Assembly: GCA_018061035.1 (NCBI GenBank) | Contig: JAGOUX010000003.1 | Location: forward strand, 3,043 to 67,042 | Length of the DNA stretch: 64,000 nt | Origin: Minisyncoccota bacterium | GTDB lineage: Bacteria; Patescibacteriota; Minisyncoccia; Phycocordibacterales; UBA9973 | Reading direction: 5' to 3' | Shown here: positions 1 to 64,000 of the stretch, piece after piece | Layout of the letters: each line of letters begins with the position of its first letter | Position numbering within the stretch: the first letter of the stretch is position 1 | The notes under the pieces: generated by a model | What the model was told of the DNA's origin: nothing | The model's database searches: none | What the model saw: the letters and a program-made list of their open reading frames with translations, nothing else | Translations under genes and position numbers: made by a program

Positions 1-1
1 A

Positions 2-373
2 AAGAAGGAGACTGCACGCAAGGTGATGTATGCTGCTTTTGATACTATCAAAGAAAAGACAGGCAATCCAAACCCTCTAGAAGTTTTTGACCTTGCTATG
101 AAGAACGCCGGTCCTATGACTGAAGTTCGCTCAAAGCGTATCGGAGGTGCCAACTACCAGGTCCCTCGTGAAGTCCGTCCAGAACGCCGATTGGCTCTAG
201 CTATGCGCTGGATCCGAGATGCTGCTCGCTCAGGTAAGGGTAAGCCTATGCACCTAAAGCTTGCTGATGAGATCATCGCTGCTTCAAAGAATGAAGGTGT
301 TGCGATCAAGAAGAAAGACGATACTCACAAGATGGCAGAAGCAAACAAGGCATTCGCTCACTTCGCTTGGTAG
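2..373 (+). CDS. rpsG: 30S ribosomal protein S7, C-terminal part (5' end lies outside the window)
   Basis: The translation ([24 protein letters not shown]...) matches the S7 C-terminal region. The frame is open to the window edge. Position upstream of fusA fits the str operon. Confidence 0.85.
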
Positions 374-413
374 TTCGTCTCTGCTCACTACAAGTAATCT
401 CAAATTCAACTTT

Positions 414-445
414 AAAAAGCCCCTCATCCGAGGGGTTTTTTGTTT
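414..445 (+). terminator. Rho-independent terminator after rpsG
   Basis: A-run, then stem CCCCTC/GAGGGG with loop ATCC, then T6. Confidence 0.6.
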
Positions 446-509
446 GTGTTGACGGCGATTATATGGGTAGTATACTTTGGGTATTAGTATTATTTAATAT
501 TCAAAATAT

Positions 510-791
510 ATGCCTGGAGATAAATTTTATAAAGAACCCGAACTAGGACACGCATCTATTAACCACACACCATACGATTTGGTAGAGAAGTATTATCAAG
601 ATTTTTTGAGTCTATCTGCCGAAGAACTACAAGCAAGAATAAAAGCACTTGATCTTGTAGAGCAAGTGAGCATACTGGACTACTTAAAGAGCAAGAAAAG
701 AGAGTTAAGTAGCCAAGGTGGTAATGAAAGTGAGCTAGTAAAATTGGGAGAAATAGACCACGCTTTACTTGTTGAAACAAATAGCCATTAA
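510..791 (+). CDS. Hypothetical small protein (93 aa) between rpsG and fusA
   Basis: Complete ORF with no recognisable motif and no clear Shine-Dalgarno sequence. It is flanked by terminators at 414-445 and 849-870. Confidence 0.3.
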   Translation: MPGDKFYKEPELGHASINHTPYDLVEKYYQDFLSLSAEELQARIKALDLVEQVSILDYLKSKKRELSSQGGNESELVKLGEIDHALLVETNSH

Positions 792-848
792 TTCTTTTAA
801 GTCAGAGCATTAGTTTGCAAAAAGGGGACTTCTGTTATATAGTGATTC

Positions 849-870
849 AAACGCTCTAGGCGTTTTTTTA
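849..870 (+). terminator. Rho-independent terminator upstream of fusA
   Basis: Stem AACGC/GCGTT with loop TCTAG, followed by T7. Confidence 0.5.
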
Positions 871-896
871 ATACTTAATTTAGAAAAAATAGATTT

Positions 897-3044
897 ATGG
901 AAAGAGATTACCCATTAGAAAAAGTTAGAAATTTCGGAATTATTGCGCACATTGATGCGGGAAAGACAACCACGACAGAACGCGTGCTTTTTTATACTGG
1001 AGTATCCCATAAAATCGGAGAAGTTCACGACGGAGAGACCACTACAGACTGGATGGAGCAGGAAAGAGAGCGCGGTATCACTATTACTTCTGCTGCTGTT
1101 ACATGTTTCTGGACTCCTACATACGATCTCAAGAACAAGGCATTGAAGCACCGCTTCAACATCATCGACACCCCAGGACACATCGACTTTACTGTTGAGG
1201 TGAAGCGTTCACTTCGAGTACTCGACGGAGCTGTGGTGGTATTCGACGGTGTTGCCGGAGTAGAACCTCAGTCTGAGACAAACTGGAGATATGCCGACGA
1301 AGCTAAAGTTCCTCGAATCTGTTTCATCAACAAGCTAGACCGAACAGGTGCATCATTCGAACACTCATACGCAACTATCCTAGACCGATTGTCTAAGAAG
1401 GCAGTTCGCGTACAGATCCCGATCGGACTTGAAGAAAATTTCGAGGGAGTTGTAGACTTGCTGAAAATGAAGGCGTACTACTTCGAAGGTGACATGGGTA
1501 ACCAGGTTATCGAAAAGGAAATCCCTGAGAACATGAAAGCTGATGCCGAGAAGTATCACGCAGAACTTGTTGAGAAAATCGTTGAAGTTGATGACGCTAT
1601 GATGACAGAATACCTAGAAGGTATTGTTCCTAGTGTTGAAGTTTTGAAAAAGACTCTTCGAAAGGCTGTTATTAATAACGATATTTTCCCAGTATTCGCT
1701 GGTTCAGCATTGAAAAATAAAGGTGTACAGCTCGTACTCGACGCTGTTGTCGACTACCTCCCAGCTCCTACAGATATTCCACCTATCACTGGTATCGACG
1801 AAGTAACAGACGCGCCGATAGTGCGACACGCTTCTGACACTGAGCCTTTCTCTGCTCTTGCATTCAAAATCGCGACAGACCCATTCGTAGGTCAGATTAT
1901 TTTCTTCCGTGTATATTCTGGAAGACTTACAGCAGGAAGCTATGTATACAATCCTCGAACTCGAAACAAAGAAAGAATCGGACGTATCCTTCGAATGCAT
2001 GCCAACGATCGAGAAGAAGTGAAAGAAGTATTCGCTGGAGAAATCGCAGCCGCAGTTGGTTTGAAAGATACCATCACATCAGACACTATCTGTGACGAAA
2101 ATGCTCCGATCATTCTTGATCGAATCGTTTTCCCAGAGCCTGTTATCTCTCTACGTATTGAACCAAAGACAAAAGCTGACCAGGAAAAAATGGGTATGGC
2201 TCTTAACCGTCTTGCACAAGAAGATCCTACATTCAAAGTATCTACCGATCAAGAAACAGGCGAGACTATTATCGCAGGTATGGGAGAGCTTCACCTTGAA
2301 ATCATCGTCGACCGAATGAAAAGAGAATTTGCTGTGGAAGCAAATGTTGGTAAGCCTCAGGTTGCATACCGAGAAACTATTAACGGATCTTCTGACGCAG
2401 AAGGTAAATACATCAAGCAGTCTGGAGGTCGCGGTAACTACGGTCACGTGAAGATCAAGGTCAAGCCTATGGAAATGCTTACCAAGGAAGAGATCGCAGA
2501 TCTACCAAAGAACACCAAGCGTGCTCCAGGATTCGAATTCATCAACACTATCAAAGGAGGTGTTATTCCTCAGGAATATATCGCTCCTTGTGAAAAAGGA
2601 TTCAAAGAAGGTCTCGATCGAGGTATTCTTGCAGGATTCAAAATGGTTAACGTATCTGTTGAGCTATGGGACGGTAGTTACCACGAAGTGGACTCTAACG
2701 AAATGGCCTTCAAAATCGCAGCATCTATGGCCATCCAGGATGCATGTAAAAGAGCGAACCCAGTTATCCTTGAACCTATGATGAAGGTGGAAGTCGTTAC
2801 TCCTGATAAATTCATGGGAGACGTTACAGGAAACCTTTCATCAAAGCGTGGACTTATCGAAGGCATGGAAGACCGAGGTATGAACAAGGTTGTGAAAGCA
2901 ATCGTACCTCTATCTGAAATGTTCGGATACATGACTGGCCTCCGCTCTATGACCGAGGGACGTGCATCATTCACTATGGAATTCTTCCGCTACGACATCG
3001 TTCCTAACAACGTTGCTGACACTATTATCGCAGCGAGAAAATAA
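897..3044 (+). CDS. fusA: Elongation factor G
   Basis: 715 aa with G-domain motifs AHIDAGKTT and DTPGH and EF-G domains IV/V. Canonical position after S7. Confidence 0.97.
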
Positions 3045-3070
3045 GAATAAAACATAACAACTATGAGACA

Positions 3071-3100
3071 AAAAAGCCGCCCATGTGGGTGGTTTTTTGT
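3071..3100 (+). terminator. Rho-independent terminator after fusA
   Basis: A-run, a GC-rich imperfect hairpin (CCGCCCA...TGGGTGG), then T6. Confidence 0.55.
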
Positions 3101-3307
3101 CTTTACGGTTTGCTTAGTGGGTGTGGTAGATAGGTGGCTTTTCCTGATTTGACAATAGTTTATAATCTGCTAATATGTTTCCTAAGGGCCCTTTCGGGTC
3201 TTTTGTATTGGTAATTAAATTTATTAGTTTAATATAACGCTTGTAATTAAGCCTTAGCGACTGGTTCTCGTACGTTAAGTCTTGAATATCAGCAAAAATA
3301 AAAATAT

Positions 3308-4501
3308 ATGGCAGAAGAATTTAAAAGAGATAAACCACACGTAAACGTAGGTACTATCGGTCACGTTGACCATGGAAAGACTACTTTGACTGCAGCTATC
3401 TTGCATGTGTTAAACCTTGCAGGAAAGACAGTTCGACTTCGTGACGTTAGTCAGATCGACAACGCTCCTGAAGAAAAGGCTCGTGGTATCACCATTAACA
3501 TCTCTCACAACGAGTACGCGACAGATGCACGCCACTACGCACACATCGACGCTCCTGGTCACGCTGACTACATTAAAAACATGATCACAGGTGCCGCTCA
3601 AATGGACGGCTCTATCCTCGTGGTTGCTGCTACTGACGGTGCGATGCCACAGACACGTGAGCACGTTCTTTTGGCTAAGCAGGTTGGTGTTCCAAAAATC
3701 ATCGTTTTCCTAAACAAGTGCGACATGGTTGATGACAAAGACATGATCGATCTAGTTGAAGAGGAAATCCGTGAGCTTTTGACAAAGCAAGGTTTCGACG
3801 GCGCTGGAGCTCCAGTTATCCGTGGTTCTGCTTTGAAGGGCTTGGAAGCTAAGGATATCAATGATCCTTGGGCTGCTAAAATCCTTGAACTTACAAACGC
3901 TCTAGATACTTATATTCCTGTTCCTGAGCGAGATGTTACAAAGCCTTTCCTTATGCCTGTTGAAGATATATTCTCTATCGAAGGCCGTGGAACAGTTGTT
4001 ACTGGTAAAATCGAAAGAGGAGTAGTAAAGGTTGGTGAAGAAATCGAAATCGTCGGTATCAAGCCAAACCAAACAACTACAGTTACTGGTATCGAAATGT
4101 TCAACAAGAACCTTCAGGAAGGTATGGCTGGCGACAACGCTGGTATCCTCCTACGAGGTCTTAAGAAAGAAGATATCACTCGCGGACAGGTTCTTGCGAA
4201 GAAGGGTTCAGTTACTCCACACGATAATTTCACTTGTGAAATCTACGTTTTGAAGAAAGAGGAAGGTGGTCGCCACACTCCATTCTTCAAGGGTTACAAG
4301 CCTCAGTTCTACATCCGAACTACTGACGTTACTGGTGATGTTACTCTTGCAGAAGGCGTAGAAATGGTTATGCCAGGAGACACAGTGAAAATCACTGTTA
4401 AATTGGTTACTCCAGTCGCGCTTGAAGAGTCACAGCGTTTCGCTATCCGAGAAGGAGGCAAGACAGTTGGTGCAGGAGTTGTTACAAAGATCATCGCATA
4501 A
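3308..4501 (+). CDS. tuf: Elongation factor Tu
   Basis: 397 aa with [14 protein letters not shown] and NKCD motifs and full-length EF-Tu similarity. Confidence 0.97.
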
Positions 4502-4530
4502 TATTTAGTACCGATTAATACTTTTAGTTC

Positions 4531-4917
4531 ATGACAACAGCAAATACAAAAATCAAAGAGCCAAAAGTAGCTAAAATACCAAAGGCAAAGAAAGAGAAGA
4601 AAGCCGACGGTAGAGTTGTGCTACGCATCAGAGTCCTTGCTTACGAGAGCAAGATATTGGATGCGTCAGTAAAACAAATCATGGATACTGCAGTCAGATA
4701 CGATGCTGTTATCGTAGGACCAGTTCCATTACCAACAGAGATCAAAAAGTACACCGTAAATCGATCTGCGTTCATCTACAAGAACACACGAGAACAGTTC
4801 GAAATACGAGTACACAAGAGACTGATCGATATCATCAATCCAAACGCAAAGACAGTCGAAGCACTTACAAATCTATCACTTCCTTCTGGAGTTGATATCG
4901 ATGTAAAGATGCTCTAA
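4531..4917 (+). CDS. rpsJ: 30S ribosomal protein S10 with a Lys-rich N-terminal extension
   Basis: The core RIRVLAYESKILD...FEIRVHKRLIDI matches S10. It is the first gene of the S10 operon. Confidence 0.93.
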   Translation: MTTANTKIKEPKVAKIPKAKKEKKADGRVVLRIRVLAYESKILDASVKQIMDTAVRYDAVIVGPVPLPTEIKKYTVNRSAFIYKNTREQFEIRVHKRLIDIINPNAKTVEALTNLSLPSGVDIDVKML

Positions 4918-4935
4918 ATAATAATATTTAACGTT

Positions 4936-5550
4936 ATGAAATTCATTCTTGGAACAAAAGAAAATATGACTGAGTACTTTTCTGAAAATGGAGAAGTATT
5001 TCCTGTGACCATCATTTCTGCGACTCCTTCTACAGTCACACGAGTATTTGAGAAGTCTAAGGATGGATACAACTCTGTGCAGGTAGGTTTCGGCACTCAG
5101 AAGAAAGAGCGAGTTACCAAAGGCCGGGCAGGAGCCATGAAGGGCGCATTCTACAAAACTCTTAAAGAGTTTCGATTGAAGCCATCAGATACTAGCGACC
5201 TAAAAGAAGGAGATGTAATCGATGTAAGTATTTTCGCTCCAGGAGACACTATTGTTGTTTCAAGTATTTCAAAAGGTAAGGGTTTCCAAGGTGTTGTAAA
5301 GCGCCATGGATTCGCTGGAGGTCCTCGAACACACGGTCAGAAACATTCTGAGCGTGAACCTGGATCTATCGGTGGAGGTCTACGCACACACGTACCAAAA
5401 GGCATGAGAATGGCTGGACGTATGGGTAGTGATCGAATAACCCAGAAGAATTTGAAAGTAGTTTTTGTCGACAAAGAGGCAAACTTGATGCTCATCAAAG
5501 GAGCAGTAGCTGGCCGAAAAGGAACATTGGTAGAAATCGTCAACAGATAA
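4936..5550 (+). CDS. rplC: 50S ribosomal protein L3
   Basis: 204 aa, L3-like (FAGGPRTHGQKHSEREPGSIG), in S10 operon order. Confidence 0.93.
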   Translation: MKFILGTKENMTEYFSENGEVFPVTIISATPSTVTRVFEKSKDGYNSVQVGFGTQKKERVTKGRAGAMKGAFYKTLKEFRLKPSDTSDLKEGDVIDVSIFAPGDTIVVSSISKGKGFQGVVKRHGFAGGPRTHGQKHSEREPGSIGGGLRTHVPKGMRMAGRMGSDRITQKNLKVVFVDKEANLMLIKGAVAGRKGTLVEIVNR

Positions 5551-5554
5551 TAAT

Positions 5555-6208
5555 ATGGAAGCAAAAATATACAATTTAAAAGGAACTGATGCTGGAACAA
5601 TTTCTCTCCCTGAGAAAGTGTTCGCTGCAAAATGGCGAGCTGACTTGGTGCACCAAGTAGTAGAAGGCATGCGCTCTAACAAGCGTTCAGGAACTGCAGA
5701 CACCAAAGACCGAGGAGAAGTTCGTGGTGGAGGTAAGAAGCCATGGAAACAAAAGGGAACCGGCCGTGCACGTCATGGATCATCCCGATCTCCAATCTGG
5801 GTAGGTGGAGGTGTGACTCATGGTCCACTCGCCGAAAAGAACTACAAGCGTAAGATTTCAAAGTCTATGCGCGCGCAGGCCCTTTTCTCTGTGCTTTCAA
5901 AGAAGCTTAAGGATGGAGAAATCATGTTTGTTGATTCTCTTGCTATGACAGATATCAAGACCAAAAAGGCAGAAGAAGCTATGGGCAAGCTTGCAAAGGC
6001 TGGAAACATGAAGATAGTTGGCAAGAAAGCTCGAGTGCTTACTGCGCTTTTTGATCGAAACGAGAAATCAGAAAAGAGCTTCCGAAACCTAGCTTCAAAC
6101 GAGGTTGTCTTCTTGAAAAATTTGAATCCACTAGATGTTCTTAATCACAAATACCTTGTGATCGAAAATCCAAGTGAGGCAGTAAAATTCCTTGAGTCAC
6201 GAGCGTAA
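5555..6208 (+). CDS. rplD: 50S ribosomal protein L4
   Basis: 217 aa, L4-like (KPWKQKGTGRARHGS), in operon order. Confidence 0.92.
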   Translation: MEAKIYNLKGTDAGTISLPEKVFAAKWRADLVHQVVEGMRSNKRSGTADTKDRGEVRGGGKKPWKQKGTGRARHGSSRSPIWVGGGVTHGPLAEKNYKRKISKSMRAQALFSVLSKKLKDGEIMFVDSLAMTDIKTKKAEEAMGKLAKAGNMKIVGKKARVLTALFDRNEKSEKSFRNLASNEVVFLKNLNPLDVLNHKYLVIENPSEAVKFLESRA

Positions 6209-6494
6209 TTATATTTTTATGAACACAAATAAACTTATCAAAAATCCAAGAGTAACCGAGAAAGCTTCATTCGCTTCCGAGCAGAATGTATACACTTTTG
6301 ATATTGCATCAGGTGCGAACAAGACTGAGATCAAGAAGGCAATATTTACTCTTTATAAAGTAAAGCCAGCCAAGGTCAATGTGGTCACTCTACCAAGAAA
6401 GCAAGTAATGAGCCGAGGAAAGAAGGGTGCTCGCGGAGGTGGTAGGAAGGCAATGGTCTACCTAAAGAAAGGAGACAAGATCGAATTTATATAG
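6192..6494 (+). CDS. rplW: 50S ribosomal protein L23
   Basis: 100 aa, L23-like, in operon order. Confidence 0.88.
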   Translation: MSHERNYIFMNTNKLIKNPRVTEKASFASEQNVYTFDIASGANKTEIKKAIFTLYKVKPAKVNVVTLPRKQVMSRGKKGARGGGRKAMVYLKKGDKIEFI

Positions 6495-6519
6495 TTAGAA
6501 AGTTTAAATTTACAAAGCA

Positions 6520-7359
6520 ATGAAATCATACAAACCTACAAGTAAATCCCGAAGACAAATGACCAACGTTTCATACCGAGGCGTTTTGACTACTTCGAAT
6601 CCAACCAAGTCATTGACTTCTGGTTTCCGACGATCAGTAGGTAGAAATAGTGCTGGACGAATCACTATGCGCCACAAAGGAGGTGGACACAAGAGACTTT
6701 TCCGTGATGTTGATTTCTTGTACGACAAGAAAGATATTCCTGCGAAGATCACTTCTGTAGAATACGACCCAAACCGTTCTGCTTTCATTGGTCTTGCAAT
6801 ATACAAGGACGGAGAAAAGCGATATGTAGTTCTTCCTAAGTCAGTACGACCAGGAGAAACATTCCTAGTATCTGAAAAAGCTGAGCTAAAAGCAGGAAAC
6901 AGACTTCCACTTCGCAATATTCCTGTAGGAACATTTGTATACAACGTTGAAATCAAACCTCGTGGTGGCGCCAAGATCGGACGATCTGCTGGAATTTTTG
7001 CTCAGGTTGTCGCAAATGCAGATGGTTATACCAACATAAAAATGCCATCTACTGAAGTCCGAAAGATCAACGAAGAATGCTGGGCATGCGTAGGTACAGT
7101 TTCAAACGAAGAGCATCATCTTGAGAACTACGGTAAGGCAGGACGAAGCCGATGGAAAGGTATTCGTCCTACAGTTCGAGGTACAGCTATGAACCCTGTA
7201 GACCACCCATACGGAGGAGGTGAAGGACGACAAGGCCGAGGTACTAAGCGACCAAAGACAATGTGGGGTAAGGTAACCGGAGGTCGCAAGACTCGAGGTC
7301 CTAAAAAATACTCAAATGTCTTCATCGTCTCACGAAGAAAGACTGGAAAGAATAAATAA
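6520..7359 (+). CDS. rplB: 50S ribosomal protein L2
   Basis: 279 aa with L2 motifs (GRNSAGRITMRHKGGGHKR; GTAMNPVDHPYGGGEG). Confidence 0.96.
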   Translation: MKSYKPTSKSRRQMTNVSYRGVLTTSNPTKSLTSGFRRSVGRNSAGRITMRHKGGGHKRLFRDVDFLYDKKDIPAKITSVEYDPNRSAFIGLAIYKDGEKRYVVLPKSVRPGETFLVSEKAELKAGNRLPLRNIPVGTFVYNVEIKPRGGAKIGRSAGIFAQVVANADGYTNIKMPSTEVRKINEECWACVGTVSNEEHHLENYGKAGRSRWKGIRPTVRGTAMNPVDHPYGGGEGRQGRGTKRPKTMWGKVTGGRKTRGPKKYSNVFIVSRRKTGKNK

Positions 7360-7372
7360 TTAATCAATTTCA

Positions 7373-7398
7373 AAAAATCCCCACTGGGGATTTTTTGT
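7373..7398. terminator. Terminator hairpin after rplB, possibly bidirectional
   Basis: A6, then stem ATCCCC/GGGGAT with loop ACT, then T5. Confidence 0.6.
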
Positions 7399-7399
7399 T

Positions 7400-7742
7400 G
7401 CATTCCTTTTTTCATGGTATACAATTTCAGAGTACTTTCATCGTCCTTTCTGAGGGGGAATACAATGGCCAGCATGACGTTGATTACTGGTGGTTTGTTT
7501 GAGGATCGAAAGGCTTCCCGAGTCGTTTCGTTGAAATTCGTGACCATGGTCCCGGAATTGAACGAAACGAAGCGAGTCTTCCGCTCCGAGCTGCCCGTCG
7601 GCGGACAGGGTAGCCTTGACATCTTCGAAGGCGGTCATCCGTTCGATTACCTTCGGGTCGTCTCCATGCGTCGGCAATAGCCCACGCTAAATCGTTTTTT
7701 TTGTTTGAAGGGTCGCAAAATATTGCGACCCTTGTTTGTGCC
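7400..7742 (+). other. GC-rich, hairpin-rich ~300 bp element interrupting the S10 operon between rplB and rpsS; candidate structured ncRNA or foreign small ORF
   Basis: Local GC is clearly above the flanking DNA. ORFs are open on both strands. There is a 17-nt imperfect hairpin (7523-7539 / 7552-7568) and further hairpins (GCCTT...AAGGC). A possible promoter TTGCAT-15-TATACAAT lies at 7397-7425. A strong Shine-Dalgarno GAGGGGG sits 6 nt before the ATG at 7464 (72-aa ORF). A terminator-like hairpin GGGTCGCAA/TTGCGACCC lies at 7711-7732. Confidence 0.35.
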
Positions 7743-7751
7743 CACACATAT

Positions 7752-7779
7752 TTGACATTTACCTTAAATTTGCTATTAT
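7752..7779 (+). promoter_or_regulatory. Sigma70-like promoter restarting transcription for rpsS-rplV-rpsC...
   Basis: TTGACA (7752-7757), 16-nt spacer, TATTAT (7774-7779), located about 40 nt upstream of rpsS. Confidence 0.5.
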
Positions 7780-7818
7780 CAACCCAAGCTCGTTAGGAGC
7801 TTTTTGTTTACGTATTTT

Positions 7819-8166
7819 ATGACAAGATCAATTAAAAAAGGCTTAAATATCGACGAACGCCTCCTCAAGAAGATTGAAGGCAAGAATCCATTGAATACAC
7901 CTATGGTGAAGACATGGAAGCGCGCATGCATGATATCTCCAGAAATGCTTGGATTCACTTTCGGCGTATATAACGGTAAGACTCATGTGGAAGTTCTTGT
8001 TACCGAAGATATGGTAGGACACAGACTCGGAGAATTTTCACCAACAAAGAAATTCATGAAGCATGGAGGTAAGATGCAGAAGGAATTAGAGCAGAAGAAG
8101 AAAGAAGCTGAGATCACTGCAGCCAAGGGTGCTACCGCAGCCGCAGCTGATGCCAAGAAGAAATAA
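7819..8166 (+). CDS. rpsS: 30S ribosomal protein S19 with an Ala/Lys-rich C-terminal extension
   Basis: MTRSIKKG...GKTHVEVLVTEDMVGHRLGEF is S19-like. I chose the ATG at 7819; the ORF track begins at a TTG at 7804. Confidence 0.9.
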   Translation: MTRSIKKGLNIDERLLKKIEGKNPLNTPMVKTWKRACMISPEMLGFTFGVYNGKTHVEVLVTEDMVGHRLGEFSPTKKFMKHGGKMQKELEQKKKEAEITAAKGATAAAADAKKK

Positions 8167-8181
8167 TTTTAAAATAAAAAG

Positions 8182-8577
8182 ATGAAAGCATTTTTAAAAA
8201 ACTACAGACAGTCTCCACGTAAAGTTCGCCTTGTTGCGGGTCTTGTTCGTGGTAAAAATGTTGCATCTGCAATTGCTGAATTAGATTTCTTGGCAAAAAG
8301 AGCAGGACTACCTATCAAGAAACTTCTTCTTTCTGCGGTAGCCAATGCAAAGAATATGGGAGTTGAAGTAGATAATTTATATATCAAAGAGCTCCGAGTA
8401 GATAAGGGAATAGTTATGAAGCGTATGATGCCAGCAGCCATGGGTTCTGGACATAAGATCAACAAAAGAACCAGTCATATCACTTTGGCTTTGGCTGAGA
8501 AAATAACACCAGCAAAGAAGGGAGCGAAAATAAAGAAAGAGAAAACAACCAAGACAAAAATAGTTAAGAATAAATAA
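8182..8577 (+). CDS. rplV: 50S ribosomal protein L22 with a Lys-rich C-terminal extension
   Basis: L22-like core (RKVRLVAGLVRGKNVASAIAELDF), in operon order. Confidence 0.9.
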   Translation: MKAFLKNYRQSPRKVRLVAGLVRGKNVASAIAELDFLAKRAGLPIKKLLLSAVANAKNMGVEVDNLYIKELRVDKGIVMKRMMPAAMGSGHKINKRTSHITLALAEKITPAKKGAKIKKEKTTKTKIVKNK

Positions 8578-8582
8578 TATAT

Positions 8583-9284
8583 ATGTCAAAAATAGTTCAC
8601 CCATATGCACATAGATTAGTAATGCTCCGAGACTGGAAGTCTCGTTGGTTTGCTGATCCTAAGAAATACCTTGTATATCTAAAGGGTGATGTTTTAATTC
8701 GTGAATGGCTCGAAAAGAAACTTCGAGGAATGTACATTTCAACTATTGAAATTGAACGAAGCCGAAAAGCCACTCGTTTTATTATCAAGACTTCACGTCC
8801 AGGCCTTATTATCGGTAGAAACGGTGAGGGTGCTACTAAACTTAAAGAAGATATTCTAAAGCGAATGGACTATTTGAAGATTGCTCGTCCTGAAGATTTC
8901 AAGTTGGAAATTGTTGAAATCACAAACCCAGAAGCTGATGCTGCTATTGTGGCTTATATGGTTGCCGAAGGATTGGAGAAGCGTATGCCATATCGCCGAG
9001 TCATCAAGCAGATAGTAGAGAAAGTGATGCAGGCTCCTGGAGTTCAAGGTGCACGTATTGTTTTAGGGGGACGTCTTGGTGGCGCTGAAATTGCTCGTAC
9101 GGAAGAGCTCAAGAGAGGATCTATCCCACTTCAGACTTTCCGCGCGGACATTGATTTCAAGCGTGAGCGAGCAGTAATGACCTACGGTACTATTGGTATC
9201 AAAGTTTGGATTTATCGAGGTAAGATATTTGCTGACAAGAAACCTGCAAAGAATGCAGTAGCAAAAGAAGAAACTAAGAATTAA
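8583..9284 (+). CDS. rpsC: 30S ribosomal protein S3
   Basis: 233 aa with KH and S3-C domains (GRLGGAEIARTEE). Confidence 0.94.
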   Translation: MSKIVHPYAHRLVMLRDWKSRWFADPKKYLVYLKGDVLIREWLEKKLRGMYISTIEIERSRKATRFIIKTSRPGLIIGRNGEGATKLKEDILKRMDYLKIARPEDFKLEIVEITNPEADAAIVAYMVAEGLEKRMPYRRVIKQIVEKVMQAPGVQGARIVLGGRLGGAEIARTEELKRGSIPLQTFRADIDFKRERAVMTYGTIGIKVWIYRGKIFADKKPAKNAVAKEETKN

Positions 9285-9288
9285 TTTT

Positions 9289-9717
9289 ATGTTACTACCA
9301 AAAAAAGTAAAATTTAGAAAGTGGCAGACTGCACGTACGAATCCAAAGAATCGTACTCCTGATACTCGAGGTACCAAGCTATCCTTCGGATCTTTTGGAT
9401 TGAAATCAGAATCTCAGGCTCGTGTAAAATCTACACAGATCGAAGCTGCCCGAAAGGTTATCTCTCGAACTCTCACTAAGACTGGAAAGTATTGGGTGCG
9501 AATTTTCCCTGACCGACCATTTACAGCTAAGGCTGCAGAAGTGGGCATGGGAAAGGGTAAAGGAGACCCACAAGGATATTGTTTCGATGTCCTTCCAGGA
9601 CGATTGATATTCGAAGTAGATGGAGCAGAAGAAGCTGTCGCACGAGAAGCATTACGAAAGGCCGGAACAAAGCTTCCTATTAAGACAAGAATAATTTCCA
9701 GAGTTCACAAACAATAA
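9289..9717 (+). CDS. rplP: 50S ribosomal protein L16
   Basis: 142 aa, L16-like (WVRIFPDRPFTAKAAEVGMGKGKG). Confidence 0.93.
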   Translation: MLLPKKVKFRKWQTARTNPKNRTPDTRGTKLSFGSFGLKSESQARVKSTQIEAARKVISRTLTKTGKYWVRIFPDRPFTAKAAEVGMGKGKGDPQGYCFDVLPGRLIFEVDGAEEAVAREALRKAGTKLPIKTRIISRVHKQ

Positions 9718-9721
9718 TTTT

Positions 9722-9913
9722 ATGGCAAAGAAAAACGACAACATAAAAGATATGAAAGGGGGAGAGCTTGAGAAGAAGCTCGTGTCTCTCGAAGAAGAAG
9801 TCAGAATGATCCGATTTAAAGCGGAGGGTTCAAAGTCAAAGAATGTCAAAGAGCTTGCGAACTTAAAAAAACAGATCGCAAAGATTATGACAGAAATAAA
9901 TAGTAAAAAATAA
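9722..9913 (+). CDS. rpmC: 50S ribosomal protein L29
   Basis: 63 aa coiled-coil protein, L29-like, in operon order. Confidence 0.85.
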   Translation: MAKKNDNIKDMKGGELEKKLVSLEEEVRMIRFKAEGSKSKNVKELANLKKQIAKIMTEINSKK

Positions 9914-9916
9914 TTT

Positions 9917-10180
9917 ATGGCAACAAAAACAAAAACAACTGAAGATAAGGCAGTAAACACAAAGACACTCAAGGGTGTAGTTGTTTCTGATAAGATGGAT
10001 AAGACCGTTGTTGTTTCTGTATCACGTTTCGTAAAGCATCCACTATACGGCAAGTTCTATAAAGTCAGCAAAAAGTACAAGGCCCACGATGAAGAGAACA
10101 AGTACAAGACAGGAGACAATGTAGAAATAATGGAAACCCGACCGATTTCAAAAGATAAGAAGTTTAAAGTAGTCGCATAG
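9917..10180 (+). CDS. rpsQ: 30S ribosomal protein S17
   Basis: 87 aa, S17-like ([16 protein letters not shown]). Confidence 0.9.
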
Positions 10181-10201
10181 TAGTTTTAATATAAAAATTT
10201 T

Positions 10202-10573
10202 ATGATTCAACCAGAAAGCTTAGTAAAAATAACAGACAATGCCGGAGGCACCGTAGGAAAGGTGTTCAAGGTTTTAGGTTCTTCCAAGAAGCGCTATGCG
10301 ACTCTAGGTGAGCTTGTGGTTATCTCTGTTAAAGTTGCGAGTCCACGAAAAGGCGTAAAGAAGAAGGATGTTCATCAGGCTGTCGTGGTTCGAACTCGAA
10401 ATGCATATCGCCGAAAGGATGGATCATATATTCGTTTTGATGATAATGCTGTAGTCTTGCTCGAAAAGGGTAAAAAGGATCCAAAAGCAGGACGCGTATT
10501 CGGTCCAATGCCGAGAGAGCTTGCCGAGAAAGGTTTCCAGAAGATCATCTCATTGGCACCGGAAGTTATATAA
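10202..10573 (+). CDS. rplN: 50S ribosomal protein L14
   Basis: 123 aa, L14 (MIQPESLVKITDNAGG...). Confidence 0.95.
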   Translation: MIQPESLVKITDNAGGTVGKVFKVLGSSKKRYATLGELVVISVKVASPRKGVKKKDVHQAVVVRTRNAYRRKDGSYIRFDDNAVVLLEKGKKDPKAGRVFGPMPRELAEKGFQKIISLAPEVI

Positions 10574-10592
10574 TTATTTACAATAGGAATTT

Positions 10593-10811
10593 ATGAAAAT
10601 AAAAAAAGGAGACAAAGTAAAAGTATTGGCAGGTAAAGATAAGGGTAAAACCGGAACTATTGCTCGCGTGCTTGTAAAGGAAAACAAAGTTGTTGTTGAA
10701 GGAATCAATATGATGAAGAAGCACCAGAAGCCACGAAAGAGTGGCGAGAAGGGTTCGATGATTAATATGGCGATGCCGATACACGCTTCCAATGTCGCAA
10801 AGAAAGAATAA
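10593..10811 (+). CDS. rplX: 50S ribosomal protein L24 (short form, 72 aa)
   Basis: KOW-motif protein (KKGDKVKVLAGKDKGKTG), in operon order. Confidence 0.88.
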   Translation: MKIKKGDKVKVLAGKDKGKTGTIARVLVKENKVVVEGINMMKKHQKPRKSGEKGSMINMAMPIHASNVAKKE

Positions 10812-10818
10812 ATAATAT

Positions 10819-11385
10819 ATGAAACACCTAACTGTAAAAGAAAAAGAAGCAAAAGCATACGAAGTAATGAAAACTGATTTTCATTATAAGAATGCTATGG
10901 CTGTGCCTAAGATGAAGAAGGTAGTTTTAAATGTGGGAACTGGTACTGCAGTCAAAAAAGACAAAAACAAGAACGATGCTATCTCAGATCGTCTTATGAA
11001 AATCACAGGGCAGAAGCCTGCAAAGCGTGGGGCAAAACAGTCTATCGCTTCCTTCAAAATCCGTCAGGGAGATCCTATCGGAGTAGTGGTGACACTACGA
11101 GGAAAGAGAATGTTTGCATTCCTAGAGAAGCTTATCAACGTAGCCCTTCCTCGAACCAAGGACTTCCGAGGTATCAACAGAAAGGCAGTCGACTCTATCG
11201 GAAACCTAACTCTAGGTATCAAAGAGCACACTATTTTCCCTGAAACTGCAGATGAGGATATTCGCGATGTATTCGGTCTTGCTATTACTCTAGTATCTTC
11301 AGCTAAGAACAAAAAAGAAGGTATGGCATTTTTTGAACTACTAGGTATGCCTTTCAAGAAGGAAGAAGAGGCAAAAAGGAAATAA
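10819..11385 (+). CDS. rplE: 50S ribosomal protein L5
   Basis: 188 aa, L5-like (RGKRMFAFLEKLINVALPRTKDFRG). Confidence 0.94.
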   Translation: MKHLTVKEKEAKAYEVMKTDFHYKNAMAVPKMKKVVLNVGTGTAVKKDKNKNDAISDRLMKITGQKPAKRGAKQSIASFKIRQGDPIGVVVTLRGKRMFAFLEKLINVALPRTKDFRGINRKAVDSIGNLTLGIKEHTIFPETADEDIRDVFGLAITLVSSAKNKKEGMAFFELLGMPFKKEEEAKRK

Positions 11386-11398
11386 ATTATATACTTTT

Positions 11399-11428
11399 AA
11401 AATAACCCCGAAAGGGGTTATTTTTTTT
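11399..11428 (+). terminator. Strong rho-independent terminator after rplE, inside the spc operon
   Basis: Stem TAACCCC/GGGGTTA with loop GAAA, followed by T8. Confidence 0.7.
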
Positions 11429-11429
11429 G

Positions 11430-11438
11430 TGATATAAT
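11430..11438 (+). promoter_or_regulatory. Extended -10 element (TGATATAAT) driving a near-leaderless transcript for the 11449 gene
   Basis: A perfect TGnTATAAT lies 10 nt upstream of the ATG at 11449. There is no Shine-Dalgarno sequence. Confidence 0.45.
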
Positions 11439-11448
11439 TAGAATCATT

Positions 11449-13017
11449 ATGAAGCATAGGCTACAAGTATTTCTTCTTTTGCTATTGGTTTTAGTTGTGC
11501 CGAGTTGCTCTGTAGAAGCTTCCTTTTTTGAGGGAGTGGGACATGTAAAATACTATGGTTTTTATGATTCTTCATACGGCGATCAATCAATTCCTAGATT
11601 TGTGGGTTCTGTCAATGTCAGTATTACTGGTCAATTTACAGAAAATAATGCAACTCAATATGTAGATTGGAAAGCTGAGGGCGGGATACATTCGATTTAT
11701 CAAGTAGCCAATATATTTTTTAATGCCAATGATCTGACTAGTGACTATCAGGCAAAGTGGAACACACTTGCTTCCAAAATTTCTCCCAGTGTGGCCAATG
11801 GCTCAATAGTTGCTTTTTATCTTTATGATGAGCCGTACGGAAATTTGAAGGCTCGTGGCGTATCCCGAGACTCTGCTTATGTTCAGTTGCAAACTGCTGC
11901 GAGGGTAATAAAGGCATCTTTCCCCAATACTCCAATAATGGTGGTGGAGGGTCGCACCGATATTAATCCCATGAGTTCTGATAGTAGTGTTCCGGGAAAA
12001 ACAATTCTTTTTCCACCCGAAATAGACTGGATTGGTTTTGATTGTTATGGGGGTACATTTGAATCCTGTGGTACTGAAGGATACGGTGTAAAGTATTATT
12101 TTGATTTACTTAAATCAGCAATGACATCGAACCAGAGGATTGTATTGGTGCCACAAATCGCTGCCGTTACTGATCCTAATAATCCAACAAATCCCACTTC
12201 TCTTGATCAAGATTATATAATAAATTTAAATCAGAAATATGTGGAGCTGGCAGAGTCTAATAGTGAGGTGATAGCGGTGCTCGGATATACTTCAGCAAAT
12301 ATTGCATACAATGGTCACAATTATTGGTGGGGAGGGTTGGCTGAGAAATGGGGGAATCTAGATAATAGAGTTGTAGTGGATAGTTTGCTTGCTAATGGCA
12401 GACGTCTTCTTTTTAAAACATCATGCAGGATAACTTTGCCATTTTCTGCGCCGACTGGGTATGCAAATGGTGCAACAACTTTCGTAGATAATTATCTAAA
12501 TGCATCTGCTGACAAGACGCAGTGTATGAAAAGGGCAAATGATCTTTATAATTTTTTTGGAGTGCCATCTATTTTTACAGGAAAAAAAGTTACCAGTAGT
12601 TATATCGAAAATGGTGTAGTTATCGAGACTAATATTGTAGGAAGTGAGGAGCCTGTTGCGCCTATAGTAATAAATGTACCGCCAACTACCATACCTCCTG
12701 TAGTAATGCCACAAGTTCCAGTGGTTCCGCCTACTATCGCGAACCCAATTACTTCTCCCAATAAACCTGTTTCTGTTTCTTTTTTTAACTTTGGCACAAC
12801 CACACTTAGAAATGGTAGTCGTGGGGAAGCAGTGAAAGAATTGCAAAGGTATTTGAATTACATTCTAAATCTTGGTTTGGTGGTAGATGGAAAATTAGGA
12901 CCTAAAACAATTGCTGTCATAAAAGTTTGGCAAAGAGAGAATGGATTAGTTCCTGACGGATTTGTAGGAAATAAAACTAAATTACAAATGCTTAAATTTA
13001 TTAGTGCAAAACAATAA
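11449..13017 (+). CDS. Secreted protein with a C-terminal peptidoglycan-binding domain (PG_binding_1-like) and a Pro-rich linker; N-terminal ~400-aa domain of unknown function, possibly a TIM-barrel glycosidase-like domain
   Basis: Signal peptide MKHRLQVFLLLLLVLVVPSCSVEA. Pro-rich stretch VPPTTIPPVVMPQVPVVPP. The C-terminal motif LQRYLN...VVDGKLGPKTIAVIKVWQRENGLVPDGFVGNKT is typical of the PG-binding domain. Confidence 0.7.
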   Translation: MKHRLQVFLLLLLVLVVPSCSVEASFFEGVGHVKYYGFYDSSYGDQSIPRFVGSVNVSITGQFTENNATQYVDWKAEGGIHSIYQVANIFFNANDLTSDYQAKWNTLASKISPSVANGSIVAFYLYDEPYGNLKARGVSRDSAYVQLQTAARVIKASFPNTPIMVVEGRTDINPMSSDSSVPGKTILFPPEIDWIGFDCYGGTFESCGTEGYGVKYYFDLLKSAMTSNQRIVLVPQIAAVTDPNNPTNPTSLDQDYIINLNQKYVELAESNSEVIAVLGYTSANIAYNGHNYWWGGLAEKWGNLDNRVVVDSLLANGRRLLFKTSCRITLPFSAPTGYANGATTFVDNYLNASADKTQCMKRANDLYNFFGVPSIFTGKKVTSSYIENGVVIETNIVGSEEPVAPIVINVPPTTIPPVVMPQVPVVPPTIANPITSPNKPVSVSFFNFGTTTLRNGSRGEAVKELQRYLNYILNLGLVVDGKLGPKTIAVIKVWQRENGLVPDGFVGNKTKLQMLKFISAKQ

Positions 13018-13023
13018 GCCCAT

Positions 13024-13581
13024 TTGCTCATGACGATAAATTTTTTAAATAGAAATAAATCTGACCTTTTGTATGACAAAAGAGGTTTTACCCTCATCGA
13101 ACTTTTAGTCGTTGTAGCTATCATCGGCATACTCGCTAGTGTGGTTATGGTGTCGCTTGGTTCAGCGAGAGGTAAGGGGCGTGATGCGAAGAGAATTATG
13201 GAAAAGAACGAATTTATTACCGCTCTCAATCTTTATTATGGTGATAACGGTACATGGCCACAAGCCGTAGGAGGAGTTTGTGTTGGCCCAAATGGAGAGA
13301 CTTGTTGGCTCGGAAGTTTTTCAGGTTCATCAACTTTTGTTTCGGCGATGTCGACATATATGCCTACTTTTCCAGACAATAGTGCACCAGCAGGTACCTA
13401 TGCAAATAATAGAATGATATATCTATACCCACAGGCTGAAAACTGGCTTACTACTGGGTCTCCCGCTGGTGCATATGTAATATGGGTACAAGAAAATTCA
13501 ATTCCAGATTCTAAATGTCCAGCAGGATATTTGGGGCACTGGGACGCATACTATTATTGTTACGAATGGATAGGTCCGTAA
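13024..13581 (+). CDS. Type IV pilin-like protein (prepilin with N-terminal cleavage/methylation motif), paralog 1
   Basis: KRGFTLIELLVVVAIIGILASVVMVSL is the class III signal with G|FTLIE and Glu at +5. C-terminal Cys pairs are present. Confidence 0.85.
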   Translation: MLMTINFLNRNKSDLLYDKRGFTLIELLVVVAIIGILASVVMVSLGSARGKGRDAKRIMEKNEFITALNLYYGDNGTWPQAVGGVCVGPNGETCWLGSFSGSSTFVSAMSTYMPTFPDNSAPAGTYANNRMIYLYPQAENWLTTGSPAGAYVIWVQENSIPDSKCPAGYLGHWDAYYYCYEWIGP

Positions 13582-13620
13582 TTAATTTAATTTTTTAATT
13601 TAATACGGTATAATGTATGT

Positions 13621-13980
13621 ATGCCACCAGAAATCAAACCACCTACAGCCGCAGAAATCGAGCAGGCACTCAAAGATGGGCTAGTTAGTAATCCTGAACT
13701 GGGAAATGCCTTAAGAGAATTTGAGGCAAAGGAATCTAATGAAATACCTACCAAGCAAAAGACAGCCACAAAGGATGAAACTCCAGGAATGGTGAAGCTT
13801 GTTTACAAACTTTCAGGTGGTTCTATTACAGAGCAACATCAAGCAGAATATGTGCTTCTCGGATTTATTATTGTAGCTACTTTAGTATCTGCTTATTTAT
13901 TTTTTAGTATAAGTGGTGAGAGTAGTCCTTCTGCTGCAGATCCTCTGATGTTGCAACTCCATCCTGAGTTAGTTAAATAG
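13621..13980 (+). CDS. Hypothetical protein with a C-terminal transmembrane anchor
   Basis: 119-aa ORF inside the pilin cassette. It has a predicted TM helix VLLGFIIVATLVSAYLFFSI. Confidence 0.4.
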   Translation: MPPEIKPPTAAEIEQALKDGLVSNPELGNALREFEAKESNEIPTKQKTATKDETPGMVKLVYKLSGGSITEQHQAEYVLLGFIIVATLVSAYLFFSISGESSPSAADPLMLQLHPELVK

Positions 13981-13984
13981 ATTT

Positions 13985-14479
13985 ATGGGCAGTTTGAAAT
14001 ACAAATCACAAGGTTTCACATTAATCGAACTCCTCGTAGTCGTGGCTATCATCGGCATACTCGCTAGTGTGGTTATGGTTTCGCTGAATTCAGCTAGAGT
14101 GAAGGGAAGAAATGCCGCGAGACTGGAATCTCTCAATACATTGCGCAATGCTTTTTATCTAGCCTTGGGAGATAATGGCTCTTTGCCTGTTACTACTGAC
14201 TGGGTTTGTGTCAGTTCTAGTTGTTATGGTGACTGGTCAGGTTTTACCGCTGATGCTACTGTAGATTCTTTTTTGTCAGCAAGTTTGCCCCAGAAACCAA
14301 TTGATCCTTCGGGTGGTAGTAGAGGCTACGGGGGTTTTGTGTACCGCAATCCGGTTGCGCTAGTCTCAGGCGCTGTCGGGCCTGATATTGAATTTATTCA
14401 AGAACTAGGAGGTTCGTGCGGGCCTGCTGCGACACGAGTAACTGCTGATTACATTGTATGCGATTTATTGCTGGAATAA
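13985..14479 (+). CDS. Type IV pilin-like protein, paralog 2
   Basis: QGFTLIELLVVVAIIGILASVVMVSLNSARVKGRNAARLES. C-terminal motifs CYGDWS and GGSCGP are shared with paralogs 3 and 4. Confidence 0.85.
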   Translation: MGSLKYKSQGFTLIELLVVVAIIGILASVVMVSLNSARVKGRNAARLESLNTLRNAFYLALGDNGSLPVTTDWVCVSSSCYGDWSGFTADATVDSFLSASLPQKPIDPSGGSRGYGGFVYRNPVALVSGAVGPDIEFIQELGGSCGPAATRVTADYIVCDLLLE

Positions 14480-14964
14480 ATAAAACAAAAAAAGGTTTCA
14501 CATTAATCGAACTCCTCGTAGTCGTGGCTATCATCGGCATACTCGCTAGTGTGGTTATGGTTTCATTGAATTCAGCTAGAGTGAAGGGAAGAAATGCAGC
14601 GAGACTTGAAAGTGTGCACACATTGATTAATTCATTTTACTTGGCATATGAGAATTCTTTTCCTCCTGCTTCGTCAAATAGCTGGTCTTGCATTGCAGAG
14701 AGTTGTTATGGCGACTGGTCAGTATATCTAGCAAATAGTACTGTGGATTCATTTTTAGAAAATGTTTTACCTCAAAAACCAGTAGATCCAAATGGGGGAT
14801 CACGTAGTGGGGGTGGATTTATTTATGCTAACCCGTATACTTATAATAGTGTAACAGGACCATGGGTGGGTTGGTTGATGGAGCCTGGAGGAAATTGTGG
14901 CCCAGGTGAAATATATCATAGTGATGAGACTTACATAGAATGTCTCGTAATGCTTAATGAATAA
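14458..14964 (+). CDS. Type IV pilin-like protein, paralog 3
   Basis: KKGFTLIELLVVVAIIGILASVVMVSLNSARVKGRNAARLES. The first ~110 bp of the mature region are near-identical at DNA level to paralog 2. Confidence 0.85.
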   Translation: MRFIAGINKTKKGFTLIELLVVVAIIGILASVVMVSLNSARVKGRNAARLESVHTLINSFYLAYENSFPPASSNSWSCIAESCYGDWSVYLANSTVDSFLENVLPQKPVDPNGGSRSGGGFIYANPYTYNSVTGPWVGWLMEPGGNCGPGEIYHSDETYIECLVMLNE

Positions 14965-15463
14965 ATTAAATTCAATGAATAAAACAAAAAGAGGTTTCAC
15001 ATTAATTGAATTATTGGTAGTCGTAGCTATCATCGGCATACTCGCTAGTGTGGTTATGGTTTCGCTTAGTTCCGCCAGGGTGAAGGGAAGAAATGCAGCG
15101 AGACTTGAAAGTATGCATACCTTAAGGAATGCATTCTATATCGCTCTAGAGTCAGGATCTTTTCCGACTAGTGGTTGGGCTTGTGTGGCTGCAAGTTGTT
15201 ATGGTTTATGGAGTCCATATGACAGTTCTGCTTCTTCTGAGCATGCTGCGACAAATGCTGCTGTATTGTCCTTTTTGGGTTTATCAGCAAATCAGTTGCC
15301 TGTCGATCCAGGTGGTACAGGATATGGTGGATATATGTATTATAATTCTGGCGGAATTGGGCCGTTGATTGAATTTCTACAAGAACCAGGTGGATCATGT
15401 GGTGCGGCCGTGGTTCACGCTACTCAACCTACATATGTGGATTGTTGGTTGTATCTAAATTAG
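14957..15463 (+). CDS. Type IV pilin-like protein, paralog 4
   Basis: KRGFTLIELLVVVAIIGILASVVMVSLSSARVKGRNAARLES with conserved C-terminal Cys motifs. Confidence 0.85.
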   Translation: MNKLNSMNKTKRGFTLIELLVVVAIIGILASVVMVSLSSARVKGRNAARLESMHTLRNAFYIALESGSFPTSGWACVAASCYGLWSPYDSSASSEHAATNAAVLSFLGLSANQLPVDPGGTGYGGYMYYNSGGIGPLIEFLQEPGGSCGAAVVHATQPTYVDCWLYLN

Positions 15464-15468
15464 GCAAT

Positions 15469-15497
15469 TTGACTAAATTAGCCTAATCTGCTAGTAT
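15469..15497 (+). promoter_or_regulatory. Sigma70-like promoter restarting the distal spc operon (rpsN onward)
   Basis: TTGACT (15469-15474), 17-nt spacer, TAGTAT (15492-15497), immediately after the last pilin stop codon. Confidence 0.5.
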
Positions 15498-15612
15498 CTA
15501 AGCAAGGGAAGTAAAGCACTGATTAATCCATTTTTCTCCTTTAATTCTTATATTTTATAAGGTTTAAAGAAAAAAAGTGAGATATTAACAGAGCCTCCTC
15601 CTTTTAACTTAT

Positions 15613-15798
15613 ATGGCAAAAACATCAGTTATAGCGCGAAGCAAGAAAACACCTAAATTCTCTACACGACAGAAGAATCGATGTTTTCGTTGCGGACGAG
15701 GAAATGCTTTTATGCGAGATTTCGGCATTTGCCGTATCTGCTTTAGAGAATTAGCAAACGAAGGAATGCTTCCGGGTGTTCGTAAGTCTTCTTGGTAG
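15613..15798 (+). CDS. rpsZ: 30S ribosomal protein S14, type Z (zinc-binding, 61 aa)
   Basis: CxxC...CxxC motif ([23 protein letters not shown]), in spc operon position. Confidence 0.9.
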
Positions 15799-15820
15799 TC
15801 TTAATTTTTTTTCGAAATAT

Positions 15821-16207
15821 ATGGATTCAATTTCAAACATGTTAATAATGATCAAGAATGCGTCACTCGCAGGCAAAGAGACTGTGGCCTTTCCGTATTC
15901 TAAGATGAAGCTTGCAATCGCAGAGTGCCTAAAAAAAGAGGGCTATATCGGTGATGTATCAAAGAAAGTAAAGAAAGACCAGCCGGTAATCGAAGCTGTA
16001 TTGCTTTACACAGACAAGAAGCCACGAATCACAGAAGTGGAGAGAGTTTCCAAGCAGTCACGCCGAGTATACATGGGTATGAGTGATATACACACAGTCA
16101 AAGGCGGATCAGGATTGCTAGTGCTTTCAACACCAAAAGGAATTTTATCAGGCAAAAACGCTCGCAAGGAACAAGTTGGCGGTGAAGCGTTATTTAAGAT
16201 TTGGTAA
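15821..16207 (+). CDS. rpsH: 30S ribosomal protein S8
   Basis: MDSISNMLIMIKNA... is the S8 N-terminus. I chose the ATG at 15821; the track ORF starts at 15776 and overlaps rpsZ. Confidence 0.9.
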   Translation: MDSISNMLIMIKNASLAGKETVAFPYSKMKLAIAECLKKEGYIGDVSKKVKKDQPVIEAVLLYTDKKPRITEVERVSKQSRRVYMGMSDIHTVKGGSGLLVLSTPKGILSGKNARKEQVGGEALFKIW

Positions 16208-16225
16208 TAATTTTACATAAATATT

Positions 16226-16759
16226 ATGAGTAGAATAGGAAAACAAGAAATCGAAATACCAGCAGGAGTAAAAATCACACACAATGATGGAGTTATTACT
16301 GTGACTGGTCCAAAGGGAACTATCTCAAAGGTTTTCCGAGATGATATAGCTATCACTCTAGGTGACAAGACTGTAACTTTAAATATAAAAAGAAACGATA
16401 AATTTTCTAAGTCACTTTGGGGTACATATGCTTCTCATATTAAGAATATGATTAAGGGTGTAGAAACTCCATATTCAAAGAAGCTTATCCTAGAAGGTGT
16501 CGGATATAAATCAGAAGTTAAAGGCAAGGAATTCAACTTCGCACTTGGTTTCTCTCATCCTGTCATTGTTCCGATCCCAGAAGGTATTACTGCAACAGCT
16601 GAGAAGAACAACATAACTATCACAGGTATCGACAAAGAATTAGTAGGAAGCTTTACTGCTATGATTCGTGCGCTTAAGAAGCCGGAACCATATAAGGGTA
16701 AGGGTATGAGATACGATACAGAAGTGATCAGACGCAAGCAGGGTAAGAAGACGGTATAA
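16226..16759 (+). CDS. rplF: 50S ribosomal protein L6
   Basis: 177 aa, L6-like (MSRIGKQEIEIPAGVKI...). Confidence 0.93.
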   Translation: MSRIGKQEIEIPAGVKITHNDGVITVTGPKGTISKVFRDDIAITLGDKTVTLNIKRNDKFSKSLWGTYASHIKNMIKGVETPYSKKLILEGVGYKSEVKGKEFNFALGFSHPVIVPIPEGITATAEKNNITITGIDKELVGSFTAMIRALKKPEPYKGKGMRYDTEVIRRKQGKKTV

Positions 16760-16796
16760 TCAGGTTATAGTTTCTAGGTTTTAGTAGAAAAATATT

Positions 16797-17138
16797 ATGC
16801 AAAACAAACAAGAAAAAAGAATACGCCTAAAGTCAAAGATCCGATCTAAGATCTCAGGTACTTCGGAGCGCCCTCGACTTTCAGTATTCCGATCAAACAA
16901 ATTCATTTACGCTCAGATTATTGACGATGCTACTGGCAAGACTCTTGCGCAAGCTAGTGATGTAAAGACAACAAAAGGCACAAAGACAGAACGAGCAAAG
17001 GAAGTCGGCAAAATGATCGCGGATGTATGCCTAAAGGCAAAGATCAGCACCGTTGTCTTTGATCGAAACGGATTTAAATATACCGGCCGAATAAAATTAG
17101 TAGCAGATGAGGCACGAGCTGCCGGTCTGAAGTTTTAA
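16797..17138 (+). CDS. rplR: 50S ribosomal protein L18
   Basis: 113 aa, L18-like (RLSVFRSNKFIYAQIIDD). Confidence 0.92.
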   Translation: MQNKQEKRIRLKSKIRSKISGTSERPRLSVFRSNKFIYAQIIDDATGKTLAQASDVKTTKGTKTERAKEVGKMIADVCLKAKISTVVFDRNGFKYTGRIKLVADEARAAGLKF

Positions 17139-17145
17139 ATAATAT

Positions 17146-17748
17146 ATGGATAATCCAAAACCACAAAATAATAATACAGGAGGCGCAACTCGAGGAGGAG
17201 AGCGAAGAGGAGCTCCACGAAGAGGAGGTTCTTCTTTTGGACGTCCAAAGCCTGAGTTTGATCAGAAAATAATCAGCATCCGTCGTGTGACTCGTGTGGT
17301 CGCAGGAGGACGAAGATTTTCTTTCTCTGTAGCATTGATTGCAGGAGACAAGAAGGGGGCTATTGGTCTCGGTCTTGGAAAAGCTGGAGACACAGCATTG
17401 GCTATCAATAAGGCTCTTCGAAACGCAAAGAAAAATATGGTTCGATTAAAATTGACCAAAACCATGTCTATTCCATTTGAAGTGAAGGCAAAGTTCTCTA
17501 GTGCCCAGGTTATGCTTATGCCTAACAAGGGTCGTGGACTCGTAGCCGGATCTGTTATCCGTGATATCATTAAGTTAGCCGGTATCAAAGATGTAACAGG
17601 TAAGATACTTTCTGGTACAAAAAACAAGCTGAACAATGCTAAAGCTGTTATGGAGGCGCTTTCAGCTATCTCTACAAAGTTCGCGGCAGAAGTGCCAGCA
17701 ACTGTAGTAGTAGCAAATAAAGAAGTTCCAGCAGAATCAGCTAAGTAG
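17146..17748 (+). CDS. rpsE: 30S ribosomal protein S5 with a Gly/Arg-rich N-terminal extension
   Basis: S5 dsRBD and C-terminal domain (RRVTRVVAGGRRFSFSVALIAGD). Confidence 0.93.
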   Translation: MDNPKPQNNNTGGATRGGERRGAPRRGGSSFGRPKPEFDQKIISIRRVTRVVAGGRRFSFSVALIAGDKKGAIGLGLGKAGDTALAINKALRNAKKNMVRLKLTKTMSIPFEVKAKFSSAQVMLMPNKGRGLVAGSVIRDIIKLAGIKDVTGKILSGTKNKLNNAKAVMEALSAISTKFAAEVPATVVVANKEVPAESAK

Positions 17749-17757
17749 AATAATTTT

Positions 17758-18060
17758 ATGCAAATACACGAATTAAAAAGACAACACAAGAATAAGAAGG
17801 ACCGCATTGTTGGCCGAGGAGGCAAGCACGCTAAGACTTCTGGCCGAGGAGGCAAGGGTCAGACAGCTCGTGCTGGTAACAAGCGCCGACCAGAACTTCG
17901 AGATATCATCAAGAAACTTCCTAAAAACCGCGGATACATGTTCAACTCTGTTCGCAAGGTAGTCATGGTTCCAAAAGAGAAGCTAGCAAGTAAGGGGGAA
18001 AAGTTTAGCGAGATTCGAAAGCGATTGGGTACAAAAGGAGGCAAGATCGTAATTCGCTAG
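17758..18060 (+). CDS. rplO: 50S ribosomal protein L15 (short, 100 aa); no rpmD (L30) lies between rpsE and rplO
   Basis: L15-like N-terminus (GRGGKHAKTSGRGGKGQTARAG). L30 is absent, as reported for many CPR lineages. Confidence 0.85.
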   Translation: MQIHELKRQHKNKKDRIVGRGGKHAKTSGRGGKGQTARAGNKRRPELRDIIKKLPKNRGYMFNSVRKVVMVPKEKLASKGEKFSEIRKRLGTKGGKIVIR

Positions 18061-18082
18061 CGTCTAATTCAAAATTAAACAT

Positions 18083-19354
18083 ATGCAAACATTCTTTAAA
18101 AAAATCAAATTAATCTGGACCGACCGTAGCTTGAGAAATAAAGTCTTGTTTGTTTTGTTCGCACTAGTAGTTTTTCGATTACTCGCAGCTATCCCGATAC
18201 CAGGTATAGATACTGCTGCACTTGAGAGATTCCTTTCTAATAACCAATTCTTTGGTATTTTGAACATCTTCTCTGGAGGTGGACTTACAAATCTTTCTAT
18301 TATCATGCTTGGAGTAGGGCCGTACATTACGAGTTCTATTATCATGCAACTTTTGACCATCATGGTCCCTGCGCTTAAGCGTATTTATCACGAGGAAGGA
18401 GAAGCAGGACGCAAGAAATTTACTCAGTACTCTCGTATGATCACTGTTCCACTTGCTGCGCTTCAGGGTTTTTCACTTTTGACTATTCTCGAAAATCAAG
18501 GAATCTTGATGAATATTACTCCATTTGATCGTGTTGAGAATTTGATCATTGTTATTGCGGGTTCTATTCTTCTGATGTGGTTGGGAGAGTTGGTCAGTGA
18601 GTTTGGTATTGGAAACGGAGTATCCTTAATTATCTTTGCTGGTATTGTATCTAGTCTACCAACAACTGTAGGCCAGATGATATTTACATTTGACGCTTCA
18701 CAGATTCCTTTATATTTGGCTTTCTTAGTCGCTGGAGTAGTGATTATTGCCAGTGTAGTTTTTGTGACTGAAGCAGAGCGACCTATACCAGTAACCTATG
18801 CAAAACGTGTTCGAGGTTTGAAAATGTATGGAGGTGGATCGACATACTTGCCATTGCGAGTAAACCAGGCTGGAGTTATTCCGATAATTTTTGCTCTTTC
18901 AATATTGCTTTTCCCTCAGCTTATTGGAAACTTCCTGACTCGATTCTCAAGTCCTATTCTTGAAAAAATATCTGCAGTACTTGTTGGATTTACTCAGACT
19001 AGCTGGTCATACACTATATTCTACTTCCTATTAGTGTTTATCTTCACATATTTCTATACCGCAGTAACCTTCGATCCTGAGGCTCTATCTACAAACCTTC
19101 AAAAGAATGGAGCATTTATTCCAGGTATTCGCCCGGGTAATCCTACTTCTGATTATATTTCTCGAGTTCTCGGCCGTATCACACTTCTAGGCGGAGGATT
19201 CCTTGGAATCATTGCTGTGCTTCCACTACTTATGCAGCGTTTCACAGGTATCACAACCTTGGCACTTGGTGGTACGACAATACTCATCGTGGTTTCTGTT
19301 GTTCTTGATCTGATCAAGAAAGTAGATGCTCAGGTCTCAATGAGAGAGTACTAA
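18083..19354 (+). CDS. secY: Preprotein translocase subunit SecY
   Basis: 423 aa with 10 predicted TM segments and SecY signatures. Position after rplO. Confidence 0.95.
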   Translation: MQTFFKKIKLIWTDRSLRNKVLFVLFALVVFRLLAAIPIPGIDTAALERFLSNNQFFGILNIFSGGGLTNLSIIMLGVGPYITSSIIMQLLTIMVPALKRIYHEEGEAGRKKFTQYSRMITVPLAALQGFSLLTILENQGILMNITPFDRVENLIIVIAGSILLMWLGELVSEFGIGNGVSLIIFAGIVSSLPTTVGQMIFTFDASQIPLYLAFLVAGVVIIASVVFVTEAERPIPVTYAKRVRGLKMYGGGSTYLPLRVNQAGVIPIIFALSILLFPQLIGNFLTRFSSPILEKISAVLVGFTQTSWSYTIFYFLLVFIFTYFYTAVTFDPEALSTNLQKNGAFIPGIRPGNPTSDYISRVLGRITLLGGGFLGIIAVLPLLMQRFTGITTLALGGTTILIVVSVVLDLIKKVDAQVSMREY

Positions 19355-19357
19355 TTC

Positions 19358-19885
19358 TTGAAGCTTATGGCTCAAAAAGAAAAGATAGAAATCATAATAA
19401 CGGGTGGAACAATCGACTCTTTTTATGATAGCAAACAGGATACTGTTGTGCCCTCAGAAAAAAGTTCACTGCCTGATTTTATTTCAAGCTTAAAATTACC
19501 TCACGAGTTTTCCTTTACCCAAATCTGCATGAAGGACAGCCGTTCCATAAACGAAGAAGATCGAAAGAATGTTTTGGCTGCGATTGAAAACTCTACAGCA
19601 GACAAGATATTGGTTACCCATGGCACTTATACAATGCCTGATACTGCAAGATTTATAGATGCCAACTTGAAAAGAAAGGACACAGTCATTATTTTTACTG
19701 GATCAATGATTCCTCTTATTGGATTTTCTCCATCTGATGCTCCTTTTAATTTAGGCTATGCTATTGCATCTCTCGCAACATTACAGCCAGGGGTTTATGT
19801 TTGTATGAACGGTCAGGCATTTACTCCTGCAGAGGTTGTAAAACAACTTTCTGAAGGAAAGTTCGGATCTATTTTTAATAGCTAG
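19358..19885 (+). CDS. Asparaginase/glutaminase-family N-terminal domain protein (175 aa, truncated relative to full asparaginases)
   Basis: The IIITGGTIDS motif resembles the asparaginase TGGTIAG threonine motif. It is only about half the usual length. Confidence 0.5.
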   Translation: MKLMAQKEKIEIIITGGTIDSFYDSKQDTVVPSEKSSLPDFISSLKLPHEFSFTQICMKDSRSINEEDRKNVLAAIENSTADKILVTHGTYTMPDTARFIDANLKRKDTVIIFTGSMIPLIGFSPSDAPFNLGYAIASLATLQPGVYVCMNGQAFTPAEVVKQLSEGKFGSIFNS

Positions 19886-20481
19886 TTTTTCTGATACTTC
19901 TGTATCGCTTTCAAGATATCCTTAGTAACCTTAGAGATAGGTTGGTTGCCGTTGATTGTCACTAGTTTTTTCAGGCTATCAAAGTAAGCAATTGTTTTCA
20001 TTACTTGGTTTTTGTGGTACTTAATTCTAGCTGCAATCATTTTCTCAGTGTCGAAGACTTTATAAATTGCTTTTGCATTACCTTGGGCTCTTAAAATTGA
20101 ACGCTTGTAGACTTCTTTCTCTGGCAGGTCTAAATACAGAACCATAAAATCAGATTTAATTTCATTGAGAATTTTTTTCAGCAGCTGAGCCTCTGGTTTT
20201 AGCCTTGGACCCCCAAGAAACAACAGATCTTTATTTTTCGGTCTGTTTTTTATTTCCTTAGTTATAAATTCTTTAAGGAGGGGGACAGGTAATGGTAGGC
20301 CTTTTCCAGCTGTTCGTCTTGTCCACTCTCCATTTGGGCTCTGTTCTTTTAATAGTTTGCGAGTATATAGACCAGTCTCTACTGTCTTAAAAGAGTACCT
20401 TTTCTTGAGAATATTTGCCTGGGTGTCTTTGCCTGAAGCAGTGGTTCCAAGGAGTACTATATTAAAACCAAGTCTTTTCAT
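19882..20481 (-). CDS. Adenylate/nucleoside-monophosphate kinase-like protein (divergent paralog)
   Basis: P-loop GTTASGKDTQ and a LGGPRL motif resembling the adk DGFPRT motif. Confidence 0.6.
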   Translation of the reverse strand: MKRLGFNIVLLGTTASGKDTQANILKKRYSFKTVETGLYTRKLLKEQSPNGEWTRRTAGKGLPLPVPLLKEFITKEIKNRPKNKDLLFLGGPRLKPEAQLLKKILNEIKSDFMVLYLDLPEKEVYKRSILRAQGNAKAIYKVFDTEKMIAARIKYHKNQVMKTIAYFDSLKKLVTINGNQPISKVTKDILKAIQKYQKN

Positions 20482-20532
20482 AATGGAATCATTCTAGTAC
20501 AAAAACCTTGATTATTCAAGCAAAATTCGGTA

Positions 20533-21132
20533 TTGTGTAGATATATGGAATCTAAAACTTTTGTATTTTTCGGTATCGTGGGCTCTGGCAAGGGAACACA
20601 AGTTAAGCTCCTTATGGACTTCCTTCAAACGAAGGATGGCAAGGAATGCGTCTATGCATACCCAGGTAATGAATACCGAAGACTAGTTGAAGAGGATAAT
20701 TTTACCGGCCGACTAATAAAAGACTCGCTTCACAAGGGCCATCTTCAGCCAGACTTTCTTACTAACTCTATTGTTACCAATATCTTGGCTTCTGCTATAA
20801 ACCCAGACAAGCATTTGATATATGATGGTTATCCGAGAACTCTGGTACAAGCGGATGCCCTAGAAGCAATGAATACATATTTCCAAAGAGATAATGTAAA
20901 AATTATTTATATTGAGCTTTCCAAAGAAGAAGCCATGAAGCGCAATCTGCTTCGCGGTAGGGCGGATGACACAAAAGAGGGCATAGAAAAAAGATTCGAT
21001 GAATACATAAACAAAGTTGTTCCTTCGATGGAATACTTCAAGAACAAATCGGGATACACCATATATACAATCAATGGCGAGCAAGAGATCGCGAATGTTC
21101 ACAATGATATTATCAAAGCCCTAGAATTGTAA
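20533..21132 (+). CDS. adk: Adenylate kinase
   Basis: GIVGSGKGTQ P-loop and YDGYPRT motif. adk canonically follows secY, here in the divergent orientation. Confidence 0.8.
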   Translation: MCRYMESKTFVFFGIVGSGKGTQVKLLMDFLQTKDGKECVYAYPGNEYRRLVEEDNFTGRLIKDSLHKGHLQPDFLTNSIVTNILASAINPDKHLIYDGYPRTLVQADALEAMNTYFQRDNVKIIYIELSKEEAMKRNLLRGRADDTKEGIEKRFDEYINKVVPSMEYFKNKSGYTIYTINGEQEIANVHNDIIKALEL

Positions 21133-21136
21133 TTAT

Positions 21137-21817
21137 ATGGACGAAATAATTATCATTTCACTTGGAGGTTCTCTGATTATTCCACAAGAAATCGATGTGG
21201 ATTTTTTGAAAAGTTTCAAAGAAATGATTCTTCGTTATGTAGAGCAAGGCAAGAGATTTGTGATTATTACCGGAGGTGGTAAGGTTTGCCGTAAATATCA
21301 AGATGCAGGGAGGAAAGTGAGAGATTTAACTTCAGATGATTTGGACTGGCTTGGAATTCATACTACTCGACTCAATGCGGAGTTTGTGAAGATATTGTTC
21401 GGGGATGTAGCAGAAGAAGCAGTAATAATCGACCCGACACTGCCAGTTAATTTTAATAAATCTGTGGTGTTTGGTGGTGGATGGAAGCCGGGCTGGAGTA
21501 CAGATTATGTTGCTGTAGTTTTGGGTAGCCAGCTTGGGGCAAAAAAGATAATTAATCTATCAAATATTGATTATGCTTACGACAAGGACCCAAATAAATT
21601 TTCTGATGCACAGAAAATCGAGAAGATCTCTTGGTTGGAATACGAGAAACTTATTCCAAGAGAATGGAATCCGGGATTGAGTACTCCATTTGATCCTATT
21701 GCTTCACGCCTTGCTCAGGCAGATAATATGGAGGTGGTAATACTGAATGGAAAAAATATAAGAAACTTGGAGAAGTGTATCGACGGTGGGGATTTTATCG
21801 GTACACATATAAAATAA
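21137..21817 (+). CDS. pyrH: Uridylate kinase, archaeal-type (amino-acid kinase family, ~226 aa)
   Basis: ISLGGS...ITGGGKVCR motifs of the carbamate/UMP kinase fold. The length fits archaeal-type UMPK. Confidence 0.65.
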   Translation: MDEIIIISLGGSLIIPQEIDVDFLKSFKEMILRYVEQGKRFVIITGGGKVCRKYQDAGRKVRDLTSDDLDWLGIHTTRLNAEFVKILFGDVAEEAVIIDPTLPVNFNKSVVFGGGWKPGWSTDYVAVVLGSQLGAKKIINLSNIDYAYDKDPNKFSDAQKIEKISWLEYEKLIPREWNPGLSTPFDPIASRLAQADNMEVVILNGKNIRNLEKCIDGGDFIGTHIK

Positions 21818-21889
21818 AACCTGTCCCGTAGTAAATTTTTGATTACGGGATATAATGAAAGAAGTTATTATTTAAAATTTACTACTGGA

Positions 21890-22666
21890 ATGATAATTAT
21901 AAAGACCAAAGAAGAAATTGAAATATTACGAGAGGGAGGCAGGCGTCTTGCAACTGTTCTTCATAAGGTGAAGGACATGGTTGCTCCGGGAGTAACTACT
22001 CAGGAACTCGATCAGTATGCTTTTAAACTCATAAAGGATATGGGAGATTTTCCTGCATTCTTGAATTATAGGCCAGAAGGAGCGGATACGCCTTTCCCGG
22101 CGAGTTTGTGTGTTTCTGTAAACAACGAAGTGGTCCACGGAATTCCCAACAAGACACGAGTGCTCAAAGAAGGTGACGTGGTTTCGATAGACCTTGGTCT
22201 CAAGCATAAAGGACTCTTTACCGATATGGCTATGACAGTGCCAGTAGGGGCTGTATCTGCGGGAGTAGAAGCATTGCTCCGTAAGACCGAGCAGGCGCTC
22301 ATGGTGGGCATAGATGCGGCTGTAGGAGGTAATAAAACAGGAGATATAGGCTATGCAATAGAAAGCTTTGTAAAGGCGGATAAAAATCAAAAATACGGCA
22401 TTGTGGAGGTGCTCTCAGGCCATGGCGTAGGTAGAGCTATCCACGAAGATCCATACATACCAAACTTTGGAAAAAAGAACACAGGAGACAAACTTCAGCC
22501 TGGAATGGTGGTGGCAATAGAGCCAATGCTCAACATGGGCACAAAGCATGTCACTCTAGATCCTGACGGATATACATTCCGTACTGCTGACGGAAAGAAG
22601 AGTGCGCACTTCGAACACACAATTCTCATTACTGAGGGGGAGCCTGAGATTTTGACAAAGATTTAA
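21890..22666 (+). CDS. map: Methionine aminopeptidase type I
   Basis: Pita-bread fold with metal ligands (DVVSIDLG, HGVGRAIHE, AIEPM). I chose the ATG at 21890 (MIIIKTKEEIE). Confidence 0.9.
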   Translation: MIIIKTKEEIEILREGGRRLATVLHKVKDMVAPGVTTQELDQYAFKLIKDMGDFPAFLNYRPEGADTPFPASLCVSVNNEVVHGIPNKTRVLKEGDVVSIDLGLKHKGLFTDMAMTVPVGAVSAGVEALLRKTEQALMVGIDAAVGGNKTGDIGYAIESFVKADKNQKYGIVEVLSGHGVGRAIHEDPYIPNFGKKNTGDKLQPGMVVAIEPMLNMGTKHVTLDPDGYTFRTADGKKSAHFEHTILITEGEPEILTKI

Positions 22667-22748
22667 GAAGTGCTACAATGGTTTTTATGTTAATAAAGCT
22701 GAAATATTCTATATGTGATTCTAGAATTTTCCCCGAATATCGTCTCCC

Positions 22749-22771
22749 AAACCGCTAGAAGCGGTTTTTTT
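22749..22771 (+). terminator. Rho-independent terminator after map
   Basis: Stem ACCGC/GCGGT followed by T7. Confidence 0.6.
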
Positions 22772-22809
22772 AGTTATTAACCACATTATTAGATAATTGT
22801 AATAAATAT

Positions 22810-24639
22810 ATGGACAAGAATAAGCAAAAATTATTAGGACGGGTCGAAAAGCATATGCATTCCGTCATAGCTAAAATCAAGGAGAAGCTTGAGGCCGCAA
22901 AAGGTCTAGCCAACCAAAGCTTGAAAGGTTTTGGGAAAATGCTGCCAGAAGACCAAGCAGTATTCATGAGTCTTCGAGGTCATGCGCACAAGAGAGTGAG
23001 AGAGCTGTCGCACCTCGAAGGTTCTCCATACTTTACAAAATGCGAAGTCATAGACGAATCAGGGAAACATGTCGATTACTTTTTTGCCAAACATGAGTTC
23101 TCTGAAGAATCGATTTACTCCTGGGTGGCTCCAGTATCAGCAATTCGCTTTGAGGATCCTGGTGTAGTTTCTTTCAAGTTGCCGAATGGAGTCAAAAGAA
23201 CAGTTACAATAAAGCAAAAAGAAACCTACATGATTGTAGATGGCAAAATAATGTTCTTTGCCCTAGAAGCACAAGGCAAGTCTAGGCAACTTATCTATCA
23301 AGAGCATTTTACGAAACAAAAGTCGGAATTCGTGCTTCCCGAAATAGTGGCGCAAATGGAAAAAGCTCAGGACCTGGTTATCCGTGCAAATCACAAAGGT
23401 CCGCTTGTAATCTCCGGACCCGCTGGAAGTGGCAAGACTACACTTGCACTTCATCGTGTGGCATATCTTACTCAGGTGCCTGATACTGCAGAATTATATC
23501 CTGCGCAGTCAATTCTGGTATTAGTACAGGACAACGGGACAAAGAAATATTTCTCTACGCTTCTACCTAGCCTAGGTATTAATGATGTTCACATTGTAAC
23601 TTTTTCCGAATGGGCTTTCAGCATTCTTGGTATAGAGGACTACTCATACGGAGAACGATACGGAGAAACTGAAGAAGAAAAAGATGTATATGAATACCAA
23701 AAACTAAAGAGTCTAAGGGAGGGTAAAATTGCGTCGTGGAATAAAAACATATTCGATGTTTTAAAGTCTCAGTATTTGGGATTCTTTGGAGAAGTTAGTG
23801 TCGGGTTGCTAAGCAAGCAAAAGAAAGATGCTAAACTTGACCGCTTTGATTTAGTTGTTCTTCTTCGGTCATGCTTTGCGAAGCATAAAAAATTTGAGAT
23901 CAGGCGGCAGTACAATACATTTGTTAAAGACAAGCTCGTGCGCAAGACGGAAAAGACTCTGATTGAATATTCTCTCATGATCATAGACGAATTCCAGAAC
24001 TATCTACCCGAGCAGCTCCAGATTCTGAAGAATTGTTTGAATACATCCACTCAGTCAGTCGTGTATGTGGGGGATATGGCTCAACAGGTTAAACTTGGCA
24101 CTATCCGGAACTGGGACGAGATTGGTGAAGTCGTTTCTCCAGACAGAAACGTAAAGCTAAGCAAGGTGTATCGCAATACAAAAAATATTTTAGAATTTAT
24201 AAAAAGTCTCGGCTATAGCGTCGAGCTTCCCGCAAGCTTAAAAGAAGGACCAACGGTGGTTGAGAAAAGAACTGAAACAGTTGAAGAAGAGATTGAACAT
24301 ATTAAAGCGCACATCAATACTTATAAAAATGGAAGCATTGGAATCTTGGCAAAAGATGAGTCGTACCTAGAAGCTTTCAAAAAAGAATTCACCGGAGTGA
24401 AAAATGTTCACGTTCTTACGATGCTAGAGTCGCAAGGTGTGGAATTTGATTATGTCTGTATCGTTGGAATCAGCAATGAATTCTTTAATATTGCTCATAC
24501 TACAGACATATCGTCTATTCACATTGAGGAACGGAGGCGTATGCAGAAAGATTTGCTCTATGTTGCACTCACTCGTGCTATCACTGAGCTTCATATTCTC
24601 GGTAGCGAACCCATAAAGATCGATATTGCTCGCTTGTAG
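22810..24639 (+). CDS. helD: HelD-like (helicase IV) UvrD-family SF1 helicase
   Basis: N-terminal SPYF motif region. Walker A VISGPAGSGKTTLALHRVAYL, Walker B IIDEFQNY, and a C-terminal LYVALTRAITELHI (UvrD_C-like) motif. Confidence 0.7.
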   Translation: MDKNKQKLLGRVEKHMHSVIAKIKEKLEAAKGLANQSLKGFGKMLPEDQAVFMSLRGHAHKRVRELSHLEGSPYFTKCEVIDESGKHVDYFFAKHEFSEESIYSWVAPVSAIRFEDPGVVSFKLPNGVKRTVTIKQKETYMIVDGKIMFFALEAQGKSRQLIYQEHFTKQKSEFVLPEIVAQMEKAQDLVIRANHKGPLVISGPAGSGKTTLALHRVAYLTQVPDTAELYPAQSILVLVQDNGTKKYFSTLLPSLGINDVHIVTFSEWAFSILGIEDYSYGERYGETEEEKDVYEYQKLKSLREGKIASWNKNIFDVLKSQYLGFFGEVSVGLLSKQKKDAKLDRFDLVVLLRSCFAKHKKFEIRRQYNTFVKDKLVRKTEKTLIEYSLMIIDEFQNYLPEQLQILKNCLNTSTQSVVYVGDMAQQVKLGTIRNWDEIGEVVSPDRNVKLSKVYRNTKNILEFIKSLGYSVELPASLKEGPTVVEKRTETVEEEIEHIKAHINTYKNGSIGILAKDESYLEAFKKEFTGVKNVHVLTMLESQGVEFDYVCIVGISNEFFNIAHTTDISSIHIEERRRMQKDLLYVALTRAITELHILGSEPIKIDIARL

Positions 24640-24700
24640 TTAGTCTTTTAACCTTTTTGTTATATACTTAAGGGAATGGATCCCGTTAGAAGTCCTCTAG

Positions 24701-24729
24701 TTAATTAAATTTACAACAAGTGATATAAT
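24701..24729 (+). promoter_or_regulatory. Promoter for the 24800 ATPase gene (TTAATT-17-TGATATAAT extended -10)
   Basis: Extended -10 TGATATAAT at 24721-24729. Confidence 0.4.
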
Positions 24730-24768
24730 CAAGCTATGTATTTTAGTCGATATTGTAAATCTAACAAT

Positions 24769-24786
24769 GGAAATCTAAAGATTTCC
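24769..24786 (+). promoter_or_regulatory. 18-bp perfect palindrome GGAAATCTaaAGATTTCC, 13 nt upstream of the ATG; putative operator
   Basis: 8-bp inverted repeat with a 2-nt spacer, too tight for an RNA hairpin. The same palindrome with the same spacing to the ATG recurs at 30873-30890. Confidence 0.5.
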
Positions 24787-24799
24787 TACTTCTAACGGG

Positions 24800-27571
24800 A
24801 TGGAAGGACAATTCTTTAAGGAAATGCCTAAATTCAAGACTCCAGAAGAGGAGCTTGATTATCTTCGCGCTCATGTCGCGAAAAGAGAAGAGGAGCTCAT
24901 TCAGAAGGGTCATTTTGAACATGCGAATGAAAACGCTGCGCAAGATGTGATTGGTGCGTATAAAGAAATTCCTAAAGAAGATGTGATACACAAGAGCAAC
25001 TATGTCTCCGAGCGTGAGACAGAAGGCATTGTACTCAAACTCAAGCCTGAATCGCATGATGCGGTAATGGAGGAGCTACTCGGACTCGTGATAACCAAGG
25101 GTGTGAAGAACGCGCTCTCTGTGGTGGAATCGATGGGTAGTCCGCATATCGATGATGATTTCCATCGTCTGCTTATTCAATATCTAAAAACAGGCAGAGC
25201 ATTTGATCTCAAAGAAGGCACACCAATACATCGTTCGCTTAACATGACTCTTTTTGAGATAACTTTACCGCCACCTGATGATGAAGCAGATAAATCAAAA
25301 GGATTCAAAGAATTCATTGGTGCGATGGAGCAGTTTTATGCCGGCATGCAGTCCATAGGCGAGGGCAAGTCTAATGAGAAAGAAATTTACTTCACTCTTG
25401 AGGTTGCGCTCGGTATGGATACAGACCAGGTGGTGGTATATGCTGGAGTACCAAATAAATATATTTCTCTCTTCGAGAAGCAGGTCCTCGCTTTTTATCA
25501 CAATGCCAAAGTTCGAGAGACTGCAGATGATTTCAATGTATTCAATGAGCATGGGGTGTCACTCGGAGCATATGCTTCATTTTCTGAGAGAGGAGTGATG
25601 CCGATCAAGACTTATGACAATATCGACCATGATCCGATGAATACGATATTGAATGTCTTCTCTAAACTAAAGACCAAGGGAGAGGGCGCGGCGATTCAGC
25701 TCGTCATTGCTCCTGCGGGGGATAAATTCATCAATGAGTTTCACCACATTCTTGATGATGTTAAGAATGGAACCTCTGTGAAGCATGCTTCTGATAATCT
25801 CTATAAGTTCAATAAAGCCTTTTTAAAAGTAGGTAAGGAGTTATTGTTCGGCGTAAAGAAGGCTCCAATCGAGGATGTTCAAAATAAGGATATGTACATG
25901 AAAGGCAGACGTGCGGTAGATGAAGGCGCAGCAGAAAAGATTGGCAACAAAATGAAGAGCTCGATCATGAAAGCCAATATTCGCGTCATTGCTTCTGGTG
26001 ACACCATGCAAAATGCACAAGGGATATTGAATGAAATCGAGTCATCGTTCAATCAGTTTTCAGAGGCGGCAAGCAACTCATTTATTTTCGAGCAATTACA
26101 CGGGTCTGAGCTAAAAAGTTTTTTCCACGATTTTTCATATAGAACATTTTCTCCAAATAAGATATTGCCGATGAATTTGAAGGAGCTCGCTTCGGTATTC
26201 CATTTCCCTGTAGGTATTGGGTCTCAGCCTCAACTTAAGGAAGCAAAGGCCGGCATAGCTCCAGCACCGATAGAGATGGGAGGAGAAGGAATCGTGCTCG
26301 GAGTAAATAGCTATAGAGGCAAAGATACAGATATTCATATGTCTCGAGAAGATCGAATGCGTCATTTCTATGTAATCGGTCAGACCGGTACTGGTAAAAC
26401 TAACATAATGCTCAATATGATTACTCAGGACATTAAAAATGGCGATGGTTGCTGTTATATCGATCCACACGGTACTGATATCCAAACTATATTGTCTCGT
26501 ATTCCCAAAGAGCGTATTGATGATGTGATTTATTTCGATCCTGCATATACCGCACGCCCCATGGGCCTAAATATGCTCGAATATGATCCAAGATATCCGG
26601 AACAGAAAACATTCGTGGTCAACGAGATGATGGGCATATTCAACAAGCTTTTTGATATGAAGGTGGGTGGTGGAGCGATGTTTGAGCAGTATTTCCGCAA
26701 CAGTGCCTTCCTTGTGATGGAGGACCCAGAATCTGGATCTACTCTTCTTGAGATTACTCGTGTTCTCGGAGACAAAGAATTCCGTGATATGAAATTGGCG
26801 AAATGCAAAAATCCAATCATTAAACAATTCTGGGTTTCTGCAGAGCAGACAACAGGGGATCAATCTCTTGCAAACTTCGTGCCTTATATTTCTTCAAAAT
26901 TTGATAACTTTATCTCGAACGATATCATGCGTCCGGTGGTACTCCAGCAGAATTCTGTGTTTAATTTCCGTAAGATTATGGATGAGAAGAAGATTCTCTT
27001 AGTAAACTTGTCCAAAGGAAGGTTAGGAGATATTAACGCTAATCTTATCGGTCTCGTATTGGTGGGCAAGATCCAGATGGCAGCTCTTTCTCGAGTGGAT
27101 ATGTTCGGCAAGCCAATGAATGATTTCTATTTGTACATCGATGAGTTCCAGAACGTTACTACCGATTCCATTTCTTCTATTCTCTCTGAGGCTCGCAAAT
27201 ACAGACTATCGCTCAATATAGCTCACCAGTACATCAGCCAGCTTGATGAGAAGATCAAGAATGCCGTATTTGGAAACGTCGGCTCGATGGCTGTGTTCCG
27301 AGTGGGAACAGAAGACGCTACTTTTCTTGAAGCCAAATTTAAGCCTCAGTTTACTGCTCACGATATTACCAAGCTCGATAATTACAATGCTTATGTCAGC
27401 ATGCTAGTAAAAGGCCAGCCAACCAAACCATTCAATATCAAGACTCTCGCCCCAGAAGAGGGTAATATGACTATTGTAGATAGCTTGAAAGAACTTTCGT
27501 ATGTAAAATTTGGACGTGACCGAGAGGAGGTGGAGGCAGAAATCATGGCTCGGTATAAGAGTATGGAGTAG
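24800..27571 (+). CDS. Large soluble ATPase (923 aa): C-terminal TraD/TraG/VirD4 (T4CP)-like HerA/FtsK-superfamily P-loop domain plus an N-terminal ~500-aa domain of unknown function
   Basis: Walker A HFYVIGQTGTGKTN, then DPHG. Walker B LYIDEFQN, then ARKYRLSLNIAHQYISQL....MAVFRVGTEDATF (TrwB/TraD-like post-Walker B signature). No N-terminal TM helices. Confidence 0.65.
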   Translation: MEGQFFKEMPKFKTPEEELDYLRAHVAKREEELIQKGHFEHANENAAQDVIGAYKEIPKEDVIHKSNYVSERETEGIVLKLKPESHDAVMEELLGLVITKGVKNALSVVESMGSPHIDDDFHRLLIQYLKTGRAFDLKEGTPIHRSLNMTLFEITLPPPDDEADKSKGFKEFIGAMEQFYAGMQSIGEGKSNEKEIYFTLEVALGMDTDQVVVYAGVPNKYISLFEKQVLAFYHNAKVRETADDFNVFNEHGVSLGAYASFSERGVMPIKTYDNIDHDPMNTILNVFSKLKTKGEGAAIQLVIAPAGDKFINEFHHILDDVKNGTSVKHASDNLYKFNKAFLKVGKELLFGVKKAPIEDVQNKDMYMKGRRAVDEGAAEKIGNKMKSSIMKANIRVIASGDTMQNAQGILNEIESSFNQFSEAASNSFIFEQLHGSELKSFFHDFSYRTFSPNKILPMNLKELASVFHFPVGIGSQPQLKEAKAGIAPAPIEMGGEGIVLGVNSYRGKDTDIHMSREDRMRHFYVIGQTGTGKTNIMLNMITQDIKNGDGCCYIDPHGTDIQTILSRIPKERIDDVIYFDPAYTARPMGLNMLEYDPRYPEQKTFVVNEMMGIFNKLFDMKVGGGAMFEQYFRNSAFLVMEDPESGSTLLEITRVLGDKEFRDMKLAKCKNPIIKQFWVSAEQTTGDQSLANFVPYISSKFDNFISNDIMRPVVLQQNSVFNFRKIMDEKKILLVNLSKGRLGDINANLIGLVLVGKIQMAALSRVDMFGKPMNDFYLYIDEFQNVTTDSISSILSEARKYRLSLNIAHQYISQLDEKIKNAVFGNVGSMAVFRVGTEDATFLEAKFKPQFTAHDITKLDNYNAYVSMLVKGQPTKPFNIKTLAPEEGNMTIVDSLKELSYVKFGRDREEVEAEIMARYKSME

Positions 27572-27618
27572 TTGGTCATAATTTTGCAAAATCTATTTTT
27601 TCTGCTAGTATAAGAGTT

Positions 27619-28086
27619 ATGAAAACAGAAAAAACACTTATAATATTAAAGCCTGACGCAGTGCAGCGTAATTTAGTAGGGGAGGTTATTAGCCGTTTTG
27701 AAAAGAAAGGCTTAAAGATAATAGGAGTAAAAATGATGAGCATAGAGACTGTCACCCTTGAAGAACATTATGCGCACATAAAAGATAAGCCATTTTTCCC
27801 TGGTGTTCGTGATTTCATGAAAGTATGCCCAGTTGTGGTGATGGCGCTTGAAGGTGTGAATGCTGTGTCTGCAGTGAGACTGATCGTTGGGCCAACTAAG
27901 GCATGGGAGGCCAATGCTGGAACGATTCGAGGAGATTTTTCTCTTTCTACTCAATCAAATATAGTGCATGCTTCTGAAACAGTAGAAGCAGGAGAAGTTG
28001 AAATAAAGAGATTCTTCTCAGGTAACGAGATATTTGAATACAAAAAAATTGATACTGACTTCGTTTACGCGGAGCATAAGGAATAA
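27619..28086 (+). CDS. ndk: Nucleoside diphosphate kinase
   Basis: 155 aa with NIVHASE active-site His motif and LIILKPDAVQR. Confidence 0.92.
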   Translation: MKTEKTLIILKPDAVQRNLVGEVISRFEKKGLKIIGVKMMSIETVTLEEHYAHIKDKPFFPGVRDFMKVCPVVVMALEGVNAVSAVRLIVGPTKAWEANAGTIRGDFSLSTQSNIVHASETVEAGEVEIKRFFSGNEIFEYKKIDTDFVYAEHKE

Positions 28087-28090
28087 AAAT

Positions 28091-28645
28091 ATGTACGAAG
28101 TAGAAGTAAAGGCACAACTCAAGGACCGACAAGCTGTAAAAGGCAAGTTGGAGTCTTTGGGCTGTGTGTTTGGTGAGGAGCTTCATCAGGTAGATACTAT
28201 ATTTGTGCCCAAGGGTACACCATATCCATCACCAATGGATACTCCTGTTCTCCGAGTTCGCAGACAAAATGGTAAAGCTATTTTAACCCTAAAGATATCC
28301 CAGTCCAGTAGGCAGGATTGTATAGAAAAAGAGCTTGAGGTTGCTGATGGAAATATCATGGTGGATATAATTCATTTGATTGGCTATGAAGAATTTGTGG
28401 CAGTAGTTGATAAGAAAAGAATTAAGACCCATGTGGGGGATATGGAGGTGGTGCTAGATGAAGTAAAAGATCTGGGCGAGTTTATAGAAGTAGAAAAGGT
28501 GGTAACTGAGGCTGATCCAGCAGTTAGAGTAAAAACCCAAGACGAACTATACGCCTTTCTAGAAACATTAGGTGTATCTAAGGAAGATCATGTGATTGGT
28601 GGCAAGTACGACATCATGCTTTACGAGAAATTGAATTCAAAATAA
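28091..28645 (+). CDS. CYTH-domain protein (triphosphate tunnel metalloenzyme; CyaB-like class IV adenylyl cyclase / triphosphatase family)
   Basis: N-terminal EVEVK (ExExK) motif and beta-barrel Glu pattern. I chose the ATG at 28091 (MYEVEVKAQL). Confidence 0.65.
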   Translation: MYEVEVKAQLKDRQAVKGKLESLGCVFGEELHQVDTIFVPKGTPYPSPMDTPVLRVRRQNGKAILTLKISQSSRQDCIEKELEVADGNIMVDIIHLIGYEEFVAVVDKKRIKTHVGDMEVVLDEVKDLGEFIEVEKVVTEADPAVRVKTQDELYAFLETLGVSKEDHVIGGKYDIMLYEKLNSK

Positions 28646-28701
28646 TTCTAAAACATAAAAGTACGCTCGTCTATATTGCAGAAAATATTGTAGGGTGTAT
28701 A

Positions 28702-28876
28702 GTTTAGGTAGGGTTATTTCCAATTATTACCTAGAACACTAATTTATGGGAGAGTCGATCGTGTTAGGCCTTGGCCTTATGCGTCTCTCACCCACTTAGC
28801 TTAATAAGCTACGGTAATATATTGGAAATAGCCCTAAGAAGGACTCCGCCACCATGTTTTCGGGCGGATTTTTTCT
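28702..28876 (+). ncRNA. Candidate structured small RNA with a ~23-bp closing helix, internal stem and intrinsic terminator (6S-like architecture); class unassigned
   Basis: 28709-28731 pairs with 28813-28836 (one bulge, one G-U pair). The inner stem GGGAGAG...CTCTCACCC is flanked by two single-stranded stretches. Terminator stem TCCGCC/GGCGGA plus T8 at 28845-28876. Confidence 0.3.
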
Positions 28877-28921
28877 TACATGAAGGTTTATTTTAGTTTT
28901 CGTGTATGATAAAATCCTAAT

Positions 28922-29347
28922 ATGAATAAGAAACTACTTTTAAAACATCTAGTATCCTTGATGTTTTTTATTTTTATAGCCAATTCTTTGGCACTTAAGT
29001 TTTATTGGTATTCTTTGGTTTGGTATTTCGATATCATTATGCACACACTGGGAGGAATGTGGGTGGGAATGTTCTTTTTGTATGTATTTGAACGCAGAGG
29101 ATACAAGCCACTAACTATCGGATTATTTTTGCGAGTTATGGCATGTGTATTATTGGTAGGTTTGCTGTGGGAGATGTACGAGTTTTATATTTTTCAGCAT
29201 TTAAGTCGAAATACTTTTGATCTGACTGATACTCTCTCTGATGTAGGATTCGATTTATTAGGAGGAGCACTATCGGGATTATATTTCTTAAAAATAATTA
29301 TGCGGAAATTGAGGGATAGAGTACAATCAAGTAATGGTTCCCGTTAG
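28922..29347 (+). CDS. Hypothetical integral membrane protein (141 aa, about 4 TM helices)
   Basis: Hydrophobic segments. The stop codon is embedded in the conserved TCCCGTTAGAAGTC motif. Confidence 0.5.
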   Translation: MNKKLLLKHLVSLMFFIFIANSLALKFYWYSLVWYFDIIMHTLGGMWVGMFFLYVFERRGYKPLTIGLFLRVMACVLLVGLLWEMYEFYIFQHLSRNTFDLTDTLSDVGFDLLGGALSGLYFLKIIMRKLRDRVQSSNGSR

Positions 29348-29404
29348 AAGTCTTACGACGGGTGGTATAGTCGACACAATTAATATTATTTAATTTCGTT
29401 CGGG

Positions 29405-30769
29405 ATGGATAAACAAGCTAAAATTACATTTTATGGTGGTACGGGCTCAGTCACAGGGGCGAATTTTCTGCTCGAAGTCGCTGGTAAAAGAATTCTGATT
29501 GACTGTGGCTTAACCCAAGGGATGAAGATTGCAGATGATGTGAACTGGGATCCATTTCCTTTTAATCCCGGAGAGATCGATATTCTTTTTGTGACTCATG
29601 CTCACGTAGATCACTTGGGAAGGATACCAAAGTTAATTAAAGAAGGCTTCAGGGGCAAAATATACTCCACTATTCCCACTAAAGCCCTCGCAGGACCAAT
29701 GCTCGAGGATACTGCTGGCATTCTTTCTAAAAATACTGAATTGGGATTAGATAAGATTTACACAGAAGAGAATGAAAAGTTAGCTTTGTCATTGTGGGAA
29801 GGTTTTGATTATCATCAAGACATACCTATCTTGGATAATCTCAAAGTTAGTCTTTATAATGCCGGCCATATTTTGGGTTCGGCAATGATATTGTTTGTAT
29901 ATAATGGTAAGCGCATTTTGTTTACAGGAGATTTGGGTAATAGTCCATCTCCGATTTTACCTGACACAGATATGGTGCCCGATGTGGATTATTTAGTAAT
30001 GGAAAGTGTTTATGGTGATCGAAATCACGAATCCAGAGATAGTCGAAGAAAATATCTAGAGGAAGTGATTGAGGACAATTATAAGCGCAAGGGTACACTG
30101 ATTATTCCTACTTTCTCTCTCGAGAGATCTCAAGAGCTTCTTTTTGAATTAAACGAACTTGTAGAAGGGAAGCGTATTCCGATAATGCCGATCTTCTTGG
30201 ATTCTCCATTGGCCATACGTCTGACTGAAGTATTCAAAAAATTTAAATCATACTTTAATGAGAATGCTCAACACGCCATGTCACACGACAAGCACTTATT
30301 TGATTTTCCTGGACTGCATTCAACACTCAAAAGTGAAGAATCAAAAATGATCAAACAAGTGCCGAATCCAAAGATAGTTATAGCAGGTTCTGGAATGTCT
30401 TCAGGTGGACGCATAGTGCATCATGAGCGACATTACCTACCAGATGCAAACAATACATTGCTTTTGGCTGGATATCAGTCAGTTGGAACTCCAGGACGAT
30501 TAATCCAAGAAGGAGTTAAGACTGTGCGTATAACCGGAGAAGATGTAGTAGTGCGTGCACACGTGGTCACAATCTCTGGATATTCTGGACATAAAGATTC
30601 TGATGGCTTGCTTAATTTTGTTGAAGGAATGCAAGAGAGTCTCAAGAAGGTTTTTGTGGTTATGGGAGAGCCGAAGAGCTCAATGTTCCTCGTGCAGAAA
30701 CTTCGAGACAATCTCGCTATTGATGCTTCTGCTCCTGAGCAGGGATCGAGTGTCACACTATCTTGTTAG
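29405..30769 (+). CDS. MBL-fold beta-CASP nuclease (RNase J/CPSF-like metallo-beta-lactamase RNA/DNA-metabolising enzyme)
   Basis: HxHxDH (VTHAHVDHLG), NAGHILGS, FTGDLG, beta-CASP motif A ESVYGD and motif B YSGHKD. Confidence 0.8.
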   Translation: MDKQAKITFYGGTGSVTGANFLLEVAGKRILIDCGLTQGMKIADDVNWDPFPFNPGEIDILFVTHAHVDHLGRIPKLIKEGFRGKIYSTIPTKALAGPMLEDTAGILSKNTELGLDKIYTEENEKLALSLWEGFDYHQDIPILDNLKVSLYNAGHILGSAMILFVYNGKRILFTGDLGNSPSPILPDTDMVPDVDYLVMESVYGDRNHESRDSRRKYLEEVIEDNYKRKGTLIIPTFSLERSQELLFELNELVEGKRIPIMPIFLDSPLAIRLTEVFKKFKSYFNENAQHAMSHDKHLFDFPGLHSTLKSEESKMIKQVPNPKIVIAGSGMSSGGRIVHHERHYLPDANNTLLLAGYQSVGTPGRLIQEGVKTVRITGEDVVVRAHVVTISGYSGHKDSDGLLNFVEGMQESLKKVFVVMGEPKSSMFLVQKLRDNLAIDASAPEQGSSVTLSC

Positions 30770-30872
30770 TTTGAGGTCTATGTATCATGTGCGAAATCAT
30801 TTAGTTAAAAAATTTCTCAATGTGTTATACTTAAAATAAGTTTTGTAATGTCGTTATTAATAATATAACTTC

Positions 30873-30890
30873 GGAAATCTCAAGATTTCC
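30873..30890 (+). promoter_or_regulatory. Second copy of the 18-bp palindrome GGAAATCTcaAGATTTCC, 13 nt upstream of the ATG
   Basis: Same 8-bp inverted repeat arms and the same spacing to the start codon as at 24769-24786. Confidence 0.5.
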
Positions 30891-30903
30891 TATTTCGTAC
30901 GGG

Positions 30904-31530
30904 ATGGATTCAACAATAAATTTTCCACCAAAGCATGGACACAGCCAAATAAAAATTTGCGTATCAGGTGCCGCGGAGACCGGACACTGTGGTGTAGATG
31001 CTCTCGAAAAAGCCAAAGAGCTCGGACGAGAAATCGCTCGCCAGGGAGCAGTGCTGGTAACTGGCGCCACTACAGGTTTTCCATTGTGGGCTGCGATGGG
31101 AGCAAAAGAGGCTGGTGGTATTTCTATCGGCTTATCTCCCGCGTCTTCTGAAAGAGAGCATGTCGAGGTCTACAAATTGCCAATCGACTATATGGATCTC
31201 ATCATCTATACAGGGTTTGGTTATCCTGGACGAGATCTCTTACTCACACGATCTTCTGATGCCGTTATCTGTGGTTGTGGACGCGTAGGAACGATACACG
31301 AGTTCACTATCGCTTTCGAGGACGGTAAACCCATAGGTATCTATGAAGGACCTTGGGAGATGGGAGGAGAACTCAAAGACATACTCGAAAAGGGACACCG
31401 CCCTAATACAAAAATAGCTATGGGTACGGATCCAAAGAAAATGATCGAAGATATCATAGCTCTAGTGAAACAGGATAAAATAGATGAATATAAAATAAAG
31501 CGAACTAATGAAGGAGATCTAATACGATAA
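30904..31530 (+). CDS. LOG/TIGR00725-family (SLOG superfamily) Rossmann-fold nucleotide-binding protein
   Basis: ICVSGAAE...VLVTGATTGFPLWAAMGAKEAGG...CGCGRVGTIHEF fits the LOG-like PGGxGTxxE pattern. Confidence 0.6.
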   Translation: MDSTINFPPKHGHSQIKICVSGAAETGHCGVDALEKAKELGREIARQGAVLVTGATTGFPLWAAMGAKEAGGISIGLSPASSEREHVEVYKLPIDYMDLIIYTGFGYPGRDLLLTRSSDAVICGCGRVGTIHEFTIAFEDGKPIGIYEGPWEMGGELKDILEKGHRPNTKIAMGTDPKKMIEDIIALVKQDKIDEYKIKRTNEGDLIR

Positions 31531-31532
31531 AT

Positions 31533-31568
31533 AAAAAATCCCTCATTCTACTGGATGAGGGATTTTTT
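31533..31568. terminator. Bidirectional terminator between convergent LOG-like and rplT genes
   Basis: A6, 9-bp stem ATCCCTCAT/ATGAGGGAT, then T6. Confidence 0.7.
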
Positions 31569-31577
31569 ATTTATAAA

Positions 31578-31922
31578 TTATTTTATTGCATTCATTACTC
31601 GAGCGAATGTTTCAGGGTGGTTTTGCGCGAAGTCAGAGAGTATTTTGCGATCCAATTCGATATTCTTCTTCTTGAGGGCTCCGATCATCTTAGAATATGA
31701 CATACCGAGTTCTCGTGCTCCAGCATTGATCTTGATATTCCAAAGCTTTCGAATGTGAGATTTCTTGTCCTTTCGGTGAGCAAAAGAGTATGATCCAGCG
31801 TGCAGGAGAGCATCCTTTGCTTGTCGTTCTTTGCTACCTCGTCCATGGCGAAAACCTTTAGTCTGCTTTAGGACACTTCTTCTTCTTTTTAACGCGTGTA
31901 CTCCCTTTTTTACTCTTGTCAT
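31578..31922 (-). CDS. rplT: 50S ribosomal protein L20
   Basis: 114 aa, L20 (MTRVKKGVHALKRRRSVLKQTKGFRHGRG). Confidence 0.93.
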   Translation of the reverse strand: MTRVKKGVHALKRRRSVLKQTKGFRHGRGSKERQAKDALLHAGSYSFAHRKDKKSHIRKLWNIKINAGARELGMSYSKMIGALKKKNIELDRKILSDFAQNHPETFARVMNAIK

Positions 31923-31951
31923 GGTGTTTTAATTACTGAAACTGATAAATA

Positions 31952-32140
31952 TTAACTGAAAGGCAGAAGGTGACTCTTCGGCTTGTTCTTGATAACGAAA
32001 GTATTTCCTTTTCGGCCAGCTAGCTGGGTTGATCTGGATTGCTTAGCATTGAAATGGTTGAAACCAGGCTTACGAGAAAGTATCTTGCCGTTTTTGGTAA
32101 GCTTTAGTCTCTTTGAAAATGATTTGTTTGTTTTCATCAT
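31952..32140 (-). CDS. rpmI: 50S ribosomal protein L35
   Basis: 62-aa basic protein lying between infC and rplT. Confidence 0.8.
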   Translation of the reverse strand: MMKTNKSFSKRLKLTKNGKILSRKPGFNHFNAKQSRSTQLAGRKGNTFVIKNKPKSHLLPFS

Positions 32141-32153
32141 AAAATTTATTGTG

Positions 32154-32678
32154 TTATTTTTTTTCTATCGTTGTAGTCAGACCCTTTGGGCCTTTCTTGT
32201 AGGCATCGGATATCTTGTAGTCTTCAGTGATCAGGTGTAGTACTCGGTCGAGTCGTTCTCGTAAGAATTTCTCGTCCATATACTTTGCTCGGCCCGCGAG
32301 GAAGAGTTCTACTTTGACTCTATGTCCTTCCTTGATCCATTTTGAAGCAGTTTTTGCTTTCAATTCAAGGTCGTGGTCTCCGGTACCTATTTTGATTTGA
32401 ATACCTTTAGTTTCAGTTCGATTGGCTCCGGCTTTAGCTTTTTTGAGCTTCTTCGATGCCTCGTACTGATACTTTCCGAAATCCATTATCTTCCCGATTG
32501 GGGGATTTGCATTGGGTGATATCTCAATCAAGTCCATGCCTTTTGCTTGGGCAAGTTCTAAAGCATCTCTAATGCTTAAAACACCGAGATTTTGGTTCTC
32601 CTGGTCTAGTACCCGAAGTTCCTTGGCCCGTATTTGATTGTTTATTCTTTCACGCAATGTATAAAATAATGCTTCCAA
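32154..32678 (-). CDS. infC: Translation initiation factor IF-3
   Basis: IF3 N- and C-terminal domains (ELRVLDQENQNLGVLSIRDALELAQAKGMDLIEISPNANPP). Confidence 0.92.
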   Translation of the reverse strand: MEALFYTLRERINNQIRAKELRVLDQENQNLGVLSIRDALELAQAKGMDLIEISPNANPPIGKIMDFGKYQYEASKKLKKAKAGANRTETKGIQIKIGTGDHDLELKAKTASKWIKEGHRVKVELFLAGRAKYMDEKFLRERLDRVLHLITEDYKISDAYKKGPKGLTTTIEKK

Positions 32679-32720
32679 GGGGGTCTTTAGACCTCCTTTT
32701 GACTAGATAGATAATAGCTT

Positions 32721-32741
32721 ATTTGACGTATTAAGTCAAAT
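32721..32741. promoter_or_regulatory. 7-bp perfect inverted repeat ATTTGAC-N7-GTCAAAT in the infC/sigma-factor divergent intergenic region; putative operator overlapping a TTGACG -35
   Basis: Read directly in the sequence. Confidence 0.35.
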
Positions 32742-32771
32742 ACTGTTATTTATATAGATAAAAGGTATAAT

Positions 32772-33335
32772 GTGACCATGAAACTCGAGGTTAGCCCGTT
32801 AGGGCACAAATCAGAAAACCCTCTTATTAAGGAAGTTGTGGCGCTTCGTCCATTTGTTAGGGATTTTTGCGGATCTTTGTTGAAGGGTAGAAGCAATATA
32901 GCAAACCTACAGGAAGATATGGCGCAAGAAACATTGATAAGGGCAATTGCTAAAATTGATACTTTTAAAGGTCAGTCAAAATTATCAACTTGGCTGTGCT
33001 CTATCGCAAGGAATGTAATAATAAGTGATTTACGCATCAAGCCACGTCATAATCTTGTTGCTGTGGATGATTTGTTATCAAACAAAGACGGAGAGAGCGT
33101 TAAAATTGAAGGTCTTCACGAGCCAGCAACCAATATCGAAGATAACCTTATCCTCGGACTTGATTTAAAGAACGAAATAAATAATCTTCCTGAAGATGTC
33201 CGAAAGATTGTGCCTATGTTGATAGAAGGATATTCCCACGAAGAAATTGCTAAAAAAGTTGGTATTGGTGTCGAGGCGTTGAAATCTAGGCTGTACAGGT
33301 TTAGGTTGGAGGTAAAAAATAAACATAAAATCTAA
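32772..33335 (+). CDS. RNA polymerase sigma-70 family sigma factor (ECF-like, regions 2 and 4)
   Basis: QETLIRAIAKIDTFKGQSKLSTWLCSIARN is region 2; the C-terminal HTH is region 4. The track starts at a GTG at 32772. The ATG at 32778 lies about 7 nt after a TATAAT at 32765-32770, so the mRNA may be leaderless. Confidence 0.75.
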   Translation: MTMKLEVSPLGHKSENPLIKEVVALRPFVRDFCGSLLKGRSNIANLQEDMAQETLIRAIAKIDTFKGQSKLSTWLCSIARNVIISDLRIKPRHNLVAVDDLLSNKDGESVKIEGLHEPATNIEDNLILGLDLKNEINNLPEDVRKIVPMLIEGYSHEEIAKKVGIGVEALKSRLYRFRLEVKNKHKI

Positions 33336-33336
33336 C

Positions 33337-33792
33337 ATGGCAAATTATGCAGAAAACAGAAAAGCTCGTTTCGACTACGAGATCATGGAGAAATACGAAA
33401 CCGGTATTGAGCTTTTGGGTACCGAGGTGAAGTCTGTGAGAGGGGGACGCATGTCCCTAGATGGCTCGTTCGTAATCGTTCGCGGTGGGGAAGCATTCCT
33501 AATTAATTCCAATATTCCGCCGTACCAGATAAAAAATTCTGCGAAAGACTATGATCCGCTCCGAAACCGTAAACTTCTCCTAACAAAAAAGGAATTAGAA
33601 GAATTGGCTGGAAATGAGAAAAACAAGAGTTTGACAATAGTGCCAATGTCAGTGTATAATAAAAATAGAAAAATCAAGTTAGAAATTGCTTTAGTGAAAG
33701 GAAAGAAGACTCGCGACAAACGCCAGAGCATAGAGAAACGCGAAACCGATCGAGAGATCAGACGTGCTGTAAAAGAAAGCAAAGATCGTTGA
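33337..33792 (+). CDS. smpB: SsrA-binding protein SmpB
   Basis: 151 aa (ENRKARFDYEI...GTEVKS). Confidence 0.93.
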   Translation: MANYAENRKARFDYEIMEKYETGIELLGTEVKSVRGGRMSLDGSFVIVRGGEAFLINSNIPPYQIKNSAKDYDPLRNRKLLLTKKELEELAGNEKNKSLTIVPMSVYNKNRKIKLEIALVKGKKTRDKRQSIEKRETDREIRRAVKESKDR

Positions 33793-33806
33793 AAATAGAA
33801 ACACAT

Positions 33807-34196
33807 GGGGATGCAAGGCATAGACAGTTGGCCTTTTGCTCTTGATGCATGCCGAGTATGGACGTGATCTCGTTAACTTTCGTTCACATGTTAATTGCAA
33901 AATTGACTTCAAGCAATACAGAATCTCCATACTTCGGTATGAAAGATTTCGCATTCGCTCCAGCTTTCGCTTAACGCGTGCTGGTGTCCTGCTCATAGAC
34001 TTCCGATATATGAGTCAGGGCATAATATTATCGGGATAAGGGAATACCCGTTCGAGTATTTCACCAAAATTTAGAACTCGGCTGAAAGATATTTGGCTCG
34101 CTTAAGAATCTTTTAGCTCAAACAAAAAAGCGCGCTACGCATGTAGACTTCCTGGCATTAACCTTCTGCACCGGGGTTCGATTCCCCGCATCTCCA
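33807..34196 (+). ncRNA. ssrA: tmRNA (transfer-messenger RNA)
   Basis: The 5' GGGGAUG pairs with the 3' CAUCUCC-A acceptor. Canonical T-arm CCGGGGTTCGATTCCCCG. Internal tag reading frame ends ...GMKDFAFAPAFA-TAA. Located immediately downstream of smpB. CCA is not encoded. Confidence 0.85.
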
Positions 34197-34595
34197 CTCG
34201 ACTCGTTTTGTTTATACAAAACTTCGCTCGTGGCAAGCCACAGCAAAAACAGGATACGATATTTCGTGTTCTGTTTTGAGGCGAGTGCCCTGAGCATAGT
34301 CGAAGGGCATATTTATAGTGAGCAAGGTCGAACCATATGCTAAAATTAGGAGTATGTCTTTCGTCTATATGATGAAGAACACAATTCTTTAGCAGAAGCC
34401 AGAAAAAGAGAAATCCAAATTAAAAAATGGCGGAGAGACAAAAAGGAAAGACTAATAGATTTATTTATAAAAAAATTACCCACAAAGTCACCCTAGGCGA
34501 CGGCGAGAAAATTATTTATGACCAATTCTCTCCACCTAAAAATAAGGAATTCACTGGCTGTATTCCTGACTATTATATGATATATTTCTTGTATT

Positions 34596-35648
34596 ATGAC
34601 ACGAGAAGGAGGGCCACAATCTATTAAACACGAATCCTTTAAGTCAGATGAAATCTACTATTTCAATACTCATAGGCCTTTAGATTTGGTTAAAAATTTG
34701 GAAAATAGGTACACAGATTTTCCATTGGAGAAAGTAAAAGATATTTTCCAACAAACCTTAGGCTTAGAAATAAAAAATATCAAACCTGATACCAACTTTG
34801 GCACAGGGCACGTGATATTTTTTGCTGAAACTGAAAAAGGAAGATATGTTTTTCGAGCAAATTATGGGGTAGCAAGTCCTGAACACTACATGTCTCTGGA
34901 AGGCAAATTTAACCTTGAATATCAAAAAGCAGACATACCTGTTGGCGTAATCCTGCACTCCGATTCTACTAGAAGTAAATATAATTTTGACTATCAGATA
35001 CTTGAACCTTTGCCGGGTAAAGATCTGGAAACTGAATGGGCGGGCACAGAAAAGGATTACGAAAATTTATGTATAGAGCTTGGAAGGTTGGTGGCGCGAC
35101 AATATAAAGCCCCCGTGAGCGGGTTCGGTAGATTTATGAATTTAGATGTACTACAAGGCAGTTATAAAACTACACATGAATACTTGACTGCCTACTTAGA
35201 TTTTGATTTGGCAACTTTGCTTGAATATAAAATAATTGACGAAGGAGTGAGGAGTAAAATTCAGGCTGTTTTTATGGATAATAAACCTATCTTTGATAAA
35301 GATACGCAAGGATATCTAGTACATCACGACTTGGCTGATCATAATTTGCGTTATGAAGGGGATAAGATAATGGCTGTATTTGATTGGGAGAATGCTGTAG
35401 CTTTTGACCCAATAAGCGAGCTTGGTAGTGCTCACACTTGGCTGAGCCACTACGACTTCAAGAGGAAGAAAATGCTGGAAGGTTTTACTGCAGAGCTTGG
35501 GCATGAACCAGAAAATCTACATAAAAAAATATCAATTTATTTTTTGCGAACTATGTTGTGGAAAGTGTGTTTTGCTTTAAGGAGAGGAAAATTTACGGAA
35601 AGACATAAAAATCTTCTTGAGCAGTCCTTGAAAGAGAATGGACTGTAA
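34596..35648 (+). CDS. Phosphotransferase of the APH/protein-kinase-like fold (aminoglycoside/choline kinase family)
   Basis: Catalytic-loop motif HHDLADHNL and DWE metal-binding motif. Start codon uncertain. Confidence 0.6.
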   Translation: MTREGGPQSIKHESFKSDEIYYFNTHRPLDLVKNLENRYTDFPLEKVKDIFQQTLGLEIKNIKPDTNFGTGHVIFFAETEKGRYVFRANYGVASPEHYMSLEGKFNLEYQKADIPVGVILHSDSTRSKYNFDYQILEPLPGKDLETEWAGTEKDYENLCIELGRLVARQYKAPVSGFGRFMNLDVLQGSYKTTHEYLTAYLDFDLATLLEYKIIDEGVRSKIQAVFMDNKPIFDKDTQGYLVHHDLADHNLRYEGDKIMAVFDWENAVAFDPISELGSAHTWLSHYDFKRKKMLEGFTAELGHEPENLHKKISIYFLRTMLWKVCFALRRGKFTERHKNLLEQSLKENGL

Positions 35649-35755
35649 AAGCTTTTTTCCTTGGGGCTTTTGTTTTATGCATATAGGTATGCATCACGCC
35701 TTATACGTGATCATCCCAAACTTTCGTAAAAATATTTTAGTAGTATACTTACCCC

Positions 35756-36376
35756 ATGTCTAATGAAAACCCCTTTGATGGAAAACCTAATACCGGCAAG
35801 GCTCGCCCTGATCAGGTGGAAATAGATTTAATAAAAAAAATAGATCAAGAGAAGGCTGCAATAGATTTATTAAATTTAAATAGATCCAAGCTAGAAAAAT
35901 CTTTACACCCAGATGAAATAAGAAAAATTTTAGTTTCCGCTCGGGGACTCTTTAATCATTTTATATATTCCAAATTAGGGCAGGGAAAGAAGCAGGTTTT
36001 TTCTATTACTTTTGGGAATATGGTTGTTACTTTAGGATTATCAAGATTGCCCATTACCTATGCTTTAAAAAAAATGGATGAAATTGTTTTGGCTACTCCT
36101 GGTTTAGTAAAAACAGAAACAGGTTATGAAGTTTTAGATCCTGAATTGTTATATCAAAATTTCGGACCAGGTTCATCAGAGAAGAAAATTTTAGATATTC
36201 TGGCGGCTCGCCCTGATAAGGAATTTGGTTATTTAGAGCTCGCATCATCACTTAATGTAACTACAGCAAGTATTCAGGGTATTGTTGGAAGGATGGAGCG
36301 AGAAGGCAAAGTTCTTGTTAGGAGAGAGAGGAATGGAGGCGTTCCTGTTAAAATAATAATTGCTCCTCAAAAATAA
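35756..36376 (+). CDS. Hypothetical protein with a C-terminal winged-helix-like DNA-binding region
   Basis: 206-aa ORF. The C-terminal segment ILDILAARPDKEFGYLELASSLNVTTASIQGIVGRMEREGKV resembles a MarR/wHTH fold. Confidence 0.4.
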   Translation: MSNENPFDGKPNTGKARPDQVEIDLIKKIDQEKAAIDLLNLNRSKLEKSLHPDEIRKILVSARGLFNHFIYSKLGQGKKQVFSITFGNMVVTLGLSRLPITYALKKMDEIVLATPGLVKTETGYEVLDPELLYQNFGPGSSEKKILDILAARPDKEFGYLELASSLNVTTASIQGIVGRMEREGKVLVRRERNGGVPVKIIIAPQK

Positions 36377-36415
36377 CCTCTTAACTTTTAGGGCTTTTTG
36401 TGCTACTATATATGG

Positions 36416-38335
36416 ATGGATTTTAATTTTCTGAATAAAAAAGAGGGAGGCAATAAGAAAAAAGTACCCCAAACAACCATTTCAGGTAACGCTGCAGGAG
36501 CGGTTGTGGTTTTTATGCTTATTACCGCTCTATATTTGGTAGTCTCTGGAGACAGCAAAATAGTACCAGAAGTTCCAATCTCAGAGCTTGCCCAAAGTGT
36601 TTCAAAAGGAGAAGTAAAGAATATATTGGTAGAAGGTGATACCCTTACTATTACATATCAAGACGATATGGTGAAGACCTCGAAGAAAGAAGTCGGCTCT
36701 GCTTTGTCGCAGACACTTTTCAACTACGGAGTGAGTTCTGAATCACTTGCAAAAACTGGAATTGAAATAAAAAACGAAACAGGTTTCATGTATTGGTTGG
36801 TGAATATTTTGCCATTTCTGCTCCCAATAGTATTCATACTTATTTTTTTCTGGTATTTATCACGACAAGTAAAAGGCGCTGGAGTACAAGCGATGACTTT
36901 TGGTCAGTCCAAGGCGCGTATTACAGATCCAAATGATAAGAATAATAGAGTTACTTTTAAAGATGTCGCTGGAGCAAAAGAAGCTAAAGAGGAGCTAAAA
37001 GAAATTGTAGATTTTCTAAAGAGCCCGAAAAAATTTCTAGATATTGGTGCGCGTATTCCAAAAGGAGTGATGCTAAACGGAGCACCGGGAACAGGTAAAA
37101 CATTGCTTGCTCGTGCAGTGGCAGGAGAGGCGGGTGTACCTTTCTTTCATCTGTCAGGCTCTGAGTTCGTAGAAATGTTTGTGGGTGTCGGTGCATCTCG
37201 AGTGAGAGACTTATTTAAAATGGCGAAGCGTGCTGCTCCTGCAATTATTTTCGTAGACGAAATTGATGCTATTGGCCGTACTCGTGGAGGGGGATTTGGC
37301 GGTGGTAATGATGAACGAGAGCAAACATTAAACCAGATACTTGTAGAGATGGACGGCTTTGAGCCGAATGATAAAGTTATCGTTATGGCAGCAACCAACA
37401 GACCCGATGTGCTCGATCCAGCCCTAGTGCGCCCTGGACGCTTTGATCGTAAGGTAATGCTAGATCTACCTGATCGTGCTGATCGCGAAGAAATACTCAA
37501 GATACATGCACTCAAGAAGCCACTTGCCGAAGATATAAATCTGACATTGATTGCTGAACGTACACCGGGATTTTCTGGCGCTGATCTATATTCGCTCATG
37601 AATGAAGGTGCAATATTGGCTGCTCGCGAAAACCGCAAAAAGGTTTTTCAGTTTGACCTTATTCGAGCGATCGAGAAGGTTATGCTTGGACCCGAGAGAA
37701 AAAGCCATTTGCTTTCTAAGAAGGAAAAAGAAATCACTGCATATCATGAAGCTGGTCATGCTATCGTTGCTTCTGTATTGCCTCATGCAGACCCTGTGCA
37801 CAAAGTATCTATCATCGCTCGAGGTAATGCAGGCGGGTACACTCTAAAGTTGCCATTAGAAGAACGCAAACTTCAATCTAAGAAGGAATTCATCGATGAT
37901 ATTGCTATGTCTCTCGGTGGCTATGTCGCAGAACAGATGGTTTTTGGAGACATCACTACTGGTCCATCAAGTGATTTGCAGGTCGCTACCAACCTAGCTC
38001 GCGCAATGGTCACTCGATGGGGAATGTCTGATTTGATTGGCCCTATAGCCCTCAAAGACGCTGGTGGTAGAACTATGTATGGAGAAGGAGCCGACAAAAA
38101 TTATTCTGAGGCGGTTTCAACAAAAGTAGATGCTGAGGTTTCTCGAATTATAAACGATGGACTAAAGAGTGCAGAGAAAGTGTTAACCGAATATAACAAA
38201 GCATTTACCGCTATCGCCAAGAAATTAATCGAAGTGGAAACCATGGAGCAAGAAGAATATGAGAAGATTCTTACAGCCCACGGTATTGTACTAAAGAAAA
38301 AGGAAGATCCAGCAAAATTGGAAGTAATAGGATAA
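36416..38335 (+). CDS. ftsH: ATP-dependent zinc metalloprotease FtsH
   Basis: AAA Walker [27 protein letters not shown] region, HEAGHAIV zinc motif. I chose the ATG at 36416. Confidence 0.95.
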
Positions 38336-38372
38336 CCTTTGCACAAAAGCACATTTTTTTGTAGTATTTGGA

Positions 38373-38437
38373 TATGATATGTTTAGTTTGTAACCATATA
38401 AACATCCTTAGCTGTTTTGGTTAGTTAAGCTAGAGGT
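38373..38437 (+). repeat. Partial duplication of the tRNA upstream region plus a degenerate tRNA 5' fragment
   Basis: 38373-38401 is identical to 38446-38474. The following ~35 nt resemble the tRNA acceptor/D-arm (TCCTTAGCT...TTGGTTAG) but are degenerate. Confidence 0.6.
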
Positions 38438-38475
38438 TATTGTTGTATGATATGTTTAGTTTGTAACCATATAAT

Positions 38476-38549
38476 CCGTCCTTAGCTCAGTTGGTTAGAG
38501 CACAGAGCTTATACCTCTGGGGTCCTTGGTTCGAATCCAAGAGGACGGA
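38476..38549 (+). tRNA. tRNA with anticodon UAU (reads AUA; tRNA-Ile2-like). Verify identity.
   Basis: Manual fold: acceptor CCGTCCT/AGGACGG 7 bp; D-arm GCTC/GAGC; anticodon stem CAGAG/CTCTG with loop CTTATAC; T-arm CTTGG-TTCGAAT-CCAAG; discriminator A. Confidence 0.7.
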
Positions 38550-38649
38550 CACGTACGATATGAATTCGAACAGGAAAGGGGTCGGGAAAACATATGTTTT
38601 CCCGTGAAGGAAGGCTTGGGAGAACCCTGGGTTCCCCAGGTGTGAAGAT

Positions 38650-38666
38650 TCCAAGAGGACGGACAC
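38650..38666 (+). repeat. 17-bp direct repeat of the tRNA 3' end (TCCAAGAGGACGGACAC), 98 bp downstream of the tRNA; att-like scar
   Basis: Exact match to 38536-38552. The intervening ~100 bp holds two hairpins, including the 22-bp palindrome CGGGAAAACATATGTTTTCCCG. Confidence 0.55.
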
Positions 38667-38680
38667 TTTTAAACCAAACT

Positions 38681-38705
38681 AAAAAGCCCCGAATGGGGCT
38701 TTTTA
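38681..38705. terminator. Bidirectional terminator between the tRNA region and doxX
   Basis: A5, stem AGCCCC/GGGGCT with loop GAAT, then T4. Confidence 0.6.
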
Positions 38706-38713
38706 GTTTGGGT

Positions 38714-39208
38714 CTATGCAAGGATTTTGAATCTTTGTACTAGGGCACTGTTGTACCATTTGTTGCCAAAACCAAAATATTTTCCGGAGTTAGATAAGCC
38801 AAGCATCATCATTAGAAATATATAGACAAAATGTTCATCTATAAAAGGATGATTTTCTGGCGGAAGTCCTAAAGCAAGATACATTAAAAACATCATTACT
38901 GCTCCTGCTGTTGCGCCAAGACGCACCATGATACCCAATGTTAATGTTACACCTATAAAAAGCAGACCGAGCATGAAAAGCCAGTCAACCATACCACTTC
39001 CAGCCATGTTGTGAAAGAAAGTAGTCAAAGGTCCATGCACACCATATTGAAGGAATCCCGTAGTAGGAGAGCCTCCAGCGATCCAAGCTTTATCTGGGGT
39101 GGTGGCAAAACCCCAGCCCAATAATTTATCAAAAAACGCCCACAAGAAAACGAGACCCATACTTATTCTCAATATACCAAACGTTGCTTTAAGCTTTGCT
39201 TGCTCCAT
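38714..39208 (-). CDS. DoxX-family membrane protein
   Basis: 164 aa, 4 TM helices, DoxX-like N-terminus (FGILRISMGLVFLWAFFDKL). Confidence 0.65.
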   Translation of the reverse strand: MEQAKLKATFGILRISMGLVFLWAFFDKLLGWGFATTPDKAWIAGGSPTTGFLQYGVHGPLTTFFHNMAGSGMVDWLFMLGLLFIGVTLTLGIMVRLGATAGAVMMFLMYLALGLPPENHPFIDEHFVYIFLMMMLGLSNSGKYFGFGNKWYNSALVQRFKILA

Positions 39209-39376
39209 AATTTTTAATTTGTGTCTTAATGCTAATAATTTTAGTTATCCACTTTACACGAGGTGACCATCCTCATGTATAATAGTTTAGTAGTTGCGAA
39301 ACACTGCAACTATGTCTATATTATACACCCGTTTTGGCTTCGGACAAAGCGTTATTATCAACACATTTTAAAATAC

Positions 39377-39925
39377 ATGGAAAAGTATACTAAGAATTGG
39401 TTTAAGTACATCGTAGGATTTGTCGTTTGCCTTTTAATCAGGCTTATTCCATTTCGTCCCCCGAATATCGAACCAATCTTGGCTACAAATATGCCCTTTT
39501 CAAAGGCCTATGGCCCAATTGCGGGGTTCGGTTTTGCTTTTATGAGTATACTGTTATTTGATATCATTACTGGTCATTATGGAGTGTGGTCCTATCTAGT
39601 CGCGGGCACATACGGCATGCTCGGTTTTGTGGCATATTACTTTTTTAGAGACAGAAAGCCGAAAGTTGTGGATTATGTTTACTTTGCAATCGCGGGCACA
39701 ATAATTTTCGATGCATTTACTGGACTTGCAATAGGGCCTATATTCTTCCATCAAAGCTTTTCAGAGGCATTTCTCGGACAAATACCGTTCACTCTTTGGC
39801 ACCTTCTCGGAAATATTGGATTCGCAGTAACTCTAAGTCCGGCTATGTATGAATTTGTAATTCAGAACGAAAATCTTGAGAGTATTAGGGTTATTAGCAT
39901 GTTTACTAATAAGAAAATTTCATGA
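39377..39925 (+). CDS. ECF-transporter S-component-like membrane protein; putative cobalamin/precursor transporter by context
   Basis: About 6 TM helices. The stop overlaps the nrdJ start (ATGA). It is followed by a B12-dependent RNR and cobA. I chose the ATG at 39377. Confidence 0.45.
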   Translation: MEKYTKNWFKYIVGFVVCLLIRLIPFRPPNIEPILATNMPFSKAYGPIAGFGFAFMSILLFDIITGHYGVWSYLVAGTYGMLGFVAYYFFRDRKPKVVDYVYFAIAGTIIFDAFTGLAIGPIFFHQSFSEAFLGQIPFTLWHLLGNIGFAVTLSPAMYEFVIQNENLESIRVISMFTNKKIS

Positions 39926-42195
39926 ATATTCAAAAAAAATACTCTTCACTGCAAAGGATACAAAAGCGCGATGGCCAGTTTGTACCATTTGACAGTAGTC
40001 GGATCTCACGAGCCATATGGAAAGCGATGGAATCCAGCAAAGAGGGGGATGAGAGCTCTGCTGAGATGGTCACGAAACAAGTCTTACACGCACTCATTGT
40101 TTTGAAGGCCGAGAAAAATCAAAAGGTATTCATTCCTAGTGTTGAGACCATTCAAGATCTAGTTGAAAACGAACTTATTGCAGCAAATTTTATTCAAACT
40201 GCAAAGAATTATATTTTGTATCGCAAAAGTCGTACTGAGATTAGGAAAAAAGTTGGATTTATTCCAGAGAAAGTAAGAGAGCTGGTGGCAAAGAGTAAAA
40301 AATATTTTAGAAATCCATTAGCAGAATTTGTTTACTATAGAACATATGCAAGATGGATAGAAGAAGAAGGTCGTAGGGAGACTTGGATTGAAACAGTCGA
40401 TAGATATATGTCCTTTATGAAAGAAAATCTTGGTTCCAAGCTTACAGCAATGGAATATGTTGAAATTCGTGAAGCAATTCTTAATCAAGAAGTCATGCCT
40501 TCGATGCGCTTGCTTCAATTTGCTGGTAAGGCTGCTCGCAAGACTAATATTTGTGCATATAATTGCTCGTTCATTGCACCTAGAAATTTCCAAGATTTTG
40601 CTGAGATCATGTATATATCTATGTGCGGGACTGGAGTTGGATGGTCTGTCGAAAGTGAGAATATTCAAGCCTTACCACAGATAAAAAAACAAACGGGCAA
40701 GATGATGCCCGTATGCATCATACCTGACAGTAAGGAGGGTTGGGCGGATGCTTTTGCATATGGATTAAAGACTTGGTTTGATGGAAATGATGTGACCTTC
40801 GACTATTCATTGATTAGGCCGGCTGGAAGTATATTGCGCACGATGGGTGGTAAGAGTTCGGGCCCAGGTCCGATCAGAGCCCTGTTGGAATTCAGTCGTG
40901 AAAGAATATTGAGGAAAGAAGGTAGGCATTTAAGCAACATGGATGCACACGATATTATCTGCAAGATTGGAGAGTGCGTGGTTGCCGGAGGGGTGCGTAG
41001 GAGCGCAATGATATCACTTTCAGATCTTGATGATGAAGCGATTAGGGATTCTAAAAAGGGGCATTTTTATAATACAGAAGGCCAAAGAATGCTTGCCAAT
41101 AATTCTGCTGTTTACAACAGCAAACCAAGTACATCGGAATTTCTTGATGAATGGAATGCTTTGGTAAAAAGTGGTAGTGGAGAGAGAGGAATATTTAATC
41201 GCGGTAGCCTTGTGAAGACTCTGCCAAAAAGAAGATTGAAACAATTCTCTAGTGGAGAATTCCCAGCATGGGGTACGAATCCATGCGGTGAAATTATATT
41301 GCAGTCAAAACAATTTTGTAATTTGAGTGAAGTGGTGGCTCGAGCCGAAGACAACGAGGAGTCTCTGCTTCGCAAGGTGCGACTCGCTTCAATCCTGGGT
41401 ACATATCAATCATCTTTAACATATTTCCCATACCTTTCAAGTGAATGGAAGAAAAATTGTGAAAAGGAAAGACTGCTCGGAGTGTCAGTTACAGGGCAAT
41501 GGGATTCAAAATCTGCTAGAGATCCACAAGTTTTAGCTAATTTGAAAGAAATGGCAATAAAGGAGAACAAGAAATACGCAAAGCGTTTTGGTATACCGCA
41601 ATCAACATGTATCACCTGCGTGAAGCCTTCTGGTACTGTGTCGCAGACTGTTGATTGTGCTTCCGGTATGCATCCCCGACATGCGCCGTATTATATTCGA
41701 CGTATTCGCATTTCTGCTACAGATGCACTTTTCAAAATGCTCAAAGATCAAGGCGTACCGTATTATCCAGAAGTAGGACAGACAATGGAAAATGCCACAA
41801 CATTTGTTTTGGAATTTCCAGTGAAAGCCCCAGAAGGAGCGATATGCAAAGATGATATTTCTGCAATTGATCAATTGGAACATTGGAAGATAGTAAAGAT
41901 GCATTTTACTGAACATAACCCTTCAGTTACGGTGTCGGTGGGTGAAGACGAATGGATAAAAGTTGCAAACTGGGTTTATGAAAACTGGGACCTTGTCGGT
42001 GGGCTTTCATTTTTGCCACGTAGTAATCATGTGTACCAGCTTGCTCCGTACGAGACCATAACCAAAGAAAGATATGATGATATGAAAAAGAAAGTTGTTG
42101 ATCTGGATTTTTCAAAGATAGTTACATATGAAAAGGTCGATGAGGGAGACATAAAGAAAGAGCTTGCTTGTGTCGGTGGGCTCTGTGAAATATAG
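39922..42195 (+). CDS. nrdJ: Ribonucleoside-triphosphate/diphosphate reductase, class II (adenosylcobalamin-dependent)
   Basis: N-terminal ATP-cone (VPFDSSRISRAIWKAM). Class II signatures GTNPCGEI and CNLSEV. 757 aa. Confidence 0.9.
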   Translation: MNIQKKYSSLQRIQKRDGQFVPFDSSRISRAIWKAMESSKEGDESSAEMVTKQVLHALIVLKAEKNQKVFIPSVETIQDLVENELIAANFIQTAKNYILYRKSRTEIRKKVGFIPEKVRELVAKSKKYFRNPLAEFVYYRTYARWIEEEGRRETWIETVDRYMSFMKENLGSKLTAMEYVEIREAILNQEVMPSMRLLQFAGKAARKTNICAYNCSFIAPRNFQDFAEIMYISMCGTGVGWSVESENIQALPQIKKQTGKMMPVCIIPDSKEGWADAFAYGLKTWFDGNDVTFDYSLIRPAGSILRTMGGKSSGPGPIRALLEFSRERILRKEGRHLSNMDAHDIICKIGECVVAGGVRRSAMISLSDLDDEAIRDSKKGHFYNTEGQRMLANNSAVYNSKPSTSEFLDEWNALVKSGSGERGIFNRGSLVKTLPKRRLKQFSSGEFPAWGTNPCGEIILQSKQFCNLSEVVARAEDNEESLLRKVRLASILGTYQSSLTYFPYLSSEWKKNCEKERLLGVSVTGQWDSKSARDPQVLANLKEMAIKENKKYAKRFGIPQSTCITCVKPSGTVSQTVDCASGMHPRHAPYYIRRIRISATDALFKMLKDQGVPYYPEVGQTMENATTFVLEFPVKAPEGAICKDDISAIDQLEHWKIVKMHFTEHNPSVTVSVGEDEWIKVANWVYENWDLVGGLSFLPRSNHVYQLAPYETITKERYDDMKKKVVDLDFSKIVTYEKVDEGDIKKELACVGGLCEI

Positions 42196-42196
42196 T

Positions 42197-42718
42197 ATGC
42201 TTCTCGCATTTACAGGCGATGGTAAGGGTAAGACAACAGCAGCGCTCGGTAATGCATTGAGATTATTGGGATCAGGGAAACGCGCGGTTATGATCCAATT
42301 CATCAAAGGACCATGGGAATCAGGTGAACATGTGTCTTCTCTTCGTCTCGCACCAGATTTCAAGATAATCAAGACTGGTAAAGGATTTGTTCACATACTC
42401 GGAGATGATCGTCCGTTTGAGGAGCATCAAGATGCAGCCATGAAAGGTCTCGAGGTAGCAAGAGAGGAAATCAAAGGGGGTAAATACCACCTACTAATAT
42501 TGGACGAGGTTCATAATGCGGTAGCACTTGACCTAATACCATTATCCCAGCTCCTCATTTTCCTAGACTATGCCAAGGATAAAGTTGAGTATGTCATAAC
42601 CACAGGAAGAGACGTACCCAAGGAGATTATTGAGCGAGCTGATCTGGTGACAGAGGTTAGAAATATCAAACATCCATTCGACAAGGGTGTGATGGCTACC
42701 AAAGGGTTAGATTTTTAA
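42197..42718 (+). CDS. cobA: Cob(I)alamin adenosyltransferase (CobA/BtuR/CobO family)
   Basis: P-loop FTGDGKGKTTAALG and HLLILDEV. I chose the ATG at 42197, just after the nrdJ stop. Confidence 0.8.
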   Translation: MLLAFTGDGKGKTTAALGNALRLLGSGKRAVMIQFIKGPWESGEHVSSLRLAPDFKIIKTGKGFVHILGDDRPFEEHQDAAMKGLEVAREEIKGGKYHLLILDEVHNAVALDLIPLSQLLIFLDYAKDKVEYVITTGRDVPKEIIERADLVTEVRNIKHPFDKGVMATKGLDF

Positions 42719-42719
42719 T

Positions 42720-42743
42720 CTTGTTGCATTTTTTTGCAACTTG
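42720..42743. promoter_or_regulatory. Imperfect inverted repeat CTTGTTGCA-T7-GCAACTTG just upstream of the arsR-family gene; putative operator
   Basis: Read directly. ArsR/SmtB operators are typically imperfect inverted repeats overlapping their own promoter. Confidence 0.35.
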
Positions 42744-42758
42744 TCACATACTTTCTCT

Positions 42759-43076
42759 ATGGTAAAAAGTCTAAAAATAAAACGTCCACTACCGCGTTCT
42801 GCATACGAGAAGAACGCTCGTACATATAAGATACTTTCTAATTCCAAAAGACTAGAAATTCTGAACCTACTCAGAGAGCAGGAGATGCCAGTAGAGACAC
42901 TTGTGAAGGAATTGGGAATCAGCAAAGCCAATGTCTCTCAGCATTTAGCGCTTTTGCGTCATGCTCGACTTGTGACTGTACATCGCGTAGGATTGAATGC
43001 TTTTTATAATATTATTGATCCACGCATTGTGGAGCCATGTCGGATTTTACACAAATTAGCAATCGGAGCTAAATAA
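42759..43076 (+). CDS. ArsR/SmtB-family metalloregulator (HTH)
   Basis: LEILNLLREQEMPVETLVKELGISKANVSQHLALLRHARLV. I prefer the ATG at 42759; the track ORF starts at a TTG at 42741. Confidence 0.75.
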   Translation: MVKSLKIKRPLPRSAYEKNARTYKILSNSKRLEILNLLREQEMPVETLVKELGISKANVSQHLALLRHARLVTVHRVGLNAFYNIIDPRIVEPCRILHKLAIGAK

Positions 43077-43079
43077 AAT

Positions 43080-43781
43080 TTATACCAAGGTGGGGGATTT
43101 TGTTCGGTGTTCTTTTTTGTGCAAAATTAAATCGAGTACCGTCTTGCATATAATTAATACCACAAAAGCAGCAGCCTTAAATCCTAAAAGTTGAGTTGCG
43201 ATACCTCCTAAAATAATTGAGACATGCATCACAAGGACTCTGGGGTAAGGTGCATACATTTGCCGGCTTATGGTGGTGTTTAGGTATTCCTTTTGTCCAA
43301 TAAAGTTTGAGAAAAAAGATATAGTATGGCTAATAAATAATGATATTAATCCTCCTGATATTGAATAAAGCAATGCAATAAAGAACTGAATTGGTGGGAA
43401 AAGTTCGCCACCAGTCATTTCGGGAATGTTTCCAAAAACTCCATTGATAAATGCTAAATGTGCCACCAGAAAGACTCCAAAGTGGATTATAAAAAATATA
43501 GTATCGAAAATACCCAAGCCCAGAGCTAGGTATTTAGGATAGCTGACATCTAAATTCGATATAATTTCAGTTGGTTTGTCGGATATTACAGCTAGACCCT
43601 TTCTGTAAATACTAACGATAAGCATTTTGGGAATATTATAGAAACCGATGACTCCACTTTCTGCCCAGTATAATAAGAATATTTGAAATATGCTCCAGTC
43701 CCAAAATAATACTCCAGCCAAAGGCACTAAGTTGGCAATTATCAGAGATATGGTCGATATATTTTTTGAATTTTTCTGCAT
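43080..43781 (-). CDS. Hypothetical polytopic membrane protein
   Basis: 233 aa with multiple hydrophobic helices and no recognisable motif. Confidence 0.45.
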   Translation of the reverse strand: MQKNSKNISTISLIIANLVPLAGVLFWDWSIFQIFLLYWAESGVIGFYNIPKMLIVSIYRKGLAVISDKPTEIISNLDVSYPKYLALGLGIFDTIFFIIHFGVFLVAHLAFINGVFGNIPEMTGGELFPPIQFFIALLYSISGGLISLFISHTISFFSNFIGQKEYLNTTISRQMYAPYPRVLVMHVSIILGGIATQLLGFKAAAFVVLIICKTVLDLILHKKEHRTKSPTLV

Positions 43782-43813
43782 AATAAAACTTTATTTATGA
43801 TAGCATATAAATC

Positions 43814-45976
43814 TTATTCAAAATGAAATTCTCCTGCTTTTTGTTTTACCTTTTCCTTTAGTAGGGGATATTGATGTAGCTCTGGGTCAGATTCGATCAA
43901 TCTCACAGCTTCGGTGCGAGCAGCTTCCACCATCTTGATGTTTTTTATTGCCTCCATTCCGAGGTCGGTTATGCCCCATTGTTTGGTTCCGCCGAGTTCA
44001 CCTGCACCCCTTAAACCCAAATCTAGTTCAGCAAGCTCGAATCCATTCTTTGCGGTTTTGAGAGCCTTCAATCTGTCCATAGTTTTTTCATTTTTGGCTT
44101 CGGCAAAGATATAGCAGTATGCCTGATGAGAGCTTCGAATTACTCGTCCTCGTAATTGGTGAAGCTGAGCAAGACCGAAACGCTCTGCACCTTCAATGAT
44201 TATGATGGTGGCATTCGGCACATTTACTCCTACTTCAACTACCGAGGTAGCACAGAGAATATCTATCGAACCATTGGTAAATTCTTCCATTACAGATTCT
44301 TTTTTCTCTTTGCTCATTTTGCTATGAAGGACGCCAATTTCATATTCTTTAAAAATTTCCTTCTTTAGTCTTTTGGCTTCTTCAACCGCTGATTTCACAT
44401 TGAGGGCTGCTTCTTTTTCTGGGTCCGCTTCAAAAATGCGAGGGCAGATCACATAGAGCTGGCGACCAGCCTCTAATTCTTTTCTAATTTCTTCGTATGT
44501 TTCATTTCTCTTGTTCGGCGTTATGATTTCTGTGATAATAGGCTTTCTGCCGGCTGGCATTTCTTCTAGTAGCGACAGGTCTAAGTCTCCGTATATAGTG
44601 AGGGCTAATGTGCGTGGGATTGGAGTGGCTGTCATAGATAGCAGGTGAGGAGCAATGTTGTCTTTGCGGACAAGCTTGCGACGTTGAGCAGTTCCAAATC
44701 GATGTTGTTCATCTATCACTACTAAAGCCAAGTTTTTAAATTTTACAGTTTTCTGTATGAGTGCATGGGTACCAATCAGAATCGGAATCTCACCATTTGC
44801 TACCCATTTAAGTAGTTGAGCTCTAGAAATATCGGTCCAACCTCCTGGATTTACTTTAGAAGGGAACTTCCTACATCCACTCCCAGTAATGAGTCCTATA
44901 TTTATCGGTAAATGTTTGAAATATTTTATGAAAGATTCGAAGTGCTGAGCTGCCAGGATTTCAGTTGGGGCCATGTATGCTGTTTGGAGATTACCGAAAC
45001 TTTGTCCATTTGGTCGCTCGTTTTGTGCCACATATGCGGCAGTGGCGGCGACTGCTGTTTTTCCTGACCCGACATCTCCCTCAAGTAGTCTCGACATTGG
45101 GTATGTCCTCTTCATGTCTGAGAGTATGGTATTAATAGAAGTTATTTGAGATTTGGTGGGAGTGAAAGGAAATCGGCTGAGAAACGCATTTACATCTTCC
45201 TTCTTTGGGTCTATGGTGAAGCTTTTGTTTTTCTTATACTCAAATTTATCATGCTGACGCTCGAGCTGGATGCAGAACACTTCTTCAAAAGCGAACCTCT
45301 TTTTTGCAGATTCACGGTCGTTTTTGTTTTTCGGTTTGTGGATCCAGATTAAGGCTGTTTTGAGTGTTGGTAGATTGTACTTTTTTAGAATATCTTCTGG
45401 GATGTAATCGTGGACATCATCGAGAGTTTTTTCTCGAAGTATTTTTTCTATCGCATGATAGAACCATTTGGATGTGATGCCCTTGGTCTCTGAGTATACA
45501 GGGTAGGAGAAGCCGGCATTCGACACGCCATCTTTCGCAAATAGAGTGTCATGAGAATCAATAGGCATGTCTGGCATTTTTTCGAATTCTGGATTTGCAA
45601 GGTAGAGGCCGTACTTACCAAGCGTTGCTTTTCCAGTCATCTTTACATTTTCACCATCCTTTATCATTTTGGCGAGATAGGCTTGATTGAACCATGTGAT
45701 TTTGATTTTGCCCGAGAGGTCTTCTATCGTGCCTTCTGCCATAGGTATTTTAGATTTGAAGCCTTTCTTTGTTTTTAGTCCAGAAACTTTTCCATACACT
45801 GTGGCCATATCTCCGATTGTGAGGTCGGCAATACGTTTCACTTCACTAATATCGCTGTACCGTACTGGAAAATGGAAGAGTAGATCTGCCACAGAGAAAA
45901 TCTTGAGTTTAGCGAGCGCCTTTTTCTGATCTGTGTCTAAGCGAAATTTTGTCTCTAGTTTGTCGTTAAGTTGCAT
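43814..45976 (-). CDS. recG: ATP-dependent DNA helicase RecG
   Basis: Wedge domain plus SF2 motifs (DVGSGKT, DEQHRFG, QLRGRVIRS). 720 aa. Confidence 0.92.
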   Translation of the reverse strand: MQLNDKLETKFRLDTDQKKALAKLKIFSVADLLFHFPVRYSDISEVKRIADLTIGDMATVYGKVSGLKTKKGFKSKIPMAEGTIEDLSGKIKITWFNQAYLAKMIKDGENVKMTGKATLGKYGLYLANPEFEKMPDMPIDSHDTLFAKDGVSNAGFSYPVYSETKGITSKWFYHAIEKILREKTLDDVHDYIPEDILKKYNLPTLKTALIWIHKPKNKNDRESAKKRFAFEEVFCIQLERQHDKFEYKKNKSFTIDPKKEDVNAFLSRFPFTPTKSQITSINTILSDMKRTYPMSRLLEGDVGSGKTAVAATAAYVAQNERPNGQSFGNLQTAYMAPTEILAAQHFESFIKYFKHLPINIGLITGSGCRKFPSKVNPGGWTDISRAQLLKWVANGEIPILIGTHALIQKTVKFKNLALVVIDEQHRFGTAQRRKLVRKDNIAPHLLSMTATPIPRTLALTIYGDLDLSLLEEMPAGRKPIITEIITPNKRNETYEEIRKELEAGRQLYVICPRIFEADPEKEAALNVKSAVEEAKRLKKEIFKEYEIGVLHSKMSKEKKESVMEEFTNGSIDILCATSVVEVGVNVPNATIIIIEGAERFGLAQLHQLRGRVIRSSHQAYCYIFAEAKNEKTMDRLKALKTAKNGFELAELDLGLRGAGELGGTKQWGITDLGMEAIKNIKMVEAARTEAVRLIESDPELHQYPLLKEKVKQKAGEFHFE

Positions 45977-46014
45977 TAATATAGATTATATGAATTTTTA
46001 AACATATTTCATAG

Positions 46015-46447
46015 TCAAGTAGTGAAGCCGCCGTCCCGAAGGGGACGGCGGCTAAGCGATTTCTTGTGGTATCGTTTGATCGTATATGCAATGGCCCAGA
46101 AGCCTACATCTGCGATAAAACCACCCACCATGGTTCCTACGACGACTCCAAACATGATTGAGCCGGCGTACAGTAGAGTCGGGCGGAGCAGGAGTGTGTC
46201 TAGCAACTCTGCTCCGAGCAACTCTTTGCACACTAGTTTGAGGGCACTAAATAAACCCCCGCCCTGTATGCCACTCTCGTAAGACGAGAATGATCCATGT
46301 GGGGATGCTATCTGCAACCGTCATAATGATAGTGCCGACAGTCGTACCCACACAAAGAGCCGAAGTGATCAAGCTTACGGCAAAGCTGATCACGTTTGTT
46401 CCAAGTTCTATTTGCACGATTGGGTTTTTGAGGACTTGTTTGATCAT
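46015..46447 (-). pseudogene. Membrane protein gene split into two overlapping frames at a G5/C5 homopolymer (46256-46260); frameshifted or slippage-prone
   Basis: ORFs 46247..46447 and 46015..46317 on the minus strand both read through the GGGGG tract. Fused, they would encode a ~165-aa protein with hydrophobic helices. Confidence 0.4.
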
Positions 46448-46540
46448 GTCCCACCCATCCCTTCATTTTGATTGTTGATGTGTGCCGTTTGGGTATTTCG
46501 TATAAATTATAGCACTTTAAATTTGTGATATAATAGGGTC

Positions 46541-46789
46541 ATGACTACTATCATGCAATCAGAGACTTTTTTCTTTATTTCCTCAATTGGGTTTGTGTTA
46601 TTGTGGGTTCTTGTGGCAATATTTCTTTTTTACCTTATCAAGGCGACGCGCATATTTGAGCGAATGCTTGGAAAGGTGGAGAAGGACGTCGATGATATTG
46701 GAGATACGACCAAGGAAATGTTAGAAGACTTGAGAGACAGTACATTATTCAGCTTCTTCCTTAAGAAGAAGAAACGTAAACAAAAATAA
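46541..46789 (+). CDS. Hypothetical small membrane protein (82 aa)
   Basis: One TM helix, then a charged tail. Confidence 0.4.
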   Translation: MTTIMQSETFFFISSIGFVLLWVLVAIFLFYLIKATRIFERMLGKVEKDVDDIGDTTKEMLEDLRDSTLFSFFLKKKKRKQK

Positions 46790-46793
46790 AAAT

Positions 46794-47057
46794 ATGAAAA
46801 CAAACAAAAAGGGTATTTCTAAGGGCAAGTTAGTCGGGATGGCAGCTGGTTTGGTGGCAGTAGGTGCTGGCGCATACTATTTTGCAGGTCCAAACGGTAA
46901 GAAAAATCAAAAAAAGGTCAAGGTGTTAGCTGGAAAAATTAAAAAGGAGGGCGGTAAAGCGCTAGCAAAAGCAAAGAAGGATTTCGGAGTTGTCAAAAAT
47001 AAAGCCAAGGTTATGGAAAAACTCGCGATAAAAACTCTCAAGGATTTGAACAAATAA
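46794..47057 (+). CDS. Hypothetical Lys-rich small protein (87 aa) with one TM-like segment
   Basis: ORF only. Confidence 0.35.
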   Translation: MKTNKKGISKGKLVGMAAGLVAVGAGAYYFAGPNGKKNQKKVKVLAGKIKKEGGKALAKAKKDFGVVKNKAKVMEKLAIKTLKDLNK

Positions 47058-47073
47058 TTTTTTTGATGTTTGT

Positions 47074-48222
47074 ATGAACGAAGATATATATCAGAAGTCA
47101 TTGGAGTTTCATCGAGAGCATCGTGGCAAGTTAGAGGTTGTGAGCAAAGTACCCCTTAATTCCAAAGAGGTGCTTTCTCTTGCATACACTCCTGGTGTAG
47201 CCGAAGTCTGTAGAGAAATTGCCCGTGATCCATCTCTGGCTCGTGAGTACACACTCAAAAGAAATACTATTGCAATTGTAAGCGATGGTTCTGCAATTTT
47301 AGGCTTGGGCAATCTCGGCGCCCTTGCTTCAATACCTGTAATGGAAGGTAAGGCTGCTATTTTTAAAGAGTTCGCTGGGGTAGATGCTTTTCCAATATGT
47401 CTCGATACTCAGGATAATGAAGAAATAATTAAAGCAGTGAAACAGCTGGCTCCGGTTTTCGGCGGTATCAACTTAGAAGACATTGCTGGACCAAGATGTT
47501 TTGAAATCGAGGAAAGACTACGAAAAGAACTTTCGATACCGGTGATGCACGATGATCAATGGGGTGCGGCCACTGTCACACTTGCTGGGTTAATAAACTC
47601 TCTAAAACTAGCAGGCAAGACCAAGGAAAATGTGAGAGTAGTACTAAGTGGCATTGGGGCAGCCGGAGTCGCTACTGCGAGGCTTATGCTGATCTACGGA
47701 ATAAAAAATATTGTCTACATAGACAGCAAGGGAATCATTCATGCGGACCGAGATGATCTGACCAAGGAGAAGGAAGAATTACTAGAGGGGAGCACGGCGA
47801 AGCCGGCAGCGGGATCACTTCTTGATGCTATGGTGGGCGCCGATGTATTTATCGGACTATCCAAACCGGGAGTGCTGACAGAAGAAATGGTTCGTTCTAT
47901 GAACGAGAAGCCGATAATTTTCGGCCTCGCTAATCCGACACCTGAAATAATGCCTGATGTTGCCAAGGTAGCCGGGGCTTTTATTGTAGCGACTGGAAGA
48001 AGCGATTTCCCAAATCAGCTCAACAATTCTCTTGTATTTCCTGGGGCGTTCAAAGGAATGCTGGAAGCGAATATCCCTCAATTCAAAATCGAGATGTTCA
48101 GTGCCATTGCACAAGCGCTCGCAGATTCTGTTACTGATATTTCAACAGAAAAAATTGTTCCAAGCATGTTCGACAAAAATGTTGTAACTCTGGTTTCTAA
48201 TACAATTCAGAAATTTAAATAA
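47074..48222 (+). CDS. NAD(P)-dependent malic enzyme
   Basis: 382 aa ([16 protein letters not shown]...[10 protein letters not shown] Rossmann motif). Confidence 0.88.
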
Positions 48223-48226
48223 ATTG

Positions 48227-48315
48227 CGGAGCCGGACGGATTCGAACCGTCGAGGGGTTTTAAAGCCCCTGCCTCTTTAGCAAAGAGGTACGTTAGACCA
48301 CTCTGACACGGCTCC
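48227..48315 (-). tRNA. tRNA-Ser (anticodon GCU), class II with long variable arm; D-stem irregular
   Basis: On the reverse complement: acceptor GGAGCCG/CGGCTCC, anticodon stem CCTCT/AGAGG with loop TTGCTAA, variable stem GGGG/CCCC, T-arm GACGG-TTCGAAT-CCGTC. Confidence 0.7.
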
Positions 48316-48385
48316 ATGCGTGTTCAATTACTCTAGCATATTCGTGCTTTTTTTCCATTTTTTGTGCTAAACTCCTTTTATGTTC

Positions 48386-48470
48386 GGAGGCGTGGATGAG
48401 TGGCTTAAATCAGCGGTTTACTAAACCGCCGTCCTTTACCGGACCGTGAGTTCGAATCTCACCGCCTCCG
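48386..48470 (+). tRNA. Class II tRNA (long variable arm) with apparent anticodon ACU (unusual A34). Identity uncertain: Ser-like or an atypical/suppressor tRNA.
   Basis: Acceptor GGAGGCG/CGCCTCC; D-stem GAT/ATC; anticodon stem GCGGT/ACCGC with loop TTACTAA; T-arm GTGAG-TTCGAAT-CTCAC. Confidence 0.55.
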
Positions 48471-48541
48471 CAATAAAAAGTTTTTATCGGTAGACTCAAG
48501 TACCTAAATATCTATATCTAAGCTAGAATTGATTTATCGCC

Positions 48542-49504
48542 ATGGAAAAAGATTTATTTCTACAAATCAAAGAAAAGTCTAATGAAATAGATTGGTCAAA
48601 AACAGATATCGCAAAACCTCTGCGGATTAATTTTCCTGTGCCCATTGCACACGCGCGTTATTCAAAAATTCAACAATACCCCCTTGTATTAACCCAACTC
48701 AGTAATTATCATTTTCTCGAGAATGATCTGATTATTTGTGACATAGAAATAAAAAAACATCTTACTGAGAAGATTGCAGATTTGCCGAATATACTTTTTC
48801 TTGAAGCAACTGAAGATAAGACAAAAATTCTATCAGGAGCAAGTACCTTACACGAATCAATGAAGGGAAAAGGTCATAAAAGAGTAGTCGGTATTGGCGG
48901 CGGGATTATCGCCAACATCTCTTCATATATAGCAGAAAAACTTGGAACTGACCTTGTGCATGTTCCCACAACCGTTCTTTCTATGTCTGATGCAAGTATC
49001 GGCGGCAAAGTTCGGATTAATGACATTACTGGGGATTTATTTATCAAGCACGCATATAAAGAATTCTACGAACCATCAGAAATAATTCTTGACCCTCTCT
49101 TTCTTACATACCTGAGCGATGAGCAGACCAGAATCGGACTTGCTGAAATTATTAAGCACGCACTCTATCAATCTCCATTGCTAGCTGAATATCTTTTATC
49201 AGATGAATTCCAGCCTTTTACCGACAAGATTAGTTTGCTTCGAGCAATATTGTGGACTGCCGACTTGAAACGAATTTGTCTTGAAGCTGACCCAGAAGAA
49301 ACTAAAGATGGATCATATAAAATTCTTCGAGCAGCACATGATATTTCAGACAAACTTGAAGAAAAAAGTGGATTTGCCTTGGCTCATGGCAAGGCAGTTG
49401 AAAAAGCCATGGTTGAAGATTTATATCCAGACAAAAGGAAATCAGAATTACTCGCCCGAATTTATCAGAAGCTTGGCATAGGATATACAACTGTATTTTC
49501 TTAA
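48542..49504 (+). CDS. 3-dehydroquinate-synthase-like / sugar-phosphate-cyclase superfamily protein (short, 320 aa)
   Basis: GIGGGIIANISSYIA glycine-rich NAD motif and VHVPTTVLSMSDASIGGKVRIN, matching the DHQS PTT...D..GGK..IN signature. Confidence 0.55.
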   Translation: MEKDLFLQIKEKSNEIDWSKTDIAKPLRINFPVPIAHARYSKIQQYPLVLTQLSNYHFLENDLIICDIEIKKHLTEKIADLPNILFLEATEDKTKILSGASTLHESMKGKGHKRVVGIGGGIIANISSYIAEKLGTDLVHVPTTVLSMSDASIGGKVRINDITGDLFIKHAYKEFYEPSEIILDPLFLTYLSDEQTRIGLAEIIKHALYQSPLLAEYLLSDEFQPFTDKISLLRAILWTADLKRICLEADPEETKDGSYKILRAAHDISDKLEEKSGFALAHGKAVEKAMVEDLYPDKRKSELLARIYQKLGIGYTTVFS

Positions 49505-49650
49505 CCTGACTCATCTGCATCCACGATAGCTCGAAAAAGTGCTGAAATACCTTTACACGGTCTACTCTCGCGGATACTTAACCCAAGTAGCCCGCATATT
49601 GAAAATCTTAACTCAAAGTCTTTATACTTAAATAGGTGTATAATTAATAT

Positions 49651-50049
49651 ATGAAAGGATTTCACCAAAATATAGAGGAAGAAACAAAGAGTAATGATAA
49701 TTTTAGAAAGGTCCTATATACAGGCAAGCATAGCCAGCTTGTGCTTATGGCTCTTTTGCCAGCACAGGATATCGGCCTCGAGACACACGAAGATAACGAT
49801 CAATTTTTCCGATTTGAAGAAGGAGAGGGCAAAGTTATAATCGATGAAGTTGAATATCTAGTAAAAGATGGAGATGCAGTAGTGGTGCCTGCGGGGTCTA
49901 AGCATAATGTAATTAATACTTCCAATGAAAAATCACTAAAGTTATATACATTGTATACCCCACCACATCACAAAGACGGTGTAGTCAGAAAGACCAAAGA
50001 AGAAGCTGAAGCAGATGCTCCTGAATGGAGCGGAGAGACCACAGAATAG
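49651..50049 (+). CDS. Cupin-domain protein
   Basis: 132 aa, with a cupin-like beta-barrel segment (VVVPAGSKHNVINTSNEKSLKLYTLYTPPHH). Confidence 0.5.
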   Translation: MKGFHQNIEEETKSNDNFRKVLYTGKHSQLVLMALLPAQDIGLETHEDNDQFFRFEEGEGKVIIDEVEYLVKDGDAVVVPAGSKHNVINTSNEKSLKLYTLYTPPHHKDGVVRKTKEEAEADAPEWSGETTE

Positions 50050-50228
50050 ATTTACACAGGATGTTGATAACTCAGTCTATACAAGTAGACAGAGGTTTGT
50101 GGTACAATATATTCGGTCGCGAATTTACAAGACCAACAAAAAATTATTTTATGCTAGGAGGACACTAATATGTTTGCAAGTTTATAAAAAGAGACAGCCC
50201 GATTATATTTGGCTGTCTCTTTTTATTT

Positions 50229-51455
50229 GTGTATGATGATACTATTATGGCCAATAAGACAATAGAACCAAAAAGAGAGAAGAGTTCCTGTGATTATTGC
50301 GGAGATGCTCCTATAAATCACGGCCTATTTTATTTTACTAGTCTGATTTCTATGCTAGTAGATAATCATGTGATCAAGGTTACAAAAAATGTCCCAGAAT
50401 ATTTTAAGAATTTAGTAGATCGTTTTATATATTTTACTTTTGATGTTTTTGTCTTTTTTAAAATGGCAGTATTGTCTGACGATATTTCTAAGACAAACAC
50501 TTTCCGATCGAGAGTGGTGTGGGAAGAAGCGCGTAGGAGGGGGATAGATATGAAGCAACTCGTCCTATTTGGAAAGCCGATAGATCAGTATCGAACCAAA
50601 TTGGGTAAACATTATGCCTATTTTAATAGTTTACCTATACCACCCAAATTATTGAATATGAAGCAAAATTGGGATGATAAATTCATTCTAAAAAATGAAC
50701 TTATAAAGAATGACATACCCATACCAAAGTATGTGCAGTTTCCAACTTTTTACCACGAAAGCTTGGACAAGATTTTTGCTAAGCTAGAAAAGCCTATAAT
50801 TGTAAAACCCAGAATCGGTTCACGTGGTAGACATACAGTCACAAATATTCGAACCTTGGGTCAATTTGAGAATGGGGTAAAAATAGCCGGCAAAATATGT
50901 TCCTATTTAGTTGCCGAAGAACATATCGAGGGCGATGTTTGTAGAGCCACTCTAATCAAAGGTAAGTTAATGGGATTTTATCGTGGAGCCTCCCCATTTG
51001 TGATTGGAGATGGTGTGAAGAGTGTTCGAGAGTTAATAAATGACAAGGACGCCAATCGACCAGATCGTGTTGAAAAAGTCTTGGTCAATGATGAATTAAT
51101 CAATTATATAAAAAGACTCGGTTATGAAATGGAGAGTGTGGTTCCGAGCGGATTACGCTTGGGGCTTTCACATCGCACAGGGAGGCTGTTTGGAGGAGAG
51201 ACCAAAGAAATGTTAGACGAGCTTCATCCTAGCTTCATACCTATTCTCGAAAAAGCTGCTGGGGTAGTCGAACTTGCTGTGGCGGGTTTTGATTGTATTG
51301 TGCCTGATCCTACCAAAGACGCAAATAGTCAAAAATGGGGAATCATCGAATGTAATACACTGCCATTTATCGATCTTCATTATTATGCACTCTATGGCAA
51401 GCCGAAAAATATAGCTGGCGCTGTGTGGGACATTTGGGAGGAATTTTCCCGTTAA
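50229..51455 (+). CDS. ATP-grasp domain protein (cyanophycin-synthetase/RimK/Ddl-like ligase fold)
   Basis: KPIIVKPRIGSRGRHTV is the ATP-grasp B-loop. Start codon uncertain. Confidence 0.55.
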   Translation: MYDDTIMANKTIEPKREKSSCDYCGDAPINHGLFYFTSLISMLVDNHVIKVTKNVPEYFKNLVDRFIYFTFDVFVFFKMAVLSDDISKTNTFRSRVVWEEARRRGIDMKQLVLFGKPIDQYRTKLGKHYAYFNSLPIPPKLLNMKQNWDDKFILKNELIKNDIPIPKYVQFPTFYHESLDKIFAKLEKPIIVKPRIGSRGRHTVTNIRTLGQFENGVKIAGKICSYLVAEEHIEGDVCRATLIKGKLMGFYRGASPFVIGDGVKSVRELINDKDANRPDRVEKVLVNDELINYIKRLGYEMESVVPSGLRLGLSHRTGRLFGGETKEMLDELHPSFIPILEKAAGVVELAVAGFDCIVPDPTKDANSQKWGIIECNTLPFIDLHYYALYGKPKNIAGAVWDIWEEFSR

Positions 51456-52135
51456 TGGGCAATAGTAAAAGCGACTACCTTTTTTGCTCCAGAAGCCTTG
51501 AGAACTTTGCGGGCTTCATTTAGTGTAGCACCGGTGGTCACCACGTCGTCTAAGAGAATTATATTTCTACCAAGTACAAGATTTTGATTTCGGACTGTGA
51601 ATGTCCCAGAAAGATTTTTTAATCGTGTTCCACGATCTTTAATCCTAGCTTGATGTACTGTGTCGTGTGGTTTGATTAGGATATCATTGCGAAATAAGAA
51701 GTTCTGATTATTGTCGAGGCTTGATATGTGTCTACACAAAATTTCTGTTTGATTGAACCCTCGCTCTCGCAACCTTTTTGAAGATAGGGGTATAGGTATG
51801 AGTATTGGGTTTTTAAAATTTTCCATTATATCGAGATCTGCTAATTCTTCTATAATTCTTCCATATAGCACATCCGCGTACATGGCTAGTATTCGTTTTT
51901 TGTATTTATATTTAATTAAATTTATACTCTTCTTAATGGTAAGATCACGATAGTCGAAAACCGGATATATCCAAGATTGAGTGGGGCGAAGAGCTGGACT
52001 ACATTTTGAAAGACAGGTTATGCAAAGTTCTGACCCGGCTTTACTGCAAGATACACAATAAACAGGGAATATTAGACCCAGAATCAATTCTTTTGCCTTC
52101 AGTAAAGATGTCATCAAATTAGCAACGATACTCAT
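51452..52135 (-). CDS. comFC: Competence protein ComFC (phosphoribosyltransferase family)
   Basis: N-terminal Cys cluster CVSCS...CITC and PRTase motif ILLDDVVTTGATL. Confidence 0.8.
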   Translation of the reverse strand: MSIVANLMTSLLKAKELILGLIFPVYCVSCSKAGSELCITCLSKCSPALRPTQSWIYPVFDYRDLTIKKSINLIKYKYKKRILAMYADVLYGRIIEELADLDIMENFKNPILIPIPLSSKRLRERGFNQTEILCRHISSLDNNQNFLFRNDILIKPHDTVHQARIKDRGTRLKNLSGTFTVRNQNLVLGRNIILLDDVVTTGATLNEARKVLKASGAKKVVAFTIAH

Positions 52136-52223
52136 ATGTTATTAGGTTACTTCTATACATATGTATTTCTAACAAGATACATATATGCTATAATTATTTA
52201 GTATTTTATCATATTTACCTGTT

Positions 52224-53351
52224 ATGAATAATCCATTTACGAAAATATTTTCAAGTTTTGGCACATTAGGTGGAGGGGACAACGATAGAGCCATCGGTAT
52301 TGATATAGGGTCTTCAGCTATAAAAGTAGTTGAGATCAAGAAAAAAGGCGGAAAGGCAGTCCTAGAAACTTACGGGTCTATTGCTCTCGGTCCTTATGCT
52401 GATTTGGACGTGGGACGAGTAACAAATCTCCCAGTAGAAAAAATTGCAGACGGCCTCAAAGAAGTGTTGAAGCAAGCAGGAGTCACGGGTTCTTCTGGGG
52501 CATTGGCTATACCAGTACAATCAAGCTTGATATTCATAATAGAATTACCAGCTCAAATCAAATCAAGTGATATGGGTAGTATTGTGCCGACCGAGGCGCG
52601 CAAATATATTCCTGTACCAATAACTGAAGTCTCACTAGATTATTTCATATTGCCCGACAAAGAACCTTCTTTTGAAGAGATGAATAATCCGGAGATGCAA
52701 TTGAAAAATGAAGACAAGATAAGAGTATTGGTTGTGGCCACTCAAAACGATGCAGTTTCGCGATATCGTTCTATTGCTTCGCAGGCAAATTTCGATGCTT
52801 CATTTTTTGAGATTGAAGTTTTTTCGTCTATTCGGTCAAATTTTGAGCACGAATTATCTCCTGTATTGCTTATCGATTTAGGGGCCTCACGCACCAAGCT
52901 TTCTATTGTGGAATTCGGCATGATCAAAAGTTACCACACCATCGATAGAGGAGGAGCAGATATTACAGAATCTATTTCCAAGTCACTAAACATTCCATTT
53001 TATGAAGCTGAAAAAATGAAAAAGGAATTCGGCTTATTTGAAAATACAAATGAGAGAACTCTCTCCGATATTATAAAAGTACACTTAGACTATATCTTTT
53101 CGGAGACCAATAATGTATTATTAAGTTACGAAAAGAAATATAATCGGACTATCAGCAAAGTCATACTCACTGGAGGCGGATCACTCATGAAAGGTTTTCG
53201 TGAAATGGCAGTAAGTAACTTCAAAGCAGAGATAGAACTCGGCCATCCGTTCGAAAAAGTTGGCGCTCCTGCATTTTTAGATAAAGTTTTAGAAGCAATG
53301 GGTCCCGAGTTCGCAGTTGCGCTTGGTTTAGCGTTGCGAAAATTACAATAA
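52224..53351 (+). CDS. pilM: Type IV pilus assembly protein PilM (actin-like ATPase)
   Basis: GIDIGSSAIKVVEI actin-fold motif. 375 aa. First gene of the pilMNO cluster. Confidence 0.8.
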   Translation: MNNPFTKIFSSFGTLGGGDNDRAIGIDIGSSAIKVVEIKKKGGKAVLETYGSIALGPYADLDVGRVTNLPVEKIADGLKEVLKQAGVTGSSGALAIPVQSSLIFIIELPAQIKSSDMGSIVPTEARKYIPVPITEVSLDYFILPDKEPSFEEMNNPEMQLKNEDKIRVLVVATQNDAVSRYRSIASQANFDASFFEIEVFSSIRSNFEHELSPVLLIDLGASRTKLSIVEFGMIKSYHTIDRGGADITESISKSLNIPFYEAEKMKKEFGLFENTNERTLSDIIKVHLDYIFSETNNVLLSYEKKYNRTISKVILTGGGSLMKGFREMAVSNFKAEIELGHPFEKVGAPAFLDKVLEAMGPEFAVALGLALRKLQ

Positions 53352-53383
53352 GTGCGATAATAAGGTAGAATAGAATAAAGAAG

Positions 53384-54016
53384 ATGGAACAAAATTTCCA
53401 AACATCATTTATCCCGAAAAAACCGATGATCGAAGAGCGAGCCCAAGCATCGCGACCGGTCGGTATTTTTATGGTGCTATCTTTGTTTGTACTTTTTACT
53501 GTACTTGTGGCTACTGGTGGAATATATTTCTACAAAACTTCATTACAGAAAAATGCAATACGAATGGAAGCCGATCTCAATGCAGCTCAAAATAGATTTG
53601 AACCATCAAAAATTATCCAACTCCAGACACTAGATCGAAGGCTAGTTGCATCTACTGATATTTTATCAAAGCACATCGCCATCTCGCCAGTATTTGATCT
53701 TCTCGAGAGCCTCACAATGAAAAGTGTGCGTTATACTAAATTTAGTTATGATTTTGCAGACGAGAAGGGATCCAAAGTTTTATTCAGATTGAGTGGCCAG
53801 GCGATAGGATATAGATCTGTGGCACTTCAGTCTGATATTTTCGCAAAAAATAAACAAATAATTGATCCAGTGTTTTCAAATCTAAATCTAGACAATAGCG
53901 GAAATGTTATATTCGATCTTGTTTTCACTGTTGATCCTACGCTCATAAACTACAAACAAGTTGTAAGTCCAAAAGAGGCAAATGCATCATTACCAGCTAA
54001 CGGAGATTTAAATTAA
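53384..54016 (+). CDS. pilN: PilN-like bitopic membrane protein
   Basis: N-terminal TM helix and periplasmic coiled coil, following pilM. Confidence 0.55.
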   Translation: MEQNFQTSFIPKKPMIEERAQASRPVGIFMVLSLFVLFTVLVATGGIYFYKTSLQKNAIRMEADLNAAQNRFEPSKIIQLQTLDRRLVASTDILSKHIAISPVFDLLESLTMKSVRYTKFSYDFADEKGSKVLFRLSGQAIGYRSVALQSDIFAKNKQIIDPVFSNLNLDNSGNVIFDLVFTVDPTLINYKQVVSPKEANASLPANGDLN

Positions 54017-54020
54017 TTTT

Positions 54021-54635
54021 ATGATGAGATTTATCATGCCCATCATCTTAATAGGAATTGCCGTGGTATTGGTACTAACTTTTACTAATCCATTGTATCA
54101 ATCTATCGGAGAACTTAAAATAAAAGTTTCTTCTTATGATGAAGCTCTCAGCAACTCTAAGGCATTAGAAATCGAAAGAGATAAATTGAGTGCAAAATAT
54201 AAAGCCATCAATCCTGAGAATTTAAGTAAGTTGGAAAAGCTTCTACCCGAAAACGTAGACAATATTCGTTTGATACTCGAGATTGAAAAGATAGCTAGTC
54301 CGTACGGCATGGCTCTCAAGGATGTAAAATATGATGATGAGATAAAAGATACTGGCACCAAAGCATCCACACCTAAAACAGCTCCGGTCGCACAAGGAGG
54401 ATCTGCTCCCGCAGAGAAGAAAGACTATGGAACTTGGAATTTAGAATTCTCAACTACTGCTACCTACGACAATTTCATCTCTTTTGTGCAGGACCTCGAA
54501 AGCAATTTAAGAATAGTTGATATTTCTTCTGTGGAATTTTCTTCAGTCGAATCAGGTTCTAGTAATTCCACTCAGAGTTCGACACCTGTGTACAAGTATG
54601 TTTTCAAAATTAAAACTTATTGGTTAAAGAATTAA
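54021..54635 (+). CDS. pilO: PilO-like bitopic membrane protein
   Basis: TM helix plus coiled-coil region, in pilMNO order. Confidence 0.5.
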   Translation: MMRFIMPIILIGIAVVLVLTFTNPLYQSIGELKIKVSSYDEALSNSKALEIERDKLSAKYKAINPENLSKLEKLLPENVDNIRLILEIEKIASPYGMALKDVKYDDEIKDTGTKASTPKTAPVAQGGSAPAEKKDYGTWNLEFSTTATYDNFISFVQDLESNLRIVDISSVEFSSVESGSSNSTQSSTPVYKYVFKIKTYWLKN

Positions 54636-54636
54636 T

Positions 54637-55101
54637 ATGTCATCAACAATCAAAAACGCAATAATATTTATATCTATCGGAGCTGCGCTTTTTTTGATAT
54701 ATATATTTTTTATAAAGAGTGATGAAGTAGCTCCAGTGGGTTTGGTTACTAGTCCATCATTAACAAATACTCCTGTTGCCGCTAATACTGGTCAAGTAGG
54801 AGGAGAATTCCTAAAATTGCTTCTTAGTGTTAAGAGTATCAAATTAAACGATTCTATTTTTTCAAATCCAGCATTTCTATCTTTATCTGATTCGAGTATC
54901 CTTTTAGTTCAGGATGGAAGTGAGGGTCGCGCCAATCCATTTGCTCCTCTTGGTGATGATAAAATCATAAACAAATCTGCACCAACATTAGAAACAATGG
55001 ACAATGCTCCTATTACTTTGCCTACAGTGTCTGATACTCCTGCTAATCCTCCATCAAATACAAAACCTAACACTACAGGAGGAAATAAGAAAACAAATTA
55101 A
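54637..55101 (+). CDS. Hypothetical membrane-anchored protein (PilP-like position)
   Basis: N-terminal TM helix and a Pro/Thr-rich C-terminus. Confidence 0.4.
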   Translation: MSSTIKNAIIFISIGAALFLIYIFFIKSDEVAPVGLVTSPSLTNTPVAANTGQVGGEFLKLLLSVKSIKLNDSIFSNPAFLSLSDSSILLVQDGSEGRANPFAPLGDDKIINKSAPTLETMDNAPITLPTVSDTPANPPSNTKPNTTGGNKKTN

Positions 55102-55104
55102 ATT

Positions 55105-56862
55105 ATGAGTTTTTTAGAAGAATTAGCAAAACAAGGAATAATCCAATCAGAGCAAATTGGTGAGATTAAAAATCGTGCCCTTGCAAAATATTCCGGAGAC
55201 GTAGATCAAGTCTTGATCGAGGCAGGCGTACCAGAGGATAAAATTCTCGAAGCCAAAGGCGCGTATCTTCAGATACCAGTTAGAAAGGTCAATGTTCAGG
55301 GTTTATCATTTGATGTACTGAAATATATTTCAGAAGATTCTGCTGCTCATTACCACTTTGCTCCGATAGAACTCAAAGAAGGCGTGCTCGAAGTAGGGGT
55401 GACCAATCCAGAAAATATTGAATCAATGGATGCCCTCCAATTCATATCTGCAAAATTGGGTATTCCTTTTAAGGTGTTTTTGATATCCAAAGCCGACTAT
55501 GAAGGCATAATGGACACATATAAAGGTATATTGAGCCAGGTGGAACAAGCACTAGATGATATCAAAAAAGACGAAGCAGAAGAAATTGGTGGAGCATTGA
55601 GTGAAGAAAATCTCAGCAAGGAAATTAAAAATATCAAACCCGGAGAAGAAGCAAAAATAGTCGAAGACGCACCTGTTATTAAGATAGTTGCGGTAATACT
55701 TAGAAATGCCATCGAAGGGGAAGCCTCTGATATTCATATTGAATTCACAGGAGAAAAAGTTAAAGTGCGTTTTAGAGTTGATGGCTCCTTGCACACCACA
55801 ATCGTCCTGCCACCCAATGTATATAGTGGCATTGTAGCTAGAATAAAAATTCTAGCCAAACTTCGCCTCGATGAGAAGAGAAAGCCACAAGACGGCTCAT
55901 TTAGTACTAAGATTGATGATCGCAAGATTGATTTTCGTGTTTCGACAATGCCTGCCTATTATGGCGAGAAGATAGTTATGCGTATACTCGACTCAGAAAA
56001 AGGAGTAAAACCTTTGGCTCAATTGGGACTTTCTGAGAGAAATTTGGGTTTAATCAAGGAGGCAATTGCGCGACCATTCGGACTAATTCTAATTACTGGT
56101 CCGACTGGTTCTGGAAAATCAACCACTCTATATTCAATGATGAATGAACTCGACAAAGAGAGAAGTAACATTGTCTCCCTCGAAGACCCAGTCGAGTATC
56201 ATATGCCAGATATCAACCAGTCTCAAATGATGCCAGAGATAGGATATACTTTTGCATCTGGACTCCGCTCAATTCTTAGACAAGACCCAGACATAATCAT
56301 GGTTGGAGAAATACGCGACAAGGAGACAGCTCAATTGGCTATTCAGGCTGCACTGACAGGACACTTGGTGCTTTCGACTCTGCACACCAACAATGCCATC
56401 GGCGCTATTCCTAGATTGATAGATATGGGTGTGGACCCTTATCTTATCGCTCCGACCCTGATCCTTTCTATGGCTCAGCGTCTAGCTCGCACTACTTGCG
56501 ACTCTTCTCGAAAAGCTGTGCCCATGGATCAAAGTATCAAAATGCAAATCGAGGACCAGATTAAAGATTTACCTGAGGCATTCAAAAAGGAATTTATGGC
56601 AAAAGACAAAGATCAGATGTTTGATACTGTGCCTTCTGCAGACTGTCCATCTGGAACTCGGGGAAGAATCGCTATCTGCGAGCTATTTAAGATAGATAAG
56701 GAAATGCAAAATGTTATTTTGAAGAATCCAGTAAGTGCCGAGATCTACAAAGTAGCTAGAGCAAAGGGTATGCTTATGATGAGAGAAGATGCTATGCTGA
56801 AAGCTCTAAATGGAGTAATACCGTATACAGAGGTCTTCAATTTCAGTAACGAAAATGAATAG
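55105..56862 (+). CDS. pilB: Type IV pilus assembly ATPase PilB (GspE family)
   Basis: Walker A GPTGSGKSTT, Asp box, His box, tetracysteine-like CxxC region. 585 aa. Confidence 0.9.
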   Translation: MSFLEELAKQGIIQSEQIGEIKNRALAKYSGDVDQVLIEAGVPEDKILEAKGAYLQIPVRKVNVQGLSFDVLKYISEDSAAHYHFAPIELKEGVLEVGVTNPENIESMDALQFISAKLGIPFKVFLISKADYEGIMDTYKGILSQVEQALDDIKKDEAEEIGGALSEENLSKEIKNIKPGEEAKIVEDAPVIKIVAVILRNAIEGEASDIHIEFTGEKVKVRFRVDGSLHTTIVLPPNVYSGIVARIKILAKLRLDEKRKPQDGSFSTKIDDRKIDFRVSTMPAYYGEKIVMRILDSEKGVKPLAQLGLSERNLGLIKEAIARPFGLILITGPTGSGKSTTLYSMMNELDKERSNIVSLEDPVEYHMPDINQSQMMPEIGYTFASGLRSILRQDPDIIMVGEIRDKETAQLAIQAALTGHLVLSTLHTNNAIGAIPRLIDMGVDPYLIAPTLILSMAQRLARTTCDSSRKAVPMDQSIKMQIEDQIKDLPEAFKKEFMAKDKDQMFDTVPSADCPSGTRGRIAICELFKIDKEMQNVILKNPVSAEIYKVARAKGMLMMREDAMLKALNGVIPYTEVFNFSNENE

Positions 56863-56913
56863 TTGTCCCCGAAATGACTATTATTGCATCTAATTTTGTA
56901 ATATAATTACTGT

Positions 56914-57315
56914 ATGGAAGGAGAAAAAAAGAAAATACTAATAGTGGATGATGATAATTTCCTCCTCGACATGTATGCGCTGAAATTCAGTCAAAATAAT
57001 TTTGAGGTGCACACTTCAGCATCAGGAGCGCAAGCAATAGAAAAGCTTCACGGTGGACTTTGCCCAAATGTAATTCTTATGGACATAATCATGCCTGAAA
57101 TGGATGGTTTTGAGATGCTCGAAAAGATCAACACAGAAAATCTTTGTCGTGACGTCACCAAGATCGTTCTTTCAAACAAAAGTGAACAATCTGATATAGA
57201 TCGTGGTAAGAGTTTGGGAGTGGCGGGATATATTGTGAAAGCAAATTCGACTCCAAGTGAAGTGATTACTCAAGTTATAAATATCTTAGAAACTAATAAT
57301 ACCCTTAGTCAATAA
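56914..57315 (+). CDS. Single-domain response regulator (CheY/PilH-like receiver)
   Basis: ILIVDDD...LMDIIMPEMDG receiver motifs with phospho-acceptor Asp. 133 aa. Confidence 0.8.
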   Translation: MEGEKKKILIVDDDNFLLDMYALKFSQNNFEVHTSASGAQAIEKLHGGLCPNVILMDIIMPEMDGFEMLEKINTENLCRDVTKIVLSNKSEQSDIDRGKSLGVAGYIVKANSTPSEVITQVINILETNNTLSQ

Positions 57316-57316
57316 T

Positions 57317-58375
57317 ATGGATTACAAAAAAGAACTAGAAGAATTAATACTGACAGTCATACGCCAAGGAGGCTCAGATCTGCACTTGGGTGTCGGAAGA
57401 GTTCCGGCTGTCCGTGTCTCAGGGGAACTGATTTCACTAGTGAAGCATTCTCTTTTATCAAAAGAAGATGTTTTGGGACTACTGTCTCAAATGCTCGAAG
57501 AGAAAAAGATAAATTTATTCATGGAAAATCAAGAGATAGATTTCTCTTATGATTTTCAGGGGCAAGCTAGACTTCGTGGTAATGCATTTTTTCAAAAGGG
57601 GTTGATTGGTGTTGTCCTGCGGTTGGTGCCAAAAGTTCAAAGTATCACCGAATTAAAGCTTCCAGCTATTATCGCTGATATAGCACGAAAGAAACAAGGA
57701 TTCTTTTTGGTTGTAGGACCAGTCGGTCAAGGAAAATCTACCACTCTATCTGCAATGGTGAATTTGATAAACAATGAACAAGCTCGAAATATTGTCACCA
57801 TCGAAGATCCAATTGAGCATGTTTATGAACCAAATAAGTCTATAATCAATCAACGTGAAGTGGGAATTGATACTAAAGATTTCCATACTGCATTAAAGAG
57901 TGTTTTCAGAGAAGATGTGAACGTCATCATGGTTGGAGAAATGCGTACACCTGAGACAATAGCGACTGCTGTGACTGCGGCAGAGACAGGCCATTTGGTG
58001 CTTTCGACTCTACATACCAACAATGCCTCCCAAACAATTGACCGTATTATTGACTCGTTTCCAGGAAATCAACAAGAACAAATTCGTTCACAGTTGGCAG
58101 CATCATTATTGGGAATTTTCTCGCAACGTTTAGTGCCGAGAATTTCTGGAGGTTTGGTGCCGGCTTATGAACTTCTCTTAAATAACAATGCTGTTGCGAA
58201 TTTGATACGAGAGAAGCGTACTCATGAGATAGATGTGGTTATTGAGACTGGAATGGAATCAGGCATGGTAGACTTAAACCATTCATTGCTTGAGCTCGTG
58301 CGAAGTGGTGAAATTACCATCGAGAATGCTTATCAGTTTTCTCTCAATCCCAAAGGACTTGAGAGAATGATGTAA
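57317..58375 (+). CDS. pilT: Twitching motility/retraction ATPase PilT
   Basis: Walker A GPVGQGKSTT and PilT-family His box. 352 aa. Confidence 0.88.
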   Translation: MDYKKELEELILTVIRQGGSDLHLGVGRVPAVRVSGELISLVKHSLLSKEDVLGLLSQMLEEKKINLFMENQEIDFSYDFQGQARLRGNAFFQKGLIGVVLRLVPKVQSITELKLPAIIADIARKKQGFFLVVGPVGQGKSTTLSAMVNLINNEQARNIVTIEDPIEHVYEPNKSIINQREVGIDTKDFHTALKSVFREDVNVIMVGEMRTPETIATAVTAAETGHLVLSTLHTNNASQTIDRIIDSFPGNQQEQIRSQLAASLLGIFSQRLVPRISGGLVPAYELLLNNNAVANLIREKRTHEIDVVIETGMESGMVDLNHSLLELVRSGEITIENAYQFSLNPKGLERMM

Positions 58376-58378
58376 TAT

Positions 58379-59587
58379 ATGCTATTTAAATACAAAGCAT
58401 TAGATAATACAGGTTCCAATAAAGAAGGAGAAATCGATGCGCCTTCTCGTGATTTGGCTATTAGCGCATTGCAAAGAAGGTCTTTGGTGGTTATATCTCT
58501 AAAAGATGAAGGTGAAAAGAAATCAATTCTGGAAATTTCATTTTTTGAACGTGTTTCATCTAAAGATATTGTGATTTTGTCTAGACAAATTGCTACCTTA
58601 TTCGAAGCCCAGGTGTCAGCATTGAAGGCTTTTACAATGCTTTCTTCAAACACAGAAAATAAGCTCCTTGGACGTAAGCTCAATCAAATTAGTGACGACT
58701 TGCAAGCTGGTGTTTCTATTTCAGGCTCACTAGCTCGTCATCCTGATGTATTTTCAGATTTTTATGTGAACATGGTCAAAGTAGGTGAGGAGACTGGAAA
58801 ATTAAATCAAACATTTCTTCATCTTGCTGAATATTTGGATAGACAGTATTCTCTGACTTCTAAGACGCGCAATGCCTTAATTTATCCGGCATTCGTTATC
58901 CTTACATTTATAATTGTGATGAGTTTGATGTTTGTTATTGTTATTCCTAAACTTTCAGCTATCATACTCGACTCTGGTCAGGAAGTACCAATGTACACAA
59001 AGGTGGTCATAGCTATTTCTGATATTTTCGTACATTATGGATTTTTTGTTCTGATATTCGTTGTCTTGTTGGGAGCTTGGCTTTGGAGATTGTCTACTAC
59101 GGCTTCTGGTAAAGAATATTTGGATAGAATAAAACTCACATTTCCAGCTGTCGGAAATTTGTTCCGCAAACTATATTTGTCTCGTATAGCTGACAATATG
59201 GATACTATGCTTTCTTCAGGTGTGCCTATTGTCCGATCTATCGATATTACTTCAGACGTTGTTGGTAGTCATGTTTATAAAAAATTACTTGGTGAAGTTG
59301 CCGATGGAGTAAAATCAGGTCTCGCTTTGTCTGCAGCTTTCGAGCGTCACACGGCATACATACCAGGAATAATGATTCAGATGGTCAAAGTAGGCGAGGA
59401 GACTGGATCCCTAGGGGCGATATTGAAAACTCTGACTGATTTCTATAAAAGAGAAGTCGATGATGCTGTAGATACTTTAGTTGGCTTGATCGAGCCTGTC
59501 ATGATTGTCGTCTTGGGTCTGGGAGTAGGTGTTCTTCTTGTTTCAGTGCTTATGCCTATTTATAACCTCGCAGGAGGAATAAACTAA
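58379..59587 (+). CDS. pilC: Type IV pilus inner-membrane platform protein PilC (GspF family)
   Basis: 402 aa with two GspF repeats and 3 TM helices. Confidence 0.88.
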   Translation: MLFKYKALDNTGSNKEGEIDAPSRDLAISALQRRSLVVISLKDEGEKKSILEISFFERVSSKDIVILSRQIATLFEAQVSALKAFTMLSSNTENKLLGRKLNQISDDLQAGVSISGSLARHPDVFSDFYVNMVKVGEETGKLNQTFLHLAEYLDRQYSLTSKTRNALIYPAFVILTFIIVMSLMFVIVIPKLSAIILDSGQEVPMYTKVVIAISDIFVHYGFFVLIFVVLLGAWLWRLSTTASGKEYLDRIKLTFPAVGNLFRKLYLSRIADNMDTMLSSGVPIVRSIDITSDVVGSHVYKKLLGEVADGVKSGLALSAAFERHTAYIPGIMIQMVKVGEETGSLGAILKTLTDFYKREVDDAVDTLVGLIEPVMIVVLGLGVGVLLVSVLMPIYNLAGGIN

Positions 59588-59747
59588 GAAAATGTAGGTA
59601 AATGGGTACATTTCCACATGTCATGGGGATAAACTTTTGCAATTCTAAGATTCTAGGTATGTTATAATGTATATATTAAAAATTAGTCGATAGGTCTGTC
59701 CTGGTGCAATGACCAGCAGATGAATTATAAATTAACAGTAAACGAAA

Positions 59748-60167
59748 TTGATTATGAAAATGAATTTAAAGAAAGGTTTCACATTGATAGAACTCTTGGT
59801 GGTAGTCGCTATTATCGGTATTTTGGCTTCTGTGGTGCTCGCTTCACTCAATACAGCTCGAACCAGAGGTGCTGACGCCGCAATCAAAGCCAACTTGGTG
59901 AGTGTAAGAGGTCAGGCTGAGATTGTTTATGATGGTGTATCTCCAAACTCATATGCTACTGTTTGCGACAATGCTACTGTCGTGGCTGCTTTGGCTGCTG
60001 CAACTAGTGCAAGTGGTACAACAGCAGTATGTAATGATGCTGCCGATGCTTGGGCTGCTTCAGTTGCTATCAAATCAGATCCTACTAAGTATTGGTGCGT
60101 AGATTCACTCGGTACCTCTCGTCAGGCTTCTTCCGCATTAGGTTCAGCTACTGTCTGTCCAGCTTAA
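59748..60167 (+). CDS. Type IV pilin (likely major pilin)
   Basis: KKGFTLIELLVVVAIIGILASVVLASL prepilin signal. C-terminal Cys pair. Lies within the T4P locus. Confidence 0.88.
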   Translation: MIMKMNLKKGFTLIELLVVVAIIGILASVVLASLNTARTRGADAAIKANLVSVRGQAEIVYDGVSPNSYATVCDNATVVAALAAATSASGTTAVCNDAADAWAASVAIKSDPTKYWCVDSLGTSRQASSALGSATVCPA

Positions 60168-60190
60168 TAGTATTTAATATTTTATAATAC

Positions 60191-60220
60191 TAGCAAAAAA
60201 CCACTATTCTTAGTGGTTTT
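60191..60220 (+). terminator. Strong terminator after the major pilin gene
   Basis: AAAAACCACTA/TAGTGGTTTTT stem, then a T-run. Confidence 0.7.
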
Positions 60221-60287
60221 TTGCTACTTATTTGGTATAATTTAGCTATTGGTTAGCGGAGACGCTTTCTATTTATGTAATAAATAT

Positions 60288-61073
60288 ATGCTACCATTCA
60301 TTTTCTTATTTTTTATTTTCGGTCTAATTATTGGTAGTTTTTTGAACGTAGTAGTATCTCGTTATAATACCAAACGTACTCTTGCAGGGAGAAGTGCCTG
60401 TATGTCTTGCGCCACTCAATTGAGATGGTATGAGCTTGTGCCTTTGTTTTCGTATTTTGCACTAAGAGGCCGATGTCGCACATGTAGCACTCGGATATCG
60501 ATGCACTATCCTTTTGTGGAATTAACTACTGGGCTAATTTTTGTTGGGATTTTCTGTAAATTCCAGAATATTTTTCTTTTCAATCTTCCTGTTTTTGCAG
60601 TCACTTTTGCATTTTACGCTATTGTCTTTTCGATATTGATAGTAATTGCAAGCTATGACATTAAACACAAAATAATTCCTGACATGTTGGCATTTTTGTT
60701 TGGATTATTTGCTTTTTTCGGACTCTTTCTTTTCCAGGAAGGTAGTTTGGCTCTTCATCTGCCTGGAATCTGGGATGTACTTATGGGTATAGTAGTAGCT
60801 CTACCTTTTGCAATTTTTTGGCTAGTTTCCAGGGGAGCATGGATGGGTTTAGGAGATGCAAAATTAACTATAGGATTAGCTTGGTTGTTGGGATTGTCTC
60901 AAGTTCTTTCGGGTATAGTGTTGGCATTTTGGTCGGGGGCGATAATTGGTGTTTTGCTAATATTCTTTACCAAGAAGCATGGCATGAAAAGTGAGATACC
61001 TTTCGCACCATTTTTAGTCTTAGGTGCGATATTGGCATTTCTTTTTGAAATTCATATTTTTGCCATGGTGTAG
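60288..61073 (+). CDS. pilD: Prepilin peptidase PilD (A24 family)
   Basis: Zinc-binding CxxC...CxxC (CMSCATQL...CRTCSTRI), 8 TM helices, catalytic Asp residues. I chose the ATG at 60288. Confidence 0.85.
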   Translation: MLPFIFLFFIFGLIIGSFLNVVVSRYNTKRTLAGRSACMSCATQLRWYELVPLFSYFALRGRCRTCSTRISMHYPFVELTTGLIFVGIFCKFQNIFLFNLPVFAVTFAFYAIVFSILIVIASYDIKHKIIPDMLAFLFGLFAFFGLFLFQEGSLALHLPGIWDVLMGIVVALPFAIFWLVSRGAWMGLGDAKLTIGLAWLLGLSQVLSGIVLAFWSGAIIGVLLIFFTKKHGMKSEIPFAPFLVLGAILAFLFEIHIFAMV

Positions 61074-61085
61074 GATTTCGATCAC

Positions 61086-61697
61086 ATGCATATGATTAAA
61101 AAATACATTTCACAAATTAAGAAGAATCAAGGCATGACCTATGTCGAACTTATTGTTGTTCTCAGTATTTTTTCTGTGATGTCGAGTATTGTCATATTTA
61201 ATTATGGAGAATTTCAAGCAAAAGTAGATATGAAAAACTTGGCAAATGATGTAGCGCTCAAGATTGTCGAAGCACAAAAATCAGCATTATCAGGAATATT
61301 GCCTTCGGTCGCACCTTACATAACTCCTTGGAAACCATCATATGGATTATATTTCAATCTTAATAATGACAATAAAAGCTTTATTTATTTTACAGATTTA
61401 AATAACAATAATATTTTTGATACGGGAGATTGTAGTGGGGAGTGTCTTAGTAAGTTTTCGATCACCAAAGAACATTATATTTCTCGAATAGATAGTTATA
61501 CCGGATCAGTGGCGACCAATATCGCTATTTTTCCATTTACAATAGTTTTCAAGAGGCCAGATTCTAGTGCGATTTTTGGAGATCCTAATGGTGTATCGTT
61601 ATCAGGATTTGATTACATACAGCTAACCCTCAAATCACCAAGAAATGATTCAGCACAAGTTAAAATTTATCCTTCTGGTAGAATTCAAATAAATTAG
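61086..61697 (+). CDS. Minor pilin / pseudopilin-like protein
   Basis: Prepilin-type N-terminus QGMTYVELIVVLSIFSVM (G|MTYVE with Glu at +5). Confidence 0.7.
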   Translation: MHMIKKYISQIKKNQGMTYVELIVVLSIFSVMSSIVIFNYGEFQAKVDMKNLANDVALKIVEAQKSALSGILPSVAPYITPWKPSYGLYFNLNNDNKSFIYFTDLNNNNIFDTGDCSGECLSKFSITKEHYISRIDSYTGSVATNIAIFPFTIVFKRPDSSAIFGDPNGVSLSGFDYIQLTLKSPRNDSAQVKIYPSGRIQIN

Positions 61698-61722
61698 TTG
61701 GCCAATTCACAAAATATCCAAA

Positions 61723-62346
61723 ATGATAAAAAATAATATTTTAAAAATAAATACCAAACGTAATCAAGGTTATACTATCATCGAGACGATGATATCGGTG
61801 TCACTTTTCCTGGTGATTGTGACTTCAGGCATGAGTGCGTTGGTGAATGCGAATGTTTTACATAGGAAGAGTCAGGACATGCGCTCTATTATCGACAATC
61901 TGAGTTTTATCTTGGAAGATATGTCGAGAAATTTACGCACGGGGTACAATTATCAATGTTTTAGCAGTGGCCAGAGTTTAACCCCAGCTACTCTTGGTGT
62001 GGCTCGAGATTGTGCAGATGGTTGGGCTGTTGCCTTTGAATCATCTACAGGCGATAAGGATACTTATAATGATCAATGGAGCTATTATTTTAGTGGAGAT
62101 GATGAGAATAGTTTTGGTAGGATATATAAATCAATCGATGGTGCCAATACTTACACCAGACTTACTCCCGAAGAAGTAGATATTGATCAAATATCCGGAT
62201 TTGTCGTAAAAGGCGCTCCCGACAGTACTACTGATACTCTTCAGCCAATTATAAATATTAGAATAGTCGGAACTATTAATTATAGAAATATCTCCTCACC
62301 GTTTTCACTTCAAACTTCAGTTTCACAGAGGGTATTGGATTTTTAA
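61723..62346 (+). CDS. Minor pilin / pseudopilin-like protein
   Basis: QGYTIIETMISVSLFLVIV prepilin signal. Confidence 0.7.
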   Translation: MIKNNILKINTKRNQGYTIIETMISVSLFLVIVTSGMSALVNANVLHRKSQDMRSIIDNLSFILEDMSRNLRTGYNYQCFSSGQSLTPATLGVARDCADGWAVAFESSTGDKDTYNDQWSYYFSGDDENSFGRIYKSIDGANTYTRLTPEEVDIDQISGFVVKGAPDSTTDTLQPIINIRIVGTINYRNISSPFSLQTSVSQRVLDF

Positions 62347-62350
62347 TATT

Positions 62351-62908
62351 ATGAAAATTAACTTTTTTAAAAAACTTCATAGTACACAACAAGGATTCAC
62401 TCTAGTGGAAACATTGGTGGCAATATCTATTTTTACCTTATCGATTTTGTCACTGATGGTAATTCTCACAAAAAGTATTGCTGATACTAACTATGCTAAA
62501 AAGAAATTAGTTGCAGGATATTTAGCACAAGAGGGTATAGAATACATAAGAAATATGCGAGATACATATGTAGTTTCTTCTGCTACTGGTCAGATAGGCT
62601 GGGATGCATTTAATGCTCTTCTCGTCAGTTCGGCATGTAATACTGCTAGTGGATGTTATTTTAATGATGCATTTTCTGATTACTCCACCGCTGTTGTGGC
62701 ATGTAGTAATCAAGGTTGTCCTGAAATACTTTATGAGAGTGGGCAAGGTAGATATGGATATACAGGGTCTAACTCTGGGTATGTACGTAAAATAACTGCC
62801 ACGATATCGACTAATCAGACAAAAATTTTCTCTACTGTAACTTGGGTTCAAAATTCAGGCACATATTCTACCACTCTCGCTGAAACTGTTTTTAATTGGG
62901 CAGATTAA
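62351..62908 (+). CDS. Minor pilin / pseudopilin-like protein
   Basis: QGFTLVETLVAISIFTL prepilin signal. Confidence 0.7.
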   Translation: MKINFFKKLHSTQQGFTLVETLVAISIFTLSILSLMVILTKSIADTNYAKKKLVAGYLAQEGIEYIRNMRDTYVVSSATGQIGWDAFNALLVSSACNTASGCYFNDAFSDYSTAVVACSNQGCPEILYESGQGRYGYTGSNSGYVRKITATISTNQTKIFSTVTWVQNSGTYSTTLAETVFNWAD

Positions 62909-62912
62909 TATT

Positions 62913-63356
62913 ATGAAAATTAATTTTTTACAAAATAAAAGAAAAAATAAAGGATTCGTTATACTTTTTTCAGTGACTATTTCGAGTATTCTTTTAGCTA
63001 TTTCTCTTGGGGTTGCAAATATTGCTTTGAAGGAGTTGAAATTCGGTACATCGGTCAAAGAAAGTAATGATGCATTTTTTGCTGCGGATTCAGGTATGGA
63101 GCTGGCGCTATTTAACGATAAAGGATCTTCTTCCATCTATAGTGGCTCAGGTACTTGGGAATTTGTGGTGTCTGGTTTGGGTGGTGGAGGGGCTGGTTGT
63201 GCAAAAGTTTCTATCGTCAAGACATTAACGCCAAACGAAACAACTATAATCTCTAAAGGCTACAACAGTGGTGGGGCAACTCCTGGTTCATGTAATCCAA
63301 GCATTTTAAGCACAGAAAGAGAGCTTCGCGTCTTATACGACAATTTAGCTATATAG
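62913..63356 (+). CDS. Minor pilin-like protein (PilX-like; no Glu at +5)
   Basis: KGFVILFSVTISSILLAISLGVA N-terminal hydrophobic segment. Gly-rich middle region. Confidence 0.55.
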   Translation: MKINFLQNKRKNKGFVILFSVTISSILLAISLGVANIALKELKFGTSVKESNDAFFAADSGMELALFNDKGSSSIYSGSGTWEFVVSGLGGGGAGCAKVSIVKTLTPNETTIISKGYNSGGATPGSCNPSILSTERELRVLYDNLAI

Positions 63357-63410
63357 AGACAAATAATAGCGATTGTGAAATACTTCATTCCGTAATAATA
63401 TAGATATTAT

Positions 63411-64000
63411 ATGGAAAAAACTGCTGCGCAAAAAAGAATAACGAAATTGCGAGCTGAGATAGCTAGATTGCGTAATGCATATCATGTCGACAATGCCCCA
63501 GAGGTAACAGACGACATTTATGATTCACTACAAAAAGAGCTCGGAATGCTCTTGGCTAAATTTCCTGAATTTAAAGACCCCAACGCTATGGAGAATAGAG
63601 TGGCTGGACGAGCCTTGGATAAATTCGTAAAAGTAGAGCACCAAAATAGAATGTTGTCTTTGAATGATGTATTTAGTTTCGAGGAACTTGCAGATTGGGA
63701 AAAACGCATAGATAAGCTCCTTGGGGGAAATAAGCAATTTAATTATTTCTGTGAAGTTAAATTTGATGGCCTTGCTGTATCGTTGATATATAAAGATGGA
63801 AAATTTGTTCAAGGTGCCACAAGGGGAGACGGATTTGTGGGGGAAGATATTACTCAAAACCTCAAGACAATAAATACTATTCCGTTAAATTTGGATAAAC
63901 CATTTCCTTCGTATATCGAAGTTAGAGGCGAGGTAGTCATGTCTAAAAAAACCTTAATTAAATTAAACGAACAAAACAAAAAAATTGGTAAGGTACTTTT
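63411..64000 (+). CDS. ligA: NAD-dependent DNA ligase LigA, N-terminal part (3' end outside the window)
   Basis: Adenylation motif CEVKFDGLAVSL (KxDG). Reading frame open to the window end. Not in the ORF track because it lacks a stop codon. Confidence 0.85.
   Translation, partial: MEKTAAQKRITKLRAEIARLRNAYHVDNAPEVTDDIYDSLQKELGMLLAKFPEFKDPNAMENRVAGRALDKFVKVEHQNRMLSLNDVFSFEELADWEKRIDKLLGGNKQFNYFCEVKFDGLAVSLIYKDGKFVQGATRGDGFVGEDITQNLKTINTIPLNLDKPFPSYIEVRGEVVMSKKTLIKLNEQNKKIGKVL

What the first reader, a model, noticed from the sequence alone, without database searches (positions are those of the whole stretch)
24800..27571. Soluble 923-aa TraD/VirD4-like ATPase with an uncharacterised 500-aa N-terminal domain and no membrane anchor
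The C-terminal half has a T4CP-type signature: GQTGTGKT Walker A, then DPHG; DEFQN Walker B, then RKY...AHQYISQL...FRVG. Canonical coupling proteins are membrane-anchored and encoded with relaxases/T4SS. Here there is no TM segment, no relaxase and no T4SS. Instead there is a large novel N-terminal domain. This may be a new architecture of the HerA/FtsK/T4CP clade, possibly working with the T4P/competence machinery or as a defence ATPase.
Basis: partly seen in the sequence, partly recalled or inferred. Interest (0 to 1): 0.6.

Follow-up and report, generated by a model that had tools for sequence, protein, structure and literature searches.

The report
Anchor-less coupling-protein ATPase of a Paceibacteria genome
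This gene encodes a type IV secretion "coupling protein" motor that ultra-small Paceibacteria (CPR) keep as a core gene as conserved as ribosomal proteins; in this lineage it lost its membrane anchor by fusing with a small partner protein. The family is catalogued but has never been studied.

Summary
The 923-aa ORF (24800-27571, +) is real and intact, and every quoted motif is present. No transmembrane segment is detectable.

It belongs to a large Patescibacteria family that Pfam lists as DUF8128 plus T4CP domains. NCBI names the members [quoted passage not shown]. So the architecture is catalogued, but uncharacterised.

New findings here:
- **The N-terminal 500 aa is composite.**
  - Residues ~1-135 match a small protein (123-141 aa). 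In sister lineages this protein is a separate gene directly upstream of a membrane-anchored version of the ATPase. The window protein is therefore a gene fusion that lost the anchor helix.
  - Residues ~136-480 (the DUF8128 core) are predicted to fold like the N-terminal domain of VirB4.
- **A bona fide coupling protein shares the layout.** The anchor-DUF8128-ATPase layout aligns over its full length (E 4.5e-56) with the coupling protein of an actinobacterial plasmid T4SS cluster.
- **It behaves like a core gene.** In Paceibacteria it sits in a fixed position (secY-adk-map-GENE-ndk). It is as conserved as ribosomal proteins and SecY. No VirB4 or relaxase lies nearby.

Best reading: a domesticated coupling-protein motor serving a T4SS-like envelope machine encoded elsewhere. 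A defence role is not supported, and the pilus/competence link is weak.

The parts
24800..27571 (+). Whole gene: 923-aa soluble DUF8128 + T4CP-type ATPase. It is identical to NCBI 'MAG: type IV secretion system DNA-binding domain-containing protein [Candidatus Pacebacteria]'.
   Evidence: ORF listing; 100% match to P0001; motifs located.
24800..25204 (+). N-terminal extension, aa 1-135: a helical module. It matches a separate 123-141 aa protein encoded directly upstream of the membrane-anchored family members, so it is the fused partner. It takes the place of the anchor helix.
   Evidence: BLAST, phmmer and HMM matches of five upstream small ORFs to window aa ~50-130 (E 2e-9 to 3e-4; HMM E 2.7e-6). 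AF2 predicts helices at 15-35, 42-55, 87-130.
25070..25180 (+). Conserved motif of the partner module, aa 91-127 (EELLGLVITKGVKNALSVVESMGSPHIDDDFHRLL). It is shared with the free-standing small proteins (LLxxAxxKGVxxAxxVAxxxxDPYxLDxFHD).
   Evidence: Alignment A4; phmmer ranges.
25205..26239 (+). DUF8128 core, aa 136-480. It is built of alpha/beta (ferredoxin-like) modules with a disordered acidic/basic loop at aa 336-370. The predicted fold is closest to the N-terminal domain of VirB4 (TrwK). It ends in the conserved LNxxELAxxFHFP motif (aa 458-470).
   Evidence: AF2 domain model, pLDDT 84.6, pTM 0.83. In Foldseek against the PDB, the only hits at E<=1e-3 are 9 TrwK/VirB4 chains, best 2.9e-6, TMq 0.46-0.48. 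hhalign against the N-domain of the Embleya coupling protein gives 96%, E 4e-9. PF26449 appears in precomputed annotation.
26240..26290 (+). Pro/Ala-rich linker between the N-domain and the motor (aa 481-497, ...AGIAPAPIEMGGEG).
   Evidence: Alignment A1; no regular secondary structure predicted over aa 482-497.
26291..27454 (+). T4CP-type (VirD4/TrwB-like) P-loop motor domain, aa 498-885. Motif positions: Walker A GQTGTGKT at 26378-26401; DPHG at 26462-26473; Walker B DEFQN at 27140-27154; RKY at 27194-27202; AHQYISQL at 27221-27244; FRVG at 27296-27307.
   Evidence: Pfam and NCBIfam T4CP models. hhalign against TrwB gives 94%, E 1.5e-7 over 256 columns. Foldseek against TrwB gives TMt 0.61-0.67, rmsd 4.3-6.7 A. 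Mean identity across the family is 62%.
26600..26944 (+). All-alpha insertion within the motor (aa 601-715). It is positioned like the all-alpha domain of TrwB and is unusually conserved (59% mean identity across the family).
   Evidence: AF2 predicts helices 602-705 between strands 576-579 and 732-736; region identities.
27455..27568 (+). Conserved C-terminal helical hairpin (aa 886-923; KELSxxKYGRxRxEVExEI).
   Evidence: Alignment A1; AF2 helices 890-904 and 908-920.
24640..24799 (+). 160-nt upstream intergenic region. It holds an extended -10-like element TGATATAAT (24721-24729) and a 14-bp perfect inverted repeat (24680-24693 / 24788-24801) whose second arm covers the first two bases of the start codon. 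No terminator-like site separates the gene from ndk (27619).
   Evidence: Sequence read directly. The promoter/terminator scan lists no site between 27571 and 27619. Promoter-like sites are not more frequent than in shuffles (14 found against 14.7 expected). The repeat is not conserved in L001.

Best explanation
**What it is (shown).** The gene encodes a VirD4/TrwB-type coupling-protein (T4CP) ATPase of the FtsK/HerA superfamily with a complete set of catalytic motifs. It has three parts.
- A helical module (aa 1-135) that is a free-standing small protein in sister lineages.
- A DUF8128 domain (aa 136-480) predicted to fold like the N-terminal domain of VirB4.
- A TrwB-like motor with an all-alpha insertion.

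**Where it comes from (shown).** The ancestral-looking form of the family is one N-terminal membrane helix, then DUF8128, then the motor. That form aligns over its full length with the coupling protein of an actinobacterial monoderm-type (MPF-FATA-like) T4SS cluster.

**What happened in Paceibacteria (shown).**
- The gene became a vertically inherited chromosomal core gene in a fixed position: ribosomal operon-secY-adk-map-GENE-ndk.
- It is under constraint as strong as that on ribosomal proteins.
- It is unlinked from virB4 and has no relaxase nearby.
- In the window's lineage the upstream partner gene fused to it and the anchor helix was lost.

**How it works (inferred).**
- It assembles as a hexameric ATP-driven translocase and substrate receptor.
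- It docks peripherally on a membrane machine through the VirB4-like N-domain and the fused partner module.
- That machine is most probably the near-universal, non-conjugative T4SS of Patescibacteria, encoded elsewhere near the origin of replication.
- It feeds protein or nucleic-acid substrate into that machine.
For: **Family assignment.**
- T4CP Pfam models score above their cut-offs.
- NCBIfam TraD and CD1115 models give partial hits.
- hhalign against TrwB gives 94% probability, E 1.5e-7, from Walker A to the Q motif.
- Foldseek against TrwB gives TMt 0.61-0.67.

**N-domain fold.**
- The full-length model matches TrwK/VirB4 over about 905 alignment columns, E 6e-14.
- The N-domain alone hits only TrwK/VirB4 chains at E<=1e-3.

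**Homology to a coupling protein inside a T4SS cluster.**
- The family profile aligns with Embleya WP_331738717.1 at E 4.5e-56 over 713 columns.
- The N-domain profile alone gives 96% probability, E 4e-9.
- The Embleya protein has one TM-like helix at aa 34-52.
- Its neighbours are a PrgI-family protein, a VirB4-like ATPase (AAA_10, TraC_F_IV), a replication-relaxation protein and an NlpC/P60 hydrolase.

**Gene fusion.**
- All 5 membrane-anchored loci carry a 123-141 aa ORF 3-133 nt upstream that matches window aa ~50-130.
- An N-terminal hydrophobic helix is present in 104 of 119 short forms and in 0 of 120 long forms.

**Core-gene behaviour.**
- At least 596 species genomes carry a relative.
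- Synteny is conserved down to 45% identity.
- Identity tracks S5, L18, L6, SecY and Map to within 3 points. It exceeds adk, pyrH and ndk by 17-20 points.

**A T4SS exists elsewhere in such genomes (literature).**
- VirB4 is found in 2,417 of 3,035 Patescibacteria genomes, near dnaA in Paceibacteria.
- There are 5,713 T4CP homologues, of which only 148 lie near virB4 (PMC12102498).
Against: - No T4SS component lies within +/-8-10 kb of the gene in any of 86 loci, or anywhere in the 64-kb window. The link to the T4SS is therefore by homology only.
- In the one Patescibacterium with genetics (Ca. Southlakia epibionticum, Saccharimonadia), the T4CP homologue was not essential while other T4SS genes were (PMC12102498). 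Whether that protein is of the DUF8128 type was not tested.
- The loss of the membrane anchor is unexpected for a coupling protein.
- In 9 of 86 loci, and on a Rhodococcus plasmid, the recurrent neighbours are a DUF5663 protein and large coiled-coil membrane proteins, not T4SS genes.
- The likeness to the VirB4 N-domain rests on one method applied to a predicted model (TM 0.46-0.48). It has no sequence-level support.
Confidence: 0.5

Rival explanations
1. It is the motor of a separate, undescribed envelope apparatus, independent of the VirB4 T4SS. That apparatus would be built with a DUF5663 protein and a large membrane protein (640-1,120 aa, with coiled-coil, TM and low-complexity regions).
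For: - DUF5663 homologues lie next to the gene in 9 of 86 CPR loci, covering both fused and anchored forms and in different gene orders.
- A related ATPase on Rhodococcus ruber pYYL1.1 is directly followed by a DUF5663 gene.
- The large neighbouring proteins are partly homologous across lineages.
Against: - The association is absent from the window and from the loci with the map-GENE-ndk arrangement.
- DUF5663 is absent from the Embleya and Streptomyces T4SS clusters.
- The large proteins could themselves be T4SS-associated surface proteins. Nothing is known of DUF5663.
Confidence: 0.2
2. It is a nucleic-acid import or scavenging motor working with the type IV pilus/ComEC/ComFC competence machinery. 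It would pull in DNA or RNA that is then degraded to nucleotides.
For: - The conserved neighbours are nucleotide-handling genes: adk, pyrH, ndk, CYTH, a YfbR-like HD phosphohydrolase, an RNase J-like enzyme and an LDcluster4 protein.
- In L044 the gene abuts the comFC-pilM cluster, and L069 and L074 have one T4P-cluster gene adjacent.
- From established knowledge: VirB4-type ATPases drive DNA import in the Helicobacter ComB and archaeal Ced systems. There is also a weak NCBIfam CedD hit (E 2.9e-5).
Against: - secY-adk-map is a universal bacterial gene order, so part of the association carries no information.
- T4P adjacency is seen in only 3 of 81 loci.
- In S. epibionticum, loss of ComEC did not affect viability (PMC12857230).
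- The closest full-length relative is an export-type coupling protein.
Confidence: 0.12
3. It is an FtsK-like chromosome or cell-division DNA translocase that happens to descend from a coupling protein.
For: It shows housekeeping-level conservation and a position in the ribosomal gene neighbourhood. It is soluble and belongs to the FtsK/HerA superfamily.
Against: - Pfam FtsK_SpoIIIE gives E 0.21, below its cut-off.
- No FtsK gamma domain was found.
- Sister forms carry a single anchor helix and T4CP-specific motifs.
- Whether these genomes have their own FtsK was not tested.
Confidence: 0.05
4. It is an anti-phage defence ATPase of the HerA or MADS-mad8 type.
For: - PADLOC gives mad8 at E 6e-13 over aa 508-866, plus weak HerA hits limited to the P-loop region.
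- The closest plasmid relative of the motor domain (Bradyrhizobium, 31.5% identity) sits among CHAT and TPR genes.
- A UvrD/HelD-like helicase lies directly upstream in the window.
Against: - The gene is syntenic, single-locus, vertically inherited and as conserved as ribosomal proteins.
- The upstream helicase is a lineage-specific insertion, absent from all 81 related loci.
- No nuclease or Sir2 partner is present.
Confidence: 0.03

Closest known systems
Coupling protein (VirD4-family T4CP) of actinobacterial monoderm-type T4SS clusters, e.g. Embleya sp. NBC_00896 plasmid WP_331738717.1 (812 aa) and the equivalent 814-aa ORF of Streptomyces sp. BHT-5-2 p1
   Same: It aligns from the DUF8128 N-domain through the motor (hhalign E 4.5e-56 over 713 columns; N-domain alone 96%, E 4e-9). 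It shares the LxxxELAxxxHxP junction motif. It has the same layout as the membrane-anchored Patescibacteria forms.
   Different: - The Embleya protein has an N-terminal membrane helix and lacks the 135-aa partner module.
- It is plasmid-borne, next to a VirB4-like ATPase, a PrgI-family protein, a replication-relaxation protein and a cell-wall hydrolase.
- The window gene is chromosomal, has no anchor, and has no T4SS or relaxase neighbours.
- Motor-domain identity is only about 29%.
TrwB of plasmid R388 (structural archetype of VirD4-type coupling proteins)
   Same: It shares the motor fold, including an all-alpha insertion. It shares the Walker A, DPxG, Walker B, RK and Q motifs in the same order.
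   Different: - TrwB has a 70-aa two-helix membrane domain and no DUF8128 domain.
- Identity is about 17%.
- TrwB is encoded next to its relaxase TrwC.
VirB4 (TrwK of R388)
   Same: It has a two-domain layout of a large soluble N-domain followed by a TrwB-like motor. The predicted DUF8128 fold matches only the TrwK N-domain at E<=1e-3.
   Different: - There is no sequence-level similarity in the N-domain.
- VirB4-specific models (CagE_TrbE_VirB, AAA_10, TraC_F_IV) do not hit.
- There are no VirB3, VirB6 or VirB8 neighbours.
Membrane-anchored DUF8128-T4CP of other Parcubacteria (Moran-, Portnoy-, Staskawicz-, Colwellbacteria), with its upstream 123-141 aa partner gene
   Same: It is the same family, 37-42% identical over the shared region. 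It has the same N-domain, motor and C-terminal tail.
   Different: Those proteins are about 800-835 aa, start with one hydrophobic helix and keep the partner as a separate gene. The window protein has the partner fused and no helix.
Rhodococcus ruber pYYL1.1 'DUF87 domain-containing protein' (738 aa) plus its DUF5663 neighbour
   Same: The motor domain is homologous (hhalign E 3e-44). It is followed by a DUF5663 gene, as in 9 CPR loci, and a CYTH gene lies nearby, as in the window.
   Different: Its N-terminal 230 aa is not recognisably DUF8128. It has no anchor. Its context is uncharacterised.

Membership tests
VirD4-type coupling protein (T4CP) | FtsK/HerA-superfamily P-loop motor recognised by T4CP-specific profiles | tested here: met
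   PF12696 scores 26.1 (cut-off 22) and PF10412 scores 23.3 (cut-off 20.5) on the whole protein. PF02534 scores 24.6 (cut-off 20.1) on the C-half. hhalign against TrwB gives 94%. Foldseek TMt is 0.61-0.67.
VirD4-type coupling protein (T4CP) | All-alpha domain inserted in the nucleotide-binding domain | tested here: met
   AF2 predicts seven helices at aa 602-705 between core strands. This is model-based only.
VirD4-type coupling protein (T4CP) | N-terminal transmembrane anchor | tested here: not met
   The maximum KD-19 in the first 90 aa is below 1, and the whole-protein maximum is 1.54. None of 120 close homologues has one. 104 of 119 short sister forms and the Embleya protein do.
VirD4-type coupling protein (T4CP) | Encoded with a relaxase and/or mating-pair-formation genes | tested here: not met
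   None is found in the 64-kb window or in the flanks of 86 related loci.
VirD4-type coupling protein (T4CP) | Full-length homology to a coupling protein located in a T4SS gene cluster | tested here: met
   The Embleya plasmid protein aligns at E 4.5e-56 over 713 columns, including the N-domain. Its cluster holds a VirB4-like ATPase, a PrgI-family protein and a replication-relaxation protein.
VirD4-type coupling protein (T4CP) | Curated equivalog thresholds (TraD, TrbC, CD1115) | tested here: not met
   The best hit, SXT_TraD, scores 51 bits against a cut-off of 366. The hits are partial.
VirD4-type coupling protein (T4CP) | Hexamer with ATPase and DNA/substrate-binding activity | not testable with these tools
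   This needs biochemistry or multimer modelling.
VirB4 | VirB4-type N-terminal domain | tested here: inconclusive
VirB4 | Recognition by VirB4 sequence models, and neighbours VirB3/VirB6/VirB8 | tested here: not met
   CagE_TrbE_VirB, AAA_10 and TraC_F_IV give no hit even at E<=10 on the two halves. No such neighbours are found.
Pfam DUF8128 (PF26449) | Match to the family model on the N-terminal half | tested here: met
   The family is listed first in the precomputed Pfam annotation of the identical protein P0001 and of all homologues. The name is given. The model is absent from the local Pfam copy, so the score was not re-computed.
HerA-type or MADS defence ATPase | Full-length match plus partner genes (NurA, Sir2, DUF4297 or mad genes) in a variable island | tested here: not met
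   PADLOC gives only weak HerA hits limited to the P-loop region and a partial mad8 match. No partners are present, and the locus is a conserved core region.
FtsK/SpoIIIE | FtsK_SpoIIIE motor profile and gamma (KOPS-binding) domain | tested here: not met
   PF01580 gives E 0.21, 11.4 bits, against a cut-off of 24. No gamma domain was detected.

The most novel reading that the evidence does not exclude
A conjugation-derived coupling protein has been converted into an indispensable, ribosomal-protein-grade housekeeping motor of Paceibacteria. It has been freed from the membrane by fusion with its adaptor.

It would drive the uptake or exchange of macromolecules (nucleic acids or proteins) with the host cell on which these reduced bacteria depend. 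It might work with the uncharacterised DUF5663 and large membrane proteins.

In addition, DUF8128 would be a true homologue of the VirB4 N-domain. VirB4 and coupling proteins would then descend from a common two-domain ancestor.
Probability: 0.2. Interest if true: 0.8.

Novelty: new variant of a known kind. Interest (0 to 1): 0.55.

Why it matters
**Background.** Patescibacteria carry a near-universal, non-conjugative T4SS that is essential for epibiotic growth in the one lineage tested. What it transports, and how substrates are selected, is unknown.

**What the literature has noted.** It counts thousands of 'orphan' T4CP homologues far from virB4 and says only that they may have been exapted (PMC12102498).

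**What this analysis adds for one large family of them:**
- an anatomy of partner module, VirB4-like N-domain and TrwB-like motor;
- an origin in a monoderm-type conjugative coupling protein, as seen in Actinomycetota;
- a natural split/fused pair that names an interacting partner;
- evidence of constraint as strong as on ribosomal proteins;
- a recurrent uncharacterised neighbour, DUF5663.

**Why that helps.** The function of the Patescibacteria T4SS-like machinery becomes more directly testable, because there is now a soluble, expressible candidate substrate receptor. If the VirB4-like fold holds up, it also bears on how the two T4SS ATPases diverged.

Tried and rejected
- **Exact-sequence contig look-up of the window protein:** not on record. 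Homologues P0002 and P0099 were used instead.
- **Local Pfam on aa 1-500:** no hit even at E<=10, because the local copy lacks PF26449.
- **Literature searches for PF26449, DUF8128 and DUF5663:** no papers found.
- **hhalign of the N-domain profile against single VirB4, TraC, TrsE and TrsD sequences:** no signal.
- **hhalign of the motor against single sequences:** apart from TrwB, matches are dominated by the P-loop. Even VirB11 gives 84%, so these comparisons were judged non-discriminating.
- **R388 accession BR000038:** not held; NC_028464 was used.
- **tblastn of the N-half against plasmids:** no meaningful hit.
- **Most of the 288 Bacillus plasmid matches to the motor:** short and weak, about 26% coverage in the spread listing. 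They were not pursued.
- **Promoter scan:** sites are not above the shuffle expectation (14 found against 14.7 expected).
- **The 14-bp inverted repeat over the start codon:** not conserved in L001, so it was left as a side note.
- **Upstream HelD-like helicase as a functional partner:** rejected, because it is absent at this position in all 81 related loci.
- **Frameshift or misassembly:** rejected.


Full report
**1.

Window 24800-27571 (+) is a 923-aa ORF that starts at an ATG, with an in-frame stop 21 nt upstream.

Three T4CP Pfam models pass their curated cut-offs:
- TraG-D_C and TrwB_AAD_bind on the whole protein;
- T4SS-DNA_transf on the C-half.

NCBIfam gives only partial TraD and CD1115 hits, far below the equivalog cut-offs.

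The most hydrophobic 19-residue window scores 1.54 and lies in a core strand of the ATPase, so no membrane segment is apparent.

The protein is identical to an NCBI record named 'MAG: type IV secretion system DNA-binding domain-containing protein [Candidatus Pacebacteria]'. More than 120 proteins of 913-927 aa are 84-91% identical over essentially the whole length. That excludes a frameshift or misassembly.

**2. Context.**

The window is a compact Patescibacteria chromosome segment. In order it holds:
- EF-G and the ribosomal-protein operon;
- secY, adk, pyrH and map;
- a HelD-like helicase;
- the gene itself;
- ndk, CYTH and an RNase J-like gene;
- tmRNA, FtsH, RNR and RecG;
- a comFC-like gene and a full type IV pilus cluster at 51-63 kb.

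The best 80 are all Paceibacteria/Parcubacteria-type MAGs at 45-85% identity.

The order secY-adk-(pyrH)-map-GENE-ndk-...-RNase J-like-...-L20-IF3 is kept down to 45% identity. The HelD-like helicase upstream is found at this position in none of the 81 loci. It is a local insertion, not a partner.

Within the same loci, the gene's identity to the window copy tracks that of the core translation and secretion genes. The median differences are:

| Compared gene | Median difference in identity (points) |
|---|---|
| S5 | -0.2 |
| Map | -0.6 |
| L18 | -1.3 |
| L6 | -2.5 |
| SecY | -2.8 |
| adk, pyrH, ndk | +17 to +20 |

The gene therefore behaves as a core, strongly constrained, vertically inherited gene. 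That is the opposite of a mobile conjugation or defence gene.

**3. The 'novel 500-aa N-terminal domain' is two things.**

*The family and its two forms.* A sensitive search with aa 1-500 found 970 clusters (at 50% identity), with full-length members of 790-1,120 aa. Precomputed annotation names the N-half Pfam DUF8128 (PF26449).

Aligning diverse members showed two forms:
- **Long forms** like the window protein carry a soluble helical extension of about 135 aa.
- **Short forms** of about 800-835 aa lack it and start with a single hydrophobic helix. They come from Moran-, Portnoy-, Staskawicz- and Colwellbacteria.

An N-terminal hydrophobic helix is present in 104 of 119 short forms and in 0 of 120 long forms.

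*The fused partner.* In all five short-form loci fetched, a 123-141 aa ORF lies 3-133 nt upstream of the ATPase gene. It matches window aa ~50-130:
- phmmer gives E 2e-9 to 3e-4.
- The shared motif is LLxxAxxKGVxxAxxVAxxxxDPYxLDxFHD.
- An HMM built from the five small proteins hits the window gene (E 2.7e-6) and 62 other fused genes, and nothing else in the window.

The window protein is therefore a fusion of a small partner protein with the ATPase, in which the anchor helix was lost. Which state is ancestral was not established.

**4. The DUF8128 core.**

AlphaFold2 gave a confident full-length model (pLDDT 83, pTM 0.67) and a confident domain model for aa 136-480 (pLDDT 84.6, pTM 0.83).

- Foldseek of the full model against the PDB ranks TrwK/VirB4 of R388 first, with about 905 aligned columns and E 6e-14.
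- TrwB (C-half only, TMt 0.61-0.67), HerA and Cag-beta follow.
- The N-domain alone hits nine TrwK/VirB4 chains and nothing else at E<=1e-3. The best is 2.9e-6, with TMq 0.46-0.48.

**5. The motor.**

hhalign of the family profile against TrwB gives 94% probability (E 1.5e-7) from Walker A to the Q motif. VirB4, FtsK and HerA models are at P-loop level only.

The model shows an all-alpha insertion (aa 602-705) at the position of the all-alpha domain of TrwB. Across the family the motor and this insertion are about 60% identical, against about 33% for the N-domain.

**6. A bona fide coupling protein has the same layout.**

tblastn of the motor half against 72,556 plasmids found much closer relatives than TrwB:

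| Source | Identity to the motor half |
|---|---|
| Orphan alphaproteobacterial proteins | 31-32% |
| Actinomycetota | 26-29% |
| Haloarchaeal and Sulfolobus conjugative-plasmid proteins | 25-28% |

The Embleya sp. NBC_00896 plasmid protein WP_331738717.1 (812 aa) is the key case.
- It has one N-terminal TM-like helix (aa 34-52).
- It aligns with the family profile over 713 columns (E 4.5e-56).
- The N-domain profile alone matches it at 96% probability (E 4e-9), including the LxxxELAxxxHxP junction motif.
- Its neighbours are a PrgI-family protein, a VirB4-like ATPase (AAA_10, TraC_F_IV, P-loop_TraG), a replication-relaxation protein and an NlpC/P60 hydrolase. This is a monoderm-type T4SS cluster.
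- An equivalent ORF series exists on a Streptomyces replicon.

So anchor-DUF8128-motor is the architecture of a coupling-protein subfamily. This fits the published view that the Patescibacteria T4SS descends from the MPF-FATA class (PMC12102498).

**7. What is missing, and other leads.**

phmmer searches were run with VirB4, VirB6, PrgI, TrsD and relaxase references against every ORF of the 86 loci and the window. They returned only the gene itself, through TrwB.

The literature reports the following (PMC12102498):
- VirB4 occurs in 2,417 of 3,035 Patescibacteria genomes, near dnaA in Paceibacteria.
- There are 5,713 T4CP homologues, of which only 148 lie near virB4.
- The T4CP homologue of S. 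epibionticum is non-essential.

A different recurrent neighbourhood appeared.
- DUF5663 proteins (about 100 aa, acidic) and large membrane proteins (640-1,120 aa, with coiled-coil and low-complexity regions) flank the gene in 9 of 86 loci. These loci include both forms and different gene orders.
- A related ATPase on Rhodococcus ruber pYYL1.1 is also followed by a DUF5663 gene, with a CYTH gene nearby.
- None of these lies in the window.

**8. Verdict.**

It is wrong in calling the architecture new and in suggesting defence.

The most likely mechanism is a hexameric coupling-protein motor, domesticated as a core gene. It would dock peripherally, through its VirB4-like N-domain and fused partner, on the chromosomal T4SS-like machine. 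Confidence in this reading is about 0.5.

The main rival is a separate apparatus built with DUF5663 and the large membrane proteins. A nucleic-acid-uptake role with the pilus/competence genes is a further possibility.

The finding is a new variant of a known kind and is of moderate interest. It offers a concrete, soluble entry point into the unexplained Patescibacteria T4SS biology.

Noticed in passing
window 22810-24639 (+): A HelD/UvrD-like SF1 helicase (NCBIfam HelD_BACSU, 129 bits against a cut-off of 419) lies between map and the T4CP-like gene. It has its own promoter-like site (22652-22679), and a terminator follows map (22749-22767). None of 81 related loci has it at this position, so it is a lineage-specific insertion.
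   Followed up: partly
window 11449-15463 (+): A 522-aa protein with a peptidoglycan-binding domain and four pilin-like genes (N-terminal methylation motif) are inserted inside the ribosomal-protein operon.
   Followed up: no
window 51452-63356: A comFC-like phosphoribosyltransferase gene (minus strand) abuts a complete type IV pilus cluster: pilM, a PilO-like gene, pilB, a response regulator, pilT, pilC, pilins and a prepilin peptidase. In locus L044 the T4CP-like gene sits directly next to the equivalent block.
   Followed up: partly
window 24680-24693 and 24788-24801: A 14-bp perfect inverted repeat (ATCCCGTTAGAAGT / ACTTCTAACGGGAT) has a second arm that covers the first two bases of the start codon. 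If transcribed, it could occlude translation initiation. It is not conserved in the homologous locus L001.
   Followed up: partly
window 38476-38550; 48226-48315 (-); 48386-48471 (+): There is a tRNA-Ile with anticodon UAU. There is also a tRNA-Ser called with the unusual anticodon ACT, divergently adjacent to a tRNA-Ser(GCT).
   Followed up: no
L055, L058, L062, L072, L073, L075, L076, L083, L089; Rhodococcus plasmid L095:9522-9845: DUF5663 genes (about 100 aa, acidic, no literature) recur next to this ATPase family in distant Patescibacteria lineages and on an actinobacterial plasmid. They usually come with a protein of 640-1,120 aa that has coiled-coil, TM and low-complexity regions. This may be an uncharacterised functional module.
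   Followed up: partly
window 28034-28645; L001, L004; L095:4145-4699: A CYTH (triphosphate tunnel) gene lies close to the ATPase gene both in Paceibacteria loci and on Rhodococcus ruber pYYL1.1. This could be coincidence or a shared association.
   Followed up: no
L005:4940-6685 and equivalents in L007, L008, L010, L013-L015, L017: A Cys-rich protein of about 570 aa with no Pfam match, often duplicated in tandem, lies just upstream of map, downstream of the adk/pyrH genes, in several related genomes. It is absent from the window.
   Followed up: no
L090:6083-8209 (Bradyrhizobium sp. 131 plasmid p131_1): The closest plasmid relative of the motor domain (31.5% identity, E 7e-63) is a 708-aa orphan protein with an unrelated N-terminal 300 aa. 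It is embedded among CHAT-domain and TPR genes, which looks like a conflict-system context for the same motor clade.
   Followed up: no
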